A stretch of 64,000 nucleotides of DNA, taken from positions 21,330,001 through 21,394,000 of the forward strand of contig NC_086097.1 in assembly GCF_963921235.1 (NCBI RefSeq), in the 5' to 3' direction. Shown here piece after piece: positions 1 to 64,000 of the stretch. Under the pieces are notes generated by a model. The model saw only the letters and a list, made by a program, of their open reading frames with translations, searched no databases and was not told the origin of the DNA. The number at the start of each line of letters is the position of its first letter. The stretch's first letter is position 1. The DNA comes from Mobula hypostoma. Its lineage: Eukaryota. A program made the position numbers and the translations under genes.

Positions 1-1882
1 TGCCTTTCTGAGATACTGTTCCCTGAAGATGTCCTGGGTACTTTGTAAGCTAGTACCCAAGATGGAGCTGATTAGATTTACAACCTTCTGCAGCTTCTTT
101 TGGACCTGTGCAGTAGCCCCTCCACACCAGACAGTGATGCAGCCTGTCAGAATGATCTCCACGGTACAAATATAGAGGTTTTTGAGTGTATTTGTTGACA
201 TACCAAATCTCTTCAAACTCCTAATAAAGTATAGCTGCTGTCTTGCCTTCTTTTTAACTACATCAATATGTTGGGACCAGGTTAGATCCTCAGAGATCTT
301 GACATCCAGGAACTTGAAGCTGCTCACTCTCTCCACTTCTGATCCATCTATGGGGATTGGTATGTGTTCCTTCATCTTACTGTTCCTGAAGTCCACAATC
401 AGCTCTTTCATCTTATTGACGTTGAGTGCCAGGTTGTTGCTGTGGCACCATTCCACTAGTTGGCATATCTCACTCCCGTACGCCCTCTGGTCACCACCTG
501 AATTTCTACCAACAATGGTTGTTTCGTCAGCAAATTTATAGATGGTATTTGAGCTATGCCTAGCCACACAGTCATGTGTATTTATAGAGTAAGGCAGTGG
601 GCTAAGCACACACCCCTGAGGTGCACCAGTGTTGATCGTCAGTGAGGAGGATATGTTATCACCAATCTGCATAGATTGTGGTCTTCCGGTTAGGAAGTTG
701 AAGATCCAGTTGCAGAGGGAGGTACAGAGGCCCAGGTTCTGCAGCTTCTCAATCAGGGTTGTGGGAATGATGTTATGAAATGCTGAGCTATAGTCGATGA
801 ACAGCATCCTGACGTAGGTGTTTGTGTTGTCCAGGTGGTCTAAAGCTGTGTGGAGAGCCATTGAGATTGCGTTTGCCATTGACCTATTGTGGCGATAGGC
901 AAATTGCAATGGGTCCAGCTCCTTGCTGAGGCAGGAGTTCAGTCTAGTCATGACCAATCTCTCAAAGCATTTCATCACTGTCGATGTGAGTGCTACCGGG
1001 CAATAATCATTAAGGCAGCTCGCATTATTCTTCTTAGGCACTGGTATAATTGTTACCTTTTTGAAGCAAGTGGGAACTTCTGCCCATAGCAGTGAGAGGT
1101 TGAAAATGACCTTGAATACTCCTGCTAGTTGGTGGCACAGGTTTTCAGAGCCTTACCAGGTACTCCATCGGGACCTTCCGCCTTGTGAGAGTTCACTCTC
1201 TTTAAAGACAGTATAACATTAGCCTCTGAGACAGAGATCACAGGGTCATCAGGTGCAGCAAGGATCTTCACAGCTGTAATTGTGTTCTCCCTTTCAAAGC
1301 ATACATAGAGGCATTGAGTTCATCTGGTAGTGAAGTATTGCTACCATTCATACTATTGGGTTTCACTTTGTAGGAAGTAATGTCTTGCAGACCCTGCCAG
1401 AGTTGCCGTGCATCCAATATCGCCTCCAATCTCATTTGAAATTGTCTCTTCGCCTTTGAAATAGCCCTCCGCAAATCATACCTGGTTTTCTGGTATAGGC
1501 CTGGATCATCAGACTTGAATTCCACAGATCTAGCCTTCAGCAGACAACGTACCTCTTGGTTCACTCACGGCTTTTGGTTTGGGAACGTACAGTAAGTCTT
1601 TGTGGGCATGCACTCATCCACACAGGTTTTAATGAAGTTGGTAACAACTGCAGCATACTCATCCAGGTTCGAAGATGAATCCCTGAATACAGTCCAGTCC
1701 AGCAATTCAAAGCAGTCCTGTAGTCACTCCTGTGCTTCCCTTGTCCATACCTTCTTGGTCTTCACTACTGGTGCTGCAGTCTTCAGTCTCTGCCTATACT
1801 CAGGGAGTAGAAGTACAGCTAAGTGATCAGACTACCCGAACTGAGGGCGTGGAATAGCACAGTAGGCATTCTTGATGGTGGT
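1..1882 (-). mobile_element. Rex1/Babar-type LINE, degenerate RT region, 5'-truncated, runs off window start
   Basis: Reverse complement aligns by eye to the + copy at 14470-16630. ORF 1268..1564 (MNQEVRCLLKARS) matches 14729..14998. Many stops and frameshifts. Confidence 0.9.
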
Positions 1883-2491
1883 TTATAAATAGAATGTAGT
1901 TTATAAATAGAACGGTGACGCTGATTCAATGGACCGAATGGCCTAATTCTGCTCCTATGTCTTACGGTTGCATGTTCATTGATTTCAACACCAACTTGCT
2001 TAACCAGGCACTGAGTTTGGTTGCCAGATTCCTGTGTCTGCAAGCAATCTCTTCACTCCAAGCTTGCCAATGGCAGAAGATCTTGTGGTGTTAAGAGGAA
2101 ACAAAGGTATAGACATCACAAGCAGGTAGGAGCAACCAGCGATTGGCCTTGGTGGTGTCAGATCTAAAATAAGATGACCTATGTTTAGCTATGTTCTCCT
2201 ACATGTCTTGGTGAGATAAGATAATATAGGGATATAAGATAATATAGATAATATAGAATGGTAGAGCCCTGAGGAGGTATCAATTTTATTGTTAATTTTT
2301 AATGGTTTATATTTAACAGTGCAATTTTAAAGTAATAAAACACTTCAACACAACAATGCTTTAAAAACTTTAACAAATAACTTTAAATTTGATTATTTGA
2401 ACAATTTAAAGATTGTAAATTACCTGACATTATCTTATTTTTCTTGGAGTTGAAGTTCAAAGTAAGTTTATTATCGAAGTACAAATATGTC

Positions 2492-2699
2492 TAGCCAGCT
2501 GGTGGTGTGGTGGCATCAGCACCGGTCTTTGAGGTGAATGGTCTCACGTTCGAATCCGGCTGGCTTCTTGCATGCTTTCCATCCATGCTGGGTTGAGCGT
2601 TGAGCTCGCAACTCAGCCTTGTTAAAAAAAAACAGTCAAATGCTATGGAAACAACAAAAATGGTGGCCGATGTGCCTCAAAGTGCGAAAAGGGACAGCA
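2492..2699 (+). mobile_element. tRNA-derived SINE inserted in a Rex-type 3' tail
   Basis: A-box-like TGGTGTGGTGG and B-box GTTCGAATCC. TSD ACAAATATGTC (2481-2491) / ACATATATGTC (2700-2710). Uninterrupted host sequence is seen at ~12485-12620. Confidence 0.85.
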
Positions 2700-2799
2700 A
2701 CATATATGTCAACTGAGATTCCTTTTCTTGCAAGCAGACTCAATAATTCCATAATAGAATCAATGAAGGACCACACCAACTTGGGCGAGAAAGACCTAT

Positions 2800-3420
2800 C
2801 AGGGAAAAGGGACAAGAACCACAGGACCCACACCACCAGCATCAGGAGCAGTTATTACCCCTCAACCATCAGGCTTTGAACCAAAGGCGATAACTTTCAC
2901 TCAGCTTCACTTACCCCATCATTGAACTGTTCCCACACCTGTGGACGCACTTTCACAGACACTTCATCTCATATTCTTGATGCTTATTATTTATTTATTA
3001 TTTAGAAACATAGAAAAACTACAGCACAATATAGGCCCCTCGGCCCACAAAGCTGGGCCAAACATGTCCTTACCTGAGAAATTGCCTAGGGTTACCCGTA
3101 GCCCTCTATTTTTCTGAGCTCCATATACCCATCCAGGAGTCTCTTAAAAGACCCTATCGTTTCCGCCTCCACCACTGTCGCCAGCAGCCCGTTCCACACA
3201 CTCACTACTCTCTGCATAAAGAAATAATAAAAATATTTCTTTTTTTTTTCTTTTTGTATTTACACAGTTTGTTTTCTTTTGCATACTGGTTGTTGGTCCG
3301 TCCTGTTTGGTGTTGTCTTTCATTAATTCTATAGTTTTGTTGTATTTACTGTGAATGAACACAAGAAAACAAATCTCAAGTTGTATATGGTGTCATATAT
3401 ATACTTAACTTTGAACTTTG
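2800..3420 (+). mobile_element. Rex-type LINE 3' end interrupted by an antisense CR1 tail (~3003-3215)
   Basis: RTHTTSIRSSYYPSTIRL C-terminus and ACTTTGA-type tail. The insert begins TAGAAACATAGAAA, the reverse complement of a CR1 tail. Confidence 0.75.
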
Positions 3421-3774
3421 TCCTCCATGTACTAATGGTAGTGTCTGAATAATCTGGATCACAGTGACGAGGAACTCTTGAAGTTTGAGGCTGTCAGCTT
3501 GAGGGAGTAGTTCTCAAGCATTGTGAATGGACATTATGACCCTAAATACGTGTGAGCATATATTTGGAGTTTCAAATTGAGGACACATTCCCAGTTGTGT
3601 TCAGAAACAACTATCTTTTGTGAATATTTGTGGGCAGGAGATGTCCAGTTTTGCTAGGGAGGTTCTGTTTATTTTTCATTATCTACGGTGGGGGAAAGTC
3701 AGTGTCAAAAGCTGATGGTCAGTCACCAGATTATTTTCTCTCTTCCCCCTCCCCCCACCCAATGGAGAAGGAAG

Positions 3775-3873
3775 GTTGGCACTATGTTGCAGCTACTAGA
3801 GCTGCTGCTTCACGGGTCCAATAACCCTGTTTCATTCTGATCTATGCTGCTCTCTATGTGGAGTTTTCATGTT
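3775..3873 (+). mobile_element. Degenerate HE1/V-SINE-like tRNA head
   Basis: GGCACTATGTTGCAGCTACTAGAGCTGCTGCTTCAC...TATGTGGAGTTTTCATGTT resembles the elasmobranch HE1 5' region (recall). Confidence 0.55.
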
Positions 3874-4526
3874 AAAGGATTACAGCACAGTACAGGCCCT
3901 TTCAGCCCATGATGTTGTGGCAACCTTTTAACTTATTCTAAGATCAATCTAACCCTTCCCTCCCATATAGCCCTCCATGTCTATATAAGAGACTACTGGA
4001 GCTCCCTAATGTATCTGCCTCTTACCACTACCTTGGTTGTGTGTTCCATGCATCACGCTCCAATCACCTTGGTTGGTGTTGGATCGCAAGAGAGGGAGTT
4101 TGTTGAATGCCCACGAGACTTCATTTTAGAGAAGCTCGTGCTTGAACCTAGTCAGGGAAAGGCTATCTTAGACTGGGTGTTGTGTAATAACCCAGACCTT
4201 CTTAGGGAGCGTAACATAAAGGAACCCTGAGGTGGCAGTGTTTATAATATGATTGATTTCATACTGCAATTTGAGAGGGAGAAGCATAACTCAGATGTAT
4301 CAGTATCGCAATGGAATAAAGGGAATTACAGTGGCATGAGACAGGAGCTTGCCCAATGGATTGGAGGGGGATACTGATGGAGACGATGGCAGAGATGGCT
4401 GATGTTTCTGGGAATAGTTCACATGGTGCAGGATAGATATGTCCCACAGAAGTTGTTCTCAAATAGCGAGTAGGCAACCGCAGCTGACAAGGAAAAGCCA
4501 AGGAAAAGGCATATAAGGTAGCAAAA

Positions 4527-6057
4527 TATTCCTGACGGAATATTCCCCAGGCTGCTCCACGAGACAAGAGAAGAGATTGCTGAGCCTCTAGCTAGGATCT
4601 TTATGTCCTCATTGTCCACGGGAATGGTACCGGAGGATTGGAGGGAGGCGAATGTTGTTCCCTTGTTCAAAAAAGGTAGTAGGGATAGTCCGGGTAATTA
4701 TAGACCAGTGAGCCTTACGTCTGTCGTGGGAAAGCTGTTGGAAAAGATTCTTAGAGATAGGATCTATAGGCATTTAGAGAATCATGGTCTGATCAGGGAC
4801 AGTCAGCATGGCTTTGTGAAGGGCAGATCGTGTCTAACAAGCCTGATAGAGTTCTTTGAGGAGGTGACCAGGCATATAGATGAGGGTAGTGCAGTGGATG
4901 TGATCTATATGGATTTTAGTAAGGCATTTGACAAGGTTCCACACAGTAGGCTTATTCAGAAAATTAGAAGGCATGGGATCCAGGGGAGTTTGGCCAGGTG
5001 GATTCAGAATTGGCTTGCCTGCAGAAGGCAGAGGGTGGTGGTGGAGGGAGTACATTCAGATTGGAGGATTGTGACTAGTGGTGTTCCACAAGGATCTGTT
5101 CTGGGACCTCTACTTTTGGTGATTTTTATTAATGACCTGGATGTTGGGGTAGAAGGGTGGGTTGGCAAGTTTGCAGACGACACAAAGGTTGGTGGTGTTG
5201 TAGACAGTGTAGAGGATTGTCAAAGATTGCAGAGAGACATTGATAGGATGCAGAAGTGGGCTGAGAAGTGGCAGATGGAGTTCAACCCAGAGGTGGTACA
5301 CTTTGGAAGGACAAACTCCAAGGCAGAGTACAAAGTAAATGGCAGGATACTTGGTAGTGTGGAGGAGCAGAGGGATCTCGGGGTACATGTCCACAGATCC
5401 CTGAAAGTTCCCTCATAGGTGGATAGGGTAGTTAAGAAAGCTTATGGGGTGTTAGCTTTCATAAGTCGAGGGATAGAGTTTAAGAGTCGCGATGTAATGA
5501 TGCAGCTCTATAAAACTCTGGTTAGGCCACACTTGGAGTATTGTGTCTAGTTCTGGTCACCTCACTATAGGAAGGATGTGGAAGCATTGGAAAGGGTACA
5601 GAGGAGATTTACCAGGATGCTGTCTGGTTTAGAGAGTATGGATTATGATCAGAGATTAAGGGAGCTAGGGCTTTACTCTTTGGAGAGAAGGAGGATGAGA
5701 GGAGACATGATAGAGGTGTACAAGATAATAAGAGGAATAGATAGAGTGGATAGCCAGCGCCTCTTCCCCAGGGCACCATTGCTCAATACAAGAGGACATG
5801 GCTTTAAGGTAAGGGGTAGGAAGTTCAAGGGAGATATTAGAGGAAAGTTTTTTACTCAGAGAGTGGTTGGTGCGTGGAATGCACTGCCTGAGTCAGTGGT
5901 GGAGGCAGATACACTAGTGAAGTTTAAGAGACTACTAGACAGGTATATGGAGGAATCTAAGGTGGGGGCTTATATGGGAGGCAGGGTTTGAGGGTCGGCA
6001 CAACATTGTGGGCCGAAGGGCCTGTACTGTGCTGTACTATTCTGTGTTCTATGTTCT
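4527..6057 (+). mobile_element. Young 5'-truncated CR1 LINE (RT to 3' tail)
   Basis: RT ORF, CR1 C-terminal ORF 5578..5991, 3' hairpin GGGCCGAAGGGCC, (TTCTATG)-type tail, 4-bp AAAA duplication. Confidence 0.95.
4603..5991 (+). pseudogene. CR1 ORF2 reverse transcriptase remnant
   Basis: NYRPVSLTS, QHGF, DFSKAFDKV, GVPQGSVLGP and KFADD motifs. Stops at ~5416 and ~5548. Confidence 0.93.
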
Positions 6058-7079
6058 AAAAGTGAGTGGGAAGTTGGATGATTGGGAAACTTTTAAATTC
6101 CAACAAAAAGGATCTAAAAAAGCTATAAGAAGGGAAAAGATGTAATATCAAGGCAGGCTAGACAATAATATAAAGCAGGATACCAAAGATTTTTTCAGTT
6201 ATATAAAAGACTAAAAGACAGATGAGAATTGATATTGGACCACTGGAATATGATGCTGGTGAGGTAGTAATGGGGAACAAAGAAATAGCAGTGGGTTCTT
6301 TGCATCTGTCTTCATTGTGGAAGACACTAACTGTGTGCTAGAGGTCTATGAGTATAAGGGAGCAGGAATGAGTGCCATAAAGCAAAATGTGTAAGCCACA
6401 CTCAAAGGTCTTAAGGTGGATAAGTCACCTCGGCCAAATGGACTACATCCCAGAGTTCTGAGAGAGATTGCTGAAGAGATAATGGATGCATTGGTCATGA
6501 TCTTTCCAGAATCACCTTTGTTAATAAATTTACTTTGAAGTCAATCCCCTTACTAATAAAGGCCAACGCACTATATGCTTTTTAACCCTATCAACTTGTG
6601 ACACCATACGCCTTCTGAACAATGCTGTTAACTTTGGTTCATCCTCTGATCACATGGGTTTCTCCCCCATATCCTAAGTACGTGTAAATAAATGTTTTCC
6701 TTACTTGATGGTTAAAATTTATGCAAATTTCTGTAAATGATGCAAGTAACTAATCACTGAGTTAATTTTATTCCTATGTAGTTCATTATTGTAATGAATG
6801 CTAAACATATTGTTGTGCTAATGTGCTGACTTGCAAATTCTTTCTTTGCGCAGTGACGCATTGTAATCGGGCATTCGAATGAGGGACATATGTGCTTGGG
6901 TACAGTGAGGCTGCTGGCTGGCATAAGTATGGTAGGCACTGGCCCAGTCTTCAGCACATTAATTAGGTGTGTTTTATGATAATTTAATAACAATGTGTCA
7001 GGGAAATCATCGATGTGCACTTCAAGAGCAGACAGGACAAGGCCCGCTGTTTTCCTCAGCCTGTGACAGACAGGAATTG

Positions 7080-7665
7080 TTCCAAGGTCTTTCACAAAGA
7101 GCCATGTGGGTCTGTTCTGTGTGTTGACTGCCACTGTGAAGGACAGCAGGACAACTGTACAGTGCATCAGCAGTATCAGTGTCTGGAAGGGTTTGTTCTA
7201 ATAAAGCGTGCACACCTCGATTATCAAGGACCCCCACCATCCAGGCCATGCTGTCTTCTCTCTGCTACCATCAGAAAGGAAGTACGGGATCCTTAGGTCC
7301 CACACCACCGGATTCAGGAACAGTTATGATCCTTCAACCATCAGGCTCCTGAATCAGAGTGGATAACTTCACTCACCTCAGCACTGAATTGGCTCCATAG
7401 TCTATGGGCTCCCTTTCAACGACTCTACAACTCGTGTTCTCAGTGTTATTTATTTATTCCTTATGGTTATTATTTGTTTCTTTTTTGTATTTGCACATTT
7501 TGTCTTCATTCGCACGTTGTTTGCCTGTCAGTCTTTGTTTCTGTGTAGTATCTCATTGATTCTATTGTAATTATTTGTTCTACCATGAATGCCTGCAAGA
7601 AAATGAATGTCAGGGTAGTACTGTATTTGGTGACAAATAAGTACTTTTACTTTTAACTTTGAACT
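7080..7665 (+). mobile_element. Degenerate Rex-type LINE 3' end
   Basis: Same 3' sequence as 2800-3420 (CACACCACC...TTCAGGAACAGTTA) with ACTTTGAACTTT tail. Confidence 0.75.
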
Positions 7666-7819
7666 TTCAGTGTCAATGCCTTGTGATGTCTTTAAAAAGA
7701 TTAACTGATGCCCATGTTTCAAACAGCTGTGGAGCCTGAAGGCTTCAAAGACCTAAGACAAGGATGAAGTTTAGGCTGATGCAGAAGGAGTGCTGCTATG
7801 TCAGAGGTATTGTCTTTCA

Positions 7820-8560
7820 TAGAGTTATGGAGCACTAGAGCACAGAATCCAGCATTCGGCTCCCTTCCACGTACTTACCCAAACTTCCCTTAAACGTTGC
7901 AATTGATGCACTATCAATCACTCCAAGAGACTGGAAGTGGAGTAAATATTGAAAGGCTTCTATTAACAGTAAATGGACACATGTCCATGCTGAGTATCTG
8001 TCCTGGACTGAGGGAGGAGCAATGGCGCAATCGCCTTTATTCAGGGGTCTGTGGGAGGAGCCACAGGAGCAGTCAGCAGAGGGGCGTGTGCAGGCATGTC
8101 CAGACAGGTAACCCAGTTACAACCTATATGCATGGTTTACCACAGCAATTGAATCCACATTCACCATTTCTGCTCTCAGCTGGTTACACACTCTCACCAT
8201 TCTCGGAGTGAAGAAGTTCTGCCTCGGGTTCTTCTTAAATATTTCACTTTTCACCCTTAACCTATGACCTCTAGTTCTAGTCTTGCTCAATCTCAGTGAA
8301 AAAAGCCTGCTTACATTTACCCTATCTATACCCCTCAGAACTTTGTGTACCTTTATCAAATCACACCTGATTCTTGTATGCTTCAGGAGAAGTAAGTCCC
8401 AACTTATTCAAATTTTTCCTATAACTCAGGTCCTCAAGCCCCGGCAACATGTAGTTATTTTCTGTACTCTTTGAATTTTATTGATAGCTTTTTTTGTAGA
8501 AAGGTGACCAGAACTGCATACAATACTCCAAATTTAAGCCTCACCAGTGTGTTATACAGT
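7820..8560 (-). mobile_element. CR1 3' fragment hosting a solo LTR
   Basis: ORF 8117..8359 (RGIDRVNVSRLF...RTRGHRLRV) is a CR1 C-terminus. Confidence 0.85.
7904..8144 (-). mobile_element. Solo LTR (241 bp)
   Basis: TG...CA termini and a perfect 5-bp TSD GCAAT (7899-7903, 8145-8149). Removing it restores the CR1 host. Strand inferred from AATAAA-like motifs. Confidence 0.85.
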
Positions 8561-9139
8561 TTCACCTTTCAGATTAAACTACCCCTCTACACTCTCTCTG
8601 GCTGTAAATAACAACCTTGTGACACTGTTTCAGATAGTGGGGTATTGGTCTTGCCCACTGTCCTGGTCAGATCTAAATTTTGTTTATGATGTCTTGTTGT
8701 GTACCACGTTTACTATATCACTCTTAAAGACATTGCCTGTTAAATGCTGTGGGGGCTCAAACTGTAATCGGCCTTTTAGAAATGAGAACTTTTTCTTTTA
8801 ACCCCACCAGTTAGGCTGCATTTCTTCACCAGTTTGGTGATAGTTTTCTTTCTCCTCAAGCTTACGAAGCATTTGCTCACTTGCCTATTCTCTGATTCTG
8901 TAGCCTATCTCAACCCCACGTCATTGTGATTCTATCTGCAACAGTAAAAGTCCTGAGCTCCCCGCTACTTCCCCAGTCAGGATGGTTCACTGTCTCAGGA
9001 GCTATAGTGGTCTGGCTTCCCTTCTAAGCTTCCTAGAATACTTATGACACAGCCTTGGCCTCCTTGCAACCTCATTTTACGATAACTGTTAGATCATAGC
9101 CAGTTATTTTGTGCTGTGTTAACTAATTCATAAATCTCG

Positions 9140-9722
9140 TCATTCCAAGGATGTAATGCTGAGGCTTTATAAAGCATTGGTCAGACCCTACTTGGAGCAT
9201 TGGGAGCAATTTGGGCCACTTATCTAGGAAAGGATGTGCTGGCATTGGAAAGAGTCCAGAAGAGGTTCACGAGAATAATCTCAGGAATGAAAGGGTTAAT
9301 GTATGAGGTGCGTTTGATGGCTCTGGGCCTGTACTCACTGCAGTTTAAAAGAATGGGGAAGGGGGATCTCATTGAAACCTATCGAATATTGAAAGGCCTA
9401 GGTAGAGAGGATGTGTTTCACAAGTTGGGGGTGTCTCAGACCAGAAGGCACAGCCTCAGAATAGAAAGATGTGTGTTTAGAACAGAGATAGGGAGGAATT
9501 TTTTTCGGCGAGGGGGCCATGAATCTGTGGAATCCATTGCCATGAATGGTTATGGGGCCAAATCCATGGTTGATAAGTTCTTGATTAGTAAGGGTGTCAA
9601 ATATTACAGGGAGAAGGAAGGAGAATAGAGTTGAGAGGGAGGGGATAATAAACTAGCAATGATGAATGGCAGAACGGATTTGATGGGCCAAATTGTCAAA
9701 TTCTGCTCCTGTGTCTTATAGT
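9140..9722 (+). mobile_element. CR1 3' fragment
   Basis: ORF 9200..9628 (KDVLALERVQKRFTRII) and tail TTCTGCTCCTGTGTCTTAT. Confidence 0.9.
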
Positions 9723-10519
9723 TTATTTCAGTAAAACCTCTTCAATTTTCAGTTCCACCTTCATTTGCTACTCAATAACGTTTTCTGTTTCTGAAGCATT
9801 CTGGTTGTTGTTGCCCATTTTATTACTCTGCTCCATTGCCTTTTGAATTTTTGCTTCAACAGACTCCTCCACTCCCCACCCAAACGTTTTAGTTTCAGGT
9901 CCTGTTCACAAGACTGAACTGGTCTGAGTTGAGGTGATGCTGCCCCAACGAAGCAGCCCCCTCTCCCTGGCAACGTCAATCATCGAGCCTCTCACTCACT
10001 TCTCTGATCTTGTTGACCAAATGCCGGTTTGTGATTGGCTGAGAAGGAGTTCAGAGACTGCTGCTACTTTATGTTCCTGCTTTTCAATTTGGGACTGAGG
10101 TGCTTGTATTCCTTGGTAGATCCTCCCGAGTCAGTCCAACTGGTCAATGCCAGTCTTTCTGACCTACAGTAGTCTCCTTCCTTTGTTTCATCCCATTGTC
10201 AAAATTCCTCTCTTGCTCTGTAACATATTCATTGTCCCTGAGGAAAAGTTAATCTAAAATAAAGTTTAAAATACAGTTTATATCCCCGTTTCTACCCCAA
10301 ACAACTCTCTCAAAATTCATGCCGAGGAACTTTTTGAAGGAAGTTCCACATGGTTCACTTTCTAAAAGTCAAAGTTGAGTTTATCATCACGTGCACAAGT
10401 TCACGTATGCAGAAGTACAATGAAAATCTTACTTGCAACAGCTTCACAGCTTCATAAATGCTGCATCCACGGGAAGACCATGCAGTAAACACAAAATATG
10501 ATTTTTACACGAATGAACG

Positions 10520-10740
10520 TGTGGGTTGTGGGGTGTGTCAGTGTTACAATGAGGGGTGTGCGGTGTGTCAGTGTTACAGTGAGGGGTGTGGGGTGTGTGG
10601 GTGTCACCGTGAGGGGTGTGGGGTGTATCGGTGTCACGGTGAGGGAGTGGGGTGTGTCAGTGTTACAGTGAGGGCTGTGGGGTGTGTCAGTGTCACAGTG
10701 AGGGGTGTGGGGTGTGTCAGTGTCACAGTGAGGGTGTGAG
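10520..10740. repeat. 30-bp G/T-rich minisatellite, about 7 units
   Basis: Unit GAGGGGTGTGGGGTGTGTCAGTGTYACAGT with period 30. Confidence 0.95.
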
Positions 10741-11244
10741 CAAATTTAGAGCAAAAAGAAAATAAAAACTTTCAGTGAAAAATGGTTGAAGTAGTCATAC
10801 TGTTGCTAAACTCTAGTGATTAGGGTTGTTGAAAAACCAATATGTTGAAGGGAAATAACTGTTCTGGGGGTGTAGGACTTTGGGTATCTCCTGCCCATTG
10901 GTAGCAGCATGAAGATGGTAGGGCTCTTCGATTGATGTTGGCTTCTTGAGTCTGCTCCCGCTGTCGATAATACTGATGATGGGATGGGATGTGCCTATGA
11001 TGGGCTGTACATGTCTATACTGTTTCTTACATTCCTATGCCTTGATTTACTGTACCAGACCATGGCACAATGATGTTTTCTGTCTATTCATCACACAATG
11101 TAGTCAATGAGTAACATTGTGACCTCTCTTTTGTTAAAAGACCAAGGCACAAGCAGAGGAAACTGTAATGGCGACGATCCCTCTGAACCAGGTCAATTGT
11201 CACTCGTTCCTTCTGCTTAAGCCTATGCCAATTCTATATTTACA

Positions 11245-11450
11245 CTATAGCGGGCCAGACAGCATCTAAGGAAAAGAGTAAACATTGACATTTCGGGCTG
11301 AGACCCTTCATTAGGAGTGGAAAGGAAGAGGAGAAGGGTCTCGCCCCAAAACGTCACCTGTTTACTCTTTTCTATCCTTCTGGCTGGCCTTCCAAGTTCC
11401 TCCAGCATTTTGTGTGTGGTGCTTTGGATTTACAGATTTTCTCGTGTTTG
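11245..11450. mobile_element. PLE-terminus fold-back element with decayed hammerhead cores
   Basis: Inverted arms homologous to 29885-29984. Minus strand reads CTAATGAAGGGTCTCAGCCCGAAATGTC at ~11287-11314. Confidence 0.8.
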
Positions 11451-12029
11451 CTGTAGTTACACCTACTGTTGGCACGTTACAGCTGCAGAACGCTGTCACG
11501 TTTAGTTTGGGAGTGATGGATAGAGTTCACTCAGTGTTAATCTATAATTAAATGACACTAAAGGTTAAATCCTGCTTGTTTTTATTTCAGCTCTACTGTT
11601 CAATGTTACTTTTGGTGAAGGCAGCTTGTACATGTGTGGAAAATTAATTACCCTGTTGTTGCTGCGCACGGGACAGATGGAATACGTTTGAATCTGATTA
11701 ATGTGTATATCACGGGCCCTGTTTTGGTCTTTTGGTCTTGTGGCTTCATTGCAGTGTAAGCATTGCCTTTCCCCCCACCTTGAGCCGTGATCCTATGAGG
11801 TGCGTGGCTGGTCTAGACATAGCAACGTCCGAGGGTCCCCAAGGATTGAGTGTTCACTAGGTGACTGAAGGTTTGGCTGCTGGGCTTCACCCTCCTCAGT
11901 CACTGCGTTAAAACTTGTGGCATGTCATAGGAAGGTGCCCACTCCCTCTTTTGCATTGCTGGACTTGTGCGTGTTGGGCCCAGCTACTTGGGGAAAATTT
12001 TGAGATGTCCAAGCACTGGAATTGGTTTA

Positions 12030-13300
12030 TTTTTGTTACACGTACTGAGGTAAAGTGAAAAGATTGTCTTGCACATTCTTCATACAGATTGTTACACAGT
12101 GCATTGAGGTAGAACAAGGCAAAACAATAACAATGCAGAATAAAATTTGTTTCAGCTGCAGAGAAGGTTCAGTGCAGATAAACAATGTGGTGCAAGATCA
12201 GAATGAGATGGATTGTGAAGTCAAGAATCCATCTTATTGAACTAGGATAGCACTGAATAATCTAATAACAGTAGGATAGAAGCTGTCCTTGAGCCTGATG
12301 ATACTTGCTCTCAGACTTTTGTGCAGGACCATAAGATATAGGAGCAGAATTAGGCCATTCAGCCCATTGACTCTGCTTTGTCATTCCATCACGGCTAATT
12401 TATTATCCCTCTCAACCCCATTCTATTGCCTTCTCCCTGTAACATTTGATACCCTTACTAATCAAGAACCTGTCAAAATTCTAATTCAAAGTAAATTTAT
12501 TATCAAAGTACATATATGTCAACATATTTAACCCTGTGATTAATTTTCTTGTGGGTATACTCAACAAATCCATAGAATAATAACCATAACAGAATCAATA
12601 AAAGACCACACCAACTTGGGTATTCAACCAGTTTGCTTTAAGCATCAACCCCTGCCTTAAATATACCCAATGACGTGGCCTCCACCGCCATTTGTGGCAA
12701 TGAATTCCACAGATTCACCTCCCCCTGGCTAGAGAAATTCCTCCTCATCTTTGTTCTGAAGGGACATCCTTCTTTTCTGAGCCTATGCCCTCTGTTCCTT
12801 GAATCTCCAAGTACAGGAAACATCCTCTCCACATCTACTCTATCAAGGCTTTCTCAATATAATGAGATTTATGGTATCTTCTGTCCGATGGGGAGGGGAC
12901 AAGAGACCATGTGGATGGGTTCTTTGATTATGTTGGCTACTTTACTGGGCCAGCGAGAGGTATAGACAGAGTCGATGGAGAGGAGTTTGGTTTCTGTGAT
13001 GTGCTAAGCTGTGTCTCCAGCTCTCTACAGTTTCTTGAGATCACATGCAGAAGGTGCCTTACTTGCTGTTATGCATCCAGATAGGATGTTTTCCATGGTA
13101 TATTGATTAAATTTTGGTAAAGAATAAAAGGAACATGTTAAATTTCTTTAGCCTTCTGAGGAAGTAGAGGCATTGGTGAACTTCCTTGCTGTGGCCACCG
13201 AGGAAACTGAAGCTCTCTACTCTCTCATTCTCAGCACCATTGATGCAGATAGGAGTTTGTACTCTGCCCCACTTCCTGAAGTCAATGACAAGATCTTTTA
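12030..13300 (-). mobile_element. Degenerate Rex-type LINE with nested CR1 3' fragment (~12325-12860) and a further Rex-type tail (~12475-12635)
   Basis: ORF 12638..12832 is a CR1 C-terminus. Flanks resemble the other antisense Rex copies. Confidence 0.7.
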
Positions 13301-13924
13301 TTGAAATGCTGTTGTATTGATATTGATGAGGTTCCGGCAGCCAAACTCATCTGCTTCCCTTGTTACTTTTCTGCCAATAACTGTAAATGTGAAGCTTGGA
13401 AGATAGTCATTATTACTAGGAATCATCTTCTCCTTTTGAGGCTGACTGGTGAGGTGGAAAGCACTCTGAATCGTGGGCTGGTTTACAGGCAGACATGTAT
13501 GTTACCCGGATTATTGTGGTGCCATAAAATTGAGTGGGTCAGGCAGAATCAGTGGAGGGAAATAGCTAACAACTGGGGTTGCAACCCATTGTATGGACTG
13601 AAAGGGAACTTGCAGGTATAAAATAGTGAGGGGAAGGGGTGGAGCAAGTACTAGTGAATGGTCCAGATAAGGGGGGTGATAGGCTGATGGAGGAAGGAGT
13701 GGAAATGGCAACAAGCTGGGAGATGATAGGTGGAGACCAACAAATGTATGCGACTAATGCAGCCTTGGACTACATTCTCACACAGACTCACTGTCATGTG
13801 TTCTTTCCCCGTTCCTGGCTTTGCTGCCATCTTGTCCCACGTGGTTTCCAGCTCCATTTCCAAACCTGCCCAGGTTGGTCCAGGCCAGGATCTTAGCTAT
13901 TTGCACCTATTTATCACTTAGCAT

Positions 13925-14469
13925 TTTATAGAACGTTAAAAATCTACAGCACATTACAGGCCCTTCGGCCCACAATGTTGTGCCGACCATGTATCTTACT
14001 CTAGAAGCTGCCTAGAATTTCCCTTCTGCATAGCCCTCAATATTTCTAAGCTCCACGTACCTATCTAAGAATCTCTGTTGTCTCTGCCTCTACCACCTTT
14101 GCTGGCAGTGCATTCCACACACCCACCACACTCAGTATGAAAAACTTGCTTTTGACATTCCTCTTGTAGCTACTTCCAAGCTCCTTAAAACTATTCCCCC
14201 TCATGTTAACCATTTCAGCCCCGCGAAAAGGCCTCTGTTTATCCACACAACCAATGCCTGTCATCATCTTGTACACCTCTATCAGGTCACCTCTCATGCT
14301 CTGTCGCTCCAAGGAAAAAAGGCCAAGTTCACTCAACCTATTCTCATAAGGCATGCTCTCCAATCCAGGCAACATCCTTGTAAATCTCCTCTGCACTCTC
14401 TCCATAGGATCCACATTCTTCCTGTAATGAGGTGACCAGAACTGAACACAGTACTCCAAGTGACTCCAA
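13925..14469 (-). mobile_element. CR1 3' fragment
   Basis: ORF 14061..14498 HLEYCVQFWSPHYRK...ERVQRRFTRMLPGL. Confidence 0.92.
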
Positions 14470-16630
14470 CGTGGTGTCTTTTCTTCTTGTGGTTCCAAGA
14501 CAGATCACTTGCAATACCAGAGGAAACAACACACTGGACCATTGCTACACCACCATCAAGAATGCCTACTGTGCTATTCCACGCCCTTCCTTCAGGAAGT
14601 CTGATCACCTGGCTGTACTTCTACTCCCTGAGTATAGGCAGAGACTGAAGTCTGCAGCACCAGCAGTGAGGACCAAGAAGGTTTGGACAAGGGAAGCACA
14701 GGAGCGCCGATAGGACTGCTTTGAATCGGTGGACTGGACTGTATTCAGGGATTCATCTTTGAACCTGGACGAGTATGCTGCAGTTGTTACCGACTTCATT
14801 AAAACCTGTGTGGATGAGTATGTGCCTACAAAGACTTACTGCACATTCCCAAACCAAAAGTCGTGGATGAACCAGGAGGTACGTTGTCTGCTGAAGGCTA
14901 GATCTGTGGCATTCAAGTCTGGCAACCCAGGCCTGTACCAGAAAACCAGGTATGACTTGCGGAGGTTATTTCAAGGGCAAACAGACAATTTCGAATGAGG
15001 TTAGGGGCGACATCGGATGCACGGCAACTCTGGCAGGGTTTGCAGTCATTATTTTTTACAAAGTGAAACCCAATATATGAATGGCAGCGATCACTACCAG
15101 ATGAACTCAATGTCTTCTATGCCCGCTTTGAAAGAGAGACACAACTACAGCTGTGAAGATCCCTGCTGCACCTGATGACCTTGTGATCTCTGTCTCAGAG
15201 GCTGATGTTAGGCTGTCTTCAAAGAGAGTGAACCCCCTCAAGGTGGAAAGTCCCGATGGAGTACCTGATAAGGCTCTGCAAACCTGTGCCAACCAACTGG
15301 CAGGAGTATTCAAGGACATTTTCAACTTCTAACTGCTATGGGCAGAAGTTCCCACTTGCTTCAAAAAGACAACAATTATGCCAGTGCCTAAGAAGAATAT
15401 TGTGAGCTGCCTTAATGACTATCGCCCGGTAGCACTCACATCGACAGTGATGAAATGCTTTGAGAGGTTGGTTATGGCTAGACTGAACTCCTGCCTCAGC
15501 AAGGACCTGGAGCCATTGCAACTGAGAAGTTGCAGAACCTGGGCCTCTGTACCTCCCTCTGCAATTGGATCCTCGATTTCCTAACTGGAAGACCACAATC
15601 TGTGCGGACTGGTGGTAACATTTCCTCCTCGCTGACGATCATCACTGGTGCACCTCAGGGGTGTGTGCTTAGCCCACTGCTCTAATCTCTAAATACACAT
15701 GACTATGTGGCTAGGCATAGCTCAAATACCATATATAAATTTGCTGACAATGCAACCATTGTTGGTAGAAACTCAGGTGGTGACGAGAGGGTGTACAGGA
15801 GTAAGATATACCAACTAGTGGAGTGGTGCCGCAGTAACAACCTGGCACTCAATGTCAGTAAGATGAAAGAGCTGATTGTGGACTTCAGGAAGGGTAAGAC
15901 GAAGGAACATATACCAATCCTCATAGAGGGATCAGAAGTGGAGAGAGTGAGCAGTTTCAAGTTCCTGGGTGTCAAGATCTCAAAGGATCTAACCTGGTCT
16001 CAACATATTGGTGCAATTATAAAGAAGGCAAAACAGCAGCTCTACTTCATTAGGAGTTTGAAGAGATTTGATATGTCAACAAATACACTCAAAAACATCT
16101 GTAGATGTACTGTGGAGAGCATTCTGACAGGCTGCATCACTGTCTGGTATGGGGGGGTGGGTGGGGAACTTCTGCACAGGTCTGAAAAAAGCTGCAGAGG
16201 GTTGTAAGTTATAACCTACAAAGTAGGTTAGTCAGCTCCATCTTGAGTACTAGCCTACAAAGTACCCAGGACATCTTCAAGGAGCGGTGTCTCAGAAAGG
16301 CAGTGTCCATTATTAACAACTGTTACCATTGGGAAGGAGGTACAGAAGCCTGAAGGCACACACTCAGCGATTCAGGAACAGCTTCTTCCCCTCTGCTGTC
16401 CGATTCCTAAATGGACATTGAACCCTTAGTATATAGTATTATATAGTATTTCTATTTTTTGCACAATTTTTAATCTATTCAATACACATATACTGTATAA
16501 AGTATACTGAATAAGATTTACTATTATTATTTTTTTTCTTCTATATAATGTATTGCATTGAACTGCTGCTGCTAAGTTAACAAATTTCATGTCACATGCC
16601 GGTGATAATAAACCTGATTCTGATTCTGAC
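14470..16630 (+). mobile_element. Rex1/Babar-type LINE, 5'-truncated, frameshifted
   Basis: TRGNNTLDHCY and SDH (endonuclease end), [33 protein letters not shown] region, KFADN, and AATAAACCTGATTCTGATTCTGA tail. Confidence 0.92.
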
Positions 16631-16919
16631 CTGGAGATCAGGACTAAAATATTGCAAAATTCTACTTACTGGAAGCTAAACCTTTGGATATGCCACAGTC
16701 GTCTGCTTACAGTGGTTTACCTGCCTGGACTGGGCCACATGAATAGCCTGTGTTATTCATTGATGGCTTCAGACATGGATTTTTAATGAGAATAAGAGTG
16801 AGAGAATGAGAATTAGCACTTAGTGAACGTGGAAAGGAAAGCACATCTATGAAAGGTGACTTTATTAGAATACGTTCCTTTAGATCAGTCACCAAAGAGA
16901 ATGCGTGGCTGATATTCAA

Positions 16920-17765
16920 GTTGGAAAAACTTGGATTGCTTTCTCTGGACCGTAGAGGCTAAGGGGAGATCTGACTGAAGTTCTGAAGATCAAGAGAGGC
17001 ATAGATAAACAGGTAGTATCTTTTCCCCAGTGTCAAAATGTCTCATGTCAGAGGATATGCATTGAATGTGAGAGGGAGTAAATTCAAAGGAGATTTTTTT
17101 TTACACAGTGGTAGGTGCTTAGAATGGGCTGCCAGAGATGGTAGTAGCAATAGTGGTGCTATAACTCGAGTTGAGTGTGATGTTCTTCAAAGAGGTTGTC
17201 TATTGGTGGATCCTCAGGTGGATGTAGAGGCTGATTTGGGATCTGCGTACTAGGATGTTTGGTTGGATTCCCCTAATGGGGAATGCCTATGCATGGCTTT
17301 GTGTAATGTGGGGAGGCTAACGCATGGGCAGCCACCACATAGTCCTTGACAGTTAGGGGTCAGTGACATAGACCAATACCACTGTTGAGGTATTGGTTGG
17401 TTTGCTCTTTGTCTGGACCCTCCCCCTTGACCTTACCACCATGGGTGGTCCTATGAGGAGCAAGCACCAGGTGGCTAAACTCCAGACGGCATTGTTCTTA
17501 GGAACTCACAGGCCTCTCCACCATGATGATCCTCGGAGAAGGGCGGTATTTTGAGAGGCCCTTAGATAGGCTATAATATTAAGTACTTTATTGACCCTGA
17601 GTGGGAAATTATTTCGTAATTAGATAGGTAAGTGAATTTGCAAAGAATAGAGAGATGTGGACATCATGCAGGCAGAGTAATTTAGTTCGTCTTTCCGTCA
17701 CTAATTTAATTAGTTTGGCACAACATCATGGGTTGAAGGGCCTGTCTCTGTTTGGCACTGTTCTA
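16920..17765 (+). mobile_element. Degenerate CR1 3' fragment interrupted at ~17165-17545
   Basis: VRGYALNVRGSKFKGD and tail GGGTTGAAGGGCCTG. Confidence 0.75.
17165..17545 (-). mobile_element. Non-autonomous RTE-related fragment (5'UTR-like)
   Basis: CTGGACCCTCCCCCTTGACC...CATGGGTGGTCCT...CTCCAGACGGCAT...GCCTCTCCACCA resembles antisense RTE 5' UTRs (recall only). Confidence 0.5.
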
Positions 17766-19066
17766 CCTTCAGGAAGCTTGGCAATTCAATACGTTGACTG
17801 TTGGTGTGATGTTGGCAGGGTAACACAGCATACTCTCAACTGTACTCTCATTGAGCTTGTATATTTTAGACCCATGAGAATGTTCATTTAATTTGTCTAT
17901 TTATTTTCTTTGGTCGTTGGCCTCCTGTGCTCTCTCGCACCCTCCCCTAGTTGCAATGAGCTAACCATTCTCTCTTCCCCTTGTATTCCTTCTGTTATCT
18001 TCTTCTCTCTCCCAAGTGGTCACCTGTCCTCATTGAAGGAGTTGTGCATCTGTTCTCTATCTGCACTGTATTCTGTGTTGAGTTTTTATTATGGTAACTA
18101 CTCCTGTGGGTGAGGGTGTAGCAAAAGCAAAGGGTTTAGTTATGTGTTTGTGCTTTGTTCTCAGCAGTTCAGAGCTGGGAGCCGTCGGGTGTCATATCCT
18201 TTGTTGACAGGTTAATTACATTTGAAATCACTTAACTTTAATAACTTTTCTTAAGTCTGCTTAAGCATGTTTAATTTTGCTAGTTTTAGTTTTGTAAGTT
18301 TCATTACTTCACGATTGTATGTTTTGCTAGTTGCTAATAAAGGTTCCAATACGTTTCTTTGACTTTTGGAACATTATTATTAGATTGATCAGAGAATGCA
18401 TGATGCAGGATAACAACTCCTGTGAGGTCTCCAGCAGTGGCATCGGTTTGTTCGAGTGGCCACGACACTCCTCTTTGATTTTCCTAACTTGTTATTCTGC
18501 TCCACACCCATCCCCATCATCTGTAAATATCCACTCATTTAGTAACATACATAAAAATTATTTTAACCTCCCGAGGCTGCTGCTCGTAGCCTCAGTATGT
18601 CTTCAGTTAGCAAGGAAGCCAAAATGAATTCTTAGAAATTGTACAAATTGTTATTTAATATCCATATGGGTTATGCATATTTCCATACAGAGTACCTAGG
18701 CAAAATTTTAAAACAGGGAGAGAATAATTTACCTCTCTCACAAAGGATAATGTGGCCTAGCCTTGATCTTTGATGCTACAAAAATGCTCAAAACAGCTTG
18801 AGAGATTTCATGCACAATTTAACTGTCCGTCATACATTCCCAGCTCTTATCTCTTTTGAATTGACAATAGAGGATCATTTTAATTGTTCTTTTCACTTCT
18901 TTGAGGAATGGGACCAGTATAAACTGCTACCAGAGGCTTCTAGTCCAGAGGTGTCCTTCTAATAAATTGCACTCTGAATCAGTAGATTTTTTTTATCTCT
19001 GAAATGTAATCGGAATTTAATCCAGCAATTGTATTTTAACAATTCAAATTACAGGGAATGCAATTT

Positions 19067-19080
19067 GTTTCCATGGCAAC
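19067..19080. promoter_or_regulatory. RFX X-box motif
   Basis: GTTTCCATGGCAAC matches the GTTNCCATGGNAAC consensus in non-repeat sequence. Function is untested. Confidence 0.55.
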
Positions 19081-19174
19081 TGGTGTGAACTAAGGCTGAG
19101 TGAATGGCAGAGCCACCTCCGTGTGGCTTTCATTGTTTTATGTGCTTCCTTTGCCAGCCTGTACTGCAAAATAT

Positions 19175-19690
19175 AAACACGAGAGATTATGCAGATGCTG
19201 GAAATCTTGAGCAACAGACACAAAGTGCCTGAGGAGCTCCAGGGCCTCCTCTCCTGCCACTATGAGGCCACTCTCAGGGTTGGACAGCAACACCTCATAT
19301 TCCATTTGGGTAGCCTCTAACCTGATGGCATGGATATCGATTTCTCCTTTGGGTAATTTTTCCCCCTTTTCTTTCTTATTTTCCTCCCCCTTCAGTCTTC
19401 TTCCATTCCCCACATTGGCCTCTTACCTTCCTGGTGCCCCTCCTTCCCTTTCTCACATGATCCACTCTCCTCTCCTATCAGAGTCCTTCTTCTCCAGTCC
19501 TTTACTTTTCCCGCCCACCTGGCTTCACCTGTTTAGCTTGTCCCTCCCACCCCAACACCACCTTTTTCTTCCCTTGACTAACCCCCTTCCTTTCCAAACC
19601 TGATGAAGGGTCTTGGCCTGAAACTGCAACTGTTTATCCATTTCCATACCTGACCTGCTGAGTTCCTCCAGCATTTTGTATGTATGGCTC
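19175..19690 (+). mobile_element. Penelope-like 3' fragment with inverted terminal piece at its 5' end
   Basis: Encodes the GIY-YIG end (QHLIFHLGSL*PDGMDIDF), pyrimidine-rich UTR and decayed hammerhead CTGATGAAGGGTCTTGGCCTGAAA at ~19600-19623. Confidence 0.88.
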
Positions 19691-20909
19691 TAATATTTCT
19701 TCATCCTGAAATCATTTTACATTGTAATTCTGCAAATATTTGCAAAAAGAATTCCATGGGTTTGCTTTTTTTATTTGAGTAACTAATCTTGACAGGAAAT
19801 CGTAGAGTAAAATCAAAGATCACAGCAGTCAACCCACTCAAAGACCAACAGATGGAAACCCATTCCATATTGTTGCCCCATTGCCTTGATTTTTTTAAAA
19901 TGGTATTTGCAGAACTAAAAAATAAACCTTTTGTTTTTGGAGATGATAAAGAACAATCTGAATTATTTAATTTGTATTTCATTGTATCCAAATACTCCCT
20001 GAAATCGTTCAGAAAATTTTAAATTAGAAGCAGGCCCCATGAGTTTACTCCACCATTCAGTAAGATGATGGTTGGTTTGATCTCAGTCTTCCCATCGTTC
20101 CTCAGGTAAACTTTTGCCTTAAAATATTAACAGATTTTGTATGCAGTACACTGCACTTGGAAGAAGAAAATTTAAAAGATTTGTGACCCTCAAAAGGGAA
20201 AAATAAATTGCTTCATCCCTCTCCAGTGAATGGCCTCATTTGAAACACTAGTTCAAGATTTTCTCACAATGGAAAAGTTGTGCACATCCATCCTAATAAG
20301 ACTGTTCTGGATTTTATACATTCTGACAGTTTTGTTATTTACTTGTTCATGGGATTATGGGCGTTCTTATTAAGGGGAAATACTCCATGGAACAGGAGGC
20401 ATCTGTGGAGGAGGAAACAGAGTTCTTGTTTCATCAGAACTGGGAGAAGATAAGGAGACATTATTCTTCTGAAGTCCAACAGATACAATCGTAGCATGCC
20501 TAATTTTCCTCTTAATACACCCCCTGCCAAAACTAAATATTAGTCTGGTAATATTTTGAACTGCAACATTGTTGGATTGGGGTTCAGAATGTTTTTTTTG
20601 TGTAGTTTATGCTTGCTTATATTTTTATATAATCACCTATGTACATGTAATTTTTCAGTGAATTTTCCAGTACAGTTGCTTGTGTATTTTTCTGGCAGCT
20701 TCTTAGTTTTCACTTATTAGTTGTTGTACTGGCCTTTTGCTAATCGTGCACCAGAAATCCCAGATCCCTCTGCAATGCAAAGCTCTGAAATCAGTCACCA
20801 TTTAGATTAGCTTTATTTTTCCTGCCAAAGAGGATAATTTTATCTTTTCCCACATTGATACTAAACAGATCTTTCCCTGCTCACTCAACCTATCAGTGTC
20901 CCTTTGTAA

Positions 20910-21245
20910 TAGACACCGACAGGCCTAGATAGAGTGGATGTTGCGAGGATGCTTCTATTCGTAGGAGGGTCTAGGATCTGAAGGCACAGGCTTAGGATAA
21001 AGGAATGTTCCCTTATTACAGAGCTAAGGAGAAATTTCTACAGCCAGAGAGGTTGGTAAGTATGTGTAATCTGTTGCTATGTGAAATCAAGTCATTAGTT
21101 GTATTTAAGGCAAGAGATTGATATGTTCTTTATGGGTATGGGTAGAAGACTGAAGAATGGGGTTGAAAGAAAAAATCAGCCATGATTGAATCGTAAGCAG
21201 ACTCAATGGGCTGAATGGCCTAACTCTGCTCCTCTATCTAATGGT
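20910..21245 (+). mobile_element. CR1 3' fragment nested in an older antisense CR1 (~20030-22330)
   Basis: GGCCTAGATAGAGTGGATG... and tail GGGCTGAATGGCCTAACTCTGCTCC. The host is highly decayed. Confidence 0.75.
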
Positions 21246-23769
21246 AACCTTCTTGTGTTCTCTTCACAACCTACTTTCCAATCTATCTTTGTGTCATCCG
21301 CAAATCCAAGCCATTTAAATGATTGTAGGGAACTGAGGCCCCAGTACTGGTCCCTGTATCATACCACTTGTGCATCTTGCCAACCACAAAAAGACCACCT
21401 TATGCATAGTTACTGTTTCTCATTCAGCAGCCGATCTTCTGTCCATACTAAAATATTGTATTTTATTTTCTGTACAACCTTTGATACAGCACCCTATCAA
21501 ACGCCTTCTGGAAATATTCAAGTTCAGATTCAGATTGGTTTATTGCCATATACACCAGGGTGCAGTGAAATCCCTTGCTTTTGTGGAACTTGTACAATCT
21601 TAGTTACAGCGACAAGTGTGAAACAACAGAATGATGTAGTTTGTCTGTTTACCAGTTCCCCTTTATTCACAGCATGTCACTGTTTCAAAAACCTCCAATA
21701 AGATTATTTATTTTTCACTAGAATACATTAACTTGAAGATTCTAAGTGTCATGATGTACATGTTTGATATTAGTTTCTATCTGTTGCAATGACAAGTGCT
21801 AATCTAACTGGCCTGAGGTCTCCTGCTTTCTGCTTCCCTTTTGAATTTACATGCCCAATATTATGGAACCTTTTTCAAATCTGGGAAACTTTGGAAAATC
21901 AAAACCAACGTGTTAACTATCTCACTGGTCATTTGTTTTTAAGAATCTAGGATGTAGTCTCTCAGGAACCAGGGATTTTTTTCAGTACACTGCTCTAGTT
22001 TTTTACCTGGTATTTGTACTTTCTTCGAGTCCCTCTTTCCTTTTCAATTCCTAATTGAGATGCTACTTGTGAACACAGGTAAAAATACTCGTTTAACTGC
22101 ATATCCCTATTTCCCATTTATTAATTCCCTAGAGCCAGTGACATCAATGCTCACATGTGTGTACTCTTATTTTCTTTTTTTAATATCTATAGAAAGTCTT
22201 ACTTGTACTTTTTTGATTTTTGATTAGCTTTGAGTCATCCTGTATTTCCTCTACCTTGTTAATCTTTTAATTATTTGTTTATGTGTTATATTCTGTCCAA
22301 TTTTTCTTACACGTATTTAACCTTCTCCAAAGGTCCTCTACTTGGGAAAATGTTCTTTCTCATTGGAGTGTCTTATTTTGGACATTCTGAAAGACTCTCC
22401 TCAATATCTACCTTTGTCTCTCCACCTATCAGTTCACTTTAGCTACCTCTGCCTTCATGCCTTTATAATCACCCTTTTATCATCTCCACTTCTATTTTAT
22501 CATTGTCATGGAGCACATACTGTATACAAGTCTTTCAGCCCATCTAATCCATGCTTAGTCCCATTGACCTGCACCTGGACCATAGCCCATCATATCCCTC
22601 CCATCCATGTACTTATCCAAACTTCTCTTAATCATGTCAAGTATTTAATATCCTTTGAAAAACTTTAAAATTTAATTAAATTGTCTTTGTTCCTGAAGTA
22701 CACATGCTACTGACAAGGTGACATTTATCTTCAATCCTTAACTGGACACTAAGTGAAGACACTGTTAAGAATCAACCATATTTGTGAATACGGAGTCACA
22801 TATAGACAAGAACAGCAAGTTTCTTTTGCTGAAGTTCATTAGCAAACCAGATATGTTTTACAATAATTCGATCCACTATTGTGCTTACCATCAATGAGGA
22901 CTTTATTTTTAATTCTAGATTTATTCAGTTACTTAAATTTAATATCCCCAGCTGCTGAGGTAGATTTCTCAAGCTCAAATCCTGAACTCTTGCTTTTGGT
23001 CCATTTACTTAACCTTTATGCTACATGTATATTATCATCCTTTCAGGACATCCTTTATAGATTGCAAAGTGCTTCGACTGGCTTCCTGCTCGTTACCATT
23101 TTCTGTTTTGTAGTATGGATCTGTTTATCAGCTATTGGGCGGTTTGAAAGTTCTAGTTTGTAATTAAATTCAGTCTTAAAAGACCTACAAAAGTTAATTT
23201 TATTGCATTTATGTTCTTGGTTGAGGCCTCTCTTAGGGCAGGAATTAATTAGAAAGTTGAAAGCAGTTTAGATTGATGGGAGTCAAAGGTCTGGGGATCC
23301 TGGAATGATTACTTTGATGCTTTCTGTCCATGCACAACCTCCAGGCTTAGGCCAATGACTGTTCCCATCTAATCCTTCCTTTCATCTTAGCCTATTCCTG
23401 CTTACTGCTGGTTCCTCTGCCTTGGGTGTCAAGATAATGAAATCTGAATTAGATTGACCTTATTCAGCTGGTAAATTTGACTTCCTCCTCTCTCATGACC
23501 CTTCAAGGGACCTGTTTTACTGTTGACCCCATTGTTAATATTACCTTCTGCCTGAATGAGACGATGATAATAAATTATTGACATGATTATTTCAGGCAGG
23601 TTACAGCACATGGTTGTCCATGATTTGAAGTAACTACATGCCTGTGTGTCAAGGACAGCTATGCACTGCGATGATCATTAAATAATCTCTCCATCTTCAG
23701 GGTCAAAAGTATTAGATTTACATTTACATTTACACCTACTTTAGAAAAGACCATTAATTCCAGGAGGCG

Positions 23770-26112
23770 ACTTGCTCCTCCACTGCCTGGATTACTCTGT
23801 TTTATCCCTCCTAGTTCAGTCCCTCCCCACCTACACCCGTGACACTTCACACGCTTCTGAATCTTTTTCAATGATTTCAAGTTCCCTGGCCCCCATTATC
23901 TTATTTTTACTATGTACGTCCAGTTTCTATACACCTCCATCCCCCACCAGGAAGGCCTCAAAGCTCTCCATTTCTTTCTGGACATCAGACGCAACCAGTT
24001 TCCCTCCACCACCACACTCTTGCGTCTAGCGAAACTTGACCCCACTCTTAATAATTTCTCCTTTGGCCCCTCCCATTTCCTTCAAACAGAAGGTGTAGCC
24101 ATGGGAACCTGCATGGGTCCCAGCTATACCTGCTTTTTTGCCGGCCATGTGGAACAGTCTATGTTCCAAGCCTACACTGGTGTCCGTCCCCAACTTTTCC
24201 TACGCTGCATCGACTGCATTGGTGCTGATTCCTGCACTCATCCGGAGCTCATTGACATCATCAACTTTGCCTCCAATTTCCACCCTGCCTTCATCGTCTG
24301 GGATGGGAACTGTACTTCCCTCAGTTGCAGGCCCTTCCGGAGAGTGGTGCGGACACCCCAGCGCATCTGTGGATGTGAACTTCCCACTATTCAGGACATT
24401 TACTGTGACAGGTGTATAAAAAAGGCACAAAGGATTATTGGGGATCCGAGTCACCCCAACCGCAAAGTGTTCAACTGCTACCATCTGGGAAACAGTACCA
24501 CAGCATGAAAGACAGGACCAACAGGCTCCAGGACAGCTTCTTCCACCAGGCCATCAGACTGATTAATTCACACTGCCGCAATCATCTTTCTAAGCTATAT
24601 TGACTGTTCTGTTGTATATCTTACTGTACATACTATTTATTACAAATTACTATAGTTTACACATTGCACATTCAGATGGAGACGTAACAAAGATTTTTAC
24701 TCCTCACATATGTGAAGGATGTAAGAAATAAATTCAATTCAGTTTACCTGTTCCATTTCAGAAGCCTCCCTCCCCTTTCTCGATCTTTCTGTGTGTAGCT
24801 CTGGAAACAGCTTATCTACTGATGTCTATTATAAACCCATGGACTCTCACAGCTACCTGGACTATACCTCTTCCCACTCTGTTACTTGTAAAAAACACCA
24901 TCCCTTTTTCTCAATTCCACCATCGCATCTGCTCTCAGGATAAGGCTTCTCATTCTAGAATGGAGAAAATGTCCTATTTTTTTCAAAGAAAGGGGCTTCC
25001 CTTCCTCTATCATCAATGGTTGCCCTCAACCGCATCACTTCCATTTTACCCACATCTGCTCTTACCCCATCCTCCTGTCAGCCTACCAGGGATAGGGTTC
25101 CTCTTGTCCTCCCTTACCGCCCCACCAGCCTATGCGTCCAGCACATAGTTCTCCGGAACTTCAGCCATCTCCAACAAGATCCCACCACCAAGCTTATCTT
25201 TCCCTCTCCCCACTTTCTGCTTTCTGAAGAGTTTGCTCCCTATGTGACTCCCTTGTCCATTCGTCCCTCCCAACTGATCTCCCTCCTGACACTTATCCTT
25301 GCAAGTGGAACAAGTGCTACATCTGTCCCTACACCTCCTCCCTCACTACCATTCAGGGCCCCAAATTGTCCTTCCAGGTGAGGCGACACTTCACCTCTGA
25401 ATCATTTGGCGTCATCTACTGTGTCCGGTGCTCCCGATGTGGTCTCCTGTATATTGGTGAGACCCGACGTAGATTGGGAGACCGCCTCACCGAGCACCTA
25501 TGCTCCGTCTGCCAGAAGAAGCGGGATCTCCCAGTAGCCACTCATTTTAATTCCACTTCCCATTCCCATTCCGATATGTCAATCCATGGCCTCCTCAGCT
25601 GTCGCAATGAGGCCACACTCAGGTTGGAGGAACAACACCTTGTATTCCGTCTGGGTAGCCTCCAACCTGATGGCATGAACATCGATTTTTCAAACTTCCA
25701 GTGATGCTGCCCCCCGCTTCACTATTCCCCATCCCCTTTTCCTTCTTGCACTTATCTCCTTGCCTGGCCATTGTCTCCCTCTGGTGTTCCTCCCCCTCTT
25801 TCTTTCTTCCATGGCCTTCCGTCTTCTCCTGTTAAGTTCCCCCTTCTCCAGCCCTGTATCTCTTTCACCAATCAACTTCTTAGCTCTTTACTTCATTCCC
25901 TCCCCCACCAGTTTCACCTATCACCTTGAGTTTCTCCTCCCCCTCCCCCACCTTTTAAATTTACTCATCTGTTTTACTACAGTCCTGCAGAAGGGTCTTG
26001 GCCTGAAATGTCAACCGTACTTTTTCCTCTAAATATTGTCTGGCCTGCTGAGTTTCTCCAGCATTTTGTGTGTTTTGCTTGGATTTCCAGCATCTGCAGA
26101 TTTTCTTTTGTT
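23770..26112 (+). mobile_element. Older Penelope-like (Neptune-type) element, frameshifted
   Basis: LYTSIPHQEG, GVAMGT and GIY-YIG ORF 25366..25704 (VIYCVRCSRCGLLYIGET). Colinear with 28097-29984. Decayed hammerhead at ~25981-26016. Confidence 0.93.
24291..24740 (+). mobile_element. Rex-type LINE 3' fragment nested in the older PLE
   Basis: RTNRLQDSFFHQAIRL and AATAAATTCAATTC tail. PLE sequence CACCCTGCC...AGTTTACCTG resumes on both sides. Confidence 0.88.
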
Positions 26113-26204
26113 TACTCTGCTATGATCTTATCTCTCGTTCTGACTGAAGATCTGTCTTCACTTCAATGGCAGATTTTCCTTTATTCATCTCTGCTTTGTT
26201 GAGA

Positions 26205-26335
26205 CAGAATAACACACACAAAATGCTGGAGGACCTCAGCAGGCCAGGCAGCATCTATGGAGGGGAATAAGGAGTCGACAGTTTGGGCCAAGACCCCTCA
26301 TCAGGAGACCTGTCTTGGCCCGATACATTGACTAC
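26205..26335. mobile_element. PLE-terminus inverted fragment
   Basis: Minus strand reads CTGATGAGGGGTCTTGGCCCAAACTGTCGACT (decayed hammerhead), followed by a short + arm. Confidence 0.75.
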
Positions 26336-26374
26336 TTGACTCTTTAGCTGACTACTTGCCTTCCTTCACAGACT

Positions 26375-27342
26375 GCTGTGTACTTTGCTTCATGGAAGCA
26401 TGTCTCACCCCCACCATTTTGGATGCAGTGTTACAGCCTGAGGGGGTTCAACATTCACCGCAAAGACAGAATAGCTGATTCTCTTAAAGGTAGTGGAGGC
26501 AGAGTATGCCTCATGGTTAACTCATGGTGGTGCATGAACGTGGTAGTTCTGTCGCATTCCTGCTCACCTGACCTGGATTATCTAGTGGTCAAGTGCTGCT
26601 TATTCACCAGGATGTTGAACTCTAGCAAATTTCTACAGAGGTACCATGAAGAGCGTTCTAACTGGTTGCATCACGGTCTGGTATTGAGGGGCCACCGCAC
26701 AGGATCGGAAAAAACTGCAGAATGTTGCAAACTCCATCAGCTCCATCTTGTGCACTAGCCTCCCCAGCCAGAGGACATCTTCAAATGGCAATGCCACGAA
26801 AAATGGCTTCAATCATTAAGGATCCCTGTCACCCAGGACGTACCCTCTTCTCATTAAAGGGAGGAGGTACAGGTGCCTGAAGACACACACTCAATATTTA
26901 AGGAACAGCTTCTTCCCCTGTGCTATTAGATTTCTGAAAGGACAATCAATTGATGTACACTACCTCACTGTTTTTTTCCTTCACTTTTTGGACTAATTTA
27001 ATTTATTTTTTGAATATATGTTTCTTTTTGTAATTTATAGTTTTTAATTGTGTATTGCAATGTGCTGATGCTGCAGAACGACAGATTTCACAACATATGT
27101 CGGTGATATTAAACCTGATGGAGAGCAGTGCACACACAAAACGCTGGAGGAACTCAGCAGGTCAGGCAACATCTATAGAAAAGAGTAAACGGTCGATGTT
27201 TCATTCCAAAACATCAACTGTTTACTCTTTTTCATAGATGCTGCCTGACCCGCTGAGTTCCTCCAGCGTTTTATGTGCGTTGCTTTGGATTTCCAGCATT
27301 TGCAGACTTTCTCATACTTGTGATTAAACCTGATTGTGATTC
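26375..27342 (+). mobile_element. Internally deleted Rex-type LINE (endonuclease start fused to 3' end)
   Basis: GFNIHRKDR...GGRVCLMVNSWWC...CSPDLDYLVVKC joined at ~26600 to C-terminal and 3'UTR sequence. Confidence 0.8.
27120..27322. mobile_element. PLE-terminus fold-back element
   Basis: Inverted arms and 12-bp TSD ATTAAACCTGAT (27108-27119, 27323-27334). Confidence 0.88.
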
Positions 27343-28098
27343 ATGGGGCCGCCATTCACTGCTTCCAAGAAGTCGTAGTGAGCCAGTACTTTGAATCAGA
27401 GGTCCCACTGGCAAAGGCACACATTCGATGCTGCTGCGGAGAGAGTCTGAGGGTTCAGAACCCAGTGATAACCGAAGAAGAGTGATGCACTTCCAAACTG
27501 AGGCCAATCACCCATCGTTAATCAGTATGGAGTGTGAGTGAACACATCGAAGTCCATCACGGGCACAGCCCCCCACACCGTCACCAGCATTTTGAGAGGT
27601 GCTGCCTTCGGAAGGTGGCAGCTATCGTGAAGGATCCCCACCGTGCGTGTCATGCTCTCCTTGCTGCCGTTGTTGGGGAGGATGTATAGGAGCTTGAAGT
27701 CTCTTAACACCAGGGTCAGGAACAGATACTATCGGACAAACATTGGGTCCTTGAACTGACCTGCACAACCTGACCATACCTTAGTAGTGAAACACTATGG
27801 ACCACCTCTTGCACCATAATACATAGGAGCAGAATTAGGCCATTTGGCACATCAAACCTGTCCAACATTCCATCATGGCCGATTTATTATCCTTTTCAAC
27901 CCCACTCTCCTGCCTTCTCCCCGTACCCTTTGACACCCTGACTAACCAACGATTTATCAGCCTCTGCTTTAAATATACCCAATAACCTGGCCTCCACAGC
28001 TGTCCTTGGCAATGAATTCCACAGATTCACCATCCTCTGCTTAAAGAAATCCCTTCTCATCTCTGTTCCAAATGGAAACCACTCTATTCTGAGGCTCG

Positions 28099-29586
28099 AC
28101 ATACCTCGACACTATTTTATCACCCCTTGTTCAATCCCTTCCGACCTATGTTCGTGACACTTCTCATGCTCTTAAACTTTTCGATGATTTTAAGTTCCCT
28201 GGCCCCCACCGCTTTATTTTCACCATGGATGTCCAGTCCTTATATACTTCCATCCCCCATCAGGAAGGTCTCAAAACTCTACGCTTCTTTTTGGATTCCA
28301 GACCTAATCAGTTCCCCTCTACCACCACTCTGCTCCGTCTAGCGGAATTAGTCCTTACTCTTAATAATTTCTGCTTTGGCTCCTCCCACTTCCTCCAAAC
28401 TAAAGGTGTAGCTATGGGCACCCGTATGGGTCCTAGCTATGCCTGCCTTTTTGTTGGCTTTGTGGAACAATCTATGTTCCGTGCCTATTCTGGTATCTGT
28501 CCCCCACTTTTCCTTCGCTACATCGACGACCGCATTGGCGCTGCTTCCTGGACGCATGCAGAACTCGTTGACTTTATTAACTTTGCCTCCAACTTTCACC
28601 CTGCCCTCAAGTTTACCTGGTCCATTTCCGACACCTCCCTCCCCTTTCTAGATCTTTCTGTCTCTGTCTCTGGAGACAGCTTATCCACTGATGTCTACTA
28701 TAAGCCTACTGACTCTCACAGCTATCTGGACTATTCCTCTTCTTACCCTGTCTCTTGCAAAAACGCCATCCCCTTCTCGCAATTCCTCCGTCTCCGCCGC
28801 ATCTGCTCTTAGGATGAGGCTTTTCATTCTAGGACGAGGGAGATGTCTTCCTTTTTTAAAGAAAGGGGCTTCCCTTCCTCCACTATCAACTCTGCTCTTA
28901 AACGCATCTCCCCCATTTCACGTACATCTGCTCTCACTCCATCCTCCCGCCTCCCCACTAGGAATAGGGTTCCCCTGGTCCTCACCCACCACCCCACCAG
29001 CCTCCGGGTCCAACATATTATTCTCCGTAACTTCCGCCACCTCCAACGGGGTCCCACCACTAAGCACATCTTTCCCTCCCCGCCTCTCTCTGCATTCCGC
29101 AGGGATCGCTCCCTACACAACTCCCTTGTCCATTCGTTCCCCCCATCCCTCCCCACTGATCTCCCTTCTGGCTGTTATCCGTGTAAGCGGAACAAGTGCT
29201 ACACATGCCCTTACACTTCCTCCCTTACCACCATTCAGGGCCCCAAACAGTCCTTCCAGGTGAGGCAACACTTCACCTGTGAGTCGACTGGGGTGATATA
29301 CTGCGTCCGGTGCTCCCGATGTGGCCTTTTATATATTGGCGAGACCCGACGCAGACTGGGAGACCGCTTTGCTGAACATCTACGCTCTGTCCGCCAGAGA
29401 AAGCAGGATCTCCCAGTGGCCACACATTTTAATTCCACATCCCATTCCCATTCTGACATGTCTATCCACGGCCTCTTCTACTGTAAAGATGAAGCCACAC
29501 GCAGGTTGGAGGAACAACACCTTATATTCCGTCTGGGTAGCCTCCAACCTGATGGCATGAACATCGACTTCTCTAACTTCCGCTAA
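28099..29586 (+). pseudogene. PLE reverse transcriptase + GIY-YIG endonuclease, one in-frame stop (28810-28812), N-terminus missing
   Basis: DVQSLYTSIP, QTKGVAMG, LRYIDD, LPFLD, CKRNKCYTC linker and VIYCVRCSRCGLLYIGET. ORFs 28225 and 28843 share a frame. Confidence 0.95.
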
Positions 29587-29885
29587 GGCCCCACCTCCCC
29601 CTCGTACCCCATCTGTTACTCATTTTTATGCACACATTCTTTCTCTCACTCTCCTTTTTCTCCTTCTGTCCCTCTGAATATACCTCTTGCCCATCCTCTG
29701 GGTCCCCCCCCCCTTGTCTTTCTTCCCGGACCTCCTGTCCCATGATCCTCTCATATCCCCTTCTGCCTATCACCTGTCCAGCTCTTGGCTCTATCCCTCC
29801 CCCTCCCGTCTTCTCCTATCATTTTGGATCTCCCCCTCCCCCTCCCCCTCCAACTTTCAAATCCCTTACTCACTCTTCCTTCAGT

Positions 29886-29923
29886 TAGTCCTGACGAAGG
29901 GTCTCGGCCTGAAACGTCGACTG
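29886..29923 (+). ncRNA. Minimal type I hammerhead ribozyme in PLE terminal repeat
   Basis: AGTC-CTGACGA-AGG(GTCTCGG)CCT-GAA-ACGT-C-GACT. Stem I AGTC/GACT, palindromic ACGT stem III, GUC site at 29916-29918. Confidence 0.85.
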
Positions 29924-30829
29924 CGCCTCTTCCTACAGATGCTGCTTGGCCTGCTGCGTTCACCAGCAACTTTGATGTGTGTTGCTATTCTGAGGCTGTG
30001 CCCTCTCGTCTGAGATTCACCCACTATAGGAAACATCCTCTCTACATTCAGTCTGTGTAGGTCTTTCAATATTCATTAACTTTCAATGAGATGCCCCCTC
30101 ATTCCAACAAGTACAGACCCAGAGCCATAAAACGCTCCTCATTTAGTTAATCCTTTGATTCCCGAAATCATTGTTATGAACCTCCTCTGGACCCTTTTCA
30201 ATGCCAGTACATCTTTTCTTAGATAGGGGGCCCAAAGTTGCTCACAATACCCCAAGTGCAGTCTGAATAATGTCTTATAAAGACTCAGCATCACATCCTT
30301 GCTGTTATATTCTAGACCTCTTGAAATGAATGCTAACATTGCATTTCCCTTTCGTACTATTAACTCAACTGCAAGTTAACCTTTAGGGAATCCTGCGAGA
30401 GGATTTCCAAGTCCCTTCACACCTCTGAGTTTTGAATTTTCTTCCTTTTTAGAAAATAGTCAAAGCACATGACCATGAACTATATTCCATCTGCCGCACC
30501 TTTGCCCATTCTCCCAATCTGTCCAAGTCCTTCTGCAGAGTCCCTTCTTCCTCAACACTGCCTGCCCACACCTATCTCTGTATCTTCTGCAAACTTAGCC
30601 ATGAAGCCATCGATTCTGTCACCCAAATCGTTGACATATAATGTGAGAAGAAGTGATTCCAATACTTTTTTCAGTCATGACTTAGCAATGACCACAATGT
30701 CCTCCCTGCCAATCTCTAACTGCCCTGCAAGATCTTATTCCGTATACTGTGTGCATTCAAATATAACATTTTCAGTCCTGTATTCATCACGCTTTTCAAT
30801 TTTGCCCTGCACGTTACACTTCAACTCAT

Positions 30830-32080
30830 CACACTGACTACAATTTTGGCCCATCATCTGCCTGTCTATCCGCAGTTTCACAACACACTGCATTGACTTG
30901 TATGTGAACTTCCCCTTCTAAGCCCTATCAACTTCAGTTTCCAACCCCCGCTTGCTTAGTTTAAGCTCTCCCCAACAGCTCTAGCTAACTTGCCCGCAAG
31001 GATATTGATCCCCCTTGAGTTCAGGTGTAACTTGACCTTTTTGTACCGGTCATACCTTCCCCAGAAGAGATCTCAATAATCCAAAAATCTGAAACCCTGC
31101 CCCTTGCACCAGTTCTTCAGCCACATTCATCTGCCAAATTATCCTGTTCTTACCCTCGCTGGTGCATGGCTCAGGCAACAATCCAAAGATTACTACCCTA
31201 GAGTTCCTGTGTTAGTTTTCTACCTAATTCTTTATATTCTCCCTTCAGAACTTCCTCCCTTTTCCTACCTATGTCATTAGCACCAATATGTATCATGACT
31301 TCCGATTGTTCAACCTCCTCCTTTAGAACGCTGCGGACCCCATCTGAGTCCCTGACACCTGGGACACCACGTACCACCCAGGTGTCTCTTTCATTTCACA
31401 GTATCTGCTATCTGCTCCTATAAGGTTGCTGCGACTTCCCCTGAAGGTCATACTCTTGCCCCAACAGTATCCAAAGTGGTATATGTATTATTGAGGGGAA
31501 TGGCTACAGGGGTACTCTACACTGGCTGTCTATTCCCTTTCCCTCTACTGACAGTCACCCGGCTGCCTGCCTCCTGCAGCCCTCTCACTACCTCCCTGTA
31601 GCTACTATCTATCACCTCATCATTTCTCCGTCTGAGCCGAAGGTCATCGAGCTGCAGCTCCAGTTTCTCAACCTGGTCTGTAAAGAGCTGCAGCTCGGTG
31701 TACTTTGTGCAGATGTGGTTATCAGAGAGACTGAATGTCTCCCAAAATTCCCACATCTCACACAAGTAAAATACCACCATCTCATTTTCAGTGCCCTAAC
31801 AGAGAGAAAAAAAAAACTCCTGGAATCTTACTTAAAACTTCTGCCTAAGCCTGTTGAGCCAAAGACTGACCACTGACACTGTTCACTCACACAATGGCTG
31901 TTCCCAACAATGGTCACTCTGCTTACACCTGGCATTTTGTCGGTCCCTGCTGAGTTTCTAATAAATCATTTTGATTGTAGCCCGTTGAAAATTCCCGTAA
32001 GCACCCGAGCTCTTTTTCGACCTCACACTGCCTCACCAGCAAATGTCCTCTCGCGCTGATTGCAGCCCACCGGAAAGGTG
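30830..32080 (-). mobile_element. CR1 5' region / ORF1 remnant
   Basis: ORF 31517..31780 (CEMWE...HICTKYTELQLFTDQVEKLELQLDDLR) resembles the CR1 ORF1 zinc-finger/coiled-coil start. Confidence 0.75.
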
Positions 32081-32900
32081 TTTTCAGAGCTAGGATTGAA
32101 CATGCTGCTCTGTTCCTGGATTCTGCTGTATTTTCAACCAGGTGGGTTTATAAAGATGAAAACATATGATAATGGGGAAGCTACTACAAATGCTCTGCTT
32201 TTATTAACACTACATTAGGGGTCCCTGAGTGGTCCGTGGAGATCCATACCTCTGCATTGTTTTCGGTTTTAAACCATTCCTTGCTGTTCATCCTACTTCA
32301 CTCGCAAAGTGTCCCTGTGAACGAATGGATTTTTTTCTTCAGTCAATTTTGTCTTTGCTGCTAGCTGATTATACCATTGAAGCATGTACTCAGTAGGTGC
32401 AGAAGTGACACATTATTCCGGTTAGATGTGAAAATCCCTTTTATTGAAGACAAAGAAAGGCCTAAGCCCCAAGGCTTATGGATCTCTGTATATCTCAATC
32501 TATTGCCAATCTTGCTCGAAGTTTAAGATGATTAACTGGATTTCAAAACCTATTAATCCCTGTCCGAAGGGGAAAAAATGCAGGGTTATGAGTAGAGAAC
32601 AGGCATTTGGGGTTGGCTGGATTTCTCTTGTATAGAGCTAGCATTGGATCAAAGGACTGAATGGCCTCTGTTTTCATTAATGATTCTGTGCTATATTTTT
32701 TGCTTGCTGTTTGTAATGAAAGGCTTGGACTTCTAAAGCACCTTATAAATTTCATGTCGATGAAGTAAATAAACTTAATTTATCCAATATGCATATACTG
32801 TAATTGACTTATTGATTTGTTCTTCTATATTATGTATATATTATGTATTGCCTATGATATTAAACCTGATTCTGATTCTGAACTTAATGTCTCACAGCTC

Positions 32901-33740
32901 TTTATAATGAATAAACTGTTGCAATATAGAACGTATAACAGCATAGTAGATGAACAAGCCCTTTATAATGAATGAACTGTTGCAATATAGAACGTATAAC
33001 AGCATAGTACATGAACAAGCTCTTTATAATGAATAAACTGTTGCAATATAGAACGTATAACAGCATAGTAGATGAACAAGCCCTTTATAATGAATAAACT
33101 GTTGCAATATATCTTTGACTACAAGTACCTCGGGTCAAGAATGATGAGTTCGGAGAAGGACATAAGGATACGGAAGGCACTGGCGTGGAGGGCTATGAAT
33201 GACATGAAGGAAATCTGGAAGTCAAACCTGACCAGAGGGCTTAAAAAGAGGATTTTCATAGCAGTCATAGAGTCCATTCTCACGTACGGATGCGAGACGT
33301 GGACACTCACCAAGACGATGGGAAAGTCTCTAGATGGTTGCTATACACGAATGCTCCGGATGGCTTGACGTGAGTTGGCAACAGCACATGGCGAACGTTG
33401 AGCTGTATAACAACCTACTGATGCCCACCACTAAAATCGAGGTGAGAAGACTGCAACTAGCGGGGCACTATCTACGCCACCCCGAGCTACCTGCCAGCCT
33501 AGTCATCATATGGGAGCCCAAGCACGGGAGGATGAACCCTGGGCGCCCTCCCAACACTATGGTCAACACGATCCTGGAAGACAGCGGCGCGGCTAATGTA
33601 GATGAACTGAACACACTGATGAGGGAGAGGGAGAAGTGGAGAGTCCGTCATCGTGCCCGACGCCGGCCCCCTGGGCCTGAGTGGATGCAGGAGTAGTTGC
33701 AATATAGAACGTATAACAGCATAGTACATGAACAAGCCCT
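32901..33740. repeat. 61-bp tandem repeat, 4 units, last unit split by RTE
   Basis: Units start at 32901, 32962, 33023 and 33084 (TTTATAATGAATAAACTGTTGCAATATAGAACG...AACAAGCCC). Confidence 0.95.
33112..33695 (+). mobile_element. Young RTE-clade LINE 3' fragment
   Basis: YKYLGS, ESILTYGCETWTLT, RRLQLAGHYLRH and GRP motifs. One frameshift at ~33365. Perfect 11-bp TSD GTTGCAATATA (33101-33111, 33696-33706). Confidence 0.93.
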
Positions 33741-33834
33741 TCAGAAAACAATCCAAGTCTGTCCAGCCTCTCCTTATAGCGTATGCCCTCTAATTCTGGC
33801 ACCATCCTGGTAAACCTCTCCTGCACCCTCTCTA

Positions 33835-36800
33835 AATAGGGATAGGAAGGTAGACAGAGGGGATAGTGTGGCTGTACTGGTAAAGAATGGCATCAAATCA
33901 GCAGAAAGATGTGACATAGGATCGGAAGATGTTGAATCCTTGTGGGCTGAGTTAAGAAACTGCAAGGGTAAAATGACGTTGATGGCAGTTATATACAGGC
34001 CTCCCAACAATGGCTGGGAGGTGGACCACAGGTTACAACAGGAAATTGAAAAGACGAGTCAAAAGGGCAATGTTATGGTAGTCATGAGAGATTTTAACAT
34101 GCAGGTCAATTGGGAAAATCAGGTTGGTAATGGATCTCAAGAGTGTGAGTTTGTTGAATGCCTGAGAGATAGCTTTTTAGAGCAGTTTGTCGTTGAGCCT
34201 ACTAGGGGATCAGCTATACTGGACCGGAGGTGATTAGGGAGCTTAAGATAAAAGAACTCTTAGGAACCAGCGATCACAATATGATTGAGTTCAACTTGAA
34301 AGTCTGATGTAGCAGTAGAGTAAGGGAAATTACGGTGGTTTGAGAGAGGAGTTGGCCAAAGTAAATTGGAAGGAGCTGCTGGCAGGGATGTCAGCAGAGC
34401 AGCAATGGTGTGCTTTTCTGGGGAAAAATGAGGAAGTTGCAGGGCACATGTATTCAAAAATGAAGAAATACTCAAATGGTAAAGTATTACATCTATGGCT
34501 GACAAGGGAAGTCAAAGCCATTGTAAAAACAAAAGAAAGGACATATAACAAAGCAAAAATTAGTTGGAAGATAGAAGCTTAGCAAGTTTTTAAAGACCTA
34601 TAGAGAGCAACTAAAAAAATCATTAGAAGGGAAAAGATGAAATATGAAAGCAAGCTAGCAAATAACATCAAAGTGGATAGGAAAAGTTTTTTCAAGTATG
34701 TTAAAAATAAAAGAGAAATGAGAGTGGATATAGGACTGCTAGAAAATGAGGCAGGAGAAATAATAACGGGGGAGAAGGAGATGGCAGATGAACTAAATGA
34801 GTATTTTCCATCAGTCTTCACTGTGGAAAACACTAGCAGTATGTCTGATGCGTGTGAAGGAAGAGAAGTGGATGCAGTTACTATTACAACAGAGAAGGTG
34901 CTCAAAAAGCTGAAAGACCTAAAGGTACATAAGTCACCCGGCCCAAATAAACTGCATCTCAGGGTTCTGAAAGAGGTAGCACTAAAGATTGTGGTGGCAT
35001 TAGAAATGATCTTTCAGAAATCATTGGACTCTGGCATGGTGCCAGAGGACTGGAAAATCGCAAATATCACTCCACTCTTTAAGAAAGGAGGAAGGTAGCA
35101 GAAAGGAAATTATAGACCAGTTAGCCTAACCTCAGTGAATGGGAAACTGTTGAAGTCAATTGTTAAGGATGAGGTGATAGAGTACTTGGTAAAACAGGAC
35201 AAGACAGGAAAAAATCAGCAATGGTTTCCTGCCTGACGAACCTTTTGGAATTCTTTGATGAGATTACGAATAGGATAGATTAGATTAGATTATGAGGACA
35301 CACAGTCCGCTTTTATTGTCATTTAGTAATGCATGCATTAAAAAATGATACAATATTCCTCTGGTGTGATATCACAGAAACACAGGACAGACCAAGACTG
35401 AAAAAACTAACAAAAACCACATAATTATAACATATAGTTACAACAGTGCAACGATACCATAACTTGATGAAGAACAGTCCATGGCACAGTAAAAAAGTTC
35501 AAAGTCTCTCAAAAGTCCCACATCTCACGCAGACGGGAGAAGGAAGAAAACTCTCCCTGCCATGCCCGACCACAGTCTGACTCTGAGTCATCTGAAATCT
35601 TTGAGCTCTGATCAGCCCTCTGACACCGAGTACCGAGCACCATCTCTGCTGAACGCTTCGACCTCAGCCTCGGTTGCCAGCAGCAGGCAAAGCCGGGGAT
35701 TTTGGGGCCTTCCCTCCGGAGATTCTCGATCGCACAGTTGCAGTGGCAGCGAACCGGGCATTTCAGAAATTTCTCCAGATGTTCCTCTACTTCTCACGTC
35801 TGTCTCCATCAAATCAGAATTGTGCACGGCGTCCTACTTACAAATACCATATCCTTTCACTGGAGAGCTGCGCGCACTGCGTCGCGCCGCATCTTCTCCT
35901 CCCAATAAAAAGGATGCAGTGGATGTTGTATATTTGGACTTTCAGAAGACCTTTAACAAGGTGCCACACATGAGGCTGCTTACTAAATTAAGACCCCATG
36001 GTATTACAGGAAAGTTACAAACATGGTTAGAGCATTAGCTCATTGGTAGGAGGCAGTGAATGGGAATAAAAGGATCCTTTTCTGGTTTGCTGCCAGTGAC
36101 TAGTAGTGTTCTGTAGGGGTCAGCGTTGGGACCACTTCTTTTTATGCTGCATATAAATACAATTTGTTTTAGACGATGGAACAGATGGCTTTGTTGCCAA
36201 GTTTGCAGATGACACGAAGATTGGTGGGGGGGCAGGAAGTGTTGAGGAAACAGGTAGGATGCAGAAGGATTTAGACAGATTAGGAGAATGGGCAAGAAAG
36301 TGGCAAATGAAATACAATGTTGGAAAATGCATGTTCATGCACTTTGGTAGTAGAAATAACTGCGTGGACAATTTTCTAAACAGGGAGAATATCCAGGAAT
36401 CTGAGATGCAGAGGGACTTGAGAGTCCTTGTGCAGAACACCCTGAAGGTTAACTTTTAGGTTGAGTCAGTGGTGAGGAAGGCAAATGCAATATTAGCATT
36501 CATTTCAAGAGGTCTAGAATACAAGAGCAAGGATTTAATGCTGAGGCTTTATAAGGCACTGGTGAGGCCTCACCTTGAGTATTGTGAACAGTTTTGGGCC
36601 CCCCATCTTAGAAGAAATGTGCTGGCATTGGAGAGGGTCCAGAGAAGGTTCACAAGGATGATTCCAGGAAAGGAAGGGTTATCATATGAGGAACGTTTGA
36701 TGGCTCTTGGTCTGTACTCACTGGAATTCAGAAATATGACGGTGTATCTCGTTGAAACCTTTCGAATGTTGAAAGGCCTAGGCAGAGTAGATGTGGAAAG

Positions 36801-37135
36801 GATGTTTTCCATGGTGGGAGAGGCTAGGACAAGAGGGCACAGCCTCAGGATAGAGGGGCACCCTTTTTAAAACGGAGATGCTGAGAAATTTTTTAGCCAG
36901 AGGGTGGTGAATTTGTGGAATTTGTTGCCACGTGCAGCTGTGGAGGCCAGGTTGTTGGGTGTATTTAAAGCAAAGATTGATAGGTTCTTGATTGGACATG
37001 GCATCAAAGGTTACAGAAAGAAGGCTGGGAACTGGGGTTGAGGAGGAGAAAAAAAAAGGGATCAGCCATGATCGAATGGCGGAGCAAACTCGATGGGCCA
37101 GATGTCCTAATTCTGCTCCTGTGTCCTATGGTCAT
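33835..37135 (+). mobile_element. Long decayed CR1 ORF2 (endonuclease to 3' tail)
   Basis: VIYRPPN, DFN, DWKIANITPLFKKG, VVYLDFQK, HLEYCEQFWAPHL and tail TTCTGCTCCTGTGTCCTATGG. Many disruptions. Confidence 0.93.
35277..35903 (-). mobile_element. Non-autonomous CpG-rich retroposon with (AATCT)n tail
   Basis: Splits CR1 RT between EITNRID and KKDAVDVVY. Minus strand begins GGGAGGAGAAGATGCGGCG and ends AATAAAA...(AATCT)n. Confidence 0.82.
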
Positions 37136-37139
37136 ATGA

Positions 37140-37615
37140 TCTAAAGCCTTTTCATCCTCTTTATAATACAGCAGAACTGAATTCAACATTCCAGGCAACA
37201 CACAAAATGCTGGAGGAACTCCGCAGGTCAGGCACCTAACTAGAATTTTGTACAGTTGAAACATAACTTCCTGACTTTCAATCTCAATGCCTTAACCAAT
37301 AAAGGCAAACATGCCAATACCTTCATAAATATTGTGTTATTAAACTGTGCAACCACTTTTAGGGAGCTATGGACCCCAAGATCCCTCTGTAACGTAAAGA
37401 GTCTTTACAATGTACAGTTTCTTTACATTGATCTCCCACAATGCAGAACTTCACATCTGGCTGAGTTAAATGCCATCTACCATTTCTCTGCCCATACTTG
37501 CTACTGATCTGAATCCCACTGTATCCTTTGCCAGTCTTCTATGCTATCCACAATATTACCAATCTTTGTGTTAACTGCAAACTTACTAACCCACCATCTA
37601 CATTTTAATCCAGGA
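37140..37615 (-). mobile_element. Old CR1 RT fragment with small PLE-terminus piece (~37195-37235)
   Basis: CCACCAATCTTTGTG...TGCAAACTT-like antisense FADD region. CAACACACAAAATGCTGGAGGAACT insert. Confidence 0.65.
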
Positions 37616-37625
37616 TATTTATGTA

Positions 37626-38118
37626 TACTCAGTGGCCACTTCATTAGGCATATCTGTACACCACTCAGTAATGCAAATACCTAAATAGCCAATCATGGGG
37701 GCAGCAGGTCATTTCATAAAAGCATGCAGCTATGGTCAAGAGGTTCAGTTGTTGTTCAGACCAAACATCAGAATAGGGAAGAATATGATGTAAGTGACTT
37801 TGACTGTGGAATGATTGTTGGTTCCATATGGGTGGATTGAGTAGGTGAAAAACTGCAGACCTCCTGGGATTTTCACACACAACAGTCCCTAGAGTCTACA
37901 GAGAATGGTGCAAAAACTAAAATCATACAGTTGTGTGAACAAAAATGACTTGTTAATGAGAACAGTGAGAGGAGAATAACCAGACTGTTGCAAGCTGACA
38001 GGAAGTTGTCAGTAACTCTAACTAGCCACAAATTACAAAGGTGGTGTGCAAAAGAGCATCACTGCATGCAGAACTTGTCAAAACGTGAAGTGGATGGGCT
38101 GCAGCAGCAGAAGACCAC
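37626..38118 (+). mobile_element. Tc1-like transposon 5' part
   Basis: TA followed by ACTCAGTGGCCACTT end. Remnant translation SDFDCGMIVG...TADLLGFSHTTVPRVYREW (paired-like HTH). Homologous to 62694-63210. Confidence 0.85.
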
Positions 38119-38178
38119 GTGGTGTTCCCAGTACAGATCCTTACAGAACACCACGGACCGCTGACCTCCAGCCAGAAT

Positions 38179-39463
38179 GTCTCATCGACCACTATCCTCA
38201 CTATTCTTTGGGGAGCAAATACTGGGTCTAAGTGGCCAAATAGGAATGGTGGGGACCCATATGAGCACAGCAAGCTGCCACAAATGGCAATCACCAATTG
38301 ATCTGTTGGAATATTAGGCGAATGATGTGTATTGGCTGGCGCACCAGGGATAACTCCCTCACTAATCAAAACGATGCAATTATATCCTCTGGAAAGAACA
38401 AATAGGGTTTAGCATTTAATCTAAAAGATGTATCCCTGACAGTGCAACACTCCTCGGCAATGCACAGAAGGACTTCAACTACTGCACAGAGTCTTGCCAT
38501 CTTCAGAAGTTTTTGGATGACTCTGCCATAGTTGGATGTATCAGCAAGGGAGATGAGGTTGAGTTCAGGGCTACGTTAGGAAACTTTGTCACATGGTGTG
38601 AGCAGAATTATCTGCAGCTTAATGTGAAAAAGTCTATGGAGCTGGTGGTAGACCTGAGGAGAGCTACGGTACCGGTGACCCCTGTTTCCATCCAGGTGGT
38701 CAGTGTGGACATGGTGGAGGATTACAAATACCTGGGGATACGAATTGACAATAAACTGGACTGGTCAAAGAACATTGAGGCTGTCTACAAGAAGGGTCAG
38801 AGCCGTCTCTGTTTCCTGAGGAGACTGAGGTCCTTTAACATTTGCCGGATGATGCTGAGGATGTTCTACAAGTCTGTGGTGGCCAGTGCCATCATGTTTG
38901 CTGTTGTGTGCTGGGGCAGCAGGCTGAGGGTAGCAGACACCAACAGAATCAACAAACTCATTCGTAAGGCCAGTGATGTTGTTGGGATGGAACTGGACTC
39001 TCTGACGGTGGTGTCTGAAAAGAGGATGCTGTCCAAGTTGCAAGCCATCTTGGACAATGTCTCCCATCCATTACATAATGTACTGGGTGGGCACAGGAGT
39101 ACATTCAGCCAGAGACTCATTCCACCGAGATGCAACACAGAGCGTCATAGGAAGTCATTCCTGCCTGTGGCCATCAAACTTTACAACTCCTCCCTTGGAG
39201 GGTCAGACACTCTGAGCCAATAGGCTGGTCCTGGACTTATATCCTGGCATAATTTACATATTACTATTTAATTATTTATGGTGCAACTGTAACGAAAACC
39301 AATTTCCCTCGGGGTCGATAAAGTATGACTATGACTATGACTATGACTAAGTGTTGGCCTAGTCTCGGTAATGGTGACCAAGTAGTGGATTGTTGTAAAA
39401 TCCAACCTGGTTCACTAATGCCCTTAATAGATGGAAATCTATTTCCATCTTTGAATATGTGGT
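38179..39463 (+). repeat. Left arm of local inverted duplication (split by Rex1)
   Basis: 38179-38470 plus 39352-39463 align to the reverse complement of 40605-41006. Confidence 0.9.
38471..39348 (+). mobile_element. Young Rex1/Babar-type LINE 3' fragment
   Basis: Open 236-aa frame (DDSAIVG, LQLNVKK, YKYLG, SFLPVAIKLYN), (ATGACT)n tail, AAG duplication. Confidence 0.94.
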
Positions 39464-40139
39464 TGACTTTTAGCTGGACTTTAATATGGCTGAGAAAGCC
39501 ACTCAGTTATCATCAGAATCATCTCAAAGCTAATAAAAGAACGAGCAATAAATTCTGCCCCTGCCTCTAATGCCTGCATCCCATTGAGAGAATGAAAAAA
39601 TATCACAGGTCTCAACTGTTAATTGTAGCTCTCATTTCTGATGTGCCTCATCATCACTGAAGTGATTTGTGTGAGTTAAATGTTCTCGTGATGGAGCATT
39701 CCCTGGGTGTAGTGTGGGTGTAGTTATTTTTGGAGGTGCTTGATGGTCACATGATTATGGCGTAATCACTCGAGCGGTCTGACAGCTCGTTGCATAGTTG
39801 CATTTGTCTACTTGGGTGGCACGTTCTCATCTGAGCTTTCAATGCACAAACTTTGATTTTTTTCACAAGCCATCAGTTCGGTTGGTAATGTGACACAGTC
39901 ATTGAAGAAAATGCCAGACCTGCTGAGTGATTGCGCTCCTATTATTATCGATACATGCCAGGCAAAAATGAAATGATTGCAACCTGCTGGTGTAAGATCT
40001 TGGCCACTGTATTTACGAACCACAGGCCCAATATATCTTGTTGGGGCCACTGTCCTTGATGACAGTGGTGAGTCGGTTAGGAGAATGGCATCATGGAACA
40101 GGGCCAAGGGGCTGAGTGGCCTCTTTTAGTCAGTCCATG

Positions 40140-40600
40140 TTAGAGTCATAGATTAACACAGCATAGATACAGGCCCTTCAACCCAACTCGTTCATGTTAA
40201 ACAGGAGGCACATCTGAGCTCTTCCATTTGTCTGGGTTTGCCCATTTCCCTCTAACCCTTTCCTCTCCATGTACCTGGCCAAAATCTTTCTCTATACCTG
40301 TCTCCACCACCTCCTTGGGCAGCTCATTCCACTATCCACCATCCTCTGCCCCTCAGGTCCCTTAAACCTATGCTGTCTACTTTCAGACTCCCTTTCCCTG
40401 GGAAAAAGACAGTGTGCGTTCACCCTAACTATGCCTCTCATGATATTCTATATCTCTATGAAGGCATCTCTCAGTCTCCTCTTCTCCAAAGAATGAAGCC
40501 CTAGTCTGTCCAATCTCCCTATATAACTTGGGCCCTTTAGTCCTGCCAAAATTCTCATAAATGTTCGCACTCTTTCCAGCTTTAATGGTGTCCTTCCAGC
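40140..40600 (-). mobile_element. Degenerate CR1 3' fragment
   Basis: LERV...RLDRLGLHSLEKRRLRDAFIEI. Confidence 0.8.
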
Positions 40601-40604
40601 CATT

Positions 40605-41006
40605 ACCACATATAAAGACGAGAACAGATTTCCATCTATTAAGGACATTAGTGAACCAGGTTGGATTTTACAACAATCCAGTACTTGGTCACCATTATCG
40701 AGACTAGGCCAACGCTTCTGCGCATTGCCGAGGGAGTGCTGCACTGTCAGGGTTACATCTTTTAGATTAAGTGCTAAACCCTGTTTGTTCTTTCCATTGG
40801 ATATAAATGTATCATTTTGATTAGTGAGGGAGTTAGCTCTGGTGCGCCAGCCAATGTTCATCCCCCACTTAATATTTCAACAAATCAACTGGTCATTGCT
40901 ATTTGTGGCAGCTTGATGTGGTCATATGGGTCCCCACCATTCTTGTTTGGCCATTTGGAATCAGAACTTGTTTTCCAAGAAAACAGAGGGTAGTGGTCGA
41001 TGAGAC
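40605..41006 (-). repeat. Right arm of local inverted duplication
   Basis: Uninterrupted counterpart of 38179-39463. Reads CAGAAGCGTTGG across the Rex1 site. Confidence 0.9.
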
Positions 41007-41025
41007 TAAATCATTAAATCATTTT

Positions 41026-41495
41026 CAGATGCTGGAAATCCAGAGCAACACACGCAAAATGAATTCAGCAGTTCAGGCAGCATCTGTGGAGAGCAATAAA
41101 CAATCAATGTTTCGCCATTCAATTTTTATCACCTCCCACTCCAGAGGAGATTAATGACCTAAATCAATAAACTACACTACAATAATGTGTCTGCACACTT
41201 GAAGATTAATCACCCAACTGTCGTGGATATCTTCAGTGAAGTGTATAAGAGGGTGGAAAGCATCTGTAAAATGGAGATCATTCGCTAAGCTAGTCCTGCC
41301 AAAGTTCACCAACTCCATCAATCATGATCCAAGATACTATCTTGAAATATGTGGTGCAGTCCTGAAGAAACATTTTGGCCTAAAACATTGACTGTTTATT
41401 CATTTCCATAGATGCTGCCTGACCTGCTGAGTTTCTCCTGCATTTTGTGTGTGTTGCTGTGGATTTCCAGCATCTGCAGAATTCCTTGTGTTTTT
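41026..41495. mobile_element. PLE-terminus inverted arms enclosing ~240 bp unrelated filler
   Basis: Left arm ~41026-41116 is antisense. Right arm 41358-41495 starts AGTCCTGAAGA (decayed hammerhead). Confidence 0.8.
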
Positions 41496-41515
41496 GGTGC
41501 TCATCATATCCTGGA

Positions 41516-41840
41516 CGTGTCCATATGGGCATGTGGCCAAGTGGTTAAGGCGTTCGACTAACGACCTGAAGGTTGTGAGCTTGAGCCCCAGCCGAGGCTG
41601 TATGTTGTGTGCTTGAGCAAGGCACTTAATCACACAGTGCTCTGCGACGACACTGGTGCCAAGCTGTATGGGTCCTAATGCCCTTCCCTTGGACAACATT
41701 GGTGTGGTGGAGAGGGGAGACTTGCGGCATGGGCAACTGCCAGTCTTCCTTACAACCTTGCCCAGGCCTGCGCCCTGGAGAGTGAAGACTTTCCAGGTGC
41801 AGATCCATGGTCTTGCAAGGCTAACGGATGCCTTAATTAA
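41516..41840 (+). mobile_element. tRNA-derived SINE
   Basis: A-box TGGCCAAGTGG, decayed B-box, CTTGAGCAAGGCACTTAA central motif, perfect 13-bp TSD ATCATATCCTGGA (41503-41515, 41841-41853). Confidence 0.92.
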
Positions 41841-42094
41841 ATCATATCCTGGAACCTACCTTTCACTGAGGGCAGACTTCGAAGGCTATGCTGGATTTCA
41901 CCATTAGTGCACTACTAAGATGACCTGAGGAAGAAAGTATTTGAAGACTGAGACCTCAACCGTGGGACCAAGCTCAAAGTTGAATGAGCAACAGTGATCT
42001 CTACTCTCCACTGTGGGTCAGAGATAACTTGTAGTAGGGACCTCACAATGCCAATGTTATCTCTGAAAACCTCCCCAAATCTATTGGAAGTCTG

Positions 42095-42348
42095 AACCGA
42101 TTCCACAACCTATGGATTCACTTTCACGGACTCTACAACTCATGTTCTCAATTATTTATTTACTATTTATTTATCTTTTTTTTTGTATTTGCACAGTTTG
42201 TCTTCTCTTGCACATTGGTTGTTTGTCATTCTTTGTGTGTAGATTTTCATTGACTCTATTGTATTTTTACTGCTCACAAGAAAATGGATCTCAGGGTTGT
42301 ACAGGATGACATATATGCACTTTAATCATAAACTTACTTTGAACTTTA
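42095..42348 (+). mobile_element. Rex-type 3'UTR fragment
   Basis: GGACTCTACAACTCATGTTCTC...TTTGAACTTT, as at 7400-7665. Confidence 0.75.
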
Positions 42349-42599
42349 GACAGATGAAGCAATGTCAGTGGCCTCTCTCAGGCCAATATCCACAGCGTCA
42401 AGGCAAGTGTTCTGGTTTTAGATGGCACTGGTGAAGCAGAGTGATGACTTGCTGGTAGCAAACAAAGTAAATAAAATGATAAATTACTGTACTAATCAGA
42501 CTTTATCTGGGAGACCATCACTGAAATCAGTCGCCTGCAACTTCTCTTTCGGAGTTGAGCTTTTGAACTGCCTGTCTGACCTGACACTTTTGTGGGAAA

Positions 42600-43242
42600 T
42601 GAGCCAATGTTTGGACATTGCTGGAGCAGACTTCGAGGCGATTCGATGTGGCAGCAGTGAGGTGAGGCAAGACACAGATGCGGCGGCAGGGCCCAGGCCT
42701 GGGCGTGAGAGTGAGAAGCGACCCACTGTTTTGTTGATTTAAGTGCCGGGCCAGATTGGAAAGGTTGGGCACGGGCCAAATTGAGGCAGCGGACCCCAGG
42801 CCTGAGAGCCTATCGAAGCGGCAGGGCCTGGGGTCTGAGAGCAAGGAAAGATCCAACGCTTGGGCAATTTAGGGGCTGGGCCAGATTGAAAAGTTCAGGG
42901 TGACTGGACCTGAGGAGATGGGTGGGCTGATGTCAGCTCACTGCTTCATGAGGTTTGCTTATCCCTGCACTGAACTGAGGCCATAGCCTGCAACTAATGG
43001 GCTCCTGGACCAGCTGCAGTGATGACTGGTTTTGTGGCAATGGACTCACTTTCCTGAGCTTCAGTTCTGAATGTTATTTGCTTACTTTTATTATATGCAC
43101 AATTTGTTTTTGTTCCTGCATATTGGCGTTTCTTCTTTTTTAATGGGTTCTTCTTTGTTTTGTGGCTGCCTGTAAGGAGATGAATCTTTATGTTTGTATA
43201 TAGTGTACATACTTTGATAATAAATATACCTTGAACTTTGAA
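42600..43242 (+). mobile_element. GC-rich non-autonomous element with Rex-type tail
   Basis: Internal repeat GGGCCAGATTG with ~130-bp spacing. Ends GATAATAAATATACCTTGAACTTTGA. Confidence 0.65.
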
Positions 43243-43485
43243 ATGTTACACCCAATTGCTTTTGCTGGGTGCCTTTCCAGGAGGAAGCACAGAAGAAGCA
43301 AGCTGCTGTCTTTCTCTTCCTTGGCCTAACAGGAGGCCTGAAATCTTTCCCAGAGAGATATGATTGGAGTCTTCTTCCATCCATGTCCTTGTCAATTGTC
43401 AGCCTTCCTTGATATGAATCATCTGCTGCTCAATCCACAACATTTTAGTTTGACAGTGATCTGCCCTCTCTAAAGCAAAATGACC

Positions 43486-43718
43486 GGGCGCTACCTTATT
43501 GGTTACCATAACACTATTCCAGCACCAGTGACCTGGGTTAAATTCCTGCCGCTGTCTGTTAGGAGTTTGTATGTTCTCCAGATGACTGCTTGGGTTTCCT
43601 CAGGGTGCTCTAGTTTCCTCCCAAATTCCAATGACATATAGATGAGTAGGTTAATTGGTCACATTGGTGTAGTTGTTCTGGAAGGTTCTGTTCCTATGCT
43701 GTATCTCTAAATAAAATA
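43486..43718 (+). mobile_element. HE1/V-SINE-like element
   Basis: tRNA-like head, V-domain-like GGGTTTCCTCAGGGTGCTCTAGTTTCCTCCCA and CR1-like tail. Confidence 0.8.
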
Positions 43719-43974
43719 ACTGAAGATAAGTTGTGTCACCTGTGTGGATCGTAAGAACCTCGGCGAGTTGCTCAGTGTAGAAACTAGTGCCAGTCCAGTC
43801 ACGCCAGAACCACACTGTGTCATTCTGATCTCGGTGATTTAACTGCATAATGCACAATGATGTTATGTTTTGGAAAGCATGTGCATAGAGTGGGAGTGGC
43901 AATTGGCCGCTGGAACAATGGTCAAGATAGGCATATGGTGACATCCCAGTGGGTATAAACTACAAACAGCAACA

Positions 43975-44560
43975 CACTTCAGTTATACAGCTTCCTTAAT
44001 GTGTCAAAATGTCTGTAAGCTCTTTGAAAATGGTATTGTAGGAAAATTGATACTCAGCTTCATAAAGAGCGTGGGGGGCAGATGACCAAATGTCATGACC
44101 AAGGAAGGAGGTAGGTTTTGCAGTCTATCTCAAAGGAGTAAGGAGTCGTGGAGAGACAGAAAGGCTCAGAGAAGGAATACCAGAGTATACAGCATTGGCA
44201 GCTGACGGCATGGCGGCCGATAACGGCATGATTACATTTGGGGATGTGTAAGAGTTGGTGGAAGCAGAGGTCTTAGAAGGCTGGAAGAGGTTAGTGGTGT
44301 GGAGGCTGAGGTCTTTGAGATCTGATGACGACTTTAGAATCAAGATGTAGCTTCAATATGGACCTAGTGTAGGAGTGGTGGATGAACAGAACGGTGCTCG
44401 TTTTGTCATGGGCTGCAGAATTTTGTATGGCTAAGTCATTAGGCAGTAGAACAAGGGAGAAAACCTGGTTAAGACTGTGGTGAAGAAAGGCGTGGATAAG
44501 TGTTTCAGTGGGAGATGAACTGTGGCAGAGATAGATTAGCTTTGTAGTAATCATATTGGA
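43975..44560 (-). mobile_element. Ancient L2-type LINE 3' end
   Basis: TETLIHAF...IQNSAA in ORF 44291..44566. Confidence 0.65.
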
Positions 44561-44859
44561 TATCAATAAGTCTGTGTCAGGATTTAAGTTCCATGTGGAC
44601 CGCCCCCATCTATTTTAATCTATTTCAGGCAAGACTTCCATTTAAAGCTTTCTCATACTTCTGTTTATCAAAGCTTTCATCAAAGAATACTGTACAAGAC
44701 CTTTAGCCCATAATGTTTTGTCGACCTTTTAATCTATTCCAAACTCAATCTAACAATCAATCTGATCTTTTCCTTCAATGTTTCAAAGCATCTTCCCTCA
44801 ACTGCTTCCCATGGCATTGAGTTTCACATTCTAACCACTTAGTGCATCATTCAGTTTGG

Positions 44860-45160
44860 GGTCATGGGGGACTACAGTGCAGAAAAAAGCCCTTAGGCCC
44901 AACTAGTCCATGCTGAAATGTATTCCTTAGGTCCACGTACTTATCCAAACTTCTCTTAAATGTTGCAGTCGGACTCACAACCACCACTTCCTCTAGCAGC
45001 TCGTTCCACACTCGCACCGTGCTCTGAATGAGGAGGTCCCCACTCATCTTCCCTTTAAATATTTCCCCTTTCCCCCTTAACCTATGATTTCTGTTTCTGG
45101 TTCCACCCAATCTCAGTGGAAAAAGCTTGCATTTACCCTATTCATCCCCCTCTTAATTTT
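44860..45160 (-). mobile_element. CR1 3' fragment
   Basis: TRNRNHRLRGKGEIFKG...VRVWNEL...FKRSLDKY. Confidence 0.85.
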
Positions 45161-45349
45161 CTCAATCTCTTCCTGGAATTTTGCATGGCTTTAATTTATT
45201 CACACTTTAGGACATGCTCATGACATCTACTCTGTAGATGTCCTTTTCATAACTAGAGACCTTTTCATAACCAAGTTTGTTACTCTTCTACAAGGTGTAC
45301 TACAGTTCCATGTGAAATCAGTTAAAATGCTGCTCATGTATATTAACAA

Positions 45350-46258
45350 ATAGTCATAGTCATAGTAGTCATAGTCATACTTTATTGATCCCGAGGGAAA
45401 TTGTTTTTTGTTACAGTTGCACCATAAATAATAAATAGTAATAGAACCATAAATAGTTAAATAGTAATATGTAAATTACGCCAGTAAATTATGAAATAAG
45501 TCCAGGACCAGCCTATCAACTCAGGGTGTCTGACCCTCTAAGGGAGGAGTTGTAAAGTTTGATGGTCACAGGCAGGAATGACTTCCTATGACGCTCTGCG
45601 CTATTTTCTATGTTTCTATGTGCTGCATCTCGGGGGAATGAGTCTCTGGCTGAATGTACTCCTGTGCCCACCCAGTATATTATGTAGTGGATGGGAGACA
45701 TTGACCAAGATGGTATGCAACTTGGACAGCATCCTCTTTTCAGACACCACCGTCAGAGAGTCCAGTTCCATCCTCACAACATCACTGGCCTTACAAATGA
45801 GTTTGTTGATTCTGTTGGTGTCTGCTACCCTCAGCCTGCTGCCCCAGCACACAACAGCAAACATGATAGCACTGGCCACCACAGACTCATAGAACATCCT
45901 CAGCATCATCCAGCAGATGTTAAAGGACCTCAGTCTCCTCAGGAAATAGAGACGGCTCTGACCCTTCTTGTAGACAGCCTCAGTGTTCTTTGACCAGTCC
46001 AGTTTATTGTCAATTTGTATCCCCAGGTATTTGTAATCCTCCACGATGTCCACACTGACCACCTGGATGGAAGCAGGGGTCACCGGTACCTTAGCTCTCC
46101 TCAGGTCTACCACCAGCTCCTTAGTCTTTTTCACATTAAGTTGCAGATAATTCAGCTTACACCATGTGACAAAGTTTCCTACTGTAGCCCTGTACTCAGC
46201 CTCATCTCCCTTGCTGATGCATCCAACTATGGCAGAGTCATCCGAAAACTTCTGAAGA
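45350..46258 (-). mobile_element. Young Rex1/Babar-type LINE 3' fragment (same subfamily as 38471-39348)
   Basis: ORF 45616..46134 is nearly identical to 38513..39223. (ATGACT)n tail. Confidence 0.94.
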
Positions 46259-46862
46259 CTTCTGAAGAAAAAATAGTGTCAGTACCACCCACAGAAATCC
46301 TTCCATGCCTTGAGTCATTTTCTTTTAAATACTTTATTGTACACTGATCATGAAATTCTAGAGGATTGCTTTCACATCACCGCCATTGATAAACAGGTAC
46401 CAATCAATGATGATTGCCCTTTGGTTAATACAAGTCAGCATATCTACTGCCAATATGAAACCACAGTGCAAACTGCTGTATGTTATCTATTGAACTGCAA
46501 TGTACATCAATCAAAAGGCCTCTCCGTAGAGACTGAATCTTGTAGTGCAGTAACCTAATCCTGAGTTTCAGCATCACTGGCTCATGATTTATAATGGACA
46601 AAAAAAAATCTTGAATGCCTGTAACTCACTCTCAGGTACTTATCATTCTACACTGAATCTATCTGAAGCCCATAAATAAGAACCTAGCCTGTTACTTGCT
46701 TCCAGCCTCCCATTATTGTACAAAAAAACATAGTTAACCAACACAGAAATTGGCTCTTTGGCCCATCTCATCCACTCCCATAAAAATGTCTATCTGAGCT
46801 AGTTCTATTTGTCTGCATTTGCCTATAACCCTTTCTATCCATTTACTTTCTACCCACGTACT

Positions 46863-47218
46863 CACCATCGTCATCACGTGACGATCATGGTCTTGCACCA
46901 TGTTTGTTCTTGGCAAATTCTTCTACAGAAATGGTTTGCTTTTGCCTTCTTCTGGTCAGTGTCTTTACAAGATGGGTGACCCCAGTCATTGTCAACACTC
47001 TTCAGAGATTGTCTGCCTGGCTTCAGTGGGCACATAACCAGGACTTATGATATGCACCAGCTGCTCATACGACCATCCACCACCTGCTCCCATGGCTTCA
47101 CATGACCCTGATCAGGGGGCTAAGCAGGTGCTACACCTTTCCCAAGGGTGACCTACAGGTTAGTGGAGGGAAGGACCACCTTACACTTACTTTGGTAGAG
47201 ATGTATCTCCACCCCACC
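46863..47218 (-). mobile_element. Short non-autonomous retroposon with RTE-type tail, inserted in a CR1 tail
   Basis: TSD ACCCACGTACT (46852-46862) / ACCCATGTACT (47219-47229). Minus strand GAAGAAGGCAAAAGCAAACCA resembles RTE-mobilised SINE tails. Confidence 0.8.
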
Positions 47219-48284
47219 ACCCATGTACTATCTGATCTTATTGAATAACTCCCAGCCTGTAATTTCCCCTCAGCTTTCCACTTCCAGACTTAAAATATCA
47301 ATGTTGCCTGTAACTCACTTCTCGGTACTTACTATTCACAAATAATCTGCACCACTTGTGTGGATCACAGTGTGTAATTCACTCTCTGACTTGTTAGTCC
47401 ATTTATAAACTATCTGGTCTTTAATTGGAGCCTAGATGCTAATTCATTCCCAAGTACTCTTTATTCCATTCAGATACAATTACTATGTTTAAAAGACATT
47501 TAGACCAACATTTAAATAGTCAAAGCTTAGAAGGATATGGTCTTAATTAGACAAATGGGATTATTGTTGATAGGCAAAAAGTTCAGTCTTGATGTGGTGG
47601 ACTGAAGGAGCTATTTTTGTGCTGTACGACTGAATTTCATTTTATACGTCATCTGAACATCTCAGAAATTCCAGGAGGAGAGTGAAAGGTCACCAGACTG
47701 GAGGGACTAAATGGCCTAGTCCCGTTTCTGATTAACGTGTCACTTAGTGTTCTACATGTGGACCATTTATTTAGATTCAAGACTGGAAAGTGCTTTTGGG
47801 TATCCATTGGAACTCCTTGATTATCCATTGCTTGATGCCTGTTGGTTTGTAGAGGGTTTAATCATGGGAGTGTCCCTCAATCCCCCTCTAGTTTCTAATT
47901 TCTGTAAGTCGTCGCCGTCGTCCAATACTCAAATAGTTTTTCTGCCGTTCCCTCAATGCGACTATGTGTCAGCATACTTCTCAGTGTTGTTGGATGATGG
48001 CGATGAGCTACTCTAGTGTCACCGGCCTAATGGCAACGTCTTCTTCTAAACCAAAATAGAAACCCCAGCAGCAAAGTTTTTTTTAAGTAATTGGAGGGCA
48101 GAGGACATTCACAGGATTTAGATTCAAAATGATTTGTCTGTCATTTTGCTCCATAATTCTCATCTTGTAAAGTCTCACTGCATCAATCTACCCTTTTATA
48201 GTTCTGTTAGCAATAAAAAACCCCTTTTACCTTAACACTGAGGTTTACAAAATGAAAGGCTTAGAATGGGGGGGGTGAAGAGGG

Positions 48285-48680
48285 TTGTATTTTCTACGTT
48301 CCTTTCTAATAATTTCCAAGCTTTCTACAGTGAGTAGAGTGCAGTTACTGTTGTAACGTAGACAATGCAACAGACAAGTTGCACCTAGCAATTTGTAATT
48401 TTAAAATGACCATATCATCTCTTTTTTCAGAACTTTCATTAAGAGATAAATACTGGGAAATATTCTCTGCTCTCCATTGAAACCCTGCTCAGGGATACTT
48501 TATCTTCACCTGAATCTCAGAAGACCATCTAATCTAAAAGTCAATGCAGTCTAAAAGTATTGCAGTCTCTTTCTGTCACAGGAATGATGTGCCTAGGTTG
48601 AGCTCAAATTTCTGGGGGGGAATTTAAACTCATAACTTTCTGACTTTGCCGCAGGTGTTGGTTACTGAGCCACAGGCGAT
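48285..48680 (-). mobile_element. Ancient DeuSINE-like element
   Basis: GCAGTTACTGTTGTAACGTAG...GATAAATACTGG...TCTCTGCTCT...AACTTTCTGACT...ACTGAGCCAC resembles antisense Deu-domain SINEs (recall). Confidence 0.6.
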
Positions 48681-48781
48681 GTGGATTTATCAGTAACTAT
48701 CATCCCTGGCTCTGGGGACAATCAAAACATGTTTTCCTAAGCTCCCAGATCAAACTCTTTTCATTATCTTAAAGAGCCTTT

Positions 48782-49900
48782 ATGCAGACAAGTGTGTGGT
48801 GTTGCACTTTGGGAGGGCAAACCAGGGTAGGGTTTACGCACTGAATGATAAGGCACTGCAGAGTGCAGTAGAATGGAGGGATCTGGGAATATGGATCCAT
48901 AATTCCATGAAAATGGCATTACAGGTAGTAAAGAGAGCCTTTGGCACATTGGCCTTTATAAATCTAAGTACTGAGTACAGGAGGTGGGATGTTATGTTGA
49001 AGTTGTATAAGACGTTGATGAGGCCTAATTTGGAGTATTGTGTACATTTCTGGTCACCAACCTGCAGGAAAGGTATCAATAAGATTGAAAGAGCGCAGAT
49101 TAATATTTACAAGGATGTTGCCAGGACTTGAAGACCTGAGTTACAGGGAAAGGTAGGAGAATGAGGGGAGATTTGATAGAAGTACACAAAATTGATGAGA
49201 GGTATAGATGAGATAAATGGAAGCAGGCTTTTTCCAATGAAGTAGGGTGACACTTGATTTATGGGTTACAGGTGCAAGGTAGAATGTTTTAGGAGAACCT
49301 AATGAGCTGGCAGTGGAATTGCTGGATGTGGGTTTGATTTCAATATTTAAGAGAAATTTGGATAGTTATAGTACTGTGCAGAAGTCCTAGGCACCCTAGA
49401 TTTGTTTACATGTTTCAGGTGGTACGGCCTTCATGGAGCCCTGATCTCAGCATCTTCGATGCTGCCTGGGATTACCTGCAGAGACAGAAGCAAGAGAGAT
49501 GGCCGAAGTTTGCAGAAGAGATGTGGCAAGTTCTGCAAAATGTTTGGAACAGCCTACCAGCTGATTTTCTTATAAAACGGCATGACAGTGTACCTAAGAG
49601 AATTAATGCAGTTTTAAAGGCAAAGGATGATCACAACAAATATTGATATGATTCAGTTTTTTAACTGTTTACTGCTCTTTATAGTTTTTCTAATACTTAG
49701 AAACCTCTTATTTCATTATTTTTCAAAGAATCTTCACTTTACAGATTTTTTAACACGTACCTAAGAGTTTTGCACAGTACTGTACATAGGTGGAAGAGGT
49801 ATGGAGGGCTCTGGTCTGAGTGCACATCGATTGGACTAGGCAGGGTAATAGTTCGGCATGGACTCAATGGGCCGAAGGGCCTGTTTCTGTGCTATGACTC
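48782..49900 (+). mobile_element. Degenerate CR1 3' fragment hosting a Tc1 derivative
   Basis: ORF 48796..49131 (VLHFGRANQG...RPNLEYCVHFWSP) and tail GGGCCGAAGGGCCTG. Confidence 0.88.
49369..49782 (+). mobile_element. Tc1-like internal-deletion derivative with both TIRs
   Basis: TA|TAGTACTGTGCAGAAGTCCTAGGCAC ... GTACCTAAGAGTTTTGCACAGTACTG|TA. Transposase C-terminus SPDLSIFDAAWD...AVLKAKDDHNKY. Confidence 0.92.
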
Positions 49901-50269
49901 AATGAGCACCTGCAGACCCGAGTACAACCCATCTTTCCTGATTCGGTGGGGGTGGGGGGGGTGTTGTTGGTCAGTATGGCGATTACAAGGTTGGGCAAGT
50001 ATCGTTTCCAGTAGTGGTGTGTTGCTAGAAGCATGGGGAAACACAGCTGAGCTGTTTCTATTCTTGTATAAAATCTGCTTGCCGTTCTTGTTAAGTATGT
50101 GGGGAGGTGTGGGGATGAGGGAAGAAGCTCTGACAAGAGTCTGAAGATTCTCTCCTCACCTTGTCTGCTCTCACTGAGAAGATAGCAATGGGTTGTCTCC
50201 TCTTGTTGCTGGTGGCTGTTGAAGGCAGCAGTACTGAAGGGGAATGGCAAAATTTATACTTGGTGACGA

Positions 50270-51070
50270 TGTTCAAAGTAAATTTTATGATTAGACTATA
50301 TATATGTCACCGCATACAACTCTGAGGTTCATTTTTCTGTGGGCATCCTCAGCAAATCTATAGGATGGTAACTATAACAGGATCAATGAAAAATCAACAA
50401 GAAGATAACAAACTGTTCAAATGCAAATATAAATATATAGCAATAAATAACATGAACATGAAATAACAAGATAAAGTGTCCTCAAAGTGAGATCATTGGT
50501 TATGGGAAAATCTCAATGGATGGGCAAGTGAATGTAGTTATCCCCTTTTGTTTAAGCCTGATGACTGATGGGTAGTAACTGTTCCTGAACATGGTGGTGT
50601 GAGCCCTAAGGCTCTTGTACCTTCTGCCTGCTGGCAGCAGCGAGAAAAGAGCATGGCCTGGGTGGTGAGGATCCTTGATGATGGATGCTGTTTTTCTACG
50701 ACAGTGTTTCATATAGATGCATTCAATAGTTGGGAGGTCTTTACCTGTGATGTACTAGGCCAAATCCACTACGTGCTGTTGGATTTTCCATTCAAAGGTA
50801 CTGGTGTTTCCATACCAGACTGTGATGCAGCCAGTCAGTACACTCTCCATACACGTCTATAGAAGTTTGTCAAAGTTTTCAATGACATGCCAAATCTCTG
50901 CCAACTCCAAAGGAAGTAGAGGTGCTGCCATGATTTCTTCACAATTGCAATTACATGCTGGGTACTCTGTAATAGTAACACCCAGGAATTTAAAATTGCT
51001 AATCCTCTCTGCCTCTGGTCCTCTGATGAAGTCTACAATCAGTAGACTTCAGGCCAAGTTGTTGTTGTTA
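50270..51070 (-). mobile_element. Degenerate Rex-type LINE 3' part
   Basis: ORF 50500..50712 SIIKDPHHPGHALFSLLPAGRRYKSL. Confidence 0.85.
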
Positions 51071-51111
51071 GGTCAAGTCCAGAGTGGTGTGTGACAAGTT
51101 ATAAGCTGATG

Positions 51112-51306
51112 CAACACCCACAAAGTGCTGGAGGAACTCAGCAGGCCAGGCAGCATCCATGGAAATGAATAAAGAGTTGACATTTTGGGCCTAAACCCTC
51201 TCATTATTCCTCTCCGTAGATGCTGCCTGACCTGCTGAGCTCCCTCAGCATTTTGTGTGTGTTGCTTTGGATTTCCAGCATCTGCAGAAACTCTTGTGTT
51301 TACATA
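51112..51306. mobile_element. PLE-terminus fold-back element
   Basis: Inverted arms and 9-bp TSD AAGCTGATG (51103-51111, 51307-51315). Confidence 0.85.
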
Positions 51307-51809
51307 AAGCTGATGGCTTTCTAAGACATCAATGCTTCTGTTCTTTTCAGTGGCAAAGGTTGTCAAGCTGGCATAGACTGCTGCAGGAAGTTTGGTGAGC
51401 TGCTAGATGGAGCACCCTGCAGACTAGTGTTACAGACAACAGCTGAGAGAGTGCTGATGGTGATCACAGCGTGATATTGAGTCTGCAATGGCAGTGTTTC
51501 TTTAGGCTGTCTTCTTTGGACATGATTGTCTCAGCACAGCTACAGAGTGCTCCCAACGTTACCCTGGAGCCTCCCTGAAAATTAATGGTTGAACTCCATG
51601 GCAATGATGTGAATAAACACGGTAGGGGTCCTGGAACAGCGATGTATTTGTGTTCCTCTATTTATTATTCCTGAACATATCAAAGAATGGGAACTAAGTG
51701 TGACAGACTAACAGACCCAACCTAGCAACAGAAAGCTTGCTTGCTTTCCAGTTATCTCTTGAAGATATAGCACTGTGCATGCTAGATTCTTTTATTGTAT
51801 AGTTTCACA

Positions 51810-52361
51810 TAGTATGGCCTCCACAGAGCCCTGATCTCAACATAATCAAGGCTGTCTGGGATTATCTGGAGAGACAGAACCAAGCGAGACAGCTAAAGTC
51901 TGCGGAAGGACTGTGATAAGTTCTCTAAGATGCTTGGAACAACCTACCAGCTGATTTTCTTATAAAACTGCACTTCAGTGTACCTAGTTATAAAGGCAAA
52001 GGGTGGTAACACCAAATATTGATTTGATTCAGTTTTTTTTTACTATTTACTGCATTTTATAGTAAATTTTCTGATGTTTCGAAACTTTTCATTTCATTAT
52101 TTATGAACACATCTTTACTGTACAGAAACACGAGGAAATTTGCAGATGCTGGAATTTCAAGCAACACACATAAAAGTTGCTGGTGAACGCAGCAGGCCAG
52201 GCAGCATCTCCAGGAAGAGGTACAATCGACGTTTCGGGTCTCGGCCCGCAACGTCGACTGTACCTCTTCCTAGAGATGCTGCCTGTGCCTGCTGCGTTCA
52301 CCAGCAACTTTACTGTACAGAGTTTTTTTACATGTGCTCAAGACTTTCGCACGGTTCTGTA
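51810..52361 (+). mobile_element. Tc1-like 3' fragment (same family as 49369-49782)
   Basis: WPPQSPDLNIIKAVWDYLE...KAKGGNTKY and right TIR AAGACTTTCGCACGGTTCTG|TA. Confidence 0.88.
52127..52307. mobile_element. Young PLE-terminus fold-back element (long hairpin)
   Basis: ~65-bp inverted arms centred on GGGTCTCGGCCC (~52236-52247). 14-bp TSD CTTTACTGTACAGA (52113-52126, 52308-52321). Confidence 0.92.
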
Positions 52362-52424
52362 TGTGGTGAGGTTAGACGTTTGTATGTAGAATGATGGTCC
52401 TTGAATGGAGACGTTGCCCGATGG

Positions 52425-53150
52425 AACCCTCCTTTATGCTTCTGAGGCATGGACTACATATAGCAGGCACCTCAAAGTATTAGAGGTATACCCCTTTCGT
52501 TAGCTCTGCATAATCCTCCAAATCTATTGGGAGAACATGTGAGCCACCTTGAGTGTTAAATTTCAAGGTTAGCTTTGACACATGTAATAACAAACCATAC
52601 AGTGAAATGTGTTGTTTGTATCAAGGACCAATACAATCCAAGGATGTGCTGGGGACAGCCTGCAAGTGTCACCATGCTTCCGATGTCAACGTAGCATGCC
52701 TACAACCTCCCCTATGTCCTTTTGGAATATGGGAGGAAACTGGGGCACCTGGAGGAAATCCACACGGTCACGGGGGAATATACAAACTCCTTACAGAGAA
52801 CCCTGACCTTACAGCTGACACTGTAAAGCGTTTGTTAAGCGCTACGCTACCGTGTTCTCTGAACACCACCAGCATGAAAGCACAAATTACACTGGGTCAA
52901 CTGCAGTCTGCATAGGCCTTGTCATTCCCTTGCCACACACACTTGTCTCCCAAAATAGACACTATGCTGACCTTGACAAGAATCACTAGGTGGATGTAGG
53001 AAACACTACAAAGACGTTCTCAAAGTCTCTTTCATGAGCAGATACGTCCTCAGTGACTTGTAGGAATCCCAAGCTCATGACTTCTCAAAGTAGCAAAGGA
53101 GTATATGAGAGGGTTACACAAGAGATGGCAGGTGCTGGCTGGCAGACTGT
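52425..53150 (+). mobile_element. Decayed RTE/BovB-like 3' remnant interrupted by antisense V-SINE-like piece (~52555-52856)
   Basis: LLYASEAWTTYSRHLKVLE readable at ~52429-52485. GGAGGAAACTGGGGCACCTGGAGGAAATCCAC is an antisense V domain. Confidence 0.65.
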
Positions 53151-53374
53151 CCTGATGCAGGGTTCAGATTCAGATTTGCTTTTCACGTGTACATCGAAAC
53201 ACACAGTGAAATATGTCCTCTGTCTCAACAACAAACACACCCAAGGATGTGCTGGGGCAGCCCGCAGGTCTCGCCACGTATTCAGGTGCCAACACAGCGT
53301 GCCCACGGTGTTCAGTAGAATAACACAAGCAGCAACAACAAAATGAAACAAGAAAACAGTAAAACAAGCATCTT

Positions 53375-53375
<1 letters not shown>

Positions 53376-53410
<35 letters not shown>
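53376..53410. repeat. (CA)n microsatellite
   Basis: Direct reading. Confidence 0.97.
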
Positions 53411-53412
<2 letters not shown>

Positions 53413-54613
53413 ACACAGACTCTTTGAACTGAAATGTCTACAGTTCCTTTCCTCCCAAAAACCCTGCGCAAACTGCTGAAGTCCCTCCAGCAGATTGTAG
53501 TGTCTACATACACGGTGGTTTTGAGGACAGTCTCCAAAGTAGAGATTAAAGTCTTTAATCAACTACTTGGGGGTGAGGTGAGCTCAAAGGACAGCCTTCA
53601 ATCCACTTGTTGGAAGCATACAGATGCCCAGCATTCGTGGTACTAGGGAGTACACAGCCTCTCTTATGATCCACTTGCCCACACTTCAGGCACCTCCTTC
53701 CCTATGAAACTGTCTCATTGATCACCTCAGAACCCACAGAACTGGAGTTGAAGCAGGTTATTCTCAAACCCAGGGAACAGCCTCCAAAGTGGAGTTTAGA
53801 CTTTAATCAGCTTTCTGGGGGTGAGGTGGGCTCAAGCGATAGTCTTGTATTTCTGTGCTAAGGTGGTAGCCTGCTGTACTTTGATTGGCAACCGGAAATA
53901 CTTTTAAGAGATTCAGTTTGACACCGTGAATGATTCATCTCCTGGGGCCCTGCAGTTCTAAGATTAAATGATGATGTTTTTCGCAAATTGATATTGCTCC
54001 CAGTGACATATTTGTCAATCTTAAAAGCATGTCTTTTAAAATAAAAATCAGGAGTAAAGGAAGTTAAGCAGGAAAAATGTTCCGTAGGAATGTGGGAGGA
54101 ATTTACAGTGGGTCAAAGAGATAATGTTTGGCCGTCCAACCTGTCATGCCTCTTCACTCACGGTAATCAGCTGATTGATGACCTTTGTCCATATCGCTTC
54201 CTCTCCCCGTATCACTTCAAACCTTTACTGACAAAGACATAAAACTCAGATTTTAAAGTTAATAACTACTGTAAGCCAGCAACAGTTTCAGCTTGAGGAA
54301 AAGCTTTCCAAATGTCTACATACCTCTTTGTGCTGTCATTTGTTTATTCACTTGGAGATAGAACACAGAACGGGCCTTACTAGCCCAGCAAGCCTAGCAA
54401 CCCACCTATTTAACTCTAGCCTAATCATCGGACAATTTAAGATGTAAAATAGTTTTTCTCTATCTGTTCTCCTTAATGTCTTAAGTTCTTAAACTTATTT
54501 TCTTCAGGACTCTGAGGCTAGCATTGAGAGTCAAACGCTTGTGCTAAATTGCTTTTCAGAAGCAGGGAAGTTCCTGAATTCAGAACTGGAAAACAATAGA
54601 TTACGACCTAAAG

Positions 54614-54689
54614 CAGGATTTCCCAATCTGGGGCCCACGAGCCCCTCAGTAGTAGAGGTCCATGATATAAAAAAGGTTGGGAACCCCTA
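54614..54689. mobile_element. hAT (Charlie-like) MITE, 76 bp
   Basis: CAGGATTTCCCAA...TTGGGAACCCCTA with 8-bp TSD ACCTAAAG/ATCTAAAG. Confidence 0.8.
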
Positions 54690-55243
54690 ATCTAAAGCAA
54701 TATTCCGTCGAGGTGTTGAGGGTGTGCTGTTGGATACAGTGATAAATAGTCAGCTTCCCATCTGTTTAGCTGTGATGCAAAAGATTGCAAATTCATCCAA
54801 GGTTTGATGCAGCATTCAAAGATAAGCTGGAGGGGTTTCCATAGCGCTTCGATCAATGTTTATCCGTCAAACAGCATCCATGAAACGGACCTGTCTGTAA
54901 TTTATTTTGCATTGGCAGTCACCCGTACTACAAATGATCTTGAGGATAAATCAGCCATAATCGAGTGGCAAAGCAGACTCGATGGGCTGAATGGCGTAAT
55001 TCCACTCCTATGTCTTATGGACACTTTTGATTGTGAGTCTGCTCAGCGTAAGATAAGGTAATTTCTTTATACACTGTGGCAGGGTGTAGGGGGGCTCATG
55101 AGAGAAAGAGTTTTGGGGGGAGGGGAACCAGGGTCAGTGATCAGAAGAGGCAGTTGGGACTCAGTTCAAGTTCAGGTGATTTGTGGTGCTGAGATTAGGG
55201 GAGAGGTTTATTTTGTTTTATATTATTTTTACTTTATTTAGAG

Positions 55244-55294
55244 CAGGGGTTCTCATCCTGGGGTCCATGACATGAAAAAGGTTGGAAATGCCTG
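55244..55294. mobile_element. hAT (Charlie-like) MITE, 51 bp
   Basis: CAGGGGTTCTCA...TGGAAATGCCTG with perfect 8-bp TSD ATTTAGAG (55236-55243, 55295-55302). Confidence 0.87.
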
Positions 55295-55299
55295 ATTTA

Positions 55300-56160
55300 G
55301 AGATAAAGCACGGAACAGGCTCTCCTAGCTCGATGAACATACCCACCTATTAGCTTTCATAAGTCGAGGGATAGAGTTTAAGAGTCGCGATGTAATGATG
55401 CAGCTCTATAAAACTCTGGTTAGGCCGCACTTGGAGTACTGTGTCCAATTCTGGTCACCTCCCTATAGGAAGGATGTGGAAGCATTGGAAAGGGTACAGA
55501 GGAGATTTACCAGGATGCTGCCCAGTTTAGAGAGTATGCATTATGCTCAGAGATTAAGGGAACTAGGGCTTTACTCTTTGGAGAGAAGGAGGATGAGAGG
55601 AGACATGATAGAGGTGTACAAGATAATAAGAGGAATAGATAGAGTGGATAGCCAGCGCCTCTTCCCCAGGGCACCACTGCTCAATACAAGAGGACATGGC
55701 TTTAAGGTAAGGGGTGGGAAGTTCAAGGGGGATATTAGAGGAAGGTTTTTTACTCTTAGAGAGTGGTTGGTGCGTGGAATGCACTGCCTGAGTCAGTGGT
55801 GGAGGCAGATACACTCGTGAAGTTTAGGAGACTACTAGACAGGTATATGGAGGAATTTAAGGTGGGGAGTTATATGGGAGGCAGGGTTTGAGGGTCGGCA
55901 CAACATTGTGGGCCGAAGGGCCTGTAATGTGCCGTTATGTTCTATGTTCTATGTTCGATTTAACCCCAGCCTAATCATGGGATAATTTACAATGACCAAT
56001 TAACCTACTAACCAGTAAATCTGTGGAATGTGTGAGGAAACCGGACCCTCATGCGCTCAAGGGAAGAACGCACAAACTTTCTGAAAATGGATGCTGGAAT
56101 TGAACTGCAAACTCCAACGCCCTGAGCTGTAATAGTGTTGTGCTAACTGCTACCGTTAGA
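55300..56160 (-). mobile_element. HE1/V-SINE-like element split by a CR1
   Basis: ACCCACCTAT...TTAACCCCAGCCTAATCA...GAGGAAACCGG...CTAACTGCTAC. Unsplit junction seen at ~54400-54425. Confidence 0.7.
55351..55956 (+). mobile_element. Young CR1 3' fragment (same subfamily as 4527-6057)
   Basis: ORF 55395..55820 is nearly identical to sequence at 5450-6057. (TTCTATG)n tail. Confidence 0.95.
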
Positions 56161-56689
56161 GTCATGAGAATGGGATTATAATTAAGATGAGTGTAAATGG
56201 CAGTATGGATTTGAAGAGCCCGTTCACCCGCTGCATCTCTCTATGATGTTTTGACTCTGTGCTCCAGCCATCTGAGTCCCATCTCATTGTTTCAGTCAGC
56301 TGTTGGTGGTCGCCCTGCACAATAGTAAATAAATGACAACAATGTTCTGGCTCTTTGCCCGTGAGTAGAAATGAATTTATTTTTCAGGATGCCAGCCAGT
56401 GAACTTGAGGAGCTGTGGTATGTGAGGATGGGAGTAAAGTAAGTGGACGAACAAAGTCAGCTTACTCGGGAAACAGAATCTATTTAAAAGGCACAGCAAC
56501 TGGAAACTGCGGTACCCTCACTTGGGGAAAAAAAAACGAAGTGACCAGCACTTCTGTTGAAATTGTGTGCTGAAAATTAATTTCTGAAACATGCAGCTCA
56601 TACTCTGAAAGTATAAAACTCATTGTGATTACTAGAGCCTTTCAAGCAGCCATTTCCCAAGTCAAGCTTTGAGCTTAGATTCTGCATCC

Positions 56690-57770
56690 AGAATCAGAAT
56701 CAGGTTTAGCATCACTGGTGTGTGTTGTGAATTTTTTTTGTTATACGGCAGTACAGTGAAATGTATAATAAAAACTCTGAATTACAGTAAGTGTGTGAGT
56801 GTGTGTGTATATATATTTAAATAGTGTACAGTGTACGTAGTTAAATGAGTTAAATTAAACAAGTAGTACATAAAATGTAGTGAGGTCATGGGTTTAAAGT
56901 CCATTCGGAAATCGGATGGCAGAGGGGAGGAAGCTGTTCCTGAATCATTGAGTGTGTGCCTTCAAGTTCCTGTACCTCCTTCCTGTTGGTAGCAATGAGA
57001 AGAGAATGGTAGGGGTCTGTAATGTTGGATGCTGCCTTTTTGAGGCATCTCTTCTTGAAGATGTCCTAGAAGCTATGGAGGTTAGTGCCCATGATGGAGC
57101 TGACTGAGTTCACAACTTTCTGCATCGTCTTTCAATCCTGTGCAGTGCTTCCCCACCCATACCAGAGGATGATGTAGCCAGATAGAATGCTCTCCATGGT
57201 ACATTTGAAGAAATTTGCGTGTGTCTTTGATGACGTACCAAATCTACTCAAGCTCCTAAGGAAATATAGTCGCTGTCATGCCTTCTTTGTAACGACATCG
57301 ATATGTTGAACCCAGTTTAGATCCCGAGATGTTGATACCCAGGAACTTGAAATTGCTAACAAGAGAAAATCTGCAGATGCTGGAAATCCAAGTAACACAC
57401 ACAAAATCCTGGAGGAACTCAGCCTGGCCTGCTAAGTTCCTCCAACATTTTGCATGTGTTAATGTAAAATTGCTCACTCTTTCCACTTCTGATCACTCCA
57501 TGAGGACTGGCGTGTGTTTCCTCATCTTTCTGAAATCGACAATCAGTTCTTTAGTTTTACTTACACTGAGTGCAAGGTTGTAGCTGTGACACCACTCAAC
57601 TAGCTGATATAGCTCGCTCCTGCATGCCTTCTCGTCACCATCTGAAATTCTGCTGACAATAGTTGTGTCATCAGCAAATTTACTTGTGGCACGTGAGCTG
57701 TGCCTAGTCACACAGTCATGGGTGTAGACACGGTTCAGTGCGCAAGGAGGAGATGCTAATCTGCATAATT
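56690..57770 (-). mobile_element. Degenerate Rex-type LINE
   Basis: KFADDTTIVSRISDGDE...[17 protein letters not shown] and (GATTCT)n tail on the minus strand. Confidence 0.88.
57358..57466. mobile_element. Short PLE-terminus fold-back element
   Basis: 8-bp TSD AAATTGCT (57350-57357, 57467-57474). Arms GGAGGAACTCAGC / GCTAAGTTCCTCC. Confidence 0.82.
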
Positions 57771-57792
57771 TGCTTTTCCACTGAATTTAGTG

Positions 57793-58348
57793 CAGACATC
57801 CCACCTCTCCCGGAAGTTCCGGGTGTCTCCAGCATATTAATAGTGTCTCCCTGATGCCTGCAAATTATATACAATGTCCCGGAAATCAATTTTTTTGAGA
57901 GCGAGAGAGAGAGAGCGTGAGAGTGAGGCCGCGAGAGAGCGCGAGAGCGACCACGAGAGCGAGAGAGAGAGAGAGAGAGGGAGCAAGCGCGCGTCATGAC
58001 AGAGTGTTCCAAAGTAAGAAAATATAAAGCGTACGTCACCCCAGACTACACTAAAGTGTACCCCTGCCTAATAGGGGTCAAAAATAATGACAGTGTTGCT
58101 CGCTGCACTGTTTGCAACAGTGACTTTTCTATTGCCCGTGGTGCATTAAGACTGTAAAAGACATGTTGAGGTGAGTTTAACAGGTGTCATTCATTCCTTA
58201 GCATAGCTAACGTTATTTAAACTAGCTGGCTGGCTGCTAAGGAGCTACTCTATTGCAGATATTCCACTTCTCCCGGAAGTTCCGGGAGTCTCCTGCAAAT
58301 TGATGGTGTTACCTCCCTGAAATGAGTTTTTGCTGGGTGGGATGTCTG
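57793..58348 (+). mobile_element. hAT-like DNA transposon deletion derivative with BED zinc-finger remnant
   Basis: 13-bp TIR CAGACATCCCACC/GGTGGGATGTCTG. ATG 57996 reads ...ARCTVCNSDFSIARG, frameshift, DCKRHVE, then GTGAGT. Internal (GA)n tract. Confidence 0.85.
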
Positions 58349-58429
58349 TTAATGTCATAAACAAACTTTGTCAAACAGGGCGGGCTCTCCCTGAATTCAT
58401 GCTGGATCTGCCTGATAGAGTGAAGGTGC

Positions 58430-59240
58430 TCAGCAAACCGATGGAGTTAAAGATAGATAAGTCCCCTGGTCCTGATGGAATGCATCCCTGAGTACTGTAA
58501 GAATGGCGAAGGTGATGCTAGAGAAATTTGAGGTAATTTACCAAAATTTTCTGGACTTTGGGCAGGTTCTGTCGGATTGAAAGATAGCAAATGCTGTGCC
58601 ACTGTTTGAAAAAGGACATGGGAAGAGGGAAGGTAACTATGGGACAGTTAGCTTAACATGTATGGTCTGGAACATGCTTGAAGCTATCATTAAAGATGAA
58701 GTACTGAGACATTTTACTTGTTGAAAGATGTACTGTTTTTGGAGGTGATGCAGAGGAGTTTCACCAGATTGATACCGGAGATGAGGGGGTGAGCCTGTGA
58801 GGAGAAGATTGAGTCACCTGGGACTATGCTCATTAGAATTCAAAAGAGTGAGAGGAGATCTTATAGAAATCCATAAGTTTATAAAAGGCTAAAAAAGATA
58901 GAGGTTGGAAAGTTGTTTCCACTGGTAGGTGAGACTAGAACTAGCAGACAAAGCCTCAAGATTAGGGAGAAAAGATTTAGGATGAAAATGAGGAGGAACT
59001 GCTTTTCCCAGAGAGTAGTGAATCTGTGTAATACTTTGCTCAAGGAAGTCTCGGAGGCCATCTAATTAAACACTGTATATTTAAGACTCAGATAGATATT
59101 TGCATAGTAGGGGAATTAAGGGTTTATGGGGAAAGGGCAGGTAGTTGAAGCCGGGTCCACCGTCAGCCATGCTCTTATTGAATGGCAGAGCAGGCTCAAT
59201 GGGCCGGATGGTCCATCCCTGCTCTTAGTTCTTATGCATA
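58430..59240 (+). mobile_element. Degenerate, internally deleted CR1
   Basis: DKSPGPDGMHP-like start fused to C-terminal region and tail. Confidence 0.8.
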
Positions 59241-59316
59241 TATATCTTTATGTACATTTGGTTCCTCTCCCAGTCATGTACTTGGTGTTTCTGAACTCCT
59301 TAACCAGTGAGAACAG

Positions 59317-61039
59317 TTTAGAAACCATAGAAAAACTACAGCACAGAAACAGGCCTTTTGGCCCTTCTTGGCTGTGCCGAACCATTTTCTGCCTAGTCCC
59401 ACTGACCTGCACACGGACCATATCCCTCCATACACCTCCCATCCATGTATCTGTCCAATTTATTCTTAAATGTTAAAAAAGAACCCGCATTTACCACCTC
59501 ATCTGGCAGCTCATTCCACACTCCCACCACTCTCTGTGTGAAGAACCCCCCCCCAATGTTCCCTTTAAACTTTTCCCCCTTCACCCTTATCCCATGTCCT
59601 CCGGTTTTTTTCTCCCCTTGCCTCAGTGGAAAAAGCTTGCTTGCATTCACTCTATCTATACCCATCATAATTTTATATACCTCTGTCAAATCTCCCCTCA
59701 TTCTTCTACACTCCAGGGAATGAAGTCCTAACCTATTACCTGGAGTATTGTGTGCAGTTTTGGTCCCCTAATCTGAGGAAAGACATCCTTGCCATAGAGG
59801 GAGTACAAAGAAGGTTCACCAGATTGACTCCTGGGATGGCAGGACTTTCATATGATGAAAGACTGGATGAACTAGGCTTATACTCGTTGGAATTTAGAAG
59901 ATTGAGGGGGGATCTGATTGAAACGTATAAAATCCTAAAGGGATTGGACAGGCTAGATGCAGGAAGATTGTTCCCGATGTTGGGGAAGTCCAGAACGAGG
60001 GGTCACAGTTTGAGGATAAAGGGGAAGCCTTTTAGGACCGAGATGAGGAAAAACTTCTTCACACAGAGAGTGGTAAATCTGTGGAATTCTCTGCCACAGG
60101 AAACAGTTGAGGCCAGTTCATTAGCTATATTTAAGAGGGAGTTAGATATGGCCCTTGTGGCTAAAGGGATCAGGGGTATGGAGGGAAGGCTGGTACAGGG
60201 TTCTGAGTTGGATGATCAGCCATGATCATACTGAATGGCGGTGCAGGCTCGAAGGGCCGAATGGCCTACTCCTGCACCTATTTTCTATGTTTCTATATTC
60301 AACCTTTCTCTGTAACTGAGTTTCTCAAGTCCCTGCAACATCCTTGTAAACCTTCTCTGCACTCTTTCAACCTTATTAATATCCTCCCTGTAATTTGGTG
60401 ACCAACACTGAACACAATACTCCAGATTCGGCCTCACCAATGCCTTATACAACCTCATCATAACATTACAGCTCTTATACTCAATACTTTGATTAATAAA
60501 GGCCAATGTACCAAAAGCTCTCTTTACGACTCTATCTACCTGTGACGCCACTTTTAGGGAATTTTGTATCTGTATTCCCAGATCCCTCTGTTCTACTGCT
60601 GTCCTCAGTGCCTTACCATTTACCCTGTATGTTCTACCTTGGTTTGTCCTTCCAACGTGCAATACCTCACACTTGTCTGTATTAAACTCCATCTGCCATT
60701 TTTCAGCCCATTTTTCCAGCTGGTCCAAGTCCCTCTATAAGCTTTGAAAACCTTCCTCACTGTCCACTACACCTCCAATCTTTGTATCATCAGCATATTT
60801 GCTGATCCAATTTACCACATTATCATCCAGGTCATTGATATAGATGACAGATAACAATGGACCCAGCACTGATCCCTGTGACACACCACTAGTCACAGGC
60901 CTCCACTCTGAGAAGCAATTCTCTATCACCACTCTCTGGCTTCTTCCATTGAGCCAATGTCTAATCCAATTTACCACCTCTCCATGTACATTGCGACTGA
61001 ATTTTCCTAACTAACCTCCCATGCGGGACCTTGTCAAAG
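59317..61039 (-). mobile_element. CR1 (RT to 3' tail) split by an opposite-strand CR1
   Basis: ORFs 60735..60977 (KYADD), 60285..60728 and 59393..59701 are consecutive. Confidence 0.94.
59738..60295 (+). mobile_element. Young CR1 3' fragment
   Basis: ORF 59752..60225, tail CCTATTTTCTATGTTTCTA and TATT duplication (59734-59737, 60296-60299). Confidence 0.94.
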
Positions 61040-62134
61040 TTTCTCTTGATCTTATTTAGATGCCTCCTTATTTTGAACACCTCTACCAAATCTCTGCTCT
61101 AATGAAAGCATTCCCTGTCTTTCCTGCCAAATTAAATCCTCATCCCTGCAGCTGTTGAGTGCTTCTTTCATGCACCAAGCCCAAAGTTTTCACCATGACA
61201 AAGTTCAGCAATAGGTTTAACCTTAAGATCAGGCAGAGGAGGCACCAAATGGATTTTGCTGGTTCTGTAAATTCTAACGCTAAGAAATTCCTTGTGCCAA
61301 TAGTGCTTGCCACTTTATTTATTAAACATGATTGAGAGTGAATATGCAAAATCAAAACTGAAATTAACCAGCAGGGATCAGATGGTTATTTTTTTCCCTC
61401 TCACCATTCTGAATATGATAGCATCAAACAATAGATTGAGTTCTTGAGCCAACTCGTTTCCCAGGTTAGTCTAATGAGAAGATTAGAAAGGAGATGAGAA
61501 GTGGTTTCTTGATATGCATTCAAAAATTAGTGAATTAATGTGGCCGTCATGAAGAATGCGCTCTTTATTGGAAAAGTGGGAGCTTGATCTCTCACATCCA
61601 TTAAATTTCATGCCTGATGGTACATGGCACCCAGACTGCTTTGTAATGTCTCTTTAAAGCAGTTAAAGCAAGACATATTGCACTAAACGGATGTTAACAT
61701 CCAGATTTGTTCCCTCGGGCCACATCCAGAGCAGCTGGCTGTGGTCAATTGGAGTGCACATATCCACCCCAATGATACATCAGTAAAAAAAGGAACCATT
61801 CCATGAAAATGTGTAGGCACTTTGTTCCGGCAGCAATGTATGGCCACAGCTTTGACATGTTCACAATGGAACCTATGGTATGAGTAGATCAGGAGCATGT
61901 TAAATGCCTTTGGGACTCCAGTACACCATGCCCATTTTATCCACTGATATACCATTCATGAATCCACAGCCTGCCAGGCTCAGCCCGAGGAATCACTTCA
62001 GACTATTGAGGACTCTCAATGTCATTCTGGAGATTGAGGCTGCAGCAGGGGTCTGCAGTGTGGCTAAGTGGATCGAGTAGAGTGCTTGTTCAGAAGGTCT
62101 GCCACATAAAATTGAAGCTGGATCACACAGTGCT

Positions 62135-62615
62135 AACCTGCCCACTCATCTCCTCCCTCACCTCCGTTCAGTGGTCCAAACAGCCATTCCAGGTGAGGCT
62201 ACACTTCACCCTTGAATCTGCTGGGGTCATCTATTGCTTCTGATGCTCCCAACACAGTCTGCTCTACATTGGTGAGACCTGTTGTAAATTGCGAGACCGC
62301 TTTGTCAAGCATCTCTGCTCCATCTGCCAAAAGTGGAACTTCCTGGTGGCTGAACTTTTTCTCTTTCCTGTTCCAGTATGTCGGTCCATGTTTTCGTCTT
62401 GTGCCAAGATAAGGCCAGCATCAGGGTGGAGGAGTAACACCGTATATTCCGTCTGGGTAACCTCCAACCTGGTGGCATGAATATGGATCTCTCCTTCCAA
62501 TGAAAACCTATTTCTCTCCCCCTCCCTTTTCTTCTATTCTCCACACTGGTCTCTTAGCTCTTCTCACCTGTCTGTCACTTCCACCTGGGTCCCCTCCTCC
62601 CTACCTTTCTCCGCT
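62135..62615 (+). mobile_element. Decayed Penelope-like 3' fragment (GIY-YIG region)
   Basis: SSLTSVQWSKQPFQVRLHFTLESAGVIYC. Colinear with 29200-29750. Confidence 0.87.
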
Positions 62616-62693
62616 CCGCAGACTTGTGTTTATAGATCACACGGTCGTTGTTTAATCCATGGAGGTAGCATTGCTTGCAGATTTCATGATATA

Positions 62694-63210
62694 CACTCAG
62701 TGGCCACTTTATTACGTACACCTGTACACCTCGCTGACACAATATCTAATCACCCAATCAGGTGGCAGTAGCTCAATGCATATAAAAGCATGCAGACATG
62801 GTCAAGAGGTTCAGTTGTTGTTCAGACCAAGCATCAGAATGGGGAAGAAATTTGATTAAGTGACTTTGGCTGTGGAATGATTGTTGATGCCAGAAGGATA
62901 GTTTGAGTATCTCAGAAACTGTTGATCTCCTGGGGTTTTCACGCATAACTGTCTCTGGAGTTTACAGCGAATATTATGAAAAATTTTTAAAAATCCAATA
63001 AGTGATGGTTCTGTAGGCAAAAACATCTTGTTAATGAGAGAGGTCGGCTGAACATGGAGACTGAGTCCAGCTGACAGAAACTCAGGTAACATGTTACAAC
63101 AGTGGTGTGCAGAAGAGCATCTCTGAATGCACAGCACGTCAAAGCTTGAAGTGGATGAGCTGTATTAACTGAGGGCCATGAACGTACACTCTGGTCACTT
63201 TATTAGGTAC
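62694..63210 (+). mobile_element. Tc1-like transposon 5' derivative
   Basis: TA|CACTCAGTGGCCACTTTATTA, then MGKKFD*SDFGCGMIV remnant. Terminal sequence recurs in direct orientation at 63187-63210. Confidence 0.85.
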
Positions 63211-64000
63211 TAGCGGTAGCCCTATTCATTGTAACACAAAACAAGTCCATGCCCTCATTCCATGTGAGTTAGTGTAGTTAAATTAAATGAAACAAGCACA
63301 ATCCAAGGTTTTACTGGAAGGGCCAATTATTTTTAATGTACAGCAGGTTCTTCGGATTACATTAAGTTTTAATTGGATCAATTTTAGTTTTAACCATATG
63401 CATAAAGTGCACAAAAACTAACTAGAAATATATTCATTATTATAGGCTCAGGGGATTTGGTGCATATCTTACACTGGGCTCGACTTGATAACTTACAAGA
63501 TGTAAATTTGGAAATGAGTTGGTGGCATGTGTGATATAAATGATATCCTGTTGGTATTAATAATAACTTCTGTTTATGCAAAGTGTAAAGGATTTAGTCT
63601 GATGAGAGAAATTAGGTAAAGTTAATTAAGTAGATGAGTAAATCTAATTGATCTCAATGCAATACTAAACCTCATTATAGCTTTCTTGCACTCTACATCA
63701 AAGCAAGTGAATACTCATTAACATATTGTCTTAGGGATCTAGAATGTTTGTGTTCTTCCTATTCTCTTGCCCTATTGATGTGTGGTAAACTTTAAAATGT
63801 TTGCCTTGCAAACATGTCTATGGCTCCTTGATGTGTAATGAGAATTCAGATTTCTGTTGTTCTAGTGACCTGACAAAGGTTTAGTGTGTGTTGTTATGTA
63901 GAAGGGGTTGATGGGGTAGTTTAGTTCATTATGTGCTCCCTGGTTACACTCGAATGAAGTAGTTCAGGATTAGAAACAGATTTATTATCCCTGGAATATA

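Follow-up and report, generated by a model that had tools for sequence, protein, structure and literature searches.

The motif at positions 29886-29923 (+) of the window, that is, the whole 64-kb stretch of Mobula hypostoma DNA that was analysed, is a well-formed, real and correctly located minimal type I hammerhead motif, and its letters are exactly those given in an initial annotation of this DNA. Most probably, it is the ordinary minimal hammerhead of a Neptune-type, very abundant Penelope-like element (PLE) from cartilaginous fishes, sitting as a passive passenger in a dead copy, and in the autonomous tandem parent of that element it would serve as a slow, partner- and protein-dependent cutter. 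The motif sequence, its place in the pseudo-LTR, the truncation of the element, the stop codon, the target duplication and the abundance of the family were all directly observed. As the initial annotation acknowledged, the class is not new: the motif fits the published consensus of the PLE kind (PMC4209133). PLE minimal hammerheads have been known since 2014, with thousands of copies per genome, and the cartilaginous-fish family is at most an added example; a single motif matters little, and what is of use is the abundance of the family. What PLE hammerheads do is still described as unclear (PMC8557442).

The motif comprises four successive parts, all on the forward strand: (i) helix I, with five pairs, namely AGTC (29887-29890) with GACT (29919-29922), as initially described, plus a T29886-G29923 wobble, its 5' strand (29886-29890) thus pairing with 29919-29923; (ii) the core from C3 to A9 with one extra A (29891-29898; CTGACGA at 29891-29897, extra A at 29898); (iii) helix II and its loop (29899-29910), with G-U at 10.1-11.1; and (iv) G12-A13-A14-A15.1, ACGU and C17 (29911-29918). 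The GAAA at 29911-29914 shares A29914 with the self-complementary A-C-G-T at 29914-29917, which has no loop, and the earlier description of a palindromic ACGU as the remnant of stem III is borne out. In hammerhead numbering, C2.1 is 29890, G12-A15.1 are 29911-29914, C15.2-G16.2 are 29915-29916, U16.1 is 29917, C17 is 29918 and G1.1 is 29919; this numbering predicts a cut between 29918 and 29919, in agreement with the position first proposed. The following features of the PLE minimal hammerhead are present: the core C3-U4-G5-A6-N7-G8-A9, G12-A13-A14-A15.1 and U16.1-H17; the type I topology, with helix I open and helix II closed by a loop; and the 15.2-16.2 palindrome (C29915-G29916) in place of loop 3. 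Helix III could only be formed between two copies, as an ACGU duplex with a predicted energy of -1.7 kcal/mol.

Helix II is indeed short, as initially annotated, but the extra A29898 had been missed and the closing pair is G-U instead of G-C. It consists of four pairs (G29899-U29910, G-C, G-C and U-G), two of them wobbles, around a 4-base loop. The register that leaves A29898 as an extra base between positions 9 and 10.1 is slightly favoured (-2.5 kcal/mol) over the register that pairs A29898 with U29910 (-2.2 kcal/mol). The usual G10.1-C11.1 pair is highly conserved, not invariant, and G-U at this position occurs among the 56 published examples, for instance in cichlid and Xenopus (PMC4209133 Fig. 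S3). Compared with those PLE hammerheads, the motif is alike in being of type I, in its CUGANGA followed by one extra base and its GAAA, in the two-base palindromic remnant of helix III, in a helix I of 4-5 bp, in the U-rich upstream sequence and in the presence of a single 3' motif in a 5'-truncated element; it differs in its short helix II (4 bp, two wobbles) closed by G-U rather than G-C (PMC4209133). Pairs of motifs on opposite strands are also mentioned for PLEs in the same source (PMC4209133). None of the 56 examples listed in its Fig. S3 comes from a cartilaginous fish.

The motif lies on the sense strand of a PLE pseudo-LTR, 300 bases past the stop codon of a GIY-YIG endonuclease, and the presence of reverse transcriptase (RT) and GIY-YIG sequences upstream on the same strand fits a PLE carrier. 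This 5'-truncated, probably Neptune-type element (28097-29984, +) is inserted into a LINE fragment of the opposite strand, which we take to be of CR1 type from a translated motif. Its bounds are established by two facts: (i) it is flanked by an exact 13-bp target-site duplication (28084-28096 and 29985-29997, both given on the forward strand), while an exact shared word of at least 12 bases was found in 1/1994 random window pairs; and (ii) its flanks continue into one another in two other copies of the host repeat (36432-37104 and 9146-9693), where they match adjoining stretches that overlap by 13 bases. The short end of the family and the duplication share two bases, the last two of the former being the first two of the latter.

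From its 5' end, the element (+) contains an RT remnant with a YIDD motif (28097-28812; Pfam RVT_1, E=3e-5, below the curated cut-off), interrupted by an in-frame TAG at 28810-28812; the rest of the ORF in the same frame, with the C-terminal part of the RT, the linker and the GIY-YIG endonuclease (28813-29586; Pfam GIY-YIG, E=4.4e-5, above the cut-off); a pyrimidine-rich untranslated part of the pseudo-LTR (29587-29885); the hammerhead; and the pseudo-LTR downstream of the predicted cut (29924-29984), up to the family's short end. It begins inside the RT, has no 5' pseudo-LTR and carries one hammerhead only; read by eye against the proteins P0006 and P0007, it lacks what corresponds to approximately the first 435 of the 927 residues of a relative. 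The location at the 3' end claimed in the initial annotation is therefore right as to the 3' pseudo-LTR, but the motif sits 61-98 bases inside the end of the element (29984). The element ends 66 bases past the predicted cut and, since the insertion runs across that site, the RNA that was copied was either uncut or rejoined there. The hammerhead does not define the 3' end of the element. A tail continues beyond 29986 in related contigs, and it is about 35 bases long in other copies within the window.

As regards its classification, seven of 1277 candidate proteins passed the comparison; the best matches are one protein of the stingray Hypanus sabinus (75% identity) and three of sharks (55-66%), which by themselves point to a cartilaginous fish, probably a ray, as the host. 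The linker carries a C-X4-C-X2-C zinc-finger motif (29182-29208, +), whose C124, C129 and C132 are invariant in 6/6 aligned proteins; C167, C170, H205 and H211, a feature of endonuclease-bearing PLEs, are likewise invariant in the aligned proteins. Neptune and Nematis share a CX2-5CxxC linker motif that Penelope/Poseidon lacks (PMC8557442); by this definition, the evidence points to Neptune or Nematis and not to Poseidon. A protein-based locus search found no relatives in viral-contig stretches (0/3) or prokaryote genomes (0/257).

Other sequences of the same family were observed in and outside the window. An older second copy (23794-26114), 76-79% identical, has a broken hammerhead core, an interruption of about 450 bases (24294-24740) and an 8-base flanking duplication, and a fragment of the endonuclease region (62129-62493) stops before the hammerhead. 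P0001, a stingray gene model annotated as an isoform of a divergent protein kinase, corresponds almost wholly to the RT and endonuclease of this PLE and is probably an annotation artefact or an exonised element; it runs past the position of the PLE stop codon into other sequence. A GT is found at the ORF stop codon in 2/4 window copies of the PLE. The stretch at 29865-29888, branch-point-like and pyrimidine-rich, leads to a CAG (29882-29884) and resembles a splice acceptor, with a second AG at 29887-29888, within helix I. The PLE of Drosophila virilis has an intron whose 3' boundary is the 5' end of helix I (PMC4209133).

The terminal repeat is also present as separate arms. A profile built from six window copies detected 19 arms, the focal one included, and none in the reversed control; with a further short arm recognised by eye at about 26312-26344, the non-focal arms are 19 in all. 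Eleven of these 19 begin 7-32 bases upstream of the cut, inside the hammerhead body, while five begin downstream of the cut, one at -56 and two far upstream; none begins 3 bases or less from the cut. There are seven head-to-head pairs, made up of fourteen arms, with an exact flanking duplication of 8-14 bases in 4/7 pairs (at least 8 bases in 27/1994 random pairs) and a junction overlap of 3-8 bases in 5/7. A young pair at 52126-52311 is centred on helix II and its loop, with one tailed arm and a 14-base flanking duplication. In the six other pairs (11249-11449, 19174-19691, 26205-26344, 27131-27315, 51111-51305 and 57358-57462), the junction often makes use of a short self-complementary stretch, and in most cases a tailed arm faces a short one. 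Fold-back priming of a single cDNA on helix II was considered for these pairs and set aside: the arms end at different tail positions in 5/7 of them.

This pattern suggests an alternative to a passively carried cutter, improbable as it is, namely that the hammerhead of this family, once folded, chiefly tells the reverse transcriptase where to stop and join, with cleavage being secondary: two cDNAs, primed from the two target nicks, would stall inside it and join through self-complementary parts, giving short head-to-head insertions. Arms begin inside the motif more often than in the next 33 bases upstream (11 vs 1; binomial p=0.003), although the bins were drawn after the data had been seen, the two arms of a pair do not count as independent, and in old copies the ends given by local alignment are shifted by several bases (for the arm at 37188-37259, one method gives a start at +24 and another at about -2). 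The excess over starts downstream of the cut (11 vs 5) is not significant (p=0.11), and a steep bias towards short copies could produce the same pattern. The junction overlaps and flanking duplications are in keeping with joining, as is the centring of the pair at 52126-52311 on helix II, but this is the only one of the seven junctions placed exactly there, the others using other self-complementary parts, and short units may also arise by amplification from short templates. Also in favour of such a scheme, the green anole PLE protein nicks both strands and extends them, starting at two sites on the RNA (PMC11167929). That the hammerhead fold, and not the cut, sets the stop of the cDNAs and the joining point of oppositely primed cDNAs is given a low probability. 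If true, short palindromic, duplication-flanked mini-elements with 5' ends inside the ribozyme would be mass-produced, and the genome sequence by itself would reveal a structural role for the long-unexplained PLE hammerhead.

Inverted pseudo-LTRs, tails and junction palindromes were already known (PMC3846280, PMC8557442). The Penelope elements of Adineta vaga, with inverted and solo pseudo-LTRs, are alike in their head-to-head arrangement, their palindromic inverted junctions and their optional tail at one end, and theirs have target duplications of 8-10 bp (PMC3846280). They differ in that many junctions here lie inside the hammerhead; the word "hammerhead" is absent from PMC3846280, and the junctions are read there as self-priming on an antisense template. 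No paper tying inverted junctions to the hammerhead was found in the open-licence PMC and bioRxiv literature.

A second and still less probable alternative holds that the focal copy is itself a working ribozyme, so that read-through or host transcripts of the locus would pair in trans with another family transcript and be cut 3' of C29918. The core bases and both helices are intact, the letters are those of the family majority at the listed positions (runs X1 and X5), the family abounds in runs presumed to be RNA, and another of its thousands of transcribed copies could act as the partner in trans. Nevertheless, the 64-kb window holds no intact partner on the same strand: no other copy passes the descriptor described below, their cores or helices being broken. 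Folding predictions also speak against it. The monomer cannot close helix III, and in the fold that it favours the core is paired to the cleavage segment; the predicted probability of a hammerhead-ready monomer is 1e-3 for the motif alone and approximately 1e-6 to 1e-5 with its natural flanks. In that context, the upstream pyrimidine tract is predicted to pair with the core, which the last 15 or so bases of the untranslated stretch (29587-29885) could thus block. For two strands, the double hammerhead is predicted at -11.5 kcal/mol, two monomers at -22.0 and an inactive duplex of the same two strands at -30.3, so that the double hammerhead is 18.8 kcal/mol less stable than this duplex; since nearest-neighbour energies omit tertiary core contacts and magnesium, these values understate the active fold. 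Both as monomer and as dimer, the naked RNA is thus predicted to prefer inactive rods.

Published relatives offer support to both sides. The schistosome minimal hammerhead was inactive as a monomer and weak as a multimer (PMC4209133), and among nine Xenopus retrozyme dimers one cleaved very well in vitro but the other eight did not (10.64898/2026.07.22.740005). The anole PLE hammerhead was cleaved only with the protein of the element and was dispensable for insertion in vitro; uncut RNA was the main template, and no RNA-seq reads started or ended at the hammerhead cut (PMC11167929). The claim of a working catalytic RNA at this locus, made in the initial annotation, is not supported, given a solitary 5'-truncated copy with damaged same-strand neighbours, a favoured inactive duplex and a cut site that was copied across. 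Catalysis at this locus is unlikely and, with neither a partner nor a working protein of its own, the focal copy probably does not cleave in vivo.

For the preferred reading, a passively carried hammerhead that serves the autonomous parent, cleavage, dimer formation and protein help are taken by analogy from published relatives. In such a parent, a long transcript would hold two hammerhead motifs, whose ACGU segments would pair to form helix III, probably only with the element's own protein. The RNA would then be cut, slowly, after the base equivalent to C29918, trimming multimeric precursors. Integration, judging from the copies, would proceed mostly from RNA uncut at this site, and reverse transcription would begin downstream of it, at a distance of about 66 bases for the short end or about 100 for the tailed end. 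The analysis found neither a full-length nor a tandem parent of the family. Among known systems, the Poseidon element PAc of the green anole is alike in that its pseudo-LTR hammerhead is followed downstream by two alternative ends, spaced about 35 bases from each other, and in that its copies extend across the cut site (PMC11167929). It differs in belonging to the Penelope/Poseidon clade and in that its ORF starts at helix II (PMC11167929), whereas the focal copy has the Neptune/Nematis linker and ACG as the equivalent triplet. Animal non-LTR retrozymes are likewise PLE-derived, hammerhead-bearing repeats, but they form head-to-tail tandem units (10.64898/2026.07.22.740005) while the focal motif is single, and no tandem array covering it was found in the window. 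They were reported in one chondrichthyan genome among 31 vertebrates (10.64898/2026.07.22.740005). Beyond this preprint, the literature offered nothing specific on a chondrichthyan PLE hammerhead, and the supplements of the preprint and of PMC4209133 may name cases.

The specificity of the match was assessed with a strict descriptor (helix I of at least 3 bp, CUGANGA, an optional extra base, helix II of at least 3 bp and GAAA-N-N'-U-H). On both strands of the 64 kb, this descriptor has a single match, 29886-29923, which confirms the intact core CUGACGA/GAAA/GUC reported in the initial annotation. The loose core pattern alone has 11 matches in the window for 9.68 expected; being at chance level, it shows that the helices carry the signal. 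The check then suggested, a search with Rfam Hammerhead_1, was of no help: Rfam gave no match at the gathering score anywhere in the window and, at E<=10 over 29700-30100, it returned three unrelated weak matches with no hammerhead family among them. Such a miss is to be expected, presumably, of a motif that has neither helix III nor tertiary loops. The weakest alternative, a chance arrangement of letters in a repeat tail, could appeal to this silence of Rfam, to a folding z-score of only -1.24 and to covariation among copies not above that of shuffles, but it is effectively refuted, since just 1/300 dinucleotide shuffles contains any strict-descriptor match and the motif lies where published PLE hammerheads lie and has features that the descriptor does not require (G at 10.1 and the U-rich upstream sequence).

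Covariation among family copies, whose absence the initial annotation had named as a refutation, was evaluated in an alignment of seven sequences (six window copies and the unrelated locus L001), with the structure drawn from the focal copy. Paired cells amounted to 81.7%, in comparison with 17-45% in slid controls; covariation did not exceed that of shuffles (124/500 reach the paired fraction and 126/500 the score), so that in this small sample the refuting observation was made, neutrally decaying genomic copies being, however, a weak test. One compensatory change is convincing and corresponds to helix I of the unrelated L001; among the 40 listed of the 60 variant rows from sequencing runs, there is no compensatory pair. 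The case for selection on the fold therefore rests on the published cross-species alignment and not on these data. The family-like pattern was found at no locus in viral contigs and at one in metagenome contigs, L001, which belongs to an unrelated family. There (751-782, minus strand), a minimal hammerhead with a 6-bp helix II and a GUU cleavage triplet lies upstream of the apparent start of a PLE reading frame, with the same architecture as the focal motif.

Family variation was examined in four of 24 sequencing runs, all of which consist of contigs; 4221, 5089, 14 and 24591 contigs fell on 29760-30080, thousands in three of the four, these numbers and the depths below not being copy numbers and the contigs being biased towards the letters of the window. 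Contigs cannot show RNA ends, so that a lack of pile-ups of ends is uninformative. None of the 32 pieces listed, with 34033 more unlisted, joins the motif to the right flank of this locus, which has no bearing on expression. Differences inside the motif (40 of 60 variant rows listed) are all transitions, most of them at CpG, and the variation of the family looks like CpG decay. In run X20, changes at G12, C15.2, G16.2, C17 and G1.1 make up 10-15% of depth and those at the loop CpG 10-13%; as core and cut-site changes match the loop, the motif is not protected in genomic copies.

The focal motif itself is not decayed, given that in runs X1 and X5 its letters at the positions listed are those of the majority. 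T at 29910 accounts for 81%, 71%, 94% and 39% of depth in the four runs, and C for 19%, 29%, 6% and 61%, with C also in 3/7 aligned rows. Private CpG decay was considered as an origin for T29910 and rejected: T has the larger share in 3/4 runs, compared to 2-9% for other CpG-type changes (X1, X5). As T29910 is common across runs, the closing G-U is an allele of the family rather than damage private to this copy.

Regarding the rest of the window, the long frames mostly resemble LINE remnants, some by Pfam matches to RVT_1 or ALKBH8_N and others by eye (4522-5418, 9173-9628, 15686-16207, 34604-35098, 38420-39223, 45616-46278, 55329-55820 and 59671-60225), and no host gene was identified among the window frames of at least 150 residues. 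Two minisatellites are also present: (i) one with a 30-base unit in 7.4 copies (10519-10738); and (ii) another with a 61-base unit in 3.5 copies that are 95% alike (32896-33111).

What the first reader, a model, noticed from the sequence alone, without database searches (positions are those of the whole stretch)
52113..52321. Family of stand-alone fold-back insertions built only from the PLE terminus
Seen: 110-200-bp palindromic elements at 11245, 26205, 27120, 51112, 52127 and 57358. Four have distinct TSDs of 12, 9, 14 and 8 bp, so they are separate insertions. Arms derive from the hammerhead region and the sequence 3' of it, and turn-around points vary but mostly fall in or near the ribozyme. 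The 52127 copy folds at stem II, lacks CTGACGA and matches the young PLE subfamily, while the others match the older one. Known: PLEs often have an inverted 5' terminal repeat. Inference: these are minimal products of hammerhead-processed PLE RNA that mimic MITEs and would form long dsRNA hairpins if transcribed. This is the best candidate for an under-described system here.
Basis: partly seen in the sequence, partly recalled or inferred. Interest (0 to 1): 0.72.

Follow-up and report, generated by a model that had tools for sequence, protein, structure and literature searches.

The report
Two-armed stubs of Penelope retrotransposon
These small mirror-image repeats in a ray's DNA are real, separate insertions of the end of a very common Penelope-type jumping gene, likely built afresh at each landing from mostly uncut RNA; the layout is already known for this group, so they are not a new self-spreading family.

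Summary
There are six head-to-head pairs of the Penelope-like element (PLE) terminus. Four have exact TSDs of 12, 9, 14 and 8 bp, and three have a paralogous empty site in the window. The interpretation mostly fails. Nine of the 12 arms run across the predicted hammerhead cut, so their template was not cut there. Every copy has its own centre. In five of six, one arm carries the ~35-nt 3' 'tail' and the other does not. In public runs of three organisms the outer ends pile at two sites 33-36 nt apart, and 18 of 20 displayed centres are at low depth: de novo by-products, not a MITE-like family. The layout (inverted 5'-truncated copy, one-sided tail, TSD, palindromic junction) is published (PMC3846280, PMC8557442). 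Best mechanism: both nicked target strands prime the PLE RNA, and the two cDNAs join through 1-3 nt of microhomology (consistent with PMC11167929). One open hint: 3 of 7 direct joints start exactly at the cut site, so a minority of templates may be cut. This scan has already reported the same structure and mechanism many times in this genome.

The parts
52113..52126 (+). Left TSD copy, 14 bp; last base shared with the element's long end
52126..52238 (-). Inverted arm, young PLE subfamily, from -11 to +104 relative to the predicted cut; carries the 3' tail (long end)
52236..52311 (+). Forward arm, from -20 to +58; no tail; its last bases coincide with the first bases of the right TSD (microhomology)
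52236..52247 (+). Junction at hammerhead stem II: 3 bases shared by both arms; the loop belongs to the shorter (forward) arm
   Evidence: sequence; fold
52255..52256 (+). Predicted hammerhead cut site (after GUC) in the forward arm; crossed by the arm; mirror site at 52228/52227
   Evidence: min-HHR layout of PMC4209133 applied by eye
52308..52321 (+). Right TSD copy, 14 bp
52042..52112 (+). Host repeat (Tc1-like, label recalled) interrupted by the insertion; uninterrupted paralog at 49367-49784
   Evidence: joint 52098->52323
51103..51315 (.). Two-armed stub, older subfamily, 9-bp TSD; inverted arm -28 to +68 (short end), forward arm +7 to +105 (long end)
27108..27334 (.). Two-armed stub, older subfamily, 12-bp TSD, inside a LINE-end repeat; inverted arm -8 to +65, forward arm about -13 to +105; 10 unassigned bases at 27120-27129
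57350..57474 (.). Two-armed stub, 8-bp TSD, inside a LINE; inverted arm +36 to +103, forward arm +28 to +68; contains no ribozyme sequence
11240..11462 (.). Old two-armed stub; inverted arm about -48 to +42, forward arm about -27 to +105; 6-bp candidate TSD only
26209..26335 (.). Inverted arm -30 to +68 with a ~26-nt degenerate forward arm; no TSD found; weakest member
19174..19689 (.). Longer copy of the same design: inverted long-end arm (+38 to +105) joined to a forward piece with the ORF end, 3' region and ribozyme, ending at the short end (+70); no TSD of 6 bp or more found
28093..29987 (+). 5'-truncated young PLE: RT fragment, GIY-YIG endonuclease, pyrimidine-rich 3' region, min-HHR at about 29887-29924, short end
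23800..26115 (+). Older decayed PLE with GIY-YIG domain and long (tailed) end

Best explanation
These are doubly 5'-truncated, head-to-head insertions of an endonuclease-bearing Penelope-like retrotransposon, likely made anew at each site when both nicked target strands prime reverse transcription on mostly uncut element RNA and the two short cDNAs join. Shown: PLE origin, TSDs of variable length, empty sites, unique centres, one tailed and one untailed end, arms that cross the ribozyme cut site, and 1-3 nt shared at direct joints. Inferred: the staggered double nick gives the 8-14-bp TSD; one strand starts at the outer RT start site (+103 to +105) and the other at the inner one (+65 to +70); both stop after 30-150 nt and anneal through short complementary patches. 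The ribozyme is rich in such patches (stem II, GTCGAC, GGCC), which together with selection for short copies explains why centres fall in or near it. The stubs are likely dead ends.
For: (1) One long and one short outer end in 6 of 6 scorable two-armed units (52127, 51112, 27120, 57358, 11245, 19174; p about 0.016 if ends were chosen independently). (2) Genome-wide, flank junctions pile at 52126 and at 52159-52162, 33-36 nt apart, with unrelated A/T-rich flanks: both sites in X1, X5 and X15, the short site in X9's displayed loose-end rows. This matches the two RT start sites and double-strand nicking and extension shown in vitro for the anole PLE (PMC11167929). (3) In 5 of 5 clearly resolved units the arm with the short outer end reaches further upstream (p about 0.03). 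A single cDNA that snaps back cannot give this, because the second arm cannot copy sequence the first lacks. (4) All 7 direct joints displayed share 1-3 letters; 52127 shares 3. (5) 20 displayed arm-to-arm joints are all different, each in 1-2 contigs, 18 at depth 50 or less (a unique-flank contig has depth 16 in X1). (6) Nine of 12 window arms and 8 of 20 genome-wide joints cross the cut site; HHR mutants insert normally in vitro (PMC11167929).
Against: No whole genome was available, so the window sample is six to eight units and the genome-wide sample is the 20 joints the tool displayed (15 of 81 rows in one table, 12 of 68 in another), young subfamily only, biased to centres between -20 and +104. 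Arm boundaries were set by hand on decayed copies. 27120 is near-symmetric or slightly nested, 26205 is nested, and 41021/41357 is nested with no TSD. Arkhipova et al. (PMC3846280) read the same junction palindromes as self-priming on an antisense template; a hairpin trimmed at one end afterwards would also give a one-sided tail. Seven of 20 joints start at +1 to +3, and one centre has depth 227 in X1. Only in 52127 are the two arms clearly closer to each other (94%) than to third copies (88-90%); in 51112, 57358, 11245 and 19174 they are not, so 'one RNA' is not shown.
Confidence: 0.7

Rival explanations
1. Self-priming hairpin: an antisense RNA or a first cDNA folds back at a palindrome and is extended into a hairpin, which the endonuclease then trims at one end and integrates (the reading of Arkhipova et al. 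2013 plus the 'EN-mediated resolution' of Craig et al. 2021).
For: Centres at 52127 (stem II) and (GGCC centre 52195->52287; GTCGAC centre 52186->52256) sit on palindromes; 27120 is near-symmetric; the 52127 arms are 94% alike.
Against: The loop-bearing arm is the shorter one at the outer end in 5 of 5 resolved units, which needs an extra trimming step always on the same arm. The short end of 52127 lies off the usual site and coincides with target microhomology, as expected for priming. Many centres have only 1-2 shared letters or filler. In vitro both target strands are extended on sense RNA (PMC11167929).
Confidence: 0.15
2. One reading: the stubs are minimal products of RNA that the hammerhead has cut, so the cut defines the template's 5' end and the centre.
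For: Of 20 displayed joints, 7 have an arm starting at +1 to +3, and 3 of the 7 direct joints start exactly at +1. Binomial p 0.007 to 0.045 for 3 of 5 within the 11 best-detected positions. In these cases the other arm also stays downstream of the cut. 51112 (forward arm) and 57358 (both arms) do not cross the site.
Against: Nine of 12 window arms and 8 of 20 joints cross the site. CpG decay and a 6-bp palindrome at the site can pile alignment breaks there (p 0.12 if starts at -6 to -1 are folded in). Min-HHRs are inactive as monomers in vitro (PMC4209133), and no RNA-seq ends were found at the anole site (PMC11167929).
Confidence: 0.08
3. A propagating non-autonomous palindromic family (retro-MITE) mobilised in trans by the PLE protein.
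For: One centre (52196->52288) has depth 227 in X1, about 14 times a unique contig; one centre has depth 255 in the putative RNA run X15. pLTRs can mobilise intervening DNA in trans (PMC3846280).
Against: Six of six window copies and 20 of 20 displayed joints differ; lengths 109-515 bp; several subfamilies. The high-depth centre could lie in a duplicated segment or a host repeat.
Confidence: 0.05
4. DNA-transposon MITEs, or chance neighbours of two independent PLE fragments.
For: Strong hairpins; the terminus is very abundant (41,733 contigs laid in X1). 26205 and 41021/41357 lack TSDs and could be neighbours.
Against: TSDs of 8, 9, 12 and 14 bp enclose both arms; ends are not mirror images; arms are PLE sequence continuous with an RT plus GIY-YIG ORF.
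Confidence: 0.02

Closest known systems
Inverted, 5'-truncated insertion units of EN+ PLEs (Pen2a_Av and relatives, PMC3846280, passages and Discussion read; general scheme in PMC8557442, passages read)
   Same: Head-to-head inverted terminus, palindrome at the junction, 31-nt (30-40-nt) tail on one end only, TSD of 8-10 bp or none, microhomology joints.
   Different: Here both arms are so short (109-206 bp in all) that no ORF or direct pLTR remains; TSDs reach 14 bp; copies are very abundant.
Anole Poseidon element PAc in vitro (PMC11167929, main text read)
   Same: Both target strands nicked and extended, two adjacent internal RT starts that define the tail, A/T-rich targets, ribozyme cleavage not needed.
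   Different: No finished two-armed insertion was shown in vitro; the clade of the ray element was not determined here.
Minimal hammerheads of metazoan PLE pLTRs (PMC4209133, results and discussion read)
   Same: Same min-HHR design at 29887-29924; the paper notes dual min-HHRs 100-700 bp apart on opposite strands.
   Different: 52127 lacks the 5' catalytic box in both arms and 57358 has no ribozyme sequence, so neither can be a ribozyme.
Non-LTR retrozymes (bioRxiv 10.64898/2026.07.22.740005, parts 1-3 of 5 read)
   Same: Non-coding, PLE pLTR-derived, present in a chondrichthyan.
   Different: Retrozymes are head-to-tail tandem units with complete HHRs; these are head-to-head with broken or absent HHRs.
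L1 twin priming (recalled; not read)
   Same: Both target strands prime on element RNA and give an inverted 5' part joined by microhomology.
   Different: In L1 the two parts cover different RNA segments; here they overlap, so the product is a palindrome.
MITEs of DNA transposons (definition recalled)
   Same: Short, non-coding, hairpin-forming, abundant.
   Different: No mirror-image termini, no fixed TSD, no fixed length, retroelement origin.

Membership tests
EN+ Penelope-like element insertion | Parent element with RT and C-terminal GIY-YIG endonuclease | tested here: met
   RVT_1 (E 3e-5, below the curated cut-off) and GIY-YIG (above cut-off) at 28093-29583; 375 longer homologs, best named hits from rays and sharks
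EN+ Penelope-like element insertion | Minimal hammerhead in the terminal repeat | tested here: met
   Motif at 29891-29914 and 19600-19623 (2 of 4 matches; the bare pattern is not above chance); stems read by eye; Rfam has no matching model
EN+ Penelope-like element insertion | Inverted 5'-truncated copy, head-to-head | tested here: met
EN+ Penelope-like element insertion | 30-40-nt tail on one end only | tested here: met
   (6 of 6 scorable); two end sites 33-36 nt apart
EN+ Penelope-like element insertion | Variable short TSD | tested here: met
   8, 9, 12, 14 bp in 4 of 6
EN+ Penelope-like element insertion | Clade (Poseidon, Neptune, other) by RT tree | not tested
   no named references fetched
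MITE | Mirror-image terminal inverted repeats at both ends | tested here: not met
   outer ends differ by 35-63 nt in five of six
MITE | Fixed TSD length and uniform element length | tested here: not met
   lengths 109-206 bp
Non-LTR retrozyme | Head-to-tail tandem units each with a complete type I HHR | tested here: not met
   head-to-head; no such tandem array among 11 TRF rows
Propagating non-autonomous PLE family | Many dispersed copies sharing one centre | tested here: not met
   6 of 6 window centres and 20 of 20 displayed joints differ; 2 of 20 at high depth remain unexplained; no whole-genome count
Product of hammerhead-cut RNA | Arms begin at or 3' of the cut site | tested here: not met
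   9 of 12 arms cross it; a minority genome-wide is inconclusive
Source of dsRNA, siRNA or A-to-I editing | Locus transcribed; small RNAs or editing on the arms | not testable with these tools
   only contigs of a guessed RNA run; X15 covers the arms but not the flanks; no raw reads

The most novel reading that the evidence does not exclude
The stubs are a fossil record of the PLE integration step. One PLE dimer primes one RNA from both target strands at two fixed sites, and the pile of arms starting exactly at the hammerhead cut site records the minimal ribozyme cutting in the germline of a vertebrate, which has not been shown in vivo in the papers read. With very many copies, this genome would then let the in vivo cut fraction and the order of priming be measured from DNA alone.
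Probability: 0.3. Interest if true: 0.6.

Novelty: new member of a known kind. Interest (0 to 1): 0.27.

Why it matters
As a family claim it matters little: the layout is published and the copies look like dead-end by-products. Two things keep some value. First, how PLEs form tandem and inverted ends is stated as unresolved (PMC8557442), and these very short, abundant units discriminate between the published self-priming reading and double priming. Second, whether minimal hammerheads cut in vivo is open (PMC4209133, PMC11167929), and the junction spectrum can test it. Practically, such stubs would be mis-annotated as MITEs, and those in transcripts would be expected to form dsRNA, as already reported for Penelope inverted repeats in Drosophila (PMC3681739).

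Tried and rejected
No whole genome is held, so the decisive breakpoint census could not be run. A 24-base terminus pattern found 0 loci in metagenome, viral and prokaryote collections. Rfam gave no hammerhead hit; its one match (Plastid-psbJ-4, below the gathering score) is a generic hairpin match to 27120. The bare hammerhead pattern is not above chance in the window (4 against 2.4 expected). Laying contigs on the young PLE end showed 15 of 288 joints and none usable for centres; its loose ends at 29887, 29923 and 29986 mostly reflect subfamily differences and I did not count them as truncations. No RNA holder was listed; the guessed RNA run X15 has no cover on the flanks of 52127, which says nothing on expression. 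Whether the 52127 insertion exists in organism C could not be told (its contig stops at 52323). A Pfam scan of the 150 longest of 231 non-repeat frames found no host exon (1 LINE hit), so I cannot say the stubs lie in an intron. The test of arm-to-arm identity against third copies was uninformative for the old copies. One backward joint (52208->52178) and the empty-site joint were left out of the count of 20. A look-up of earlier findings by sequence returned nothing. Literature searches that found no paper on stand-alone short PLE palindromes or on PLE twin priming: (open-licence library only; Repbase and Dfam entries and Evgen'ev and Arkhipova 2005 or Arkhipova 2006 could not be seen). Supplements not seen that may bear: Fig. 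S2 of PMC11167929 and the tables of the 2026 retrozyme preprint.

Full report
Setting. The window is repeat-rich vertebrate DNA (45% self-repeat). It holds a 5'-truncated young PLE (28093-29987) and an older one (about 23800-26115), with RT and GIY-YIG domains. The best named relatives of the RT are from rays and sharks, up to 91% identical. No whole genome is held. The PLE end carries a minimal hammerhead of the kind described in PMC4209133 (results and discussion read). I number positions from its predicted cut after GUC (52255|52256 in the forward arm of the focal copy).

Observation. All six elements exist. TSDs of 12, 9, 14 and 8 bp are exact and unlikely by chance: a repeat of 8 bp or more abutting both ends occurred at 0.1% of 3000 random positions. 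Three of the four sit in other repeats whose paralogs in the window show the target once, and contigs of run X1 skip the 52127 insertion (joint 52098->52323, 2 contigs). A contig of organism B carries the right arm end joined to the right flank (table 8), so the insertion predates the split of A and B. The 52127 arms match the young PLE end at 89-91% and the other arms at 57-77%. All six fold far better than shuffles except 26205, which is marginal.

Anatomy. From the alignment, inner and outer ends are: 52127, -11/+104 and -20/+58; 51112, -28/+68 and +7/+105; 27120, -8/+65 and about -13/+105; 57358, +36/+103 and +28/+68; 11245, about -48/+42 and -27/+105; 26205, -30/+68 and -20/+8. A seventh unit at 19174-19689 has the same design with the ORF end in one arm. 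Three regularities follow. Every centre is different. In 6 of 6 scorable units one arm ends at about +104 and the other at +70 or earlier. In 5 of 5 resolved units the short-ended arm reaches further upstream; 27120 is near-symmetric, and 26205 and the TSD-less pair 41021/41357 are nested and were not scored. Boundaries were set by hand on decayed copies.

Genome-wide view. Laying public contigs on 52040-52400 (41,733, 26,509, 8,220 and 2,245 contigs in X1, X5, X9, X15) showed flank junctions piled at 52126 (98 and 100 contigs in X1 and X5) and at 52159-52162 (73-87 per position in X1 and X5, 27-29 in X9), with unrelated A/T-rich flanks. These are two fixed ends 33-36 nt apart, the published 'tail'. 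The tool displayed 15 of 81 joints and 12 of 68 filler rows, which gave 20 distinct arm-to-arm joints after dropping one backward joint and the empty site. All differ, each is in 1-2 contigs, and 18 have depth 50 or less (a unique-flank contig has 16 in X1). Six of the 14 in table 5 occur in both X1 and X5, likely orthologous insertions. All 7 direct joints share 1-3 letters. The sample covers the young subfamily only and favours centres downstream of -20.

Was the RNA cut? For the window copies, no: 9 of 12 arms cross the cut site, including both arms of 52127. A cut at another ribozyme kilobases upstream cannot be excluded but would not set the centre. Genome-wide, 8 of 20 joints cross it, 5 lie wholly downstream, and 7 start at +1 to +3. 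Three of the 7 direct joints start exactly at +1. That is p 0.007 to 0.045 in the best-detected stretch, but p 0.12 if CpG decay folds starts at -6 to -1 onto the site, and a 6-bp palindrome lies there. It is a hint of a cut minority and no more. In vitro, ribozyme-dead RNA inserts normally and no RNA-seq ends were found at the site (PMC11167929, main text read).

Mechanism. The anole PLE protein nicks and extends both target strands and starts reverse transcription at two adjacent internal sites that define the tail (PMC11167929). Applied here (inference): a staggered double nick gives the 8-14-bp TSD; each strand primes at one of the two sites; both cDNAs stop early and anneal through 1-3 complementary bases, with filler or stutter in some joints. 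Two antisense cDNAs can only anneal where the RNA is self-complementary, and the ribozyme region offers stem II, GTCGAC and GGCC; at 52127 the three shared bases are stem II. Simple snap-back of one cDNA is excluded for 52127, because the loop-bearing arm lacks 46 nt that the other arm has and the TSD abuts its end. The published self-priming reading (PMC3846280, Discussion read) survives only with an added one-sided trimming step. That both arms come from a single RNA molecule is not shown.

Comparison with what is known. PMC3846280 describes inverted pLTRs with palindromic junctions, a 31-bp one-sided tail and 8-10-bp TSDs. PMC8557442 (passages) gives this as typical of EN+ PLEs and calls its origin undefined. 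PMC4209133 notes opposite-strand min-HHR pairs 100-700 bp apart. PMC3681739 (passages) reports siRNAs matching Penelope inverted repeats. PMC8969392 (passages) lists inverted pLTRs in a curation guide. The units fail the MITE tests (ends, TSD, length) and the retrozyme test (head-to-tail units with full ribozymes; bioRxiv 10.64898/2026.07.22.740005, parts 1-3 of 5 read). I found no paper on such short stand-alone units or on double priming in PLEs (open-licence library only). L1 twin priming and the Tc1-like label of the host repeat are recalled.

Earlier notes of this scan. I stated the double-priming reading before opening them. At least eight notes on this genome reach the same view, and others report a small excess of ends at the cut site or a larger pile 6-7 bases past it; the forward arm of 51112 starts at +7. 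They are unchecked AI notes and I count none as evidence.

Verdict. A real feature and a new, very short member of a known kind; not a propagating family and, for these copies, not products of cut RNA. Interest 0.27. The most novel reading not excluded, a DNA record of double priming plus in vivo ribozyme cutting in a minority of templates, has probability about 0.3 and would merit 0.6.

Noticed in passing
window 41022-41114 (-) and 41357-41493 (+): Head-to-head PLE ends enclosing 242 bp that match nothing else in the window; no TSD of 6 bp or more. Could be captured DNA or two independent insertions.
   Followed up: partly
window 37193-37235 (-): Single 43-bp arm (+26 to +68, short end) with no partner arm.
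   Followed up: partly
window 27120-27129: Ten bases between the left TSD and the inverted arm that are neither target nor PLE terminus; 5-6 such bases at the right ends of 51112 and 57358.
   Followed up: no
joint 52196->52288 in run X1: One centre with a 6-base filler at depth 227, about 14 times a unique contig, absent from X5 and X9: a possible small multi-copy set.
   Followed up: no
joint 52171->52241 in run X15: In a guessed RNA run, a centre whose filler repeats the ribozyme's 5' catalytic box twice, depth 255.
   Followed up: no
window 51111-51304: The two arms of 51112 differ at three sites that also vary between old subfamilies, so they may come from two RNAs; decay cannot be excluded.
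   Followed up: partly
window 49367-49784 and about 51800-52365: Short inverted-repeat-bounded element (Tc1-like, label recalled) and a longer decayed relative that hosts the 52127 insertion.
   Followed up: partly
window 10519-10738 and 32896-33111: Minisatellites of 30 bp (7.4 copies) and 61 bp (3.5 copies, 95% matches).
   Followed up: no
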